Below are positions 1 through 64,000 of a stretch of 64,000 nt of DNA, in pieces. How positions within the stretch are numbered: the first letter of the stretch is position 1; each line of letters starts with the position of its first letter. The notes under the pieces were generated by a model, which was given only the letters and a program-made list of their open reading frames with translations, did not search any database and was not told the origin of the DNA. The stretch lies in assembly GCA_002269645.1 (NCBI GenBank), contig NIVC01001541.1:62001-126000 (forward strand), read 5' to 3'. Position numbers and translations under genes: made by a program. Origin of the DNA: Macrostomum lignano (lineage: Eukaryota).

Positions 1-127
1 ACCTGGCACGGGAAATTTCTTATCGGACACTACTTTTTCACCTGAATACTAAGGAAAGGAACATAGCTAGTCGTCAGTAAAACTGGGCATATTTTTGCCG
101 ATTCAAACAAACTTTGCCTTCCCTCAG

Positions 128-3100
128 ACATGCACCTGGAGAGGAACATCATCATGCAGGCCGTCTACCCGAAAATGAAAGATTTCTGTCGAGAAAAGTA
201 CGGCTTGGAATTCCAGGCAAGGCGGTTCGCTTTGGTTGTCTTTGTTAAAAATATCAGTAAATAATTTCACTGTATATACAATTCACCTACTGCAAGTAGC
301 AACAGACGCCATGACGCTAAAATAATTCTAAAATCACCGGGAAACCGATGTGCAGATTGCGGACATGCGCTGGGGCATCCAGGAGGGGGCCGCCCTCGAC
401 CACATGGCCACCGAGATTTGCCTGGCCGAGATTGGCACCTGCATGCGGATGTCCGTGGGGCCCTACTTTCTGGTGAGTCACGTGACTGAGTCTAAGGATC
501 GCATGATTGGGCCTACTGAGTAGGTGACTGAGTTTAAGCATCAGGTGATTGAGATCAATGATCAAGTTGCTGAGCTGTATGATGAGGTGACTGAGTTTGG
601 AAATCAGGTGACGTGACTGAGTTTCAAGGATCAGGTGGCTATCGTTTATCATCAGAAATTTCTATCGTCAGAAATCCACAGAATATCCATGGAATTTTCA
701 CGGATTTTCCCTGCTATTCTCTGCAGGCCATCCTGGGTGATCGCTACGGCAGCCGCGAGCTGCCCAGGCGCATCAGCCAGCGCCAGTTCCGAGCTGTGGC
801 TGGCGCGGCAGAGGCGACTCCATCGGTTGCTGAGCTGCTGCGCTTCTGGTATCTGGAGGACTCCAACTGCCAGCCGCCTGTATGGGAGCTGCGGCCGCTG
901 ACCAACGCTGAGCTGGCTGACAGGTGCTCGCTGACGTCATATAGCTGACCCACCTGACTGACATGGCTGACCCACCTGACTCATGGCTGATCCAGCTGAC
1001 TTAAATTACTCAACTGACCCAGCTGAGCCAGAACTGACCCAGAACTGACCCAGATCTGACCCAGAACTGACCCAGAACTGATGACCCAGCTGACCCAGAA
1101 CTGACCCAGAGCTGACCCAGAACTGATGACCCAGCTGACCCAGAGCTGACCCAGAACTGACCCAGAACTGACCCAGCTGACCCAGAGCTGACCCAGAACT
1201 GATGACCCAGCTGACCCAGAGCTGACCCAGAGCTGACCCAGAACTGACCCAGCTGACCCAGAGCTGACCCAGAACTGATGACCCAGCTGACCCAGAGCTG
1301 ACCCAGAGCTGACCCAGAACTGACCCAGCTGACCCAGAGCTGACCCAGAACTGACCCAGCTGACCCAGAGCTGACCCAGAACTGATGACCCAGCTGACCC
1401 AGAACTGACCCAGAGCTGACCCAGAACTGACCCAGCTGACCCAGAGCTGACCCAGAACTGATGACCCAGCTGACCCAGAACTGACCCAGAACTGACCCAG
1501 CTGACCCAGAGCTGACCCAGAACTGACCCAGCTGACCTAAAACTGACCCAGAACTGACCCAGAGCTGATGCAGAGCCCCCCGAACTGCAGGTGGCGAGCG
1601 GAAGCTCCAATTCTTCGATCCGGCGTCCGCCACTGCCTGCCCGTTGCCATGGAAACGCCCTGGCAGCTGAGCGCTGAGGAGGCAACGCCGTTCACGGCCT
1701 CGGTGACCCACCTGGAGCTGCTGGCGGGGCTGGCCGGGGCTCCAGAGAGTCGCCGCCGAGACGCCCTGCTGCTCAGACGGGAGCTGCTGGACACCGACGC
1801 CGCCAGCGAGTCGCCCGAAGGCGCCGACGCCCGCAGCGCCCTGGAGCGGCTGAAGCGCAGCGACCTGCCGGCGCTGCTGCCGGTGGCCAACGCCGTCACC
1901 GTGCGGACTGGCCGGGCGGAGCTCCGGGATGTCGCGGCAGGCGGCGGCCGCTACGCCGCCCGCTTCGAGGCCGCGGTGGAGAGGCAGCTGCAGCGGCTGG
2001 TTGCGCGGGCCGTCGCCGAAGGCGAGAAGTCGGCGGGGCCGCAGGCGGACGACCGACTGTACGCGGAGGTGCTGCACCACGCCTGCCTGTGCCGGGACCG
2101 CGGCGGTGGTGGCGGCAGCGGCGATGAGGACTCGAGCGCAGAGGACTTCGCCGGCCGAGATGAGGCTCTGGAGAGGCTGCGGCGGTACCTGGCGGACAGC
2201 GACAGCGAAGAGGAGGAGGAGGAGGATGATGACGGGTCGTCGCGACGCCGGCGGAGGCGTGGGCGGCCGCCGCTGGTGCTGCACGGCAGGTCGGGCAGCG
2301 GCAAGTCGGCGCTGCTGGCCAGAGCGGCGTGGCTGCTGCGCTGCCGCTGGTGGCCGGGCCGGAGGCGGCCGCTGCTGCTGCTGCTGCGCTTCCTCGGCAC
2401 CAGCGTCGCTTCGTCCGGCCTGGCCCAGACTCTGCGCCTCATCCTGGCACAGCTCTCGGCCTGCCTCGGCGACTCGGACGGTGCCGGCGGTGGCTCCGGT
2501 GTCCCTGTCAGCCGCCTGTCCGCCTCGATGTTCGCCGCGCTGCAGCGGGCGGGTGGCGCCAGGCGGAGGCGGCGGGTGGCGCTGCTGCTGGACGCGGCGG
2601 ACCAGCTGGAGGCCGCGCAGCCCTCTGAGGTCGTGTCGGCGCTGCTGCGGGCGGAGCTGCCGCGGGGAGTCCGACTGGTCGTGTCCGTGATGTCCGACGA
2701 AGGCAGCGGATGCGGCCTGCTGGAGGAGTGCCGGCGGTTGCTGCTGCCGCGCTGGGGTGAAGAGGCCTTTCTGAGGGTGAGTTCACACTTGATGTCACTC
2801 CTCACTCCTGAACTCACTCGTGAACTCACTCATGAACTCACTCGTGAACTCACTCATGAACTCACTCATGAACTCACTCGTGAACTCACTCATGAACTCA
2901 CTCGTGAACTCACTCATGAACTCACTCATGAACTCACTCATGAACTCACTCATGAACTCACTCGTGAACTCACTCATGAACTCACTCGTGAACTCACTCA
3001 TGAACTCACTCATGAACTCACTCCTGAACTCACTCATGAACTCACTCATGAACTCACTCCTGAACTCACTCATGAACTCACTCATGAACTCACTCCTGAA

Positions 3101-6100
3101 CTCACTCATGAACTCACTCCTGAACTCACCGCAGGTGGACCCCCTGCAGCCAGAGCAGTGCTGCCAGCTGATCCGCCGCGGACTGCTGGCTGGTGACGGC
3201 AGCCGCACGCTGACCCCGGAACAGTGGCGGGAGCTGCGGCAGGTGTTCAGCTCCGGCTGCTGCCTGCCGCTGTTCGCCAGCCTCCTGCTTGATGAGGCTC
3301 GGCGATGGCGCTCGCACACGGCCGTGTCAGCGGAGCGACTGGCCCGCACTGTGCGGCAGGCCATCTGGAAGCTGTTCGACCAGCTGGAGAGGATCCACGG
3401 CTCCGCGCTGGTGACCAGCTGCCTGGCCTGCCTCACCGCGGCCCGCTCCGGCGGCCTGTCGGAGGCTGAGCTGGAGGAACTGCTGTCCCTGGACAACCGC
3501 GCTCTGGCCGAGGTGAGAGATGGGGATCAGAAATGAGGCTGGGGATTCTGGGAGATGGGGATCAGAGATGAGGCTGGGGATTTTGGGAGATGGGGATCAG
3601 AAATGAGGCTGGGGATTCTGGGAGATGGGGATCAGAGATGAGGCTGGGGATTCTGGGAGATGGGAATCAGACATTATGCTGGAGATTCTGGGAGATGGGG
3701 ATCAGAGATGAGGCTGGGGATTCTGGAAGATGGGGATCAGACATTATGCTGGGGATTCTGGGAGATGGGGATCAGAGATGAGGCTGGGGATTCTGGGAGA
3801 TGGGGATCAGACATTATGCTGGGGATTCTGGAAGGTATCGATCAGAGATGAGGCTGGGGATTCTGGGAGATCGCTTTAAATGAATGCTGACTTCAAAGGG
3901 CATCTCAACTGACGCAATCAATTCCCCCAGGTGTTCGCGCACCACCTGCCACCCCTGGTTCGAATCCCGCCGCTGTGCTGGGCGCGCCTCCGGGCGGACC
4001 TGGGCCACCGGCTGGTGGAGCGCGAGGCGGACGGCAGCGCGGTGCTGGCCTGGCACCACCGCCAGTTCCGGGAGGCCGCTGCCGCGCGCTACCTGCAGGC
4101 AGACGGGGGCGCCAGCGCCGCGCGAGTTCACAGCGCCATGGCCGACTACTTCATGGGCGTCTGGGCCGGCGGCCGGCGCAAGCCCTTTGCCTGCTCTGAT
4201 GCCCTGCGGCGCAAGCTGGAGAGACAGGTGGGTCACTGGTGTGGGTCACTGAGTGGGGGTCACTGGGTGTGGGTCAATGGGTTTGGGTCACTGGTGTGGG
4301 TCACTGAGTGGGGGTCACTGGGTGTCTGGGTGTGGGTCACTGAGTGGGGGTCACTGGGGTCTGGGTGTGGGTCATTGGGTGTGGGTCACTGGGTGTGGGT
4401 CACTGGGTGTGGGTCACTGGGTGTGGGTCACTGGGTGTGGGTCACTGGGTGTGGGTCACTGGGTGTGGGTCACTGGGTGTGGGTCACTAGGTGTCTGTCA
4501 CTGGGTGTGGGTCACTGCGTGTGGGTCAACTGGGTGTGGGTCACTGGGTGTGGGTCACTGGGTGTGGGTCACTGGGTGTGGGTCACTGATTGGGGGCAAC
4601 TGGGTGTGGGTCACTGGGTGTGGGTCACTGGGGTGTGGGTCACTGGGTGTGGTTTACTGGTGTGGGTCACTGATTGGGGGCAACTGGGTGTGGGTCACTG
4701 GGTGTGGGTCACTGGGTGTGGGTCACTGATTGGGGGCAACTGGGTGTGGGTCACTGGGTGTGGGTCACTGGGGTGTGGGTCACTGGGTGTGGTTTACTGG
4801 TGTGGGTCACTGATTGGGGGCAACTGGGTGTGGGTCACTGGGTGTGGGTCACTGGGTGTGGGTCACTGATTGGGGGCAACTGGGTGTGGGTCACTGGGTG
4901 TGGGTCACTGGGTGTGGGTCACTGATTGGGGGCAACTGGGTGTGGGTCACTGAGTGGGGGTCACTGGGGTGTGGGCCACTGGGGTGGGTCATTGGTGTGG
5001 TTCACTGGTGGGGGTCACTAGTGTGGGTCACTGGAAGGTTGCTAATTGGGTCAATGGGTGTGTCACAATGTGAGTCACAAAGTCATCAGAGACCAAGCTG
5101 ATCAACTGCAAGTGATTGAATTTCGCCGGCTCAGTCAGTCCACCGCACCGACTGGCTGAATAAGTTGGTATATTTTGAAGCCGCCATGAACCTTCAGTAG
5201 TAGAGTTTTTTTCACCAACTCAAAAAAACTGTTCGAGTTCGAGCTGTAACCGAGGGGACACCTCAAAAGATGTCAGGCCCGGACAAAGAACTCGCCAGCA
5301 CTGCTGCTGAGGGCCGCAGGCAGCACGGAGTACTCCAGCAGGTGGCACAGGCGCTGAGCACGGCTGTAGATGAACGCCTCGCAGCCGGGGCCGCAGAGGA
5401 CCGCGCAGTCCACCGGACCGCGAGCGATGACGGTGCGGTGGGTCACGGCAGCCGAATCGGTCATGGCGACCAGACCGGGGTCTCCGGGGATGAACAGTTC
5501 GGCTGCAAGGGTTCGAGACCGTCTGCTGTAGGCTTTTGAAAGGCTCACGTGGTTGTTGTCCCGAAAATTCACCTTCCCCCCGAAACTTCACCCATAGAAA
5601 CTTCACCCCCCGAAACTTCACCCATCGAAACTTCACCCCCCGAAAATTCACCATCCCCGAAACTCCCCCCGAAACTTCACCCATCGAAACTTCATCCCCC
5701 GAAACTTCACCCATCGAAACTTCATCCCCCGAAACTTCACCCATCGAAACTTCATCCCCCGAAACTTCATCCCGAAACTTCACCCATCGAAACTTCATCC
5801 CCCGAAACTTCATCCCGAAACTTCATCCCCCGAAACTTCATCCCGAAACTTCACCCATCGAAACTTCACCCCCCGAAAATTCACCATCCCCCCGAAACTT
5901 CACCCATCGAAACTTCATCCCCCGAAACTTCATCCCGAAACTTCACCCCCGAAACTTCACCATTCCCGAAACTCCCCCCGAAACTCCCCCGAAACTCCCC
6001 CCGAAACTGCGCCCCAGAAACTGCACCCCAGAAACTGCACCCCAGAAACTGCACCCCAGAAACTGCACCCCAGAAACTGCACCCCAGAAACTGCACCCCA

Positions 6101-9100
6101 GAAACTGCACCCCAGAAACTGCACCCTAGAAACTGCACCCTAGAAACTGCACCCTAGAAACTGCACCCCAGAAACTGCACCCTAGAAACTGCACCCTAGA
6201 AACTGCACCCCAGAAACTGCACCCCAGAAACTGCACCCTAGAAACTGCACCCTAGAAACTGCACCCTAGAAACTGCACCCCAGAAACTGCACCCCAGAAA
6301 CTGCACCCTAGAAACTGCACCCCAGAAACTGCACCCCAGAAACTGCACCCCAGAAACTGCACCCCAGAAACTGCACCCTAGAAACTGCACCCTAGAAACT
6401 GCACCCCAGAAACTGCACCCCAGAAACTGCACCCTAGAAACTGCACCCTAGAAACTGCACCCCAGAAACTGCACCCTAGAAACTGCACCCTAGAAACTGC
6501 ACCCTAGAAACTGCACCCCAGAAACTGCACCCCAGAAACTGCACCCTAGAAACTGCACCCTAGAAACTGCACCCCAGAAACTGCACCCTAGAAACTGCAC
6601 CCCAGAAACTGCACCCCAGAAACTGCACCCCAGAAACTTCAACCTCTCCCCGAAACTTCACCCCAGCCCATGCCAGCCAGAACTCAACAGTGAGAATAGG
6701 TCAGGCGCAACACTCGATTCCTGAGCTGGCCGCCGCAGTTCTGCCCGGCGTTCCCGAAGCAGCTGTCCGCGCACTCCCCGTCAGGAGCGGCGCCGTAGGT
6801 GCCGTAGGAGTTGCCGCAGCAGCACCAGGCGCCGGCCTGCAGAGCCGCGAACTGGAAGCCGCCCAGAGCACAGATGCTGGCGCACAGCTCTTGAGTCATG
6901 TGGCTGGAGTAGGTCAGGCCCGAATCCGCAGCACTGCTGGCCTGGCTCAAGCCGCTGCTGGCGCCGAGCCGCGTGAGGCCGATGTACTTCAGTCCTTTGA
7001 CGTCCCTGCTGTTGAGCTTGTCAAAGAAGCAGCCGAGGTCCGAGGCCTGGAACTGGCGGCAGAGAGCGGCGCAGATGAGGCAGCTCAGGATCGGAGCGCA
7101 GGAGAGGATGCTGCAGACAGCGGCCATTTCCGATGCAGAAATCCCGAGTCTCTGAAATCGATACACTCGCGGCTTTTAATAATTGCTTTTAGACCTTTTT
7201 AAAAGCCCCGCGTGAAAGGTTTCCAAAGCAAACAGCGCCGCCTTGAGTGCATTATTGAGTGCCCCAGTCAGCTCAGAGATTTCATCCGATTCAATTTTAG
7301 CAAGCCCGCTTTCACGGTCGAAAATATTGGCTGCAGCTGTCTCGGGTTTTTAATTTCTGAAAACATCTATCGATATCCATTTGTCGCAACTCTGCCGCTT
7401 TTGTCTCTGCCTTTCTGTCTCTGCGTGAGCAGCGCCAAATCGATTTTTGCAGTTTTTACGGCTTTCCACCCTACATCTCCCCCTACATCTTACCCTAGAT
7501 CTCAACCTCCATATCACCTTCCATCGCAGCCTCCATCTCAGCCTCGATCCGGGCTTTATCTTAATCTCCATCCTATCTCACCCCAGATCTCAGTCTTCAT
7601 CTCAGCTTCATCTCAGCTTCATCTCAGCTTCATCTCAGCTTCATCTCGGTCTTCATCTCAGCTTCATCTCAGCTTCATCTCAGCTTCATCTCAGCTTCAT
7701 CTCGGTCTTCATCTCAGTTTTATCTCAGCTTCATCTCAGCTTCATCTCAGCTTCATCTCAGCTTCATCTCAGCTTCATCTCAGCTTCATCTCGGTCTTCA
7801 TCTCAGTTTTATCTCAGCCTTCATCTCAGCTTCATCTCAGCTTCATCTCAGCTTCATCTCAGCTTCATCTCGGTCTTCATCTCAGCTTCATCTCAGCTTC
7901 GTCTCAGCCTCTATCTTGCGCCCTCAGCCGGTAGTACCCCCTACCTCACCCTCTATCTCAGTCTCCATCTCACCCACCCTCCGCAGGGCAAGCTGGTGCC
8001 CACCGAGGCGGACCGCCAGGTGCCCCGCCAGCCGTTCGAGTTCTCGCCGGGCCGCTACAACCGGCGCAGCCTGTCGGAGCTGCCGCACCACCTGGTGAAG
8101 TCCGGCCGCTACCGGGAGTTCCTGGCTGAGGTGGCCTTCAACCCCGCCTTCCTGCACAGCCGCCTGCACAGCGGCTCACTGCGCCAGCTGCTGCAGGACC
8201 TCCGCCTGCTGGACTCGGAGGCCGAGGACTTCGAAGACGAGGATGAGGCGCTCTCGCGCAGCCGTCGGGATGTTCAACACCTGCTGGACGCGCTGCGGAT
8301 GTCGGCGCCGAGCCTGCGGCACTGCCGGAGCAGCCTGGGAGTTGACCTGTGCGGCCGCCTGCGGCACCTCGTTGAGGACGGCGAGGCGGCGAGCGAAGGC
8401 GGGGCCGGGATTGCCGGCCTGCTGACCGCCTGGAGGCGAAGGCAGCCGCGCCCGCTGCTGCTGCCGCTGACCGCCTGCTTGGCCCGCACCGGCAACGACG
8501 CCGTGAGGTGCCACTTCGATCTGCCGTCGGGCACCGGCGGCTCCGCTGCAGCCCTGCTGAGCGACGACGGCTGCTGCCTGGTGGCCAGCGGCGGCGTCCA
8601 CTGGCGCGACTTTGACGAGGGCGACCGGCTGGGAGGCGGCGGCGCGGCTTCGCTGCTGACTCGGCGGCCTCCTGATGGAGGTCGCTGGCTGGCTGGGGGA
8701 CCAGCGGCTGCGGCGGCGACGTGCCCGGAGCTCTGCTGCTGCCTGCTGAGCTCGAAGGTTGCTGAAGGGCGGCAGCGACTGCGGCTGTGGCGCTGGGACC
8801 TCCGCGACGGGAGCTGCGAGCCTCTGACTGATGCTGGGAAATGCGAGGTGGGTGTCAGAGTGACAGGGTGACAGGGTGTCAGGGTGTCAGAGTGACAGGG
8901 TGTCAGGTTGACAGGGTGTCAGGGTTTTAGGGTGTCAGGATGACAGGGTGTCAGGGTGGCAGGGTGTCAGGTTGACAGGGTGTCAGGGTTTTAGGGTGTC
9001 AGGATGACAGGGTGTCAGGGTTTTAGGGTGTCAGGATGACAGGGTGTCAGGGTGGCAGGGTGTCAGGGTCGCAGGGTGTCAGGGTGTCAGAGTGACAGGG

Positions 9101-11452
9101 TGTCAGGGTGTCAGGGTGGCAGGGTGTCAGGGTCGCAGGGTGTCAGGGTGGCAGGGTGTCAGGGTGTCAGGGTGGCAGGGTGTCAGGGTCGCAGGGTGTC
9201 AGGGTGGCAGGGTGTCAGGATGTCAGGGTGTCAGGGTTTCAGGGTGTCAGGGTGTCAGGGTGTCAGGGTGTCAGGGTGGCAGGGTGTCAGGGTGGCAGGG
9301 TGTCAGGGTGGCAGGGTGTCAGGGTCGCAGGGAGTCAGGGTGGCAGGGTGTCAGGGTGTCAGGGTGTCAGGGTGTCAGGGTGTCAGGGTGACAGGGTGTC
9401 AGGGTGACAGGGTGACAGGGTGACAGGGTGACAGGGTGTCAGGGTGGCAGGTTGTCAGGGTGACAGGGTGTCAGGGTGTACATCGGCATGTACGCACCCT
9501 GCTCCTGATATGCTGCCCCTCGCAAAGGTTAGTACCAGAAGAACTGAGCCCCACAGAGAGTCCCAAATTAATGGGACTCGAACCCGGTGACGCGATGCGA
9601 ATCCCACCGATCTGCGCCCCCCTTTGCAGGCGCTGGACGGCCTCCCGAGCAGTTTTGCAGCGCCGAACGCCCAGTGCCTTCACTCCGGCCGCAACCTGCT
9701 GCTACTGCGGCCGGCGCTCGGGACGGCGTCCGAGGCGGGCATGCGTTGCTATGCGGTTGTCAAGGCCGAGCCGGCCTCAGTGCTGCTCATCATCTCGCAG
9801 CCCGGGCTCTGCGTCTCCTGCGGTGGCGGGGGCAACTTCCTGTTCTTCCGCGGCTGCCCGGTCGGGGAGGAATCTGCTGCTCCAACTCTGCTGCTTCTGG
9901 AAGCAGAAGAAGCCATGAAGCTGCTGCGGATGCCTGAAGCTCCGGCGGCTGCTGAGGCAGAGGCAGTGGCGGCGACCGGCTGTCATCTGCTCCTGGCAGC
10001 AGCAGACAGGAGCGCCGGGCCGCGGCTGACCCTTCGGCTGCATCGAGTCTCTCAGGGAGGCTGCCAGCTCATCTCAGAGGCTGCTCAAGCCGCGGACCTC
10101 CCCGCTGCCGGCTCCCCGGAGCTCTTCGCCTGCCTGTCTGAGGACGCTGCGGTTGCTGCCGTGACATTCAAGTGTCCTCCGCTGGGTGGCGCAGCCCTGG
10201 GCTACCTGTGGCGGCCCGGCGGCCCCGCCGGTCTCCTGCCGCTGTCCTTGACGGCCTTCCCGAGCTCCGGGCCGCTGCGACTGCTTTCGCCGCCGCTGCT
10301 CAGCGCAGGCGGGGAGCGGCTGCTGGCTGTCTGGGAGGCCGCGCCATCCGCCTGCGGCCTGGCGCTCTGGCTGACTGCCAGCAGCGGCGGCACCCCAGTG
10401 ACCCGCCTAGCCCTGCCGCCGGGAACTGGCATCGCCGGGCTGAGGGGCGACCACCTGCTGCTGTTTGACCGCCGCCGCTGCCACTTCCAGGTGCTCAGTT
10501 TGGAGCGGCTTCAGCAGTGCGGCGGTGCCGATGATGTCGAAAGCGCTGAGCCGCCGGTGTTCCTGGTGGACCCCGGCGGTGACCGCCTGCTGGTGGCGGC
10601 GGGAGGCGGCGGCCGGTGCTCAGCTGTGGATCTCGATAGCGGCGCCGCGGGCCCGGCCGAGCCCGGAGCTCTGGAAGCCGCGCTGCGGCGCCACCGACTG
10701 CAGCCGCTGGTGCCGCTGCCGGCCTCCCTGGCCTCGGCTGCCCCAACATTTGGCCTCGGGCTGGAGCTCGACCTGGAACCTGCAGTCGACCGGGAGGTCA
10801 CCGCCGCGGACATCTCTGAGGCTCTGCGGGAAGGCATCGCCTGCCCGGACCACCCGCTGAGCTCCCCAGCCTCCGCCTTGGCCTCATCAGTCGGAGCTCT
10901 CGCCCTGCTGCCGGCCGGGCGGGCTTCCCCGCTGCTCCTCCTGCTGCCGCTGCGGCCTCCCTGCGCCCCGCTGTTTCTTAGAATCGACCCGAGCTCCTCC
11001 GACTGCGGGCGGGCGCGAGCGGTCGGCAGGCTGCCGGCGCCGCGGGCCGGCCGGGACCTCCTGCTGGGCCCCGGCAGCGCCAGGCGAGCCGCCGCAGCCG
11101 CCGGCCTTGCCAAGGCGGTGCGGAACTGCGACGAGATGATGACGGAGGCTGGCGGACTGCCGGACGCACCCGTCGACCCCGACGGCGAAGACTGCGGCGG
11201 CGACGAGGAGGGCGAGGATTCTGAGAGGCGAGCGGCCGCGAAGGTGATGAAGGAGTTTCTGCTGAGCGCCCTGGAGTCGCTGGCCAAGAACAAAGGTGGG
11301 TGCAAGAGTCTGGGGACTAATTAGACGGCGAGGATATCCCTGCCTGCTGCTTCTTTACTAACTGATTGGTTGTCCCATTGGTTGATAATTGGTTGGTTTA
11401 TTGATTGATTGATTGATTGACTGACTGATTGATTGATTGATTGATGGACTGG

Positions 11453-11495
<43 letters not shown>

Positions 11496-12703
11496 GTTGA
11501 AGGCCAACTGACTAATGCGGAGACAGTATTATTTGAGTTTATTATAAACAGCAAAGAAGTCGCTACAGCAGCAGCCTGCAGCATCATGGATCACAAAAAT
11601 TTCTGCTGTCAACGCCCCGCAGGCGGCAGCGAGTTCGCCAGCGAGAATCGGGAGCGCCTCTCCACGCTGCTGGTGCACCGTCTCCTGGAAGCAGAGGAGC
11701 AGCAGACGCGGAGGCGGCAGCGCGAAGGGCAGCAGCCAGGCAGGTTCTGCCCGCCTGCGGAGCTGGCGGCCTGCGCGCTGGACGGCTGCGAGTTCGAACC
11801 GCGCCTGTCTCCGGAGGCCGAGTGCCGTCCCGTGGCGGCCTGGTGCCGCGGTGGCCTGCGGGCGGTGGTGCACGCGCGCTGCTCAGCTGAGGAGGTGGCC
11901 GCGGCCGACTGCGAGGACGTCTGCTGGCCGGCCCGGCTGCTGACGGTGAGCTCGGCGGCGGGTTGTGTCTTCGGTTTGTGTCCACTGTCTGGCATCTTGT
12001 GTCTGCAGTTTGTGTCCACTGTCTGGCATCTTGTGTCTGCAGTTTGTGTCCACTGTCTGGCATCAATTGTGTCTGCAGCTTGTGTCCACTGTCTGGCATC
12101 AATTGTGTCTGCAGTTTGTGTCCACTGTCTGGCAGCAATTGTGTCTGCAGCTCGTGTCCACTGTCTGGCATCTTGTGTCTGCAGCTTGTGTCCACTGTCT
12201 GGCATCTTGCGTCTGCAGCTCGTGTCCACTGTCTGGCATCTTGCGTCTGCAGTTGGTGTCCACTGTCTGGCATCTTGTGTCTGCAGATTGTGTCCCCATG
12301 CAAAGAATTGTGTCCAAGTTTCATCGAACTGCGTCCATCTTTTCGCGGCTTCCGGCCAAACTGTGTCCAAGCACCCGTTTCCATGCCGCACCCCAGGTGG
12401 AGCTGCCGGACTGTCACGTGACCAGCATCAGCCGGAGCTTCGACGGCGAGTGGGCGGTCCCACTGCCCGACGGCGCCGCCTGCGTCACGGGCCGGCTGAA
12501 GCTGTTCGACACGGACAGCGGCGAGCTGCTGCGGGACCTGGACTCCTGCGACTCCGTGCGGCTGGGCGGCATCGTGCTGTCTGCGGATGGCCGCCTGCTG
12601 GTGGGAAAAAAGCAGCGGGAGCCGCGGGTTGTGCAGGTGAGGCCGCTCGACAATCAATCATTCAACCAAAAAACCAATTAAACTATCAATCAACCAATCA
12701 ACT

Positions 12704-12738
<35 letters not shown>

Positions 12739-12778
12739 TAATCAGTCAATCAGTCAATCAACCAATCAATCAATCAAC

Positions 12779-12830
<52 letters not shown>

Positions 12831-12870
12831 TAATCAGTCAATCAGTCAATCAACCAATCAATCAATCAAC

Positions 12871-12909
<39 letters not shown>

Positions 12910-12958
12910 CCAATCAATCAACCAATCAATCAATCATTCAATCAATCAACCAATCAAC

Positions 12959-13005
<47 letters not shown>

Positions 13006-13054
13006 CCAATCAATCAATCAATAAACCAATCAATCAACCAATCAATCAATCATT

Positions 13055-13092
<38 letters not shown>

Positions 13093-13114
13093 TTCAATCA
13101 ATCAACCAATCAAC

Positions 13115-13145
<31 letters not shown>

Positions 13146-13154
13146 CCAATCAAC

Positions 13155-13209
<55 letters not shown>

Positions 13210-13310
13210 CCAATCAATCAACCAATCAATCAATCATTCAATCAATCAACCAATCAACCAACCAATCAATCAATCAATCAATCAATCATTCAATCAATCA
13301 ACCAATCAAC

Positions 13311-13353
<43 letters not shown>

Positions 13354-15078
13354 CCAATCAATCAATCAATAAACCAATCAATCAATCAATAAACCAATCA
13401 ATCAATCAATCAACCAATCAATCAATCAATAAACCAATCAATCAATCAATAAACCAATCAATCAATCAATCAAAATTAATCAGTCAATCAATTAATTAAC
13501 CAACAAGCAAATCAACCAATCAACCAATCAATCAAGTCAGCAGCTCGCACCGCCACCCTCGCACGACAGGCCTACAGCATGTCGGACGGGTCCCGCCTGC
13601 TCAACTACAAATACGAGTCGGAGCCACTCGGCCTCCTGCTGCCCCGCTGGGATCGCCTGCTGGCCCTGCTGCCCTGGGAGCGGCAGCCCGTGCACCTGTT
13701 CGAGCTGCTGTGGGAGCAGCGTGAGGAACAGCATGAGGAACAGCGTGAGAAGCAGCATGAAAAACAGCGTGAGGAACAGCATGAGGAACAGCGTGAGGAA
13801 CAGCATGAGGAACAGCGTGAGGAACAGCCTGAGGAACAGCATGAGGAACAGCGTGAGGAACAGCCTGTGGAACAGCCTGTGGAACAGCGTGAGGAACAGC
13901 GTGAGGAACAGCATGAGGAACAGCGTGAGGAACAGCCTGAGGAACAGCATGAGGAACAGCGTGAGGAACAGCCTGAGGAACAGCGTGAGGAACAGCCTGT
14001 GGAACAGCCTGTGGAACAGCGTGAGGAACAGCGTGAGGAACAGCCTGAGGAACAGCATGAGGAACAGCGTGAGGAACAGCCTGTGGAACAGCCTGTGGAA
14101 CAGCGTGAGGAACAGCATGAGGAACAGCGTGAGGAACAGCCTGAGGAACAGCATGAGGAACAGCGTGAGGAACAGCCTGAGGAACAGCCTGAGGAACAGC
14201 GTGAGGAACAGCATGAGAAACAGCGGGATGAGCTTGCCTCAAGTGATCTGGAGGTCAAGCTGAGGCAGCCAGGCCACCCCAGCAGGGTTCGCCCACAGAG
14301 CAGCCACCCACGCAGAAGCGCGGGCTCTGCAGAGCGCAGAAGCCTCTCAATACATTCTGCCTCCGTGTCCTCCCGGTTCCAGCTCAACCGCTCCGTCTCT
14401 GAGCAGCTGCGGTCTGACTATTTTAGAGGCTTGCGTAAGTTCTGTGCCTCTGTTGCCACCCCGGTCTGACACACAGGTAACACCCCACTCTGACACACAG
14501 GTGCCACCCCACTCTGAGACACAGGTGCCACCCCAGTCTTACACACAGGTGCCACTCCACTCTGGCACACAGGTGCCACCCCACTCTGACACACAGGTGA
14601 CACCCCACTTTGACACACAGGTGCCACCCCAGTCTGACACACAGGTGACACCCCACTTTGACACACAGGTCCCACCCCACTCTGACACACAGGTGCCACC
14701 CCAGCCTGACACACGGGTGCAACCCCAGCCTGACACACAGGTGCAACCCCAGCCTGACACACGGGTGCCACCCCAGCCTGACACACGGGTGCCACCCCAG
14801 CCTGACACAGGTGCAACCCCAGCCTGACACACAGGTGCAACCCCAGCCTCACACGGGTGCAACCCCAGCCTGACACACAGGTGCAACCCTAGTCTAGCAG
14901 GGGGACCCAGCTAACCGCATGTACATGCATGGACGGTCGCTTCCGCATCGCAGGCCGAGCCCTCAGCCTGGCGCTGCTGGCCGCAGTCGAGTCCCGGCCG
15001 CCGGACCCCATCGAGTTCGTGGCCCGCAGCCTCCAGCGGTTCGGCCGCGGCAACGGGGAGTCGAATACAGCTAATTAA
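128..15078 (+). CDS. NACHT and WD-repeat domain protein (NWD1/NWD2-like STAND NTPase), 5' end outside the window
   Basis: Inferred exons: 128-216, 356-472, 727-923, 1591-2776, 3135-3512, 3931-4227, 7987-8847, 9630-11295, 11623-11945, 12397-12636, 13570-14434 (possibly with an intron 14254-14382), 14954-15078. Phases are compatible throughout. DUF4062-like N-terminus (DMHLERNIIMQAVYPKMKDFCREKYGLEFQ|IADMRWG), Walker A HGRSGSGKS, Walker B LLLDAADQL, NWD motifs GLSEAELEELLSLD, LVRIPPLCWARLRADL, ADRQVPRQP and YNRRSLSELPHHL, then a degenerate WD-like region. Confidence 0.85.
942..1570. repeat. Intronic minisatellite built on CTGACCCAG units
   Basis: Tandem (G/AA)CTGACCCAG variants fill intron 924-1590. 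Confidence 0.95.
2809..3129. repeat. Intronic 12-bp minisatellite TGAACTCACTC(A/G/C)
   Basis: About 27 units in intron 2777-3134. Confidence 0.95.
3516..3870. repeat. Intronic 35-bp minisatellite
   Basis: GAGATGGGGATCAGAGATGAGGCTGGGGATTCTGG units. Confidence 0.95.
4228..5035. repeat. Intronic 14-bp minisatellite GGGTCACTGGGTGT
   Basis: Starts at the splice donor itself. Confidence 0.95.
5273..7127 (-). CDS. Secreted WSC-domain protein, probably with a C-terminal PAN/Apple-like exon, nested antisense in an NWD intron
   Basis: Exon 7127-6689: hydrophobic N-terminus MAAVCSILSCAPILSCLICAALC and the WSC pattern GCFFD...MTQELCASICALGGFQFAALQAGAWCCCGNSYGTYG...ECADSCFGNAGQNCGGQLRNRV. Second exon 5532-5273: CAVLCGPGCEAFIYSRAQRLCHLL. 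The phase-1 join uses a weak donor (GTTGAG); unspliced, the WSC ORF stops at 6684. Confidence 0.7.
5561..6660. repeat. Two-part minisatellite (CCCGAAACTTCA variants, then 14-bp GAAACTGCACCC(C/T)A)
   Basis: Fills the inferred intron of the nested WSC gene. Confidence 0.95.
7590..7905. repeat. 11-bp minisatellite CTTCATCTCAG
   Basis: Tandem array just upstream of the acceptor at 7986. Confidence 0.95.
8850..9480. repeat. 8-bp minisatellite AGGGTG(T/G)C
   Basis: Fills intron 8848-9629. Confidence 0.95.
9520..9622 (-). mobile_element. tRNA-derived SINE-like head in an NWD intron
   Basis: A-box-like GGCGCAGATCGG (9618-9607) and a perfect B-box GGTTCGAGTCC (9584-9574); no full cloverleaf. Confidence 0.45.
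11385..11500. repeat. (GATT)n microsatellite
   Basis: Lies in intron 11296-11622. Confidence 0.9.
11963..12300. repeat. 34-37-bp intronic minisatellite
   Basis: TGTGTCTGCAGTTTGTGTCCACTGTCTGGCATCT variants. Confidence 0.9.
12652..13535. repeat. (AATC)n microsatellite, about 880 bp
   Basis: Fills intron 12637-13569. Confidence 0.95.
13716..14225 (+). repeat. 12-bp minisatellite GAGGAACAGC(G/A/C)T, probably coding (EQRE/EQHE/EQPE)
   Basis: In frame with the NWD exon starting at 13570, with no stop. Confidence 0.85.
14460..14890. repeat. 24-bp intronic minisatellite CTGACACACAGGTGCCACCCCACT
   Basis: Fills intron 14435-14953. Confidence 0.95.
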
Positions 15079-15309
15079 CTATGCTAACGACCGTTGATGC
15101 GAATAGACTAAACAGTTTTTTAAATTGTTTTAATATTTTTGAAGCACAGTTTTTGTCACATCTTTGATCCGATTGCATTTCACTTGCAGTTTCGGGCTTT
15201 TTTATCGCCTCAGAATTTAACTGCGTTCAGGCATCGAACTTGAGGAGGCACAGCAGACTGAGTGTGTGGCTAGCAGATTTTTCTGCTTTTTCGACGCCGA
15301 TTCTTTTCA

Positions 15310-15730
15310 AGTTAAAACGACCCTTTTAAGAACCGGTTATGCATGCCATCTCACGTGTAGTTAAAACGGCCCACTTGAGAACCCGTTTTACACATCATCT
15401 CCTGTGTGGCTAAAACGGGCCTTTTGAGAACCGATTCTGTATGTCATCTCATGTGTGGTTAAAACGGCCCACTTGAGAACCCGTTTTACACATCATCTCC
15501 TGTGTGGCTAAAACGGGCCTTTTGAGAACCGATTCTGTATGTCATCTCATGTGTGGTTAAAACGGCCCACTTGAGAACCCGTTTTACACATCATCTCCTG
15601 TGTGGCTAAAACGGGCCTTTTGAGAACCGATTCTGTATGTCATCTCATGTGTGGTTAAAACGGCCCTTTTGAGAACCGATTCTGTATGTCATCTCATGTG
15701 CGGTTAAAACGGCCCCTTTTAAGAACCGGA
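15310..15730. repeat. Intergenic tandem repeat (98-bp dimer of about 49-bp subunits)
   Basis: GTTAAAACGGCCCACTTGAGAACCCGTTTT... recurs at 15360, 15458 and 15556. Confidence 0.85.
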
Positions 15731-16300
15731 GTCATTTAAACTGCCTAAATGAGAGCGCATTACAAGTGAGCAAACATATCAGTTTTCAGTCAGTGCCTTG
15801 CAATGACCAGCTCACACTACTTGTTTTAATTTATCCTAGTCTATATTTTTCTTCCAGATTTTCTTTCATAACAACTTTTTCGTTATTTTTCCTGTTGACA
15901 TCAAAGCCGACGGCAAAACTAAAGTACTGAAATTTGATTAAAATTGAAATAAGAAATGAAAAAGCCATTTTATTTCGGTGAGAAAAAGCTACTAAAGCTG
16001 ATGCTGTCAAAAAGAAAAAGCGGTTTATTATTGACTACTAATAGTAGCTAAACTCTATGTTAGTTAAGATTTAATATGCAATTTCTAAGCGAAAAAGAGA
16101 ATTCAGTTTAACCGGATTCTGATTGGTGTGCAACAGAGGAACAAATACTCTGGGCTGACAACACTGGCTAAGCTAACTATTCAATAAGTAGTAGCATAAG
16201 CATTTTAAGTCGGCTTTAAATACGTATGTTGAATCTAGAGGGGCAGACAGTCTATCTTCTATATTACTAACAGTAGCAAAACGCGCGCAGCAGCCGCTGC

Positions 16301-18560
<2,260 letters not shown>

Positions 18561-19034
18561 GATGCTTCACAATGAAAATGATTTAGAAGCAACAAAAGCA
18601 AGAGAAGAAAGAGCAGTTTGCTGGCAAATAACAAATAAGAATTGCCTTTATATTTGAGTGAGCTCGCGCAGATTAACAACATATTACTAATAAGTAATTC
18701 ACACATGTACATGCAATTTCAGTAGCGAGCGCGCGGAGCCCGAATTCCGCATTCATGATTTCAGAATAAGAAAATTAATAACAGGTGCACAGTTAGCTAA
18801 ATAAGACTGCACAGGGGAGCACGGGCAGACGCAGGCAACAGGGGGACTAAAAGCAGAAAATGCAGCAGCTGTTCAGAACACGCGCGAAGGGTTTCGTCAA
18901 GGTAACAACGAACGGGAACGAACAAGACAAGACGGTCAGAATGAAAGTGATCAAAGTGCGAAGTGGCCAGGGGGTTCTGAAATGAAAATGAAACTTCTTC
19001 CAGTTTTGGAATATTATAGCCAAATGGCCTGGGA

Positions 19035-19230
19035 TACCTATTAGGGATCAAGGTGTTGGGATCAAGGAATTGGGGATCAAGATGTAAGGGATCCAGGTAT
19101 TAGGGATCAAGGTGTTAGGGATCAAGGATTAGAGATCAAGGTATTAGGGATCAAGGTGTTAGGGATCAAGGTATTAGGGATCAAGGTGTTAAGGATCAAG
19201 GTGTTAAGGATCAAGGTATTAGGGATCAAT
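19035..19230. repeat. 15-bp minisatellite GGGATCAAGGT(G/A)TTA
   Basis: Tandem array downstream of the Pcf11-like stop. Confidence 0.9.
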
Positions 19231-19302
19231 GTATTAAAGTTAAGCTGGGATCAGGCCATAAACTAATCACTGAGGCAACCAGGCAGCGTCCTGAAGGCGT
19301 CA

Positions 19303-22300
19303 TCAGGGCGAGGGCGGAGGCGGCCGCAGCACCAGCTGGGCGGCGTCGGGCATCCAGCCGCGCGAGCGCCGGCACAGAGTGGACTGGCGCCTGTAGCGGC
19401 TCAGACAGGCGGCCGAGTGGCGGCCCAGCGAGTCGGCATCGGCGAAGCGGACGCCGCAGACGCGGCACTGCTGCGGCAGGCCGAACAGCGCCTCCAGCAC
19501 GTAGGGGTTGGCAGCCCGCCAGCCCATGATGTCGAAGTCCTCGAAGCGGCGCTCCCACGGCTCCGGCTCCGGCTCGGGCGAAGGCGACCGCGGAGACGGC
19601 GGCGGCGACTTTGGACCCTCCTCGTCAGCCAGCGCCGCGGCGTCCCTGGAGCTCTCGGCATCCTCTGGCTCCTCATCATCGGCAGGCTTCGCCGATGCCT
19701 CAGCGGCGGCCTCCTCGGCTTTGGCCGCCGGCGGAGGCTGGGAGTTGGCGCTGATGAGGCCCGTCTCCACCAGCTTGTCGAACAGGCTGGCCAGGTTGGC
19801 CGAGCTGGGGACGCTGGACGGCTGAGGGGCTGCCGACGTCTCCGCCTGCTGCTGGCTGGGCGGTGCCGCGGCCCGAGCTCGATCCCCCTCCTCCTGCTAG
19901 GGGTGAATGAGGATACAACTGGTTTGTTATATCTGAGATCCCAGTCTATGATATCCCTCTCAGATTTTAAGAATCCCCAATCTGAAATCCGAGACTTTAG
20001 AAATCCCCAATCCTAAATCCCAGACTTCAGAAATCCCCAATCCTAAATCCCAGACTTCAGAAATCCCCAATCCTAAATCCCAGACTTCAGAAATCCCCAA
20101 TCCTAAATCCCAGACTTCAGAAATCCCCAATCTGAAATCCAAAACTTCAGAAATCCAAAACTTCAGAAATGCCCAATCTGAAATCCGAGACTTTAGAAAT
20201 CCCCAATCCTAAATCCCAGACTTTAGAAATCCCCAATCTGAAATCCAAAACTTCAGAAATCCCCAATCTGAAATCCAAAACTTCAGAAATCCCCAATCTA
20301 AAATCCCAGACTACAGAAATCCCCAATCTAAAATCCCAGACTACAGAAATCCTGAATCTAAAATCCCAGACTTCGAAATCCCCAATCTGAAATCCCAAGC
20401 TTCAGAAATCCCCAATCCAAAATCCAAAACTTAAAAAATCCTCAATCTGAAATCCCAGACCAGAATCATGCGCAGCGCTCACCGCAGGCTGCGGCAGGAG
20501 TCCCATCTGCCGGTTCTTCCTCTCAATCTTGGCCAGGCGGTCGGCAATGAGCGGCTTGAGCCGGTCCGAGTACTCCGTGTAGGTCCACACGGCCCGGTAG
20601 CCCGGTGGCACCGGTGCCCGGGGCAGGTCCACCTGTGCGTGCGACCGGAACTGGCCAAAGCGGCCGGCGTCCACCCAGTGGATGAGCTGGTCGGGCACGG
20701 CGGGCAGCAGTACGGTGGGCGGCTCGGCTCCGGGCAGCTGCAGCTCGGCGCAGATCTCGGTTTGGCCCCGGCCGATGGATTTGAAAACCGGCGGGCCGCC
20801 GAACTGCACCCGCAGGGCCCGGCCCTCGATGCACAGCTCGTGCAGCGGGCCGCCCAGGCACACCGAGTAGAACGGGCCGCACCTCTTCTGCGGGGAGATG
20901 CGCGCAAATTCTTCTACTTAGAATAGTAGTATTATTATATAGCTGTTTGCGAGTGCTCACAAATACTAAACTAACAAAATAGGCCACTCAGGCATATATA
21001 CTTCGTAAATCAGCTTTCTAATTTCAGTTCAGTAGCAAAGAAGAATGCATAAGCTGTTTTATAAAAATAAAGCCAGCTGAAATGACTTTGATAAGTTTAG
21101 AAGCCCAAGCTTGCAGGCGTAAACAGCTTGCTAATTGGTTCAGCAATAATATACATTGGCCAGTCCACTGAAATGTACATGGCAGGATCCCATGAAAGGC
21201 AATAAAAATTGGGGCGGGCGGGGGTATTGTGAAAAGGCGCGGTTGAAGGGGGGTAAGAGCCAATAAAATGAGCCTTGACTTTAAAAATAATTCTAATCCT
21301 TTTGCTTAACATACTACTGAACTGAAAGCAGCTTACTGAGTGGCCCATCGAGTGCCCGAAAACTACTACCACTAATAGTAGGCACTGGTTCAAAAGAAAT
21401 GAGCTTTCTTAGAATCGCAGTGCCATTTTGTCAATGCTAGAGTCCGAACTCCGAACCCGATGAAAACGGTACCCCCAGGCCAAGAGGAAGCGTCCGGTTG
21501 CAGATAACACAGGTAAAATAGGAAAGAAGTGACTCCAGTCGACTCTCTAAAACTGCACTCACCTCACAGTGCTCCGGCTGTTTCTGCTTCTGCTGCTGTT
21601 GCATTTTCTGCTGCTGCTGTACGAGCCTGCCAGAGGCCAGCTGCAGCCGCACAATGCCAGCAGTGGGCACAGAGAATTTCTGGCCATCAACCAGCAGGGT
21701 GACTGGCGGCCCGGTGTACCGCACCGCCCGCAGCTTGCCGTCCACGGCTGCGCACGGCTGCAGCCTGTTGGTGAACAGCGGACGGTACAGGCCCTCCAGC
21801 AGCAAGGGGTGGCAGCACAGGTTGGGGTCCGGGATGTACTTCTTGGACTCGTAGGCCTTGCGCAGCAGCCGGGGATCGAAGCCGATCTGAGGGAAGCCTG
21901 GGAAGCCGGGCACGTTCACGTGCCAGGCCAGCTGCATGCGCTGCCAGCGACCCGACTGCTTCCGAGGCGACTGCTGATGACGGGCGGGCTGCTGGGGTGG
22001 AGGCGGTTGCTGGGGTGGCGGAGGTGGTTGCTGGGGCGGAGGAGGCGGTTGCTGAGGCGGCTGTTGAGGCGTCTGCGGCGGTCGGGAAGGCGGCAACCGT
22101 CTCATGTCGACGTCCTGCTTGGGCAGCAGCGAGGAGGCGTCTTCGAAGCCGTCAAACCGCGGCCGCTTTGGCGCCGACACCGACGCCGCCTCGTCGACGT
22201 TCTTGACGAGACGGCGATGCCGCAGGTCGGGCGAGTAGCAGTAGGCAGCCGGAGCCGCCGGCCGGCTGTCGCTGCACTGCGGCACGTACAGGTCCTCGAC

Positions 22301-23764
22301 GAGGGCGGCCACGGCGGCCGGAACAGCGGGCTCGGGCGGGTCGGCAGCCGCGGCAGCTTGCGGCGGGGGCGGCGGCAGGGGCGGCGGCGGCGCCTTGGCT
22401 GGTGCAGGACGCGGCTGCAGCGCCGGCTGGCGCATGTCGACATCCTGAGGCGGCAGAGACGACGTCGCGGTGGCCGCTGCGGCAGGGGCCGTCGAGGCGG
22501 CGGCAATTCGCGGAACAAAGACCGGCGGAGCTGTGTCCAACTGGCTGCGGTCTTGGTTGGCGAACAGCGGAGCCTTGGGGAGAGAGAGGGATATTGTTGA
22601 GTTGGGCAGGCTTTATTGAGCAAATTGAGAAGCATGGTTGCCACCCCCTTGACCTCTCCACCATCCCTTTGACCTCTCCACCATCCCTTTGACCTCTCTA
22701 GCATCCCTTTGACCTCTCCACCATCCCTTTGACCTCTCCACCATCCCTTTGACCTCTCTAGCATCCCTTTGACCTCTCTATCATCCCTTTGACCTCTATA
22801 GCATCCCTTTGACCTCTCCACCATCTCTTTGACCTCTCCACCATCCCTTTGACCTCTCCACCATCCCTTTGACCTCTCTAGCATCCCCTTGACCTCTCTA
22901 CCATCCCTTTGACCTCTCTATCATCCCTTTGACCTCTCTACCATCCCTTTGACCTCTCTATCATCCCTTTGACCTCTCTACCATCCCTTTGACCTCTCTA
23001 TCATCCCTTTGACCTCTATAGCATCCCTTTGACCTCTCTACCATCCCTTTGACCTCTCTATCATCCCTTTGACCTCTCTACCATCCCTTTGACCTCTCTA
23101 TCATCCCTTTGACCTCTCTACCATCCCTTTGACCTCTCTATCATCCCTTTGACCTCTATAGCATCCCTTTGACCTCTCTACCATCCCTTTGACCTCTCCA
23201 CCATCCCTTTGACCTCTCCACCATCCCTTTGACCTCTCCACCATCCCTTTGACCTCTCTAGCATCCCCTTGACCTCTCTACCATCCCTTTGACCTCTCTA
23301 TCATCCCTTTGACCTCTATAGCATCCCTTTGACCTCTCTACCATCCCTTTGACCTCTCTATCATCCCTTTGACCTCTCTACCATCCCTTTGACCTCTCTA
23401 TCATCCCTTTGACCTCTTTACCATCCCTTTGACCTCTCTATCATCCCTTTGACCTCTCTATCATCCCTTTGACCTCTCTACCATCCCTTTGACCTCTCTA
23501 CCATCCCTTTGACCTCTCCACAATCTCTGATCTCTACCAGCAATTGCCCTGCAACAAGAGAGCGAGCCCAACCTGCTCATCATGGATGAAGGCCAAGAGG
23601 CTGCGCTTGTCATCCTGGCTGATGCCGGCAGGCCCGCCGGCCGGTTCGACACCGCCGCCGCCTTGATTGCCTTCGTCAGCGTTGAACATGAGCAGCTGGG
23701 CGGCCTCCGCCTCGGTCAGCTGCGGCGGCTGTCTGTTCTGCCGCTTCTGCTGCTTTTGCTGTTG

Positions 23765-23801
<37 letters not shown>

Positions 23802-24533
23802 TCAACAAACGGATCATACGGCGCGTCCTGCTGCTCCTGCGGCTGCTGACGCTGCTCGGACTTTCCCTGCTTGTTCAGTGCGAACTGCACTATAATGTCC
23901 GCGTCCACGTCCAAGCCCAGGATGGTGCTACCGCCTCCGCCGCTGCCGCCGCTAGCAATGCGATCCAACTCGGCAGCGGCGCGGTGGAACATGGCGCACC
24001 AGGACCGGCGCACCTTGTCCAGCCTGGCGCGGCCCTGCGAATCGGCGCGTTGGTGCGCGCTAGCAAAAATGCGCACGGCGTGCGGCGCCAACAGAGGCCG
24101 GTAGGCGTCCGAGCTGCTGCGGGCCAGCCAGTCGGCGAGGCAGGCCAGGCCGACTCGCTCCGAGCCGCTGCCAGTCTGCGAATGCGATTGGGCCAGGGAC
24201 TGCTAGAGTTTTGGTGCCGGGGACTGCTAGAGTTGCGGGGCCAGGACTGCTAGAGTTTTGGTGCCGGGGACTGCTAGAGTTGCGGGGCCAGGGACTGCTA
24301 GAGTTGCGGGGCCAGGGACTGCTAGAGTTGCGGGGCCAGGGACTGCTAGAGTAGCGGCCATGAATGAATACCTTGTCCATCTGCTGGCACAGCAGGTCCA
24401 CCACAGCCCTGCAGACATTGGGCTGGCGCTTGTAGCTCAGGGCCAGGTGGGCCAGGTGTTTGAGCGCCTCCTTGCGGCACTCGGCCAGGCCGCGCGAATG
24501 TCTGGCCAGCTCGGCAGCGAATGACTCAGCCAT
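19303..24533 (-). CDS. PCF11: Pcf11-like cleavage/polyadenylation factor (CID domain, divergent C-terminal zinc finger)
   Basis: Exons 24533-24372, 24175-23573, 22573-21563, 20887-20483, 19896-19303; all introns phase 0; about 924 aa. CID-like N-terminus (RARLDKVRRSW), QDVDMR motif twice, LGGPLHELCIEGRALRVQFGGPP (cf. invertebrate Pcf11 LGAPTRELYIDG..FGGP, from memory), LASLFDKLVETGLI, QCRVCGVRF...RH and RSRGW. Confidence 0.75.
19960..20460. repeat. 30-bp minisatellite in Pcf11 intron 4
   Basis: AAATCCCCAATCTGAAATCCCAGACTTCAG variants. Confidence 0.9.
22643..23522. repeat. 20-bp minisatellite in Pcf11 intron 2
   Basis: CCATCCCTTTGACCTCTCTA units. Confidence 0.95.
24193..24352. repeat. 24-bp minisatellite in Pcf11 intron 1
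   Basis: GGGCCAGGGACTGCTAGAGTTGCG units. Confidence 0.9.
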
Positions 24534-25380
24534 GGGCCGGTGATCGTTGAGTCCTCATTTAACTGGGGATCAACGGGGAGGTCCAAAACGAGGCTGTGGG
24601 AGTTTTAGCATATTAAAATTGCCTATTTAGATGCGTTAATTTTTCTTCTACATTCATTAAAAGCAGAATTGAAGGAAATTTTCTACTAATAAGTAGCAAG
24701 AAATTAGAAGGCTTTCACTACGACCTTAATAGCAAAAGCAGAATGTGACTTGCACTTCTACTTGCTAGTACAACTTTTCAATGATGAAGCTGCACTAATG
24801 CTTCAATAGACAAATGTACCATCTAGAGGTATGCTATGTCATGTTTAGTTTTATCTGTTCCATTACTAGCCAGAGTTTGATACTGGTGACCAAACATCAT
24901 CAGGACAATGGTCTACACCTGGAAAGTTTATTATGTTTTTAGCTACTTTCTCTGACTTGAAAAGTATAGACTGGTACAAATTTATTGCTATTAGGAAAGC
25001 ACTAGGCAAGTATGTGTGGTTTTGCTTATTCACAAGACTAAACATTGAAAATCTTCTAACTACCAACTTGTGGGACCATCTCTATTTGAAAGAACTTGAA
25101 TTTTTTAAGTTAGAGACCTTTCCATAACTTTGAAGTAGCTGGCAGGTTTTACTGCCTACCTGGAACTATCTCAGCTTTGTCTATGTGCAGAGCTGACTGT
25201 GCATGCTTCATCTCATCTTGTGGATCAAGTGCAGATAATAAAACACTAGATATTTCACTCTGCATTGAATTCGGCCAATTTGTGTTATAGTCTATGGCTC
25301 AAAAAGTGTCTACTCTTTGGGTGAGCGTCAGTGTGCGCATGGCAAGAAAAATTGCTAGTTGCTCCAAAAATTAATTTTGA

Positions 25381-25767
25381 TGCAAGTTCTGCTGTGTCTA
25401 CGGGTGCACAAATTCAATTTTTATGAGATCAAACAAAGCGACACCCATTTAGCGGCATACTTTTCCCAGCGACCATGTGGTTGCCAGTGACAGTGAATGG
25501 CAATGTCTGCTTCAACTGGAATTCATTGAGCTGGCACTCATCCACAAAAGAGGCTTGCATGTCTGCAATAGACATTTTGTCGACGAAGCCTAGAGCTGCC
25601 CTGCTGGTAATTATAACTAATTCCCTGTCTCTGCTTGTATTAGATGAATTCACTCAGCAAGCTATTGCTGCTTTCATCAATGAGCTCAACCACAGTGGCC
25701 TATCCAAGCCAACTAAAGTTGTTTTTAATCTGGCAAGCCACTGCTAGAAGGTATTCGAGGAAATTAA
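25381..25767 (+). pseudogene. Decayed, internally deleted THAP/P-element transposase, left part
   Basis: Translates to CKFCCVYGCTNS...*RHTFPSD...W...LHVCNRHFVDEA* (THAP domain with stops), followed soon after by FINELNHSGLSKPTKVVFNLASHC*KVFEEI. The latter resembles the C-terminal SRGGLCCPSDSAF region of the intact transposase at 45207-48089. Confidence 0.7.
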
Positions 25768-28700
25768 TTTATTTGCACGTCTTAATTTATTTGCACGTCT
25801 TAATTTATTTGCACCACGGTGCAGATAAATGCCGCTACCTCCTCGTGGTCAGAGCGGAGAGCCGCGCTTAACTGCTGCGGCGGCCAAATGCGGCAGGACC
25901 AAGCGAGGGCAGCGGAGTGCCCGTCGGCGTGTTGAGCGCCGGCGTGAGCGGAACCGACGAGGCCGGCTGCGTGGCGCCGCCCGTCGAGCTGCCGCGCGGG
26001 TCCACTCGGATCCTCCGGGTGGCGCCGGGGACCGTGAGGCTCAACTGCATCGAGCCCCAGCCGTACCACAGGGCATGCTTCGGGTCGGGACGCTGAACTG
26101 CCGCACTCTCAAGGCTGCTTGGCGTAGAGGGGTGCTGGCGAAGCTGGCGTACGACCTGAGCTGCGACATCATCTCGCTGCAGGAGGTGTCTATCAAGGCC
26201 GACCCGGGACTTCATTGTGAGGACTTGGGCGCCGGGTGGACCCTCTACTATACTTCTGCGGACCAGCGAGGCCGTGGAGGAGTTGGAGCGCTGATCGGGC
26301 CGAGGCTGCAGCAGAGCTGTCGCTGCATCTCCCTGTCCCCCCGGTTGCTTCGGATCGACGTCCGGCTACGCGGTCGGAATGCTCGCCTGTTCTGCGCGTA
26401 CGCGCCCCCTGCCACACGCCCTGACGAGGCTCAAGAGTTTTTCGAGCAGCTCTCAGTGCAGGTAGAGGCGACGGCGCAGCGTGACACAGCGGTCGCCCTC
26501 GGAGACCTGAACGCAGTCCTGCGTAGGTCCGAGAGGTCGCTGTTCGTGACGCCACGCGGGAACAACAACACCGAGGCACTAGAGGACTTCCTGGAGAGGC
26601 AGGACATGGTGTCGGCCAACACCCGCTTCCGCAAGCCACTGAGCGGTCTCGCAACCTTCGTGGGCTGCAAGCGGAGGCGACGGAACGCGCGTGGCAGGAA
26701 CGCAACCCGGAGACAAGCACAGCTCGACCACGTGCTCGTGCGTTTCCGTGAGCGTCGTCGCGCCGTCAACTGCCGCACCATCACGCCGCTGGCTCTGCGG
26801 TCCGATCACCGGCTCCTCATCTGCGACCTCAACCTTCGCGATCCGCTCTACCGTCCGCCGAAGCGGCCACCGCGGCGCTACTACCGCGCGCTCAGAGCCA
26901 CCGATACGCAGCGTCGCTTTGCTAGCGCCTTTAACACCGCGCTGGGCGACAAGCGTGGAAGTGCCGAGTATGCGGAAGTGTGCGCTGCAATCAGAACCGC
27001 CGCGGAGCAAGCAGTCCCGATGATGCAGCCGGCTCAACGTGGGCAGCCGGTCTGGCAGGACGACCCCGCGATTCAGGCAGCGAGGGAAGATCTGGAGAAG
27101 CTCCGCTTGAGCAGGCGACCAACCCGCGAGGCAGAGGCAGCTCTGGCAGCTGTCTACCTGCAGCGCCAACAAGCGGCTGTCGATGACGCCATTCAGGCTG
27201 TCTCTGCCGCTGGGCCCGATGCCAGAGGGCGCGTGGCCTGGTCCGCCATCAACGCTCTGACGGGACGAAAGCGGCGCAATCCGCTGAACCTGGCTGGTGA
27301 CACGCCGGACGAGCGTAGGAACGAGCTGCGCGAGTTCTTCGCCGCCATCGTCAACGCGCCGCCACCCCCGCTGCCAGACAGTCTGACGCTGCCGCCGGAG
27401 ACGCCGCTGCCGGCAGAGGAGAGTTTCAGCGTAGCCCCAGTCAACGCAGCCGACGTTGTCAAGCTCGCCCAGCAGTCACCGGGCGGGAAAGCGCTGGGTC
27501 CGGACGAGGTGCCCATCGAGGCGCTGCGCATCCCCTGTGTGGCCGCTGAGGTCGCCAGAGTGATGAACCGCGTGCTCTTCGGTGAGGCGGCGCCCAACGA
27601 ATGGACCACGGCGCACATCGTCGCTGTTCCAAAGAAGCCGGGCACCACTAGGCTTGAAGACCATCGAGGCATCTGCCTTCAGTCCTGTGCAGCGAAGCTG
27701 TTCAACCGGATGCTGCTTTCGCGGTTGCAGCCCGTGCTGGATCCGTACCTGCGCCCAGAGCAGAACGGGTTCCGGCCCCATCGCGGCACAGTGGCGCAGA
27801 TCCTGGCTCTTCGCCGAGTCATCGAGGAGGCGCGGATTCGTCAGTCGATACTGATTTTAATCTTTATTGATTTCAAGAAGGCATTCGACTCGGTTGTCAG
27901 AGCCGTGCTTCCAATGGTGCTCCGCGCGTACAACGTGCCTGAGCAGCTGATCTCCGCCGTCATGGCGATGTACCGTGATACGACAGCTGCTGTGACAACA
28001 CCGGACGGCCTATCGGACTCCTTTGAGACATCCTCCGGAGTGCTTCAGGGAGATACGCTGGCGCCGTTTCTGTTCGTCCTGGTGCTTGACTGGGTGCTGC
28101 GGACTGCTCTTCCTACCGACGACGACGGTTTTCTGCTGCAGCGACGCGTGGGTCGACGTCAACCGGAGAAGCGGCTCAGCGTGCTTGGCTACGCCGACGA
28201 CCTCGCCCTGCTGTCCTCGACCGTCGAGGGCGCCCAACGGCAGCTGGACAGGCTGGTTGCCGTTGCGGCGAGTGTCGGCCTGGTGGTCAACACGCAGAAG
28301 ACCGTTGTGCTCTGCGTGCCGGACGACATCGAGGCTGCAATATTTTGCCGAGGCGCTGACGGGCAGGCGACCGAACTCCCGCGATGTCAGCAGTTCGTCT
28401 ACCTCGGCGGTCTGGTTCCAGACGCTCGCGAGGACCTGCGACGCCGCCGCGGGCTTGCCTGGGCTGCCTTTCGTTCTGTGAGGGCAGTCCTGCAGTCCGA
28501 GGCCCTACCGGACCGCCAGAGGGCGGCGCTGTTCCAGGCGGTAATCGAGACCGTCCTGCTGTACAACGCCGAGACCTGGACGCTGACGGACTCACTCGAA
28601 CAGCAAGTCGATGCGGCGCACGCTGGTCTGCTGCGCGCCGCCTTCAACATCGGCGTCGAGCGAGTCACCAACGCGGCACTCTATCGCCGCGCTGGCCTGC

Positions 28701-28987
28701 CACGTCCAAGTGATCTACTGCGCCGTCGGCGACTCCAGCTCGCAGGCCATCTCATCCGCGCCGAGTCGTACTGCCCACAGCCGGTGCAGGAGGTGCTGCT
28801 GCTCACGCTGCAGGCACCCTACCGGCGAGGTCAAGCGCGAACTCGGCGTTATGTCGACTGTTTGCTGGCTGACGCCGGCGCCCCGGACACTGCCGGTGGC
28901 GCGGCCTTTGTTCGCGCCCAAGCCATGAAGCGCGCCCTGTGACGCTGACTTTTACCATCATGACAGCGTATTTTGTTGTTGTTGTTG
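25768..28987 (+). mobile_element. RTE-clade non-LTR retrotransposon, apparently full length
   Basis: Single APE-RT ORF; 3' stem-loop ACGCTG/CAGCGT (28942-28969); (TTG)n tail; 18-bp tandem repeats at the 5' end; TTAA on both sides (25764-67, 28988-91) as a possible short TSD. Confidence 0.9.
25829..28942 (+). CDS. AP-endonuclease/reverse transcriptase polyprotein of the RTE-like LINE
   Basis: Uninterrupted 1037-aa ORF (alternative start at 26075). APE motifs GTLNCRTL, ISLQEV, YAP, GDLN and SDH. RT motifs QNGFRP, DFKKAFDSV, GVLQGDTLAPFLF and YADD. RTE-type C-terminus RRRRLQLAGHLIR. Confidence 0.92.
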   Translation: MPLPPRGQSGEPRLTAAAAKCGRTKRGQRSARRRVERRRERNRRGRLRGAARRAAARVHSDPPGGAGDREAQLHRAPAVPQGMLRVGTLNCRTLKAAWRRGVLAKLAYDLSCDIISLQEVSIKADPGLHCEDLGAGWTLYYTSADQRGRGGVGALIGPRLQQSCRCISLSPRLLRIDVRLRGRNARLFCAYAPPATRPDEAQEFFEQLSVQVEATAQRDTAVALGDLNAVLRRSERSLFVTPRGNNNTEALEDFLERQDMVSANTRFRKPLSGLATFVGCKRRRRNARGRNATRRQAQLDHVLVRFRERRRAVNCRTITPLALRSDHRLLICDLNLRDPLYRPPKRPPRRYYRALRATDTQRRFASAFNTALGDKRGSAEYAEVCAAIRTAAEQAVPMMQPAQRGQPVWQDDPAIQAAREDLEKLRLSRRPTREAEAALAAVYLQRQQAAVDDAIQAVSAAGPDARGRVAWSAINALTGRKRRNPLNLAGDTPDERRNELREFFAAIVNAPPPPLPDSLTLPPETPLPAEESFSVAPVNAADVVKLAQQSPGGKALGPDEVPIEALRIPCVAAEVARVMNRVLFGEAAPNEWTTAHIVAVPKKPGTTRLEDHRGICLQSCAAKLFNRMLLSRLQPVLDPYLRPEQNGFRPHRGTVAQILALRRVIEEARIRQSILILIFIDFKKAFDSVVRAVLPMVLRAYNVPEQLISAVMAMYRDTTAAVTTPDGLSDSFETSSGVLQGDTLAPFLFVLVLDWVLRTALPTDDDGFLLQRRVGRRQPEKRLSVLGYADDLALLSSTVEGAQRQLDRLVAVAASVGLVVNTQKTVVLCVPDDIEAAIFCRGADGQATELPRCQQFVYLGGLVPDAREDLRRRRGLAWAAFRSVRAVLQSEALPDRQRAALFQAVIETVLLYNAETWTLTDSLEQQVDAAHAGLLRAAFNIGVERVTNAALYRRAGLPRPSDLLRRRRLQLAGHLIRAESYCPQPVQEVLLLTLQAPYRRGQARTRRYVDCLLADAGAPDTAGGAAFVRAQAMKRAL

Positions 28988-29258
28988 TTAAAAGCTGCAA
29001 AGCCAATTGCTCTGTGCTTCAAATCAGATGGCGCTGTTCTTTTGTCTAGTTAATGAGCTAATGGAGGATGATGTTTTCCTAGAGAGCTTCTTTGGAAGCA
29101 CAATCTGCTCTAAAGGTCATGACATATAGGACGGCATGGTCAGGTTCTTCTTCAACTGCATGATGAAAAATCTGTTGAAGGACCGGTCAGTAAAAAGCAA
29201 CACTGCTAGAATAAACAGGAAAGTAGCGAAGCTTTCTGGCCTCAGTACCAATAAGTAA
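28988..29258 (+). pseudogene. Decayed THAP/P-element transposase, right (C-terminal) part
   Basis: Translates to ICSKGHDI*DGMVRFFFNCMMKNLLKDR...RKVAKLSGLSTNK*, matching CSNHSL...RLLNCFLKNL...RKLAKLNP* at the end of the intact transposase. Confidence 0.7.
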
Positions 29259-32200
29259 GATAGATGGCTTTATGTTTTGTTACAGTTTTTTTTATATTTT
29301 ACTATATTTATTTGTGCTATGTGGATATATTCTTTTGTGTTTGTGACGCGTCAATGTAGTAAATCAAAGAATATAATGTAGAGCAGGTGACCCATTGAAT
29401 CTAGTTCTTTCAAAAAGATAAATAGTCTGCACAAAAGTTCTAAGCTTAACAACAAATTTAAATATCTTAATATAAGTGAATAAGTGCAAAAACATGCTAA
29501 ATAATTCTAATTGATAGTCTTTAGTAAGCGCTCCATTTTCCTGCAAAATTTGCATCCCATTTGCCAATTATTTATTAAAGCAATTTTAGCTTTCCATTTC
29601 TACTAGCCCATCAAGACTAAAATTTTTCATCTGTAAAGCTAATTAGCACTTAATCTGGCACTCATTTGTGTATTTTTGTATTTTACTCATATAATAGTTC
29701 AATATTCAATTGACTAGATACCTATAATATACCAAATTGAGCAAATGTAATCAACATCCATTTCTATTGTGTTTACTTCAATACAATTATGAATGCATTT
29801 TAATACATTGAATTAATTACTATATTTGTTTATAAAGTTAGTGAAAGGAAACTTTAACAAATAATTTTTTATTAAAAAGCTTTGAATTGTTTGCAAAACA
29901 AAAACTATTTGCTTCCAAGTTAATGTTATATTTTTTGTTCAGCTTCAATGCAAAACTGCTGTTGGCCCTAAAGCTATTGGCTAGAAAAGCATGCCTCATC
30001 TTGCAAGGGGCCCAAAACCCTTGCCAGTCAAGCTGTTATATTTAGAAGTCTTTGGAAAGAAAGAACAGAGGGAAGCTAGGTTTGGTTAGGTGGTTGCCTT
30101 GCAGAAAAAATGGACTTACTTTGAACTTACTAAAAAGTTGGTTCAATTCTCCAATTGATTAGTTTTCAAGACTAGTTCTCTTAAATTTAATTAATTTTAC
30201 AGTCATTAATTCTGAAATTATTGACAAAAACTCAATAAAATGACAATAAATGGACTAACTTTGCTTTTAGAAAAATAGCTCTTGAGGGCACGCTGATTGA
30301 GTTTGATCCATCTATAATATAATTTGGGAATTTTTGTTGACCTTTCTATTTAGGTGTTGGCGCAGCAAAGGGGCAACAGGAGACCCCAGAAAATGCAAAG
30401 GAATATGAGCGTGGTATATTTTTGATACTGTACAGGCCCACTCCTTCTACTCCCCAAGGGAATTGAATTTCCAGCTGTACCAAATACATTGTTTGTTACT
30501 TTTCTGTTCCATTGGTGGAAGCAGTGAACTAAACAATAATCTAGATTAAAAGTCATAAGGTTGTTTACTTTATAGGAGACTGAGTTGGATAGAAAAGGAA
30601 CCACTTCAAAGGCTTCTTTGATACTGATAGCAAACAAGCAGGTAGTGGGTTGGTAGGGAAGTATATACATATATTAATTTCATTTTGAACTGAATTGCAA
30701 GGGATGTTACATGTAAAGAAGCAAATGAAAGCCTCTCAAGCCTTTCCTTCCAATATTTTTATATTTTTTATATTAGCTACCTCTAGTTTAGTCACTCATA
30801 CCCCCAATAACAAAGAGCTTTTTTGAGCCTCTTCATTTGATCTAGGGTTCACAAACCAATGTATAGAATAGGTTTTATAATTTCTATAAGCTACAGCTAT
30901 AAATCTTGGTTTTGATATGTTACAAGGCATTCAATGAAGCAGTGGGCAAAGCAGAACAAAGAAAAGCAGTCTGGCATTCTCAAGGTTTTAGTCTCTATGT
31001 CAAAGAGTCAAATACTGACTAATAGTAGGAGCTTTGTCTTAAACTAAATTAACTTACTTTACGAGTAGTGAGCCAATTGGAATTCAGTTTTGGGTTTCAA
31101 TGGACCTCGGAATTTGCCAAATGACAGGGTTGGTTATGAGGAATGGAGAGCCAAATGAGGAAGAAATATAACTTTAAATTGGCATAGAAAGACATTATAC
31201 CCAGTGATTTGTGTTTTGCTATTAAGCTAAATTTGTTATTTTTAAGACAATGACACAATACATAGTTTTCTTTATCGAGGACAGCCAAATTGTTGAAAGG
31301 TTGGAAGAGGAGGTTAAGCTAGACAACAAATATTCAAGTTTTACTAGTGAGAACTAGACAGCTTTAAACAATTTGAACCACTATTATTTGAGCCCAATAC
31401 ATGTTAGGGCAAAGTACTAAGGTGAATGGTACGATGCTGTTGTTCTATAAGTGTTGCTGGATCCTTACAATAGATTTGGACCCAACAGTCTATATGCTAT
31501 GCCAAATAGTGGCTGAGAAGAAAAAACGACTTGAGAGTTTGCTGAAAACTATTGTTTGAATTAACATTGGAAGATGAAATAACTTCCCACCATTGAATAT
31601 AAGTAAGCTTATATGAAATATGAGTATATGCTATATTATAGAAGATAAAATGCAGAGTAGGCAAAAACAATGCAAATCTTATCCTTGGTTAAAAACAGTT
31701 TTAAAAAGACTGCTAATTTATGCTGAAGCCTTTATTATAAAACACTTGTATATTTTCTTGATTACTTTGAACTTTTATATACTTTTTAATAACACTTACA
31801 ATAAAACAACAATGCAGCAATAAAATTTGGGCAATAATTAAGCCATTTCAATTTTCTGCATTTGAGTCTTTAATAGGCTATCTTTAAATGCATACATGCG
31901 CAACCCCCCTGATTTACACTGGCCATGCGACTTACTTTTTGACCAAAAATGCGACTTACCTGTGAAAAAAACACTAAAGCAAAATTAACGCTTATTTGGG
32001 TAAACGGCAGGAGTAACTATGACTGTCTTATCAGGCCTAAATGCCTCGGCATCTAATTAGTACTATGTCCGTATTCTTTGGGGTGGCATTTTTGCGACTT
32101 ACCCCTGGTCCACCACAATTTATGGTGGCCAGATCGGCCAGGTCGGCCAATTGGAATTCAGTTATTTTCTACTCATAATCATAATAGTATACATAGTATA

Positions 32201-32270
32201 AAAATCTGTCAGTCCTATAACCATCCAAAATTTTTGTTTTATCAGTATCTGCATGACTATAGACTGAATC

Positions 32271-32820
32271 CACGTCAAAATGGCCACACACCAAATGGCC
32301 TTACAACAGAATGGCCACACTGTCAAAATGGCTACACGTCAAAATGGCCACATATAACAAATTTGGATGGCCGTACCATCATGGCCAGACATTTGAAATT
32401 AGGACATCAACCTAATTTTATTGACTTTACTAATTTTAATTTTACTTTGTGGCACATTTGTTTAAAGACATATAAAACTTGTTTGCATACTTATTTGAAA
32501 TTGTCCTATGCATTTCTTATCCAGTCAAATTTCAAATCTGATCTGCAATTTCTTACAAAGTCTATAAACATTAGACTATAAGCAAGTACCTAATAACTCG
32601 AATAACTTGACACGTTAGTGTAAAGACTTAATTAAATAACTTTAGAAACATATTTGCACATTGTATGATGAAATAAACTAACATTAAATTAATTCAACTA
32701 ACTCAACTCAACTAAACTAACTCACGCATATACAACTTGTAAAAATTTGTTATATGTGGCCATTTTGACAATGTGGCTATCCTATCGTGAGGCCATTTTG
32801 TGTGTGGCCATTTTGACATG
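32271..32820. mobile_element. Non-autonomous foldback/MITE-like element
   Basis: About 90-bp imperfect terminal inverted repeats built from GTCAAAATGGCCACA units (32271-32365 vs 32745-32820). No TSD identified. Confidence 0.5.
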
Positions 32821-34641
32821 CACCCCATAGGCCCCTTATTGGGACATACATAAGGGGTACTTATTGACAAAGACAATTTGTCATCTATCAGATGCAACTT
32901 TTTATACTGGAATAGTATATGACCTAATAGGAGTTAGCACTATGCCATATTGCGGAAGGTTTTCTGTGTACGCCGGACACATTTTTATTGAATTTTCAAT
33001 TGTATGCCAACAGATTTTAAATGTATACCAACTTAAAAAATGGTAAAAAAGCAACAAATATTTAAATTTAAATTTAAACTACAAAAAATTGATAATGACA
33101 TGACGATTGTCGTGACAATTCCAGTAATTAAAATGATTAGTAAATGAGAAAATACTAGCAAAAAAAGGTTTTTGAAATAACTTAACACAGAAAAAACATG
33201 AATAATTCTTTATATTAATTTCTACGCCAGTTGCCATACACCACACTGTATGCCACACTGTACACAGCCAAGAAATATACAGTGGTATATGCCACAGAAA
33301 TCAAGTATACTATATACTAGAATTTTCTGGCGTATACCCCACTGTCCACAAAATGGGCACTATGCTGCTAGCCCTAAAGCCAAAAGTTATATAATCTGTA
33401 GAGCCAGACCAGCATAGGATCCTGCCTACACTATCTATTTTTTGGCTTACAAAAAGTGGTTTTAGGCTTTTGGTATATATATTAAATGTTTTGGTACAAC
33501 ATATTATATTAAAAATTATATTATCAATAATAGTTACAAATTACAATAGGGCCTAGTTGTTCATGCATTATATTTATAATATTAAAATTTGATAACTAGT
33601 ATTAAATAAAAAATTGATTGGTATTTTTCATAGGCCTACCCCTAAGGCAGGCCTATCTATCAATTTAAACTTTAACAAATTATATAACCTAGGTTTTTTT
33701 CTTTATTTATAGGCCTAATCGTAAGGCCATGGCCGTAAAAAAGCTAAAAAACAACATATCATTTATTAGGCCTATTACTTTTAGAAATTTCTTAGGCCCC
33801 CCTAATTAAAAAAGTATATCAATAATATAGTAAGTAATATTATAAATAAATAAATAATAATAATAATAATATTAGGCCCTAACATATCATTATATCAATA
33901 ATACTAGTAGTAAACCAAGACGTTTTTAGGCAAAAACGATTACAGACAGTGCTTAATAGGCAAAATGCATTACCAAAAATTGCAAAATGATGAAAATTTT
34001 ATAAAAAAAATAGGCCTACTTTTGCTTGAACAATTTTCAAGAATGGTGTGTCTTTTAACTCAAGTAAATGAGATTTAGGTCTATTTTAGAAAGGAAAAAC
34101 AAAAAAATAAGAAGACTATCAAGTATCAATTGATAGCTTTTAGGGCAATGGGTCAGTTGACTGTATAATAGCTAGCTGACATCGATTGGGTGATAACGGG
34201 GCGTATACTTTCCGGGAAGTTATGATTTATTTAAACAAAAAGCTAGTAGTACAACCTGGGAAGAAAGGTACCTCGTTTACTGAGGCTCTTAATCGACGTG
34301 AAGGGCAGCTGAAGTCGTGCAGTGCATTTGTTCAGTTTTGTGCTGATTTTTCGATTATTATGTGGACCCGAGGAAAACTGAATGTGGGTTAATTTTTCTC
34401 GCCGGTCCAGTGAGCATAAGCTGGTAGCTTTTCAGCGTGATTCAGTAGATTTTTCCACCACCATGGCACAAGTAAACAAAAAAATTAATAAAATAAAAAT
34501 ACGTAAACGTTGCGATCAACAGCAAAATTGGGTACACGAGACTTAACACAATTGTATTCAGAGCCATACTTGCGTAAGTCTTAGTCCCACCTAAACTAGA
34601 ACAAATACTTATCTAGACTGACCGATTGGGAATCCTGGAAC

Positions 34642-34722
34642 AAAGATACGCTCCCGCCGATTCCTCGCCGACTGTTGGTCAGCATGTTCGACGTTGACAA
34701 GAGCGGCTTCATAGAGCTCGGC
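34642..34722 (+). pseudogene. Isolated EF-hand fragment (calpain/penta-EF-hand-like)
   Basis: KDTLPPIPRRLLVSMFDVDKSGFIELG followed by a stop; canonical DxDxSGxIE loop. Confidence 0.45.
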
Positions 34723-34760
34723 GTACCTACTTAATTTTACCTGTAGTTAAACGAAGGAAG

Positions 34761-34960
34761 AGGGTTCTAGACTATAGTGGTCAGAGCCTTGGATTCAAGA
34801 CTGAAAGGTCGGGTTTGATTCTCGATTCCACACATGGAACAATTAATTTGTATCCCTAATTCATACACTTACGTAGACTGTGTACATGTACGAGGGTGTG
34901 TTTTATGCAGCTATTGCTCTGAGCAGGGACTAATCAGTTGAGGAATTCAAACTTTTAAAA
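34761..34960 (+). mobile_element. Degenerate tRNA-derived SINE-like remnant
   Basis: A-box-like TAGTGGTCAGAG and B-box-like GGTTTGATTC at tRNA-type spacing; no cloverleaf. The 3' boundary is approximate. Confidence 0.4.
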
Positions 34961-35033
34961 CCACAGCTTTGCTTCTTGGCTACCTTGTCCAGGGATGCCT
35001 CAGACAGACAGTTCCAGTTGCAGTGCTAATTAG

Positions 35034-35325
35034 TTCCTGGGTTGCTTCAACGACCTCATAAAAAAGTTAAGAGCCCCTAGGGACTGAAGGACATCGCGAC
35101 TTCAACGGCGTGGGCGGCACAACTGTGCAGCATGAAGCCTACAGCAAATTTACAAGTAGATTCAACGCGTCGGTTTCAAGCAGCCAGATGACTCAAAAAG
35201 CTGTGCAAAAGCGTCTGAACTCCAAGGGCAGGTGTTGTTGCAGCAACTCCTACGGCACATATGGAAGCGCAGCACTCTCAAAATGCCACCAGAGCTGCAG
35301 CAGTCGCCATCAAGTGCGCATTTAA
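35034..35325 (+). pseudogene. Frameshifted WSC-domain pseudogene related to the nested WSC gene
   Basis: FLGCFND, GGACTGAAGGACATC (vs GGACTGAAGTACATC), CAGCCAGATGACTCAAAAAGCTGTGC (vs CAGCCACATGACTCAAGAGCTGTGC) and GRCCCSNSYGTYGSAALSKCHQSC, with frameshifts. Confidence 0.7.
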
Positions 35326-36184
35326 AATCTCGTTTGTCAGACCAATCAGAACTCAGAGCCAATCAAAACCCAGAGCCAATCAAAACTCTGGGCCAATTAA
35401 AACTTAAAGCCAGTCAACTCAGTGGAGTTGACTTTCAAGACGCCCCTTTACGAGAGCAGGTACTTCTATACAACTTAAAATATTGTTGGAAAAAAAAGAA
35501 AAAACCCGCATCAAAAGTGCATTGGATTTGAGTTTGAAAATTCAAAACATCATATTGTATCACAGTTAAAATCCACACACACACACACAACGGCGCGGTG
35601 CAATCGTGAATAACAATGGCGTTATACTGTGTGTAAATATATAAAAACGGTTACTGTAAAATTCTAGGAGGCAAATAATGTCAAGAAATATTGGGAATTG
35701 GAACAGAGGTGTGTATTCTTGAATAGCGACGGACGCGAATACCCAATGACTGGCGGCGAATGAGAGTAAAATACTGGACAGAGGCTTGGGCCCAGGGCAG
35801 ATTTAAAAGAAAATAATTAATACTAGGCCAATCTTCGCCGAACCCAAAAACAAAAACTAGCCAACTACTACTAACAGTAGAGAATCACGAATCGTGCAAC
35901 AGTCAGAGTAAAAAAATAACGGATAAAATTCACACCTGGCTTCAATCAATTTAATCAATTAAAGGTGGATCGGAATAATCTGTATGAGTATATAAGAGTA
36001 TTACACATGATGCCGAGGATGCGGAACACAGTGGGCAGAGGGCATATAGTAATAGCAATGAGCGGTGAAAGACAGACAAGAGACAAAGCTAGATAAGCAG
36101 GCGAATGATTAACGAGTGAGAAAATTCTAAGGAAATATGGGCTTTGTAGCGCAGGAATTCCCTCCGGCTTGCAACCATGGATAA

Positions 36185-36855
36185 GCAGATAGATGTAGAG
36201 CAGGGGCGGATGGGTGGAGAGCAGGGGCGGGTGGGTAGAGAGCAGGGGGTGGGTAGAGCAAGGGCGGATGGGTGGAGAGCAGGGGCGGGTGGGTAGAGAG
36301 CATGGGGGTGGGTAGAGCAGGGGCGGATGGGTGGAGAGCATGGGCGGATGGGCAGAGAGCAAGGGTGGATGGGCAGAGAGCAAGGGTGGATGGGTAGAGC
36401 AGGGGCGGATGGGTAGAGAGCAGGGGCGGGTGGGTAGAGAGCAGGGGCGGATGGGTGGAGAGCAGGGGCGGATTGGTGGAGAGCAGGGGCGGATGGGTAG
36501 AGAGCAGGGGCGGATGGGTGGAGAGCAGGGGCGGATGGGTGGAGAGCAGGGGCGGATGGGTGGAGAGCAGGGGCGGATGGGTGGAGAGCAGGGGCGGATT
36601 GGTGGAGAGCAGGGGCGGATGGGTAGAGAGCAGGGGCGGATGGGTAGAGAGCAGGGGCGGATGGGTAGAGAGCAGGGGCGGATGGGTAGAGAGCAGGGGC
36701 GGATGGGTAGAGAGCAGGGGCGGGTGGGTAGAGAGCAATGGCGGATGGGTAGAGAGCAGGGGCGGATGGGTAGAGAGCAGGGGCGGATGGGTAGAGAGCA
36801 GGGGCGGATGGGTAGAGAGCAGGGGCGGACGAATGGAGGCGGATGGGTAGAGCAG
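36185..36855. repeat. 21-bp minisatellite downstream of ATE1
   Basis: GGGCGGATGGGTAGAGAGCAG units. Confidence 0.95.
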
Positions 36856-36928
36856 GCAACCAGGACAATCCCTGCGATCAGTCAGCGGGCACGGCTTCAG
36901 TCCTGCGGTGAGATGGCAGGAGCCGCCG

Positions 36929-39900
36929 CTAGCCGCCGCCCTGCAAGAGCAGCGCGACCTCCAGCACCACGGCGAGCTGCCTGGCGGCGTCGGGTCCCAC
37001 CAGCTCGGCCAGCTGGCCCAGCAGGTCCAGCGCGGCGGCCGTGGACCTGCCGAACGCGCCGTCCGGCAAATCCCTCACGGTGACGAATTTGGGCTGGACG
37101 AGGCCGCCGGACGGGCCGGGAAGCCGCACTTTCAGGGCGTCCCTGGCGGCAGCGGCCGAGGAAGCCTCCAGGGCGGCGGCCGCGGCCGGGTCAGCGGCGG
37201 GCGGGGCGAAGCGGGCGTACTTGCTGCCAGCATTTGCCAGGAGCAGGGCTCGGCAGACCGTGTCGAAGTCGAACCAGCGCCGGGTCTCCGGGCACAGCAG
37301 CTGGAAGGGCCTGAGGCCGCTCTTGTAGGCCAGCTTGCGGTTGCCGGGCACATAGCAACCGAGGTACAGGTAGCGCATAGGCGGGCCCTGGGGGAAGCTG
37401 AGCTGCCAGGTGCTCAGGCGGGACAGCAGGTGCAGCGCGCTGAAGCTGCCGGGCGACAGGCGCAGCAGCTCCGGGTTGTAGAAGAAGTACATGGAGGAGG
37501 CCGAGTCCGCCAGCACGTCCACAATGTCCACGCCAAGCAGGCGGTCGCCCAGCCAGTACTGCACGTGGTACGTGCCGCGGCCTGTGGCGCGCTCGGCAGC
37601 CAGACAGGTGCTCACCTGGCGGGGGGTCCGCGATGCGCAGATAAGCGGAAGAAATTAAGCTGAGGGCAAAGTTCATCCCAGATGCACAGCCAATTCAAAA
37701 TCTCCCCCAGATGCACAGCCAAATCAAAATCTCACCCCAGATGCACAGCCAAATCAAAATCTCACCCCAGATGCATAAGCCAATTCAAAATCTCACCCCA
37801 GATGCACAGCCAATTCAAAATCTCACCCCAGATGCATAAGCCAATTCAAAATCTCACCCCAGATGCATAAGCCAATTCAAAATCTCACCCCAGATGCACA
37901 GCCAATTCAAAATCTCACCCCAGATGCATAAGCCAATTCAAAATCTCACCCCAGATGCACAGCCAATTCAAAATCTCACCCCAGATGCACAGCCAATTCA
38001 AAATCTCACCCCAGATGCATAAGCCAATTCAAAATCTCACCCCAGATGCATAAGCCAATTCAAAATCTCACCCCAGATTTATAGGCCAATTCAAAATCTC
38101 ACCCCAGATGCATAAGCCAATTCAAAATCTCACCCCAGATGCACAGCCAATTCAAAATCTCACCCCAGATGCACAGCCAATTCAAAATCTCACCCCAGAT
38201 GCACAGCCAATTCAAAATCTCACCCCAGATGCATAAGCCAATTCAAAATCTCACCCCAGATGCATAAGCCAATTCAAAATCTCACCCCAGATGCATAAGC
38301 CAATTCAAAATCTCACCCCAGATGCACAGCCAATTCAAAATCTCACCCCAGATGCACAGCCAATTCAAAATCTCACCCCAGATGCATAAGCCAATTCAAA
38401 ATCTCACCCCAGATGCACAGCCAATTCAAAATCTCACCCCAGATGCACAGCCAATTCAAAATCTCACCCCAGATGCATAAGCCAATTCAAAATCTCACCC
38501 CAGATGCATAAGCCAATTCAAAATCTCACCCCAGATTTATAGGCCAATTCAAAATCTCACCCCAGATGCATAAGCCAATTCAAAATCTCACCCCAGATGC
38601 ACAGCCAATTCAAAATCTCACCCCAGATGCACAGCCAATTCAAAATCTCACCCCAGATGCACAGCCAATTCAAAATCTCACCCCAGATGCATAAGCCAAT
38701 TCAAAATCTCACCCCAGATGCATAAGCCAATTCAAAATCTCACCCCAGATGCATAAGCCAATTCAAAATCTCACCCCAGATGCACAGCCAATTCAAAATC
38801 TCACCCCAGATGCACAGCCAATTCAAAATCTCACCCAGATGCACAGCCAAATCAAAATCTTACCTCAGATGGACAGTTAATTCAAAATCTCAACAAAAAG
38901 AGGCAATAAAAATGTCACTCTCCAACAAGCGACTCAAAATCTTATCTTAAATGGACGACAGTAAGAAATTTCACTCCAAAGCTGTCAAAAGCGATTGCGA
39001 TCCGATTATCTCAAAACCAATTCTAAACTGATAGTTCAAAAGCAGAAGATAAAAAGTACATCATGCGCATCATCAGACCTAAAGCTCACCATGACATCGC
39101 AGAAGTGCCGGAAGCTCCAGTCGAAGTCCACATCGCGGTGGACGGACTGCTGGTAGGTGAGGTAGCAGGCGTACTCGTCGTGCAGCGAGTCCCGCAGCTC
39201 GCGCGAGTCAGGGCTCAGCCAGCGCACCTGGAAGCGGCCGGGGTCCAGCCTGGCGAAGGCCCGCGCGTAGTCGGCCAGCGAGTGCGCCGAATTTCGTTGC
39301 CGACGACGAAGCCGACGGGCGGCGGACTCGGCGAGCAGGCGGCTCAGCTCGGCGTCGGGCGACTCGGCGATGGCGGCTCGCTGACGCAGCCGGTCCAGCC
39401 GGCGCCGCCAACGAAGATGCCGCGCCTTGCGGCTGTCCGGCGGGCCCGCGGCGGCCAGGGACAGCTCCGCCTCTGCCAAGGCCTCGGCGTCCTTGAGCGC
39501 GGGTGACAGGAATGGAAACTGAGATGGCCCACCGCATCCGGGTCTGAGTCACTGAACTCAACAGCATCCGGGTCTGAGTCACTGAACCCAACAGCATCCG
39601 GGTCTGAGTCACTGAACCCAACAGCATCCGGGTCTGAGTCACTGAACTCAACAGCATCCGGGTCTGAGTCACTGAACCCAACAGCATCCGGGTCTGAGTC
39701 ACTGAACTCAACAGCATCCGGGTCTGAGTCACTGAACCCAACTACCGCATCCGGGTCTGAGTCACTGAACCCAACAGCATTCGGGTCTGAGTCACTGAAC
39801 CTACCAGCATTCGGGTCTGAGTCACTGAACCCAACTACCGCATCCGGGTCTGAGTCACTGAACTCAACAGCATCCGGGTCTGAGTCACTGAACCCAACAG

Positions 39901-40421
39901 CATTCGGGTCTGAGTCACTGAACCCAACTACCGCATCCGGGTGAGTCTACTTATGACTACTTAGACTACAGTATAAGTGGATTTGCCGCAGTGCTCAAGG
40001 CCCCATGCAAGCTACAACTGCAACCAAACCCATGCCAGGCACCCACCAGTTCCGCTGCGCTCAGCTTGTCCGGCTTGGGCCCGCAGCGGCCGCTAACAAA
40101 CCGCAGCACGCGCCGCAATGTCCGCCGCTGGGAGGCGGTCAGCTGGAACCGAGTCACATCGGTGCGCGAGGCGTACTGCGGACAGCAGGTGGCTGGCATG
40201 CTGCACACGGAGAAGGCGGTCCCCAGCCGCTGCCAGCCGTGGTTCATGAGCTCCTGGTACAGCCCGACAGGCACCGAGTAGCCCACCATCCAGGCGGTGA
40301 CGGCCGTCTCATCGTTGCAGTAGCCACAACGGCTGGACCGGAATGACTGGTACAGAACTCTGGTGCGCTCGGCCTGCGGGCCCCGGCAGCACACAGGGTT
40401 TGCTTGTGCTCCATCCAGCAT
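36929..40421 (-). CDS. ATE1: Arginyl-tRNA--protein transferase (ATE1-like)
   Basis: Exons 40421-40047, 39518-39090, 37615-36929; phase-0 introns; 496 aa. CGYC, GWQRLG, TCCPQY, YQQSVHRD, GTYHVQYWLGDRLLGVDIVDVL..SASSMYFFYNP, YLYLGCYV..NRKLAYK and LLCPET. Confidence 0.9.
37672..38890. repeat. 30/31-bp minisatellite in ATE1 intron 2
   Basis: GATGCACAGCCAATTCAAAATCTCACCCCA units. Confidence 0.95.
39533..39945. repeat. 30-bp minisatellite in ATE1 intron 1
   Basis: CAGCATCCGGGTCTGAGTCACTGAACCCAA units. Confidence 0.95.
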
Positions 40422-42234
40422 TAGCTACAGCTAGTGACTACAGAATGCTATAGCAACTATGGCAGCTACAGATATGCCTATGGAAATATTAGAATTCTGC
40501 TGTACCAAAAGTGTATCCATATTCATATCTAACTAATTGATAACCTCCTGTAACTTTTGATAATGTTCAATCTAATGGCAACAGTTTCTCCATAATTCAC
40601 TAAATTATAGTGATAAATGCAACAACTACCTACCACTTATTAACTACGTCTCATTTATTTATAGTACAAAAATGACTGGGACTGAATCCATCTTAACTTA
40701 AAGCCCTACCTACCATTCCAACCACACAACATGCACATTGCTTCTAAAAACTATTTGTAGAGCATCCAGTGGAGCTGGAGCTCCAAGAAGTAATGATAAT
40801 AAATCATAGAAAGGTTAGGTTATGAGTACTCCGCCACAATGCAAATGGTGAGATGAGGTGAGATGAGAGTGAGATCTACTTAGTCTCAGCATAGTAAATT
40901 AGCTTAAGCTAGTTGGGACTTTGTGACCTTAGAAACATTAAGCAATCCTTATCAATCTAAATTAAGAAGATTTGTTCAGATCTAAAAGCCTTTTTTTGCA
41001 TATTACCATAGTAGTGGTGGTGACCTACTATTATGAGGGGTGTTTCAAAAGTAATAAAAGTTTTGAATGAACTTTTGAATGAAGTAACTTATGAATTGTA
41101 ATTTTTTACTTAACAGTTTATACAAATAGGCAACTAACAACTTTATTTTAAGCTTTATCTTATATCAAAAGCTGAATGGACTAGCTGGTCAAGTTTAATA
41201 TATATCTTCTCCTAGATGGTTGCCATAGTATATAATATCTATTTTGGCATAAATTTGGCAGGAAAATAATTTAGATTTGTATATTAGGCCTTTTGGTTCT
41301 CCCTTCTGATATGCCCTAAGTTGTTGCAGGGTTTAACTTCTTTCTCTTAAAATCCCAACTGCTGATGCCAAGGATTGTACTTGTGCCTATTTCTCTCTCC
41401 ATAAATACTGTGCTAAATTCTATTAGTCTTGACTTCTAATTTCTAATCCCAGTATCATTCTGGTAGCATTCTTGATAATATTTTGGTAGCATTCTTAGTA
41501 ATGTTCTAGTGGCATTCTTAGTAGTGTTCTGGTAGCATTTTATACTATATGTGGCCTAAGCAGTTTTACTGGTAGCTACATATTTTATTCTCCAGTTTAG
41601 GCGTTACTAATATTAGAGTGTCACAGTGCTTACTCTTAATACTTTCTTTGCATAAGTTCCCAGATTCTGACAAACTTCTTTACAATACTCTTAGAACTTC
41701 TAGGAAATAGCAATGATCTAAAAATGAGTTATCTTTTTATCCCTCTAACTTCTTTCCTATTTATACTAGTTAATTGAGAATATTTAAAACAAATTTTACA
41801 AATTGTAAATATTTTATATTTTTTAACAAAAACTATTAATTTTTGCACTAGTTTAAGAAACAACATTTCCTAGAAATAAGGTACCATTACTACATTTGTA
41901 TAAATTAAAATATAAATTAAAGTTCATAATCACAATCATACTTGACAAAAAATGTCACAAAACTTTATGCTTGGCCTAAATTTTCTACTTATCCAACTTT
42001 TAAATCAAGCCTGAAGCCTAAAGCTTAAAGTCAAGCAGGAGAAAAAGCCAAAAGATTGCTCTTTAGGCCCTTATATTTAGTATCTATTTAAAAGTTTATA
42101 ATAAATTCAATTGAAAATTTTGTTTTGCTTTTTATTTTGTTAGCCTAGGTCTCATTTTTAGGAATTTAATATAGCCTATGCATATAGATTATAAAACAAA
42201 GTCACATATTAAGCCTAGTCAAAACTAATTTGCA

Positions 42235-43205
42235 GCATTCTTTCGTTTTACAATCCCCATTCCTAGGCACTTTCATTATATGATCCCCATGTAAAAGACA
42301 CAGTGAAAGAATATAGACACCAAAGGACTAGAAACGTATCTATCAAAGAGTCAAAGTCACTGCACTAAGGCAGTTTCAAAAGCTGTCTATTTTGAAAGCA
42401 ATCAAACAAAGCCTAGACAAGAGTCTTTGCAAGAGTAGTATAAGAGCCTCCCTATATTCACTTTTGTTATATGATCATTTAAATAGAGGAAGTGTATGGA
42501 AAGGGATTGGATAACAAAACTTTGGCTTTTTATCAATTTTTTAATATCCCTCAAGTTGGAAATTTGTTTGCAGGGGATTGTATATCAAAAGTGAAATTTA
42601 GGTATTGTAGGCTACTAATTGTATATGAAATAAAGATAGTTCATATGACTTGTTTGATGCCCGGCTGACACCTCCCTTTACTTTCGTTTTACAATCCCCT
42701 TACAGTACTGAGAGCATTGTTTCATGCTATTGGGGATTGTATAACGAAAGTGAAGGGGGGCAAAAATAGATGTATGGAATGACCCAGGAGACTTCTTTTT
42801 ATTGGCCATTGCTGAAATTTTTACAAGGTGTTTTTTCACATGTTAGGTACATGATCCCCTCCAAACAAATTTTTGCCTTGAGGGATCGTATTACAAAATT
42901 GATGAAAAGCCCAAGTTTCATTATCCGATCCCTTTCCATACTTTTCTTCCATTTAAATGATTGTATAACAAAAGTGAATATAGGGATGTTCCTACTATTG
43001 CCAAGAAGATTCATGGCTTACGATTAATTAGGGTAATTGTTGCAGCACCAATTCAAACTTGAGAAACATATCGCAAAACTAACTGGAATATATTCCACTG
43101 ATATGTAAGCAAGATTCCTATCCTTTACATAGGGGATCATATAACAAAAGTGCCATGTTCTAGACTATAGGACAAATGTAAGGGGATTGTAAAATGAAAG
43201 AATGC
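42235..43205. mobile_element. Non-autonomous DNA transposon, probably Mutator-like
   Basis: 24-bp TIR GCATTCTTTC(G/A)TTTTACAATCCCC with 1 mismatch (42235-58, 43182-205); 9-bp flanking duplication TAATTTGCA/CAATTTGCA; more than 10 internal GGGGAT(T/C)GTATAAC(G/A)AAAG-like motifs in both orientations. Confidence 0.6.
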
Positions 43206-44782
43206 CAATTTGCATTGTGTTTGTGGATATAATTTTAGATATGGCATAAAAGACTATTTAGTTTGTCTACTTTAAAATTGTTCAATTTAAATCCAAGTTG
43301 TAAGCACTTTTATTAAAATAAAAATTAATAAGTCCAAGCCTAAGCTGTAAGTTTTTGTTTTACTTTTTTTCATGATGCCCAAAAAGTTAAACATCTCAAC
43401 CATATTATTTTTTGACAACAATAAACTATTAAATTGACATCAATTGACAGGACATACCATACCATTATAATATTCTATATAGGCCCCTATTACTGAAGAT
43501 TAGAGTTTATATATAGATTTTACGAATTTCAGATTCATGAGATTCAAATCAAAGGTAGCTATTGTAAGTTATATTATGTCTTATGCCAAGTTATGGCTTA
43601 GTACAAGTTAGTAGGCCTAGGCCTACTACTATTATAATTTTTTATTAAATATGGCAATTCCTATTTCTATGGCTCCTATAGAAATAATGAAAACATGGCA
43701 CTATGTGAAAAATACCCATTTATGTATTTCCTTATAACAATATTTTTGCAATAGTTTTTATAGGAAATACGATATACTTTCTAAGAAATATTTTGCGCTA
43801 CTTACTTTGAATGAGTGCGTGAACGAAGCACAAACTTAAAGAAATGTGATAGGAAGCGAAACTGAACTATGCTTATTAAATTACCAATAAACAATAAATA
43901 CTGCGAATTGTATAAAATTATAGCAACAGAATTAATAATGTGGTTTATTTATGATGTAAAGGATCCAATTGGCAAATCCTGTTCCTATGGTACCCTGCAT
44001 GGTAGATTTCAACAACCGATGTCCAGTTTCGCGCAACGAACATCCATTAAAGCTCCAGGATAGGTTTAGTCATAAAAAGCATGCCTAGGTGCCATGACAC
44101 ATGTTTTAATGGCACGCTCCTGTACTGTTAGTACCTGTAACAATTATACACGTACATAAGCAATTGCAACTAGCAAAAAGAGGAATCAAACCCGGGAGTG
44201 GACGCTGCTAGGGCCGATTTCTGTTAGATTTTTATCATTTCGTCTGCCAAATTCTACGCTCCACCCATTATCTGAACTGAACCGAACTTCTAGATCTACT
44301 ATCACTATTGGCGCTCGCATAGCAATTACATTTTTGCAAGCTTTCACGCCACATTCTATACTTTCTACTTATATATCAGTAGACGAACTCTGACAACGAA
44401 CATTAAAAAAATACAAATACATGTATAGTCAAATCATTTGCTCATCCTGAAGATTCTGCACAAGGGTTCTGTTGAAGCCAACAATAAGAAAACTGTTGAG
44501 GCCGTAACGTCGCAGTGTGGTATAGTATATACCTACTGCCTAGGAGCAGAGAGGGGTGCGTATGCAATTGGCGTACATGTATTTAAGACTCGTTCACAGT
44601 CACACAACCACCAAACCAGACCAAATTTCAAAAGTGATCAACACGGGCTTGTACACTTTAAAATCAGTTACTCGTATTTCAAAGCTTCAATTTTACGACG
44701 TCGCAAAATTTTAACGTACATTCTGTATTTTATACTTGCAGTACATATGAAGTAAAAATTAAGGCGACCTAAAGGCCCAATC

Positions 44783-47700
44783 CAGGGAATCCTAAAGACC
44801 TGGAAGTGACACTGTCCAATGGGGGCGGTCCAACTCAGGCCGATCCTACCTAACCAAACAAGGCAGCCCATGCCATTTTCTATAGGGTTTTCAGTATCAA
44901 CTCGATGATACAGCGCTGAAAAGTCATATCCCCTGAATTTTTTAAAGTCCTTATTGTAACGAAATAAACGAAAGTTTCATGAGGCCTTTTATAAGAAACA
45001 ATTATGCATAAAACTGGTAAACCATAGGCTATATAAACATAAAAAGGGTTTTAATCAAACTTACCAGGGTTGAAGGATCATCGGACATCAGAAAGGCAGT
45101 AATTATGCATCAGGATAAACTGGGAGCTTACTCGTAAATAAAATAATTAGCAGTAACTCGGAATCGTCAAAACAATGAAGCTTATAAAAATATACTATTA
45201 CGAGTACTAAGGATTCAATTTGGCCAGTTTGCGAGAGCAGTCCTCAGTTCTCTTCTGTTCTCCCGATTTCCGTTTGCCTACAACGGATGGGCGGTTAGCT
45301 TCAGAAGAAAGGTTTTTCAGAAAACAGTTTAGGAGTCGGAAAGAAAACTGCCGAATGACTTGTCTAAGTGAATGATTTGAGCAGCGGAAGCGACGAGCCG
45401 AAAATTTTGCACAGTTTTGAGTTTTTACTATCACGACTGATGCGAATGTTTGATGCGGTTTAAAGCTAAGAAGCTTCTGCAGCAGCTGCTTGGAGCCCTT
45501 GATGAGCTCAAACGAATTGAACGCTGTCATGCAGAGAACGAAAGCAGAATCCGATGGACAGCACAGTCCTCCCCGTGATGACTGTCGAACTAGGAAATCA
45601 CGATTAGGAGCATCGTCGAGAGTCACTTCCATTGGAGGGACCTTGTCTTCGCTCACCAAAAATTCTCTACAATCAGCACATCCCTTGCTGATGGACTTTG
45701 AAAGGTAACCTGCTATGTAGAACATCACGTTCAAACAGCCCATCTCGTTACTGCGCAAGGTCATGCATGGCTCATCTGACACATCAGCGAAGATTTCTGC
45801 TGCTCTTAGACTAACGTCAGTGTCTTCCTGCTCAACATCCTTCATGAAAGACTTCTTTAAGCGTAGCAAGTCTATTTCCGAGTGCTTAAGCAATGAAGTC
45901 ATTCTAAGTTTATTCTCGGACTGAACGACCTGCTTTGCACTGATAAAATACAATCCGCCGGACATCTGCCTGTACTTTCCGAACTGCCTTTCAAGAGGAT
46001 CGGACAACAACTTTCCCAGCAGAATGTAGTCAAAGTGGCCAGTAGAAAAAAGTTTCGCACACAATAGTGGAATGGCTGAGCATGTTTGAATGAGGCTGCC
46101 AAATGTCTCGTTTGTCAGACCATCTGCGCCTGTTGATACCGCTCGCCACTTCTTTAGGAAGCCAACAAAGTCAGCAAGGTACTGGAGCTGCCAGTCTTGC
46201 ATATTAGTTAGCGGCTCACTTTCCGGTCTTCTTAATTGTTGACCGGCGAATGGCGTTCGAACATTCAATATTGCCCACAGCTTCCTGATCATGGACAAGA
46301 AATTGGCTGTGCTATTGAACGTTGAAGTGTCTACCTCCGTGCTCTTTGTGCTTGAATACAGTCTGAGTGCAGAAACTGTTGTGTCATCGAACACAGCTGC
46401 AGCCAGTGAAGCACTAGTTCTCTCGACATTAAGAGGACGTAAAACCTTCTCCGACAGACGGAAGGCAATCTTTGACGACTGACCTCTTTCAATTTCAAAA
46501 ATAGCCTCAACATCACTGAACCTTGCCACAAAGTTGCTGCAATTGTCGAACGCTGGACAGTGAAATACACCTCGTCTCTGAAAGTTGTTATACACATTTT
46601 TAATGTTGTGAGTAGTGTCCATCAGCAAGAAGATTTCTTTCTGATCGTCACATGGATGTCGCATAGACAGCCCATGTTCAGGTACAGCTGACATTGAGTA
46701 AAACTTTCGGTTGACAGAGGAGTTGTCACAGGACAATGCAACAATTTCAAATCCACTCTTTGTGACAGCCGCAATCACTTCCTTGGCCATGTTGCATAAG
46801 TCCAGAGCGGTCAAGCAGTTAACAGGAAATAGACCGACAACATCCTGATAGGATGCGCCGACGGACTTGATTAGAAAGGCAAGAATTGAGGAGGTCATTT
46901 TACCGTCACTCGCAAGGCCGTAAGCAGAGTCGCAATTGAACTCGATTCTTTTAGCTGTTGCGACCTCATCAATAATGAGCACAACGTGCTTCTCTCTGCT
47001 AGACAGTGACTCTGTCCTCAACTGCAGGTACATTTCCTCAACCACTCCAGGCTCCTTCGAAAGAACAGCATTTAGCCTGACAAGGCTTCTTACAGATGGT
47101 AGGCAGAGGGCACCATTTTCTAGGATTGCCTTATAGGCGGCACGACTTGTCGAAAAGATCAAGTACGCAAACACAGTTGTTGATGGTGAATATCGTCGAG
47201 CAGATACTTTTTGATGAATCAGTGAGAACTGTTCAGCTAAGAAATTGACATTGCTGCTCAGTTCAGAATCATCACTCAAAGATTCGAGGTAGACTTTTAA
47301 AACGCCTTCAACAAATGCAGACGACACATTTGAATTGCGAGAGTCAACAGCAACAGTAGCCGAAGACTTAATCAAGGCTAACATGTTTTCTAAAGTCGAA
47401 AGCTGACGCACATGTAGCGAGTCATCTTTGAGCAGGTGTTTAAACATGCTATCAGAGCAAGAAAGGCCAGAGATGAAGACTTGGAAGGTAAGGTCCTGCA
47501 GTACTGTCATAGAGGCAAGCAGACAAGGAGCTGAAATCGAGTCAGATCTTGTTATCAAGTAAAACGAGACTGAATCTGCTTCCTTACTTCTGACGAATCC
47601 AGAGGGAATCGTCGCTTGTTCCAGCTTTTGAATCAAATCGCTGAAATCGCACAACTCGTCGGAGCCAAAAAAGTCGCTGATTTCCTCATCTAAGCGGACT

Positions 47701-48478
47701 TGGTCTCCCATGAAGCGCGCAGCGGAAGTGGCATTTTGACTTCTTACCTGCGTAATTGGCTTGCTCAGGTATTTCGGCAAGCCTTCAAATTGAGATGGAA
47801 CTGCATCGTCTTTGAGTCGAATCAGATGCAGCTTTGAATCAGATGCAGAAAAGCGTCGTTTCTTCCGGCGTTGATTCGCATCCGATGAACTCTTCACGAA
47901 ATCTGATTCAGTGAAATGCTTCGAGCAGACGCGTTGAAATTCGGAAGCATTTAAATCAGCATTTGGAATGGCGCGAAGCCAGCGCTGTCGCAAGTTGGTG
48001 TCTTTAGGAAAAGCATAATAGCTCACATTTTCTGTCTTCTGCGACGCGTAGCCAGATTTGCAGCCAAATACACAGCACTTGTAACCCATTATGATGCTTG
48101 CAAATGAGAGGATATTCAGTTTGATTATGAACACACGAAAGCTTACTTAAATGCAGCTCGATAGGGGCATAAGAGTTATGTGTGCATTCAACAGTGCGTC
48201 ATCATGTTTAGAATTCGTACACTCATGTACAATGCGCTCCTTTCATATTGAATCAGTCTTTATTTGGACAGTGATTTTCTCTGCACTCTCTATCCTCTCA
48301 GTCCACTCAACCCCTTCTCTATCCTTCGTTCCTCCCTTTTTCGAGTCGCTTTACTAGCCCCTGCAAGAAAATGTTTTTCCTCTTTGTCCTCTCTCCCAAA
48401 AAAGTTATCGGCCTGGGTTGGACCGGCCTGGAGGGCCTGAATATTGCAGTGTCACTTCCAGGTCTTTAGGATTCCCTG
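44783..48478 (-). mobile_element. Complete P-superfamily (THAP-type) DNA transposon
   Basis: Perfect 32-bp TIRs CAGGGAATCCTAAAGACCTGGAAGTGACACTG (44783-44814, 48447-48478); 7-bp TSD CCCAATC; 19-bp subterminal inverted repeat (44826-44844, 48407-48425, 1 mismatch). Confidence 0.95.
45207..48089 (-). CDS. P-element/THAP9-like transposase, intronless, 960 aa
   Basis: THAP domain MGYKCCVFGC...FPKD...RW...VCSKHF; RNase H-like catalytic motifs IIDEV, SCDNS, LMDTTH and SDPLERQFG; no stops or frameshifts. Confidence 0.93.
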   Translation of the reverse strand: MGYKCCVFGCKSGYASQKTENVSYYAFPKDTNLRQRWLRAIPNADLNASEFQRVCSKHFTESDFVKSSSDANQRRKKRRFSASDSKLHLIRLKDDAVPSQFEGLPKYLSKPITQVRSQNATSAARFMGDQVRLDEEISDFFGSDELCDFSDLIQKLEQATIPSGFVRSKEADSVSFYLITRSDSISAPCLLASMTVLQDLTFQVFISGLSCSDSMFKHLLKDDSLHVRQLSTLENMLALIKSSATVAVDSRNSNVSSAFVEGVLKVYLESLSDDSELSSNVNFLAEQFSLIHQKVSARRYSPSTTVFAYLIFSTSRAAYKAILENGALCLPSVRSLVRLNAVLSKEPGVVEEMYLQLRTESLSSREKHVVLIIDEVATAKRIEFNCDSAYGLASDGKMTSSILAFLIKSVGASYQDVVGLFPVNCLTALDLCNMAKEVIAAVTKSGFEIVALSCDNSSVNRKFYSMSAVPEHGLSMRHPCDDQKEIFLLMDTTHNIKNVYNNFQRRGVFHCPAFDNCSNFVARFSDVEAIFEIERGQSSKIAFRLSEKVLRPLNVERTSASLAAAVFDDTTVSALRLYSSTKSTEVDTSTFNSTANFLSMIRKLWAILNVRTPFAGQQLRRPESEPLTNMQDWQLQYLADFVGFLKKWRAVSTGADGLTNETFGSLIQTCSAIPLLCAKLFSTGHFDYILLGKLLSDPLERQFGKYRQMSGGLYFISAKQVVQSENKLRMTSLLKHSEIDLLRLKKSFMKDVEQEDTDVSLRAAEIFADVSDEPCMTLRSNEMGCLNVMFYIAGYLSKSISKGCADCREFLVSEDKVPPMEVTLDDAPNRDFLVRQSSRGGLCCPSDSAFVLCMTAFNSFELIKGSKQLLQKLLSFKPHQTFASVVIVKTQNCAKFSARRFRCSNHSLRQVIRQFSFRLLNCFLKNLSSEANRPSVVGKRKSGEQKRTEDCSRKLAKLNP

Positions 48479-48749
48479 CCCAATCTCTTTCCCTCTGGCT
48501 GCGGAGGAAATGCGTTGACGCCCTGCAGTGCCGCTCTGACAGTGAGTCTGGAATACCCCAGCCAGACAAACAAGTGCTTCAATCTGTCCACCCGAGCTTT
48601 ACCTGGATGGCGCCACTACCAGATGGCCTAATTCCCACGGGTCTCAGCTCTGACTTTCTCCCCGTGGTATTCAAATACCCGCCCTCTGGTCTGCATCTGC
48701 AGCTGCAGCGGTAATATCGAAATTCCTGCACTACCAGAGCAGCAGGGAA

Positions 48750-51333
48750 ATGCTATCGGACGTCAGCCAACTGCAGGCAGGGGACGGCGAATCCGGCGAA
48801 CGATTTCGCCGCGTCCTCGCAGCCTGCCTAAAAGCCTCCCTCGCCGAGTCGACTGCGCACGCGCTGCCGCGTCTCGTGTCCGGGAAGCGGCCGGCTCGAG
48901 TCCGGGTAGTCTGGTTGGCGCTCTTTGGCCTCCTGGCCTGCGTGTTTGGTTATCAGGTAAATCGGCTTCGATTCAATCAAGATTCCGACATAGAATAAAA
49001 GCACATAGTAGCGGCGCCTTAATCCAGAGTTTTCAAAGTTAAACTTCAAATCAATCGCCATGGAGGTTTATAATGAGAATTCCATCTGAGTCGACGCTGA
49101 CCCAAGTATGTACGAGTACCCGTACACTGATTCCTAGAAAATTAAGCATCGACACGGGACCGCTTTGGAATGACTATTAAGCTCGCTGTAATTGCTACTC
49201 GCCTAAACCGATTTCAGGCGTACAGCTTCGTGCTGAAGCTGATTGACCGTCCAGAGACCACGGGCATTCAGCAGGACTCGGTGCCCATGGTGTTCCCGGA
49301 CCTATTCTTGTGCCCCCAGCCAGCAATGTCTGGCAGCTATGGGAACTACGTCAGTAATGAGACAGCGGACCAGGTGAACGGATTCATCCACGCCATTGCC
49401 AGGCAGCTGAACTTCACTCCGCAGACGGACAAGGAGACTGAGACCTTCATCCGGATCCTACTCAGCACCATGCCCTACCGGCTGCTGAGCGACGAGTTCG
49501 CGCACCAGTTCCAGCAGGCCATCCTGTACGACCTGTACTCCGACAACAGAGCCATGGAGCTGGCCGGAAACTCCACCGGCTCGCTGCTGGTCTTCCACAG
49601 CCCGAGCCGGCTCAACTGCTTCCACATCCGGCTGACGGCCGAGCGGCGAGCCTTTCTAGAGGACCCGAGGAACTTCCTAACGGTCTACCTGTTCTCCGAC
49701 GCGCCCATGGCTGGACTTTACCCGACTCACTCGCGCCTGGGCCGCGTGCCATACGCACTCATCAAGGATGGCGTCGGCTTCTCCATGTGGGACCCGGAGT
49801 ACGGCATGTCCATCCGCAGCGGGGCGGCCATGACGCTGCAGATGGTGCCGCCAGGCCACTATCCGACCGACGCCGCCGCTGCAGTCCTGATTGAGCCGGG
49901 CAGCGAGTGCAGCATCAGCCTGCGGATGTCTCAGCTGGCCATGCAGGACGGCATGGAGTGCGTTGCCGAGTCGCCAAAGGCGCGAATCGTCAACCCCTAC
50001 ACGGAGCAGGTCGAGGAGTTCGAATACAGCGACCATCTATGCTGGATTGAATTCAAAGAGCTGATGAGGTACAAGAAGCTGGGCTGCATTGAACCCACGG
50101 CGCCTCGACTTAAAGCGTTCAGCTACCTGCCCAGGTGTTCATCTGGTTAATTTGTTCTACTGACAAATCGAATTAGAAAGCATCTTTAAATTCCAGATCC
50201 CTCTAAGCGCTTATGAATTGTGAACTTTTGTGCAGACCCTCCAGGTGGTGTTTAGGGAAGTATGGGCTACGGCTTATAGGATAGGAGTCAATGCTCGCAC
50301 CAAGGCTACACAAACTTGCTTTGGTTTTTTGGTGTGCCTTTCAAAGCGTGTATAGCTTACTCCAAATAATGTCACCATGCGACCCTGAAGAGAATAGAGA
50401 CTTGTCAGTCTGTCAAACTGTCAAACTGGGCAAGGCTAGCTTGTATAAAGTATAGTCAAGCGACATAAATGTCTATGGCCAAGAACAGAACCTCTATCAG
50501 CTGTGGTAGATGCTGGCTACTGCTAAGGAGCTGTGCAGTGCATCTTTGTAATAGCAATAGCTCCAGGTCTCCCAACTCAACCCCGCAGGTGCATGGACGC
50601 CCGTGGCTACTTGAACGCCAGCCAGCAGGACAGGCGCAGCTTCCTGCAGGCCAGTCTGGCGATGAAGCGGCAGCACTTCCAGTACGACCTGGAGGCTGTG
50701 CGCTCCGCTTGCAACCCGCGCCGGCCCTGCCGCCAGAACCACTACACAGCCACCACCCACTCCATTCGTTGGCCGTCCTTCAACGGCTACCAGGACGCCG
50801 TCCTGCGCCGGATGTTCTCCGACATCGCCAGCACGAAGCGGCGTACAATGGGCAACTTCACTTATCCCGGATACGACGTCCTCACCAAGCTGTTGGACGA
50901 GATGGAGGCCAACTACACGGCCGCCAGCCGGGCCCGCATTGCCTCCTTCGCGTCCATCATGGTGTCGAAGGTGACCATCAAGACAGCGGCCGCCATGGGC
51001 TCGGTGGTGACCATCAGCCGCGCCTATACCGCGTTCGACTTTGTGTCCAACGTTGGTGGCATCCTGGGCCTGTACCTGGGCTGCTCGCTGCTCACTCTGT
51101 TCGAGCTGTTCGAGCTGCTGCACAGCGTCTGCTTGAGCCTCCGGCTGTGCGATTGCCGATCGCGGCGGTGGCCTGAAGGCAGCGGTGATGCGGAGGCTGC
51201 GGCCGCAACTCAGGCTGAAGCGGCGAAGTCGGCGGTGCCGATGGAGTCGACCGAGAGCCGTCGGCCTCCTCCGCCTCAGGAATGGGGCGGATTTGTGCAA
51301 ACCCTGCGACTGCGGGTGCTGGATCTGGAGTGA
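48750..51333 (+). CDS. DEG/ENaC (amiloride-sensitive channel family) subunit
   Basis: Exons 48750-48956, 49218-50134, 50589-51333 (about 622 aa). ESTAHALPRL, TM1, FPDLFLC, CNPRRPC...Y...WPS, and TM2 signature FVSNVGGILGLYLGCSLLTLFE. Confidence 0.9.
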
Positions 51334-51414
51334 CAGGAATGTCGCGTGTGTTGAGTGACAAGAGTAGATGTGAAATGATTAGTTCGGTGTGACTATATAT
51401 GGAGTATTCGAGTG

Positions 51415-51630
51415 ACTAGATGCCAGTAGAGTGAATATGGACGGTGGAGTGATTAGATAGAGTGTGGAGTGACTAGATAGAGTGTGGAGTGACCAGATAG
51501 GTGTGGAGTGATTAGATAGAGTGTGAAGTGACTAGATAGAGTGTGGAGTGACTAAATAGAGTGTGGGGTGACTGGAGACAGTGTGGAATCACTGGAGGCA
51601 GTGTGGGGTGACCGGAGACAGTGTGGGGGG
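51415..51630. repeat. Degenerate 20-bp repeat after the ENaC stop
   Basis: GACTAGATAGAGTGTGGAGT variants. Confidence 0.8.
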
Positions 51631-52265
51631 TCACATGTGTGGTGTTTACGAGTCTGAGGCCCTGAAGTTCAGCCCGGGTGAATTAAATGCCGAATTCTAT
51701 TATTAAAAGTACGAGATGTCCTGCAGCTGTCTCGGAGCAAAATATTGATGCGTTTCTAAAGTCCTCAAATACATGTAAAAGCAGCACATCAGAGATAAAA
51801 GTTCTATTTCTATCTCCAGTTAAAGCTGTCAGTCATTAATTAGTTTAGCAGGGCCTTCCCGCGTCACTCACCTGCTCTCTGCTTGTTTTCAACCTTTAAT
51901 GTGGAAGGTTTCATGTTTTCATTCTAGTATTCTATGCACACTACTGACTTGGGTTGGCAGTAGCATGATTCTCCAGAGTAGTAAGTGCATTAATTTAAAA
52001 AAAATTAATAAAGCTTGCTTTATTTAACATAGAATTTTGCTCAGATAAAAAATTAAATGCGGTCCATCAAAATAACAGGTGTAAAAGTTCACTTTAGAAT
52101 TTTTCTTTTAACTGCTTGTCAAGCTTCACTGCATCGCAAAGATCAGTGCTAAATGATCACTTTTGAATCGAATGAACTGGCTTTCATCCGTTGTCTTTCC
52201 TGTGACATTTTTTCGTCTTTTTCTGCTTGTTCCATGCTCGATTTTTTTGCTAAAGTCAAACAAAG

Positions 52266-52418
52266 GGAGAGAAAGGGAGGGAGAGGGAGAGGGAGAGGGA
52301 GAGAGAGGGAGTGAGAGAGAGAGAAGGAAGAGAGGGAGAGAGAGAAGGAAGAGAGGGAGAGAAAGGGAGGGAGAGGGAGGAAGAGAGGGAGAGAGGGAGA
52401 GCAGAGAGGAGGGAAGAT
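52266..52418. repeat. GA-rich low-complexity tract
   Basis: Pure purine run. Confidence 0.9.
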
Positions 52419-53328
52419 GGGGAACGCTAAGACACAGAGCAATGGAATCAGAGCTGAAGCGGACCAGCCCAGGCGGATTTCCTCAACTACCGGGAAACCA
52501 GGCAGAGCGAGGTCGGCATCTTCACAGATTGCTGGATATTTCTGAGCAGCAAACAGATGGAGTTGAGCGATCGCTATGAAGGACTCTGCGGCAGGCACAT
52601 TTGCAAACTCGGACTAAACAAATGGCAGTCCTATTCTGAGCAGGCTCAATGCAAAACGCATTAGCCAGAGCTGACTCACTCAGGCTTGCCTGGCACCTGC
52701 GTGCTTCGGTTCGGGCGGCAGCTCAAAAGCCACTGAAGCGTAGCGACCCGCCAGCCATTGTGAGGGTAAGAGAGTGGAGGGGAGACAATGGCCCGCCTCG
52801 CTCAGCTGCCTGCTTGCGCCAGCCTGAGTCTGAGCTGAGCAATAACTCCACAAGAGCTATACAACTCTGTTTAAGAATTCGAGTCCACACTCTGAGCAGT
52901 ATAAGACTCGAACAATAGTTGCTACGCTGTCAGCATGGGGAGAGCAGGCAGGTGTGCCTAGCTGCTGCAGGCAGAAGGCAATTAGATATCAGATGGCAAC
53001 AGAGAGCCACAACTCATGCAGCTGCTGGGCAGATCAATGAGATTCGCGCCGCCAGGGGGCTCAACCAGCGGTGGCAGGCACGGAGACAAAAGGCATCGAA
53101 CTTAGCTGAGATGAAGATGGGGTTGGGGGGCGGTGAGTGCAGCTCTCAGAGCTTCGTGCCACAACTCGCCCGAGCGCTACTTGGCCAGGGGGCATCAGAC
53201 AGAGCAATCTGGAGTCACAGAGTTTCATTTGACACTGCCGTGTGCTGAGCTATTTTCATATCAAGCTCGACGCTTACTGCCCGAACCGGTGAGGCTGTCA
53301 AGTCTACGAAGTTTTGTTGCCTTTTATG

Positions 53329-53990
53329 TGGCGCTAAAACGAGTGTCTGTGGCGCTAAAATGAGTGTCTGTGGCGCTAAAATGCGTGTCTGTGGCGCTAA
53401 AATGCGTGTCTGTGGCGCTAAAATGCGTGTCTGTGGCGCTAAATTGAGTGTCTGTGGCGCAAAATTGAGTGTCTGTGGCGCTAAAATAAGTGTCTGCGGC
53501 GCTAAATTGCGTGTCTGTGGCGCTAAATTGACTGTCTGTGGCGCAAAATTGAGTGTCTGTGGCGCTAAAATAAGTGTCTGCGGCGCTAAATTGAGTGTCT
53601 GTGGCGCTAAATTGAGTGTCTGTGGCGCTAAATTGAGTGTCTGTGGCGCTGAAATGAGTGTCTGTGGCGCTAAAATGCGTGTCTGTGGCGCTAAATTGAC
53701 TGTCTGTGGCGCAAAATTGAGTGTCTGCGGCGCTAAAACAAGTGTCTGTGGCGCTAAAACAAGTGTCTGTGGCGCTAAAATGAGTGTCTGTGGCGCTAAA
53801 TTGAGTGTCTGTGGCGCTAAATTGAGTGTCTGTGGCGCTAAATTGAGTGTCTGTGGCGCTAAATTGAGTGTCTGTGGCGCTAAATTGAGTGTCTGTGGCG
53901 CTAAATTGAGTGTCTGTGGCGCTAAAATGAGTGTCTGTGGCGCTAAAATGAGTGTCTGTGGCGCTAAAATGAGTGTCTGTGGCGCTGAAA
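53329..53990. repeat. 21-bp minisatellite GTGTCTGTGGCGCTAAAATGA
   Basis: About 31 units. Confidence 0.95.
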
Positions 53991-54689
53991 TGCGCCAAAC
54001 GAGCCGTTGTTACCCCACCATAAAATCTGTGGCAATGTCCCTGCCTCTGCTTGTGCCCTCCAACTACATTTTTTAACCTTTTAACTTGCTGGGAGCTTTG
54101 AGCAAAGTTGTTAGTGTTGTTCATCTCCAGAATTTTGATCGAACTCTCCTTGAAATTTGGAAATGGAATGCTGGTCATTCATTCAAATTTTATTGTCTGA
54201 CAAGCCGAGCGGACTGGGCAGGCTGCTTGCAGCCAATCTGTGTCTTACAAAACTCCTATCTGGGACAAAGCAGAGCTCAAGGCAAGCCCAGGCAAGACCT
54301 GCCCGAGCCGGCAGCCACCCCTGCCCCCAACCCCAGCCCAGAAAAGGCTTGAAATACGAAGCGAGTTCGGGCCCCAAACAAGAGCTCAGAGTAGAGTTGA
54401 GACTTTGAGTCAGAGACTCAGCCAGCATGCAGCAGACAGCCAGAAGCTGCCAGAGTGAGCCGATGGAATTGAGCAGGTGAGTGGCGCCGTTACCAAACCA
54501 AATTCCAAAGCCTGTTCGGGGGCTCAGGAGTCAGGTGCAATGCGTTGTACAAAATTAATTTAACTAAGCAGAGGCGAAAGTCTTCTGCGAGTTAGAAACA
54601 ACTGTCGTATTGCACCTAACCCGCCCACGTTGAGCTGGATTGAGCGACATGCTGGTAGTCTGTGCTGATAGACCGAGTTTTCACTTCCT

Positions 54690-55256
54690 AAGCCCACTGA
54701 GACTGTCTATGGCCAAAAGACCATTGGTTCAGTGCAATGTGTGTTTTAGTCAGCCTATGCATGTTGAAGCGCACGGCAGCCCACTGAGACTGTCTATGGC
54801 CAAAAGACAATTGGTTCAGTGCAATGTGTGTTTTAGTCAGCCTATGCATGTTGAAGCGCACGGCAGCCCACTGAGACTGTCTATGGCCAAAAGACCATTG
54901 GTTCAGTGCAATGTGTGTTTTAGTCAGCCTATGCATGTTGAAGCGCACGGCAGCCCACTGAGACTGTCTATGGCCAAAAGACCATTGGTTCAGTGCAATG
55001 TGTGTTTTAGTCAGCCTATGCATGTTGAAGCGCACGGCAGCCCACTGAGACTGTCTATGGCCAAAAGACCATTGGTTCAGTGCAATGTGTGTTTTAGTCA
55101 GCCTATGCATGTTGAAGCGCACGGCAGCCCACTGAGACTGTCTATGGCCAAAAGACCATTGGTTCAGTGCAATGTGTGTTTTAGTCAGCCTATGCATGTT
55201 GAAGCGCTCGGCAGCCCACTGAGACTGTCTATGGCCAAAAGACAATTGGTTCAGTG
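54690..55256. repeat. 87-bp tandem repeat (about 6.5 near-identical units), interrupted by the Gypsy insertion
   Basis: The last unit breaks at ...TTCAGTG, directly followed by the LTR start TGGACAAG. Confidence 0.95.
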
Positions 55257-55824
55257 TGGACAAGTCGTGGTACCTGCGGTTTAGGCTACTGGTTTTCTAT
55301 TTGCTACTAAGGATTTTACTAGTGGATTATTGTCTGCTGCACTGATTTGAGATTTGGTAGTTTCGCTGCCACCAGGTTCCTGCTGTTCCCTAATTCTAGC
55401 TTTTAGGTTTAAAGAACTGAGCCAGGACACCAATTTAGACTTAGTTAACACAAAAAAATATTTAATAAAAGTAAATTACGGTACAAAAGTTAGTTTTGTT
55501 TTACATTAACTCCTTATTCCCGCTATAGTGCTTTGGGCAAGACTCCCAGTATTTTAGAGGCAAGACTCCTCTGTACAAGCCTAACCCTTATATTTCCCTT
55601 TCTTACCACTTCTTCGCGAACTCTCTAAGTTAAACAGGAGAAGACACTCCAACGAAAGGCTTTCTTTCCCAAGAGCCCAACTGCTCTGTATTTCTAAAGG
55701 AACCCCGATTTTATCCACTTACCCCTGCTCTAATTATTTTCCCGGGTTGAAACTACTGATAGTAGGGTAAAAGCATATTTAAACCCACAAAATTTCCCGT
55801 TCCTAAAAGTAATGCCCTACTACA
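55257..55824 (-). repeat. 3' LTR (568 bp, TG...CA)
   Basis: TG/CA termini, adjoined by the PPT; 55257-55674 matches 63157-63574. Confidence 0.85.
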
Positions 55825-55834
55825 CCTCCCCCTC
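55825..55834 (-). promoter_or_regulatory. Polypurine tract
   Basis: GAGGGGGAGG immediately before the TGTAGT start of the 3' LTR on the minus strand. Confidence 0.8.
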
Positions 55835-56338
55835 GCTACAAAAATGTGCAAAACCCCCTTTTGTACATTGATGATTATATTTATTAACAAAATTTTAGTT
55901 ACGTAATAAATATTAGTGCGCTTTTCAGCGATATACTGAATATAGGGATGAAGTAAGCAACTATTATGAATATGAAAATGTAATGCGTAAACATGAATTC
56001 CTAGACAATGTAGGATATATAATGAATTATTGATATTAAGTTGCATATTGCTATATTGCTAAAACAAAAAAAAATTTTTTTTAGCACACTACAACAACAA
56101 GATATAAGCATAAGTGGTGTGTGTCTTATTAGCATCGGATTGAGTAATGTTGGCACTATTAAGAATAACATGTAGACATATCAAATTAGAAAACTGCACG
56201 CAACGTAAAATGTGGACAGGTCTTTATGTAAAAAAAAGGAAGTGCTATGATTAAAGCAAGGCAGCGATTTAATGCAATTTGTCCCTAGAGATGGTAAAAA
56301 TAGCCAATATATAGTAAAATGCAGTTCGATTACTCTAG

Positions 56339-57061
56339 TTAGATGTCGTGTACAGGCCGAAGATTATTAGTGTTTTGCGCCGATGCATACAATAAGCCGT
56401 TGACCGGGATCATTTGGCGCTCCGGGTCGAATTTTCCCGCCAAGAACTCTAGTTGCTCCATGGTGACGCTCATACTGAAGGGGCCGCATGCGTTACTTTC
56501 CGCATACTGGAGGCAATAGGTACAGGCTATTTCGTAGCACTTAATTGCCTCCTCCTTGGTCGCTGTCGTTAAGAAACGCGCGCAGGCTTCGGGTAATTCG
56601 GTTTCGAACATACCGGTCTTACCCGTCCTTAGTATGTACTTCTTGAGGGCCCGGCGGCAGCGTCTAAACTTCCTCTTTTGCTCCTCTGGGTCTACTTGCG
56701 GCTCGGCTGGCTCCTCTGCTGGTTGCTGTCGCTCTTCTTCTTCCTCTAATCCGTCTTCCTGCTGGCTTCCTTCCTCATACTGTCGCACCTCTTCCATGAA
56801 TCTGGTCATCTCCTCTCGGAACGCTTCTTCCTCTCTTTCCGTCTCCCTTTCCAACTCTTCCAAGTCTATGTCCACGACCAGTTTTCCTTCGGGCTCACCG
56901 TTCTCTTCCGGTTGCTCTAATTTCTGCTTCTTGCATTCTTCTCCTCGCTCTGCCAATTGTACGGCCCTAATTCGCGGGGGCTCATTCTCATCTTGCTCCT
57001 GTCTTCTTCCTTGGCCATAGATGCGTTTTTTTGGATAGACGCGGACTGGGGCGTCGACCAT
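56339..57061 (-). CDS. Gypsy ORF3 of unknown function (240 aa, acidic, Cys-containing C-terminus)
   Basis: Open, non-repetitive ORF starting 2 nt after the pol stop (TAA CT ATG), between pol and the PPT. Confidence 0.7.
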   Translation of the reverse strand: MVDAPVRVYPKKRIYGQGRRQEQDENEPPRIRAVQLAERGEECKKQKLEQPEENGEPEGKLVVDIDLEELERETEREEEAFREEMTRFMEEVRQYEEGSQQEDGLEEEEERQQPAEEPAEPQVDPEEQKRKFRRCRRALKKYILRTGKTGMFETELPEACARFLTTATKEEAIKCYEIACTYCLQYAESNACGPFSMSVTMEQLEFLAGKFDPERQMIPVNGLLYASAQNTNNLRPVHDI

Positions 57062-57063
57062 AG

Positions 57064-60000
57064 TTATTGAGATGTTGGCTGCAAGAGGTTAAATGGGTTA
57101 AACAACTCCGCTATCCTCTGCACATAACTTTTCCGGTTTGGCCTGACAGTTAATCTATCTGGAGCATGACGCTCTCTAGCTGGCCTAGCTTCTAAATTAC
57201 TCCCTAGATTATTGTTATTATTTAATTGTACCGGCATAACTCCTTGTACACCTACTAAATTATTTTGATTATTATTTTGATGCTGCACTTGTTGATTTGG
57301 CACTGACTGCACATTATTTTGATTTTGCACTGGCATAAACTGCTCATTATTTTGATGTTGCACTGGCATAAACTGCTCATTATTTTGATGCTGCACCGGC
57401 ATAAACTGCTCATTATTTTGATTTTGCACTGGCATAAACTGCTCATTATTTTGATGTTGCACTGGCATAAACTGCACTGCGTCTTCGTACTCGTCTTCAC
57501 TTTCTGAGTCATTGTACACATTCGGCTGGCTATTGGCTAACTGTTCCCTATTGTATTGTTTCCTCTGCTCTTTTGGCTTAGTACTGGCTTCTTCTTCCTG
57601 ATAATCTGCTTGCGGTACTTTCATTAAATTATCCCTATGCATAATAAGTTCTTCCTTTCTAGCCTTCTTATTTTTGGTAACTGGTCTAATCTTAAAGACT
57701 ACTTCTGATAATTGTTCTACAATTTCATAAACTGCCCTCTGTTTTCTGTGAAATTTGTTAGCCTCTGTGTTAGCAATTACTGGATTATTGATAAATACTA
57801 AGCTTCCTACAGGCAATGTTTTCGGCTTAGGCTTGTTAGAGTACTCCTGCTCACGGTTTTGTTGCACTAATTTTAATATCTTTCTTGCTAGTTCTTGGCC
57901 TTCCTGCAGATTCTGCTGATGATCCTGGACATAAGATGGCAGGTCCTGAAACTGCTTTGGCTCGTTCAGCTCATTGTCACAGGGCATTCTGGCCTCTCGT
58001 CCAAAGACTAAATAGTGCGGACTAAATCCTGTGGCAGTGTGCGTGCTGGTTCTCAGAGCTGTTATGCAACCTGGCAACAGAACGTCCCAGTTGGAATGCT
58101 CCTTCTCCAGTAAACAGGTGAGAATTGATTTAATCTGCTTATTAAGGTTTTCTACTAAGCCATTGCTCTGCGGATGATAACTAGTTGTTCGAGTGTGTCT
58201 AATGCCATAGAGGTCTAAAAATTTCTTAAAGGCCCTACCAGTGAACTGTGTTCCCTGGTCTGTGTGAATCCATTGTGGAATCCCAAAATCAGCGAAAACT
58301 CGTTCTTGTAGAATTTTGATAACTGTTTTAGCCTTCTGATTCCTAATTGCAAATGCGAATGGAAATTTGCTAGTGCTGTCTATGACTGAAAGTACATATT
58401 TGTTTCCTGATTTGCTAGTTTGGCCAATAGGTCCTATTAGATCTATGTGCAATCTACCGAATGGTTCGACTACAGGATAGTTCTGAATTGGTGCCTTAAT
58501 TCTTCGTCTAGTTTTGCTTTCTAGGCATGATTTACATTTGGCTACGTAGCGCTCAACTGCTGTTGCTAATCCTGGCCTCCAAAATCGAATTTTAATTCTC
58601 TGATAAGTTTTATCTCGACCTAGATGTCCCGCTAACGGTGAATCATGGAATTGGTGAAAGACTTCACTATCCAGAGACTTGGGCAACACTACTTTTGGAT
58701 CAGTCTGCCCCATAGATAAGTCTACTTTGAGTACGCCGTCCTCAATTCTGAGCAACTCATAGTAACCTAAGAGGTTCCTACAGTCGTGGGTTAACTCTAG
58801 TCGTTCTTGAAATGTCGGTTTAGGCGAGTCATTCTCAATTAAATTTCTAACAAAGCCTACCGCCGGATCGGCTAGCTGTGCTGCGATCAATTGGTCACGG
58901 CGAACTGGGCTACGGAGATAGTCACTGAGCAGGGCATTGCATGCAGGCGGATTTCCGGTTTTAGGCTCCTGTCCCTGTCTATTGTCTCGCCGACTGCTAC
59001 TAAAGATCGGAGTATTGTGTCGGTTCGTGACAGTGTCTTGTGACGAACAGCATGACGGAACTCCACTGCTCGAGCTACAGGTTTCAGCGAACGCGGAATT
59101 GCCTGAGCTGACAGTAAAAGCTGATGCTGGGTCTGTATTCACAGTTGCCCTACAGCTTAGCGACCTGGCATGTGGGGACATCTCTTCCGGTTGAGGATCA
59201 GGGATCCTGGATAGAGCGTCAGCATTCACATGTTTAGGGCCACTTCTATGTTCTATCTCAAAATCAAATTCGGAAAGTCTTTCGATCCAACGACCTAAAA
59301 TGCCTGTCTGTTCGGTTTGGCGAAGCAACCAGGTTAGGGCATTGTGATCAGTGCGCACCTTAAAATGTTTTCCTACGAGGTAAAATCTAAAATACTTCAG
59401 CGAGTCAACAATCGCTAGAAGCTCCTTCCTCGTAATCGGATATCTAGTTTCTGACTGCCTCATTTTCCGACTATAATACGCGATCGGTCTTTCTATGCCG
59501 TCGCTCTGAACTTGATTCAAGACCGCCCCAATTCTGACATCTGATGCATCAGTGTCTAACACAAAATAAACTTGGGGGTCTGTATTAAACTCTGGGTAAG
59601 CAAGCACTTCTTCGGAACACATCCGTTCCTTCAACAATTCGAAGCATTCATCATGAATCCTGGTCCATTTGTCCTGGATACATTTGATGTTCTTCTTAGT
59701 TAACTCACAGAGTGGTGCTGCTACCTCGGCAAAATCTCTAACGAATTTTCTATAGTAATTACAGAGTCCGAGAAAACTTCGAAGCTCTGTCACAGATTTA
59801 GGTTTCGGCCAGTTCCTAATTGATTCTAATTTCGACGCATCTCTCTTAATTCCTGTTTTGCCTATGACGTGTCCTAGATATTGTAATTCTGATTTGAAAA
59901 GGTGACATTTCTTAGCCTTTAGTTTCATGTTAGCTTGTATTAGTCTCTTGAGCACTTCTTTCAGGTTTCTAAATGCGATTCAAAGTCTGCACTATAAACT

Positions 60001-61691
60001 ATTACATCGTCTAAGTAAGCTATGGCGAACTTTTGTGCAATGTCCTTAAGAACTAAGTTCATGCACCTTTGAAAAGTTCCTGGAGCTCCTTGCAATCCCA
60101 TTGGCAATACTTCGTACTCAAACGAGCCTCGATGTAAGGTTGGAAAGCTAGTCTTGCACTTATCTTCTTCCCTAAGAGCTATCTGATAATATCCCGAAAA
60201 TAGATCTAACGTAGAAAATTGACTGGCTCCATGGAGACATGAAAATGTTTCATTGATATTAGTTATTGGATACGGAAAGTACTCCGATTTATTGTTTAGT
60301 GCTCGATAGTCGTTAACTAATCTCAGCGAACCGTCTTTCTTAGGTACTATGACTAATGGAGTCGAGTACTGCGAGTAACTAGGCCTAATTATGCCTCTAG
60401 CCAACATGAAATCCAACTGCTCATCTACCTCCTTGATCCAATGAGGTGGAATCTTCCTAGCTGGTATCTGAACTGGGTTGTTATCCTTCAAGATAATTTC
60501 ATGTGTGACTAAATGCGTTCTGCCTAAGTCTAACTCGTGCTGCGAGAAAGCTGCTGAATGTTCCTTGACGACCTCGATCACCTTTTGTCTCTGTTCCTGA
60601 GTCAGTTCAGTTCCTATGTTAATCTCACTAATCCAGTCTTCTGACTTCTCCTGTACCTGACTGATCTTTTCCCTGTTTCCGCAAGACTGCGTGTTCCTAT
60701 TCTGCTCCTCTTCTGGCTGTTCCTTGAGATAGTTAAGCTCGCTAGCTAAGAGTGGTTTAGCCATCCCAACTAATGCTGATGCTGGTACTCTCGCTTCCTG
60801 TGAACTGGTGTTGATCACTTCTAAGTAAGCTTCCCCTTGTCTTAGAGTTACTAAACTTGGCACTACGGTTACCTTCTCTGTTCTAGTCTTTAATCCTGAT
60901 CTGAGTGGCTCAACAACTGATGGCACTCCGAAATTAGTTTCACTACCTGCTGCTAATCTGACCTTGACTAATCCTGAACTATTGGCTGGAACTGTCGTCT
61001 TTTCTGCGACATAGATTCTCCTAACCTGAGGCTTAGCTCTGGTTGATCGAAGCGGAATTCTAGTTCCTTGTTTCATGGTTAGCATTCCTGCATCGAAGTC
61101 AATAGTAGTACAATAATTTTGGACAAACGTCACACCTATTACATTGTCTACATCTGCGTCACATAAGAGAAACTCAACTTCTTCTTCGAAATCGCCAAAT
61201 GTTGCCTTAATAACTACGAAACCCTTAATTGGAATAGGCTCTTCCATAAAGGAAACAATTCTATTGTCCCAATGCTTAATTAGATGCCTATTCTTGCCAG
61301 TGAAAAGATGCTTCCAGGTTTCGCGTCCTAAGATATTTCTATTACTGCCAGTGTCTAATAGATAAACTATTTTCTTATTTAAAATGCTGCCAGTGATGTA
61401 CGGATCGTAACGTTGTTTTTTAGTTTGTTCAGTTAATTTTGGTTGTTTTAGCTGCTGCTTGCTAGAATAAGGTTGCTGTTGTGGTGCGTTTGAAAAGTGC
61501 TGAGAATAAATATTTGGTTGATTAAATGATTGATTAAATGATTGCGCATGCCTACTGCTATACACTGAAGAATTCAATTCACTATTTACAGAAAAATTAT
61601 CGCTGCTATTTACAGGTTGTGAGGCTACAGACTGTGAGGGATCTACTGCTGGAAAGCGTTGCCTCCGACGCTTCCGTCTACTCCGTTTCCC
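57064..61691 (-). CDS. Gypsy pol (protease, RT, RNase H, integrase) with a 1-bp frameshift in RT
   Basis: LLDTGS protease; YLDDV RT; LDTDAS..IGAVL RNase H; HH-CC (FHDSPLAGHLG...CKSC) and D,D,E integrase (HIDLIGP, HTDQG, VENLNK). Split into ORFs 59961-61577 and 57064-59955 at about 59967. A 33-bp coding repeat (QFMPVQHQNNE) lies near the C-terminus. Confidence 0.9.
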
Positions 61692-62701
61692 GAATTCTGC
61701 TGCTGAGGGTAATGCGGCTGCGGGTACTGCGGCTGCATCTGCTGCTGTGGGTACATCGGCTGCTGATACTGCGGCTGCTGATACTGCGGCTGCTGATACT
61801 GCGGCTGCTGGTACTGCATCTGCTGCTGAGCCGGGTACCTAAGCTGGTTCTGAGGATGTGGCTGTCTACAATTCTTAGCTAAGTGACCTAGCTTGCCACA
61901 CCTGTTACACTTTACTGGGGGACGCCCTTGCTGATTCTGGCCTTGCTGCTGCTGACCTGACGGCTGCTGCTGCTTGACCTTTTGCTCAACACTTTGGTGG
62001 TGTCGGAGTAACTCCTGAAGCACCTTCTGCTGGTTTTCTAGCGCCTCACCCTGTTTGCGGACCAATTCCTTCAAGCTATTCTCAGCTTCGTCTCCTCCAG
62101 TTGCCTTACACTGCTGCGGGTCTCTACCTCGGCGAGACATAGCGTACGCCATTTCAATACGTCGCAAGACTCGACGTGTCTCTTGAAGCGAGTTTACCTG
62201 AGCTAGCAGTAGCTTCTCTCTAGTCTCTGGGGCAACCCTAACACCTCTAATGAACTGTTCCACCACCTCTTTCTGTCTCTGATCGTTAGTTAGATGGGGA
62301 AACGCCCTGCATGCTAGCTCTGTTAGCTTCTCAGCGTAGTCATCAGTGCTTTCAGTTTTGCACTGGAACCTACTACGGAACTCTTCCCTAGCTTCTTGAG
62401 CACTACCTACATGCGTGAACCGCTCGATTAGCCTATCTTTAAAGTCTGCGTATGCTAGATTAGGATCTAAATTTAGCCTTGTCACGATAGCGAACGCTGA
62501 CTGAACATCTAGGTTAGACAGTAGCTCATTCTTCCACTCAGCTGGGGGTATCTCATCTGCGATACACCTCTGCTCAAAAGCCTGAATCCACACGTCTATA
62601 TCCTGATTAGGCGTGTACTTTTGGATCCTAATATGTTTCCTAATGTCTAGCCTGTCTCTAATGCCTTTAGCCAGTGCTTCTACTACGTCATTCGCTTCCA
62701 T
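61643..62701 (-). CDS. Gypsy gag
   Basis: 352-aa ORF with the CCHC zinc knuckle CNRCGKLGHLAKNC and gag-like FRSRFQCKTESTDDY...L. Confidence 0.9.
   Translation of the reverse strand: MEANDVVEALAKGIRDRLDIRKHIRIQKYTPNQDIDVWIQAFEQRCIADEIPPAEWKNELLSNLDVQSAFAIVTRLNLDPNLAYADFKDRLIERFTHVGSAQEAREEFRSRFQCKTESTDDYAEKLTELACRAFPHLTNDQRQKEVVEQFIRGVRVAPETREKLLLAQVNSLQETRRVLRRIEMAYAMSRRGRDPQQCKATGGDEAENSLKELVRKQGEALENQQKVLQELLRHHQSVEQKVKQQQPSGQQQQGQNQQGRPPVKCNRCGKLGHLAKNCRQPHPQNQLRYPAQQQMQYQQPQYQQPQYQQPQYQQPMYPQQQMQPQYPQPHYPQQQNSGNGVDGSVGGNAFQQ
61651..61691 (-). promoter_or_regulatory. -1 programmed ribosomal frameshift signal
   Basis: Slippery G GGA AAC in the gag frame, 9-nt spacer, stem GGAAGCGT/ACGCTTTCC; the -1 frame is open into pol. 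Confidence 0.7.
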
Positions 62702-63144
62702 ATTAGTTTAATTTTAGGTTGGATTTTAGAATTAACGCTTCTGGTTTAATAATTTTGGTCAGTAAATTGGCAAGACTCCAAATTTAGCTGCTAAATTGCC
62801 TAATGGTAAGACTTTAGTTAATAAAATAGCAGTGACTCTACTTTTATTACTTCCGCCTTACTTCTGGTCTTAATTGAGACCTTACTAATCTTCTAGCGAA
62901 GAAACTAAGTTAGAATTCCTTTCAGGAGCGTTAATCCGTTCCTAATCCGATAATCCGTTAATCTGAGATTAGACAATCTTAGACCAACTGACTATGTACA
63001 TTAATTCCCTAATTTAGAACCTAATTAGTAATTTTGTGTTAGTTTTAGTTATAATTTCAGCACATAGGAGTTAATCCGTTAATCCCTTACTAATCCTAAG
63101 CTCCAGTCTAATGTATGCGCTTCTCGGGTATTCTAATCCTCTAA

Positions 63145-63154
63145 GCTGCCACCA
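63145..63154 (-). promoter_or_regulatory. Primer-binding site (compatible with a tRNA-Leu 3' end)
   Basis: TGGTGGCAGC 2 nt after the CA end of the 5' LTR. Confidence 0.75.
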
Positions 63155-63156
63155 AT

Positions 63157-63574
63157 TGGACAAGTCGTGGTACCTGCGGTTTAGGCTACTGGTTTTCTAT
63201 TTGCTACTAAGGATTTTACTAGTGGATTATTGTCTGCTGCACTGATTTGAGATTTGGTAGTTTCGCTGCCACCAGGTTCCTGCTGTTCCCTAATTCTAGC
63301 TTTTAGGTTTAAAGAACTGAGCCAGGACACCAATTTAGACTTAGTTAACACAAAAAAATATTTAATAAAAGTAAATTACGGTACAAAAGTTAGTTTTGTT
63401 TTACATTAACTCCTTATTCCCGCTATAGTGCTTTGGGCAAGACTCCCAGTATTTTAGAGGCAAGACTCCTCTGTGCAAGCCTAACCCTTATATTTCCCTT
63501 TCTTACCACTTCTTCGCGAACTCTCTAAGTTAAACAGGAGAAGACACTCCAACGAAAGGCTTTCTTTCCCAAGA
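63157..63574 (-). repeat. 5' LTR, truncated (418 of 568 bp)
   Basis: Direct repeat of 55257-55674; similarity ends abruptly after CCCAAGA. Confidence 0.85.
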
Positions 63575-64000
63575 TTTCATTTTTCATTTTATAAGTACGA
63601 GCGCTTCAGCCCCTATCCGGGGCTCTTACGCTACTAATTATATTTAGTTTTCCGAATTGGTGTAAAATTAGTTCGATATTTGTGAAAAGATCTATAAAAC
63701 AGTAAAACAAATTTCATGTGGTGACTATAAAAATATTTGGTGCACTATAAAAATATTTGGTGCAGAAAATCAATTAAATATAAAACAATTGGTGCAATAA
63801 AACAAATAAAACTGCATTAATAATGAATATTTTGTGTAATAAGTTGACTAAGTATAAGTGGAACAATAAAAGAAGATATTTTTCAGTTAATATAGTTTAA
63901 ATAGCAGTTTAATAGAGGGTGTTAATAATAATAAAACAAATAAATACCATTTAAATAAATCACAAAGGTATTAGGGTCTGTTTGGACTTGTCTTTTTACA
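63575..64000 (-). mobile_element. Possible 3' end of a LINE/SINE-like insertion into the 5' LTR
   Basis: Hairpin AGCCCC-TATCC-GGGGCT (63608-63624) followed on the minus strand by an ATGAAA(A)ATGAAA tail abutting the LTR break. Confidence 0.3.

Follow-up and report, generated by a model that had tools for sequence, protein, structure and literature searches.

A conserved non-envelope accessory gene downstream of pol in a clade of flatworm Ty3/gypsy retrotransposons

Introduction

In errantiviruses and retroviruses the slot that follows pol holds env. A third open reading frame (ORF) that is not env is already known in general, from bdelloid rotifers, from Cer1 and from the MDG1 group. In the available part of their description, the third ORFs of bdelloid LTR retrotransposons lie in the env slot, are modular and are typically expressed from spliced messages, and they encode recognizable enzymes (DEDDy exonuclease, GDSL esterase) or membrane proteins (PMC5408684). 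Cer1 of C. elegans encodes CERV, presented in the accessible sections of PMC10309623 as a novel, fast-diverging nuclear accessory protein of 517 amino acids made from a spliced mRNA, with exons shared with gag, a Cys-rich loop and a G-protein-like domain. Elements of the MDG1 group have no env but do carry accessory ORFs, which in some cases follow pol; their sORF2, 60-210 amino acids in length, contains a membrane segment and, in many cases, a motif for myristoylation (10.1101/2025.03.14.642691, available in part).

We have studied a Ty3/gypsy element of the flatworm Macrostomum lignano in which the slot after pol is occupied by a third ORF, here termed ORF3. The window is the whole stretch of DNA that was analyzed, 64,000 nucleotides in length.

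Results

The element lies on the minus strand, with gag followed by a pol that contains reverse transcriptase (RT), RNase H (RH) and integrase (IN). Pfam matches occur in the order Retrotrans_gag, zf-CCHC, RVT_1, RT_RNaseH, Integrase_H2C2, rve. Long terminal repeats (LTRs), a primer-binding site, a polypurine tract (PPT) and a short target duplication are all present, as in a Ty3/gypsy LTR retrotransposon.

63157..63574, minus strand: 5′ LTR, 418-bp part within the window
63145..63154, minus strand: primer-binding site TGGTGGCAGC, presumably of the tRNA-Leu type
61643..62701, minus strand: gag (Retrotrans_gag, zf-CCHC), from ORF and Pfam match
57064..61838, minus strand: pol (RT, RNase H, integrase), from ORF and Pfam match
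57061 to 56339, minus strand: ORF3, accessory gene, 240 amino acids
55837..56338, minus strand: 3′ untranslated stretch, which together with ORF3 forms a divergent block
55825..55836, minus strand: PPT
55257..55824, minus strand: 3′ LTR, 568 bp

The pol frame is −1 relative to gag, and a candidate slippery heptamer G GGA AAC is found at 61691-61685. Within RT the pol of this copy contains a frameshift near 59970; contigs of all four runs compared disagree with the window sequence at this point, so that it may be an assembly error or a real change private to the window copy. The 3′ end of pol includes a Q/N-rich stretch and the clade-wide motif RPxR..PxRL..K.Y. The Q/N-rich linker is encoded by a 33-nt tandem repeat (57266-57508), the length of which differs among copies.

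The two LTRs, 568 bp each, do differ at one base as the first-pass annotation had reported, but it had missed an insertion of ~7.1 kb that splits the 5′ LTR, the remaining 150 bp of which lie beyond the window (L031 8718-8867). The insertion (window 63575 onward; L031 about 1575-8717) contains two long minus-strand ORFs of 940 and 961 codons, is flanked by a duplication of ~15 bp at its ends and looks like a LINE. The target duplication of the element is AGTG; a 4-bp duplication is also seen in six of the seven other copies with resolved ends, a further 15 copies being unresolved. The element sits within an 87-bp tandem repeat, the array at 54604-55386 being its insertion site, and other tandem repeats of the window are found at 53201-54109 (21 nt) and 51424-51639 (20 nt). 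Elsewhere in the window there is a THAP/P-element-like DNA transposon (44783-48478) whose 32-nt inverted ends are perfect and whose transposase, of 960 aa, is intact, and there are pieces of a DEG/ENaC (ASC) channel gene on the plus strand (49170-51333).

ORF3 begins with an ATG 2 nt past the pol stop (TAA CT ATG) and runs for 240 codons. Its end had been placed about 500 bp before the PPT, and the measured distance is 502 nt (PPT at 55836-55825). The sequence features originally claimed for the protein, a basic PKKR patch, an acidic stretch and KRKFRRCRRALKK, are all present. Two parts of the protein are referred to in what follows.

56849..56881, minus strand: putative SUMO-interacting (SIM-like) motif LVVDIDLEELE, residues 61-71, with a hydrophobic core and an acidic flank
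56375..56689, minus strand: C-terminal domain, residues 125-229, a predicted five-helix bundle (AlphaFold pLDDT 83.6, pTM 0.77; dN/dS 0.065)

Searching the genome with ORF3 gave 36 DNA matches and, at the protein level, 145 match segments with identity falling to about 30-40%, and comparison of two match tables places an ORF3 match next to 40 of 40 pol-end matches. We examined 41 copies, comprising the window and 40 loci picked partly for long open frames (a false positive, L062, was dropped), and in 26 of these ORF3 is intact, with a length of 240-284 amino acids. With a codon model on 18 alleles, the N-terminal part has a dN/dS of 0.13 and the C-terminal domain one of 0.065; these values are approximate because recombination violates the single tree used. 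Pairwise values for the C-terminal domain, taken from distant pairs with measurable dS, lie between 0.04 and 0.13. The number of match segments, the proportion of intact copies and the low dN/dS show that ORF3 is more than a chance reading frame. Conservation in sister copies had been put forward as a check on ORF3, and the outcome (26 of 41 intact, with dN/dS ~0.07-0.13) is that of purifying selection. ORF3 is a real, family-wide gene.

On a simple hydropathy scale the best 19-residue segment scores 0.64 in the window ORF3 and ≤0.65 in all 26 intact alleles, in agreement with the reported absence of a signal peptide and of a transmembrane segment. A Cys-rich metal-binding domain in the C-terminal region is not supported, since only two of the seven cysteines (C160 and C180) are invariant; C183 is replaced by Ala or Thr in a second subfamily and C192 is private to the window copy. 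A conserved zinc finger is therefore rejected. What is retained of the nuclear accessory protein of the first-pass annotation is a conserved, non-env accessory that is probably soluble and nuclear.

SUMO is tied to piRNA-guided chromatin silencing. The SUMO-interacting motif is loosely defined, as a core of four V/I/L residues flanked by acidic ones and lying in a disordered region (PMC12751080, in the part available). The motif of ORF3, LVVDI followed by DLEELE just before a predicted helix in the disordered part of the protein, fits this loose definition. In a clade with the accessory protein fused to integrase (see below) the corresponding sequence is (V/F/C/Y)IDLT, and basic patches are common to the accessory proteins. 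A relaxed SIM pattern matched 31 of 46 accessory proteins (0.16 expected from shuffles) and the strict pattern [VILFYC][VI]DLT matched 13 of 46 (0.035 expected), a contrast inflated by the patterns having been written after inspection of the sequences; the relaxed pattern is missing from 15 of the 46, among them every member of the L086 clade. The host has intronless SUMO genes, with at least seven copies at L132-L137, several of them in inverted pairs.

The reading that we favor, tentatively and with a confidence just short of even, is that ORF3 is a conserved non-env accessory of a flatworm Ty3/gypsy clade, and that a spliced message of its own would yield a soluble nuclear adaptor binding SUMO-modified host silencing factors. 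We rank this host-silencing adaptor ahead of an integrase-targeting module and of a regulator of the Rev/CERV kind.

We have compared the same slot in related elements. In a tree of the integrases of this genome only, the nearest clades are 63-68% identical to that of the window, and the motif RPxR..PxRL..K.Y is common to them at the end of pol. Past the motif, 43 of 57 sister loci encode a disordered region ending in a helical domain of ~105 amino acids, about half of the 57 having been selected through that domain. In the L076/L084 and L086 clades this module is in frame with integrase without a stop, while in the L087 clade it is a separate ORF after a stop, like that of the window family. 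Five local hhalign comparisons of ORF3 with the sister domain gave P = 0.031, 0.3, 0.0044, 0.077 and 0.0078; the alignment took the same ungapped register over ~46 columns each time, and its score was reached by one of 150 block shuffles in each mode. Using a sister-only profile, an ORF3 copy was the top non-member with E of about 0.1 in three of four rounds. Genome searches with the sister domains did not recover ORF3. Taking these suggestive profile scores together with the shared position and signals, we consider it probable that the sister-clade helical domain, whether the end of an integrase extension or of a separate ORF, is homologous to the ORF3 domain.

The slot may also be empty. In a sister subfamily of three copies, L075, L122 and L123 (G000:C109, C659 and C1605), pol stops early and is followed by neither acceptor nor accessory ORF, with 573 nt from the pol motif to the PPT and the AATAAA signal (see below) kept. 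The gene is evidently dispensable in cis. A further lineage, L104 (G000:C947:208500-212100), has a pol stop, an acceptor at +59 and its own ATG, with a downstream ORF that meets the end of the locus. In L074 (G000:C2038) and L111 (G000:C822) a fragment similar to the L086-type domain lies 0.7-1.5 kb downstream of a degenerate ORF3; this arrangement may be a nested fragment or a recombinant.

The position of the module is that of chromodomains and other targeting domains. ORF3 might be an integrase-targeting or tethering module, an integrase C-terminal extension that was split off in some clades, which would bind integrase or the pre-integration complex and steer or protect insertion. That pol of the L076/L084 and L086 types runs directly into the module would be explained in this way, and the SIM-like and basic motifs would suit tethering to chromatin. 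However, the fused clades retain an acceptor and an internal ATG, which points to a free protein, and the window family and the L087 clade have a stop before the module. Moreover, integrase cores that are 95-100% identical occur in copies with modules only 29-51% identical, which fits a tight interface poorly. The flanks offer no help to the targeting idea, with no tRNA genes in seven flank pairs and a tandem repeat in one of the seven, although this is a small sample and too few flanks are resolved for any pattern of insertion preference to emerge. We regard a targeting role as unlikely, while noting that it is the strongest of the alternatives to a host-silencing adaptor.

The 26 intact ORF3 copies fall into eight allele classes, between which identity is 40-77%, and the gag-pol backbones carrying different alleles are 98-100% identical within a subfamily. 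Copies with RT, RNase H and integrase 99-100% identical (dS from 0 to 0.1) bear ORF3 proteins that are 59-65% identical with dS saturated. Thus the window and L061 share 64% of ORF3 amino acids (dS saturated) and 100% of RT/RH/IN (dS 0.035-0.08), and L043 and L035 share 59% of ORF3 and 100% of RT and Gag (dS 0). Comparing L053 with L061 in 250-nt bins, identity is 95-100% over 6.25 kb except for one tandem-repeat bin, 50-66% in ORF3 and the 3′ untranslated region (UTR), and 97-98% in the LTR. Young copies, with LTRs 99.6-100% identical, carry different alleles. The alleles are themselves mosaic; L033 combines the N terminus of L032 with the C-terminal domain of L061. The sister clades present a similar pattern. 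Integrase is 100% identical in nucleotides between L083 and L120 while their accessory proteins share 45% of amino acids, and the clearest pairs have integrase 98-100% identical in DNA and accessory proteins 41-51% identical.

With at least eight old alleles on near-identical gag-pol, ORF3 behaves as a swappable cassette. The diversity could arise either from selection that keeps old alleles or from homogenization of gag-pol between old families.

A related possibility, that ORF3 and the 3′ UTR form a matched pair of protein and cis element, was ruled out, as the domain and the UTR recombine. L034 and L046 have UTRs 88-95% alike with ORF3 domains 72% alike, in L049 and L043 the distal UTR is 94% alike and the domains 69%, and domains 60-65% alike are found with LTRs 80-96% alike. 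The same observations bear on ORF3 as a regulator of the Rev/CERV or Tas type, which would bind element RNA or the LTR and promote the export of unspliced RNA or transcription. An element that makes both spliced and unspliced RNA needs to export the unspliced form, which CERV, itself made from spliced mRNA, does for Cer1 (PMC10309623, available sections); the Arg-rich runs of the sister proteins and the basic patches of ORF3 would also suit such a role. Yet the alleles do not travel with a cognate cis element, and ORF3 is without a C4 Cys finger. We judge this regulator slightly less probable than targeting, and thus also unlikely.

The favored reading, in which ORF3 would be a host-facing adaptor, includes a message of its own, and a predicted acceptor and a predicted poly(A) signal, listed here with a nearby hairpin, bear on how such a message might be made.

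57079..57102, minus strand: predicted 3′ splice acceptor TTGCAG with upstream TTTAAC repeats, in the last pol codons
55880..55885, minus strand: AATAAA, the only one in the 3′ UTR and 61 nt upstream of the 3′ LTR; a predicted proximal poly(A) signal
55845..55867, minus strand: short conserved hairpin that separates AATAAA from the PPT, predicted at about −4 to −7 kcal/mol in 23 of 23 copies

The predicted exon would start at 57078, 17 nt before the ORF3 ATG. The sequence [T/C]TNCAG is enriched at the trans-splice acceptors of this species, in which 30% of genes are leader-spliced (PMC8629364, in the part available). The TTNCAG site of the elements is located 45, 47 or 59 nt past the pol motif, and the first ATG follows the site by 7-29 nt. 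TTNCAG followed by C was found at 89 of 94 motif sites, which are not independent (about six lineages, with some loci included twice), compared with one of 230 background ATGs. The first ATG after the acceptor has a purine at −3, seen across the integrase clades sampled. The acceptor is codon-aligned at +45 in the window family and lies at +47 and +59 in the sisters, and thus in two pol frames, so that it is not a by-product of the protein and is likely to be an RNA signal. The annotated 402-aa protein of sister locus L076 (P0007) begins at the first ATG past the acceptor, residue 555 of a 956-aa open frame, and ignores an in-frame Met 12 codons upstream. Its tag style fits the RNA-based annotation described in the available text of PMC5730564, which may point to a transcript boundary at its start.

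In all 23 family copies compared the UTR contains one AATAAA, 60-66 nt upstream of the LTR, and its placement in the sister clades is similar; that the gene-less sister subfamily keeps it weakens the link of the signal to ORF3. The hairpin is predicted in both subfamilies with stems that differ, the energies being given without a shuffle control.

We consider it likely that ORF3 is translated from a processed message, produced by use of the acceptor, through cis- or trans-splicing, and by termination at AATAAA. Cis-splicing would draw on a donor in the LTR or leader, and trans-splicing on the spliced leader of the host. A strong conserved donor was sought and rejected, GTAAG being present in the leaders of both subfamilies but at different places; CAG/GTAC at the LTR end is shared, and may be only the integrase attachment end. 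Ending at the proximal AATAAA, the ORF3 message would lack the PPT and so could not be reverse-transcribed.

At the RNA level, contigs of seven sequencing runs, presumed to be RNA and of a kind that drops rare forms, include unspliced pol-ORF3 contigs; in none of them is a junction seen at the acceptor, and neither leader nor poly(A) sequence is among the loose ends listed. The first-pass annotation had left two routes of expression, a spliced RNA and termination-reinitiation. The first is favored by the acceptor found across clades. For the second, in which ORF3 would be translated by reinitiation after pol (or from an internal promoter) with the acceptor motif unused, there are the ATG 2-6 nt past the pol stop in the window family and the fact that all contigs across the junction are unspliced. 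Against this, the stop-to-ATG spacer is 2, 3, 4 or 6 nt across copies, the fused clades without a stop share TTNCAG and the ATG, and the motif persists in two frames; with pol itself limited by a frameshift, reinitiation behind it would probably also yield very little protein. This route is improbable in our estimation. Read-through of the stop is ruled out, as the frame varies with the spacer.

On the plus strand, which is antisense relative to the element, positions 58117 and 61616 are joined by contigs of two presumed RNA runs, each from a different study, leaving out 3.5 kb bounded by GT..AG. That strand offers a good donor and acceptor; the deletion is absent from every copy examined, and of 40 genomic matches none breaks off at the acceptor. 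The join is possibly a spliced antisense transcript, although a microhomology of 6 nt would also allow a DNA deletion.

In the AlphaFold model of ORF3 the N-terminal half is disordered with one long acidic helix, and the C-terminal five-helix bundle is confident. Foldseek searches of PDB and viral libraries with the model returned no match at E ≤ 0.001. Pfam returned no family over cut-off for the window ORF3 and none at E < 0.006 for 11 sister domains, and the ESM Atlas had no usable match for ORF3 or one sister domain. In a set of 5.8 billion proteins an ORF3 alignment query (restricted to 132-497 aa) and a deeper alignment query found no match, and a sister-domain alignment query matched P0007 only. 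HMMER over 1.84 billion representatives gave six matches, all confined to short repeated segments of long proteins (WD40 in two cases), and these were discarded. None of nine own-family ORF3 alleles was present in an exact-match protein collection. No homologue outside this species was found in these sequence searches, and capture of a known host gene, which the first-pass annotation had named as a refuting outcome, is unsupported by the Pfam, profile and structure searches. Profiles of the enzymatic ORF3 families (DEDDy, GDSL) did not match ORF3 or the 11 sister domains. A J domain was rejected, HPD being found in the C-terminal 125 amino acids of none of the 46 accessory proteins, with no DnaJ match.

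Wide structure searches were headed by cullin N-terminal repeats (Cul3, Z 7.2, rmsd 3.4, 100 residues aligned). With the C-terminal domain alone, the top five rows were Cul4B, Cul5, Cul2 and Cul3 twice (Z 5.8-6.7, rmsd 3.9-4.4, 110-114 aligned). Overall the cullin-repeat matches (Z 5.8-7.2, rmsd 3.4-5.6, 100-115 aligned) are tied with unrelated bundles and are not significant for helical bundles. ORF3 as a cullin-repeat-like decoy that sequesters or recruits ubiquitin-ligase adaptors would account for cullins topping both searches, but with scores below the meaningful level, 6-11% identity and the Foldseek result given above we think it very improbable. Finally, we discount almost entirely an env remnant, cell-to-cell fusogen or neutral cargo, since despite the env slot and a probable env-like splice, none of the 26 ORF3 alleles contains a signal or membrane segment, the model is all-helical and soluble, and purifying selection is strong; the original assertion that it is not env is upheld. 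As to homology with a viral fusion protein, Pfam gave no match over cut-off and the viral fold libraries none at E ≤ 0.001.

Discussion

In the adaptor reading, the basic patches would carry the ORF3 protein into the nucleus, the SIM-like motif would dock on SUMO, and the five-helix bundle would bind a host partner, with the protein acting in trans. Template switching in the conserved flanks would swap alleles, and conflict with a host protein would keep many old alleles alive. The SIM-like motif and the allele diversity favor such host-facing counter-silencing; the in-frame fusion to integrase favors targeting. To our knowledge, few animal retrotransposon proteins that act on host silencing have been described. 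A fuller and decidedly speculative version, which we think doubtful, would have the element RNA behave as an operon. The host spliced leader and the poly(A) signal before the PPT would excise a message that cannot be reverse-transcribed, encoding a SUMO-binding counter-silencing protein of a new fold family, many ancient alleles of which would be shuffled onto a uniform gag-pol in a frequency-dependent conflict with the host.

The same slot being separate, fused or absent, together with many old alleles and recent insertions, amounts to a natural experiment within the genome of one tractable flatworm. Such a pattern would be expected from an arms race at a protein interface and directs the search for a host partner. 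If the acceptor is a spliced-leader site, a retroelement would be exploiting host trans-splicing for expression of an accessory gene, a use for which we found no instance in the titles and abstract beginnings of the literature searched. Nor was ORF3 named in titles or abstract beginnings, and the available parts of PMC12801592 are silent on it; supplements 2-5 of that paper, an earlier classification for this species, and Repbase may describe it.

ORF3 can be set beside five known systems. Like the bdelloid third ORFs it is a non-env gene in the env slot, modular and probably expressed from a spliced message; unlike them it is soluble and cannot be assigned to any known family, in some clades it is joined to integrase, and it exists as old alleles on one backbone. 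Compared by description only, CERV is likewise a novel, fast-diverging accessory of an invertebrate element, nuclear as ORF3 is predicted to be, but it shares exons with gag and has a Cys-rich loop, whereas ORF3 follows pol and has two invariant cysteines. Retroviral and errantiviral env, with its swapping (see also PMC10536682), is similar in slot, in a probable acceptor at the end of pol and in the exchange of a 3′ gene among lineages on a uniform pol. ORF3 differs from env in having no signal peptide or membrane anchor, and its elements carry a candidate poly(A) signal ahead of the PPT, not in the LTR alone. Plant Ty1/copia elements couple splicing to premature termination and so produce a subgenomic RNA, as proposed here; in the accessible portion of PMC5580714 that coupling is demonstrated and the short RNA encodes Gag, while the ORF3 version is predicted and would encode a 3′ accessory protein. 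ORF3 also falls outside the sORF2/FAST definition, with 240-285 amino acids, no membrane segment and a start of MA or MV. What is new is an unnamed protein family that is fused, separate or absent among related elements, with its own predicted acceptor and poly(A) signal and a deep allelic polymorphism on a uniform backbone.
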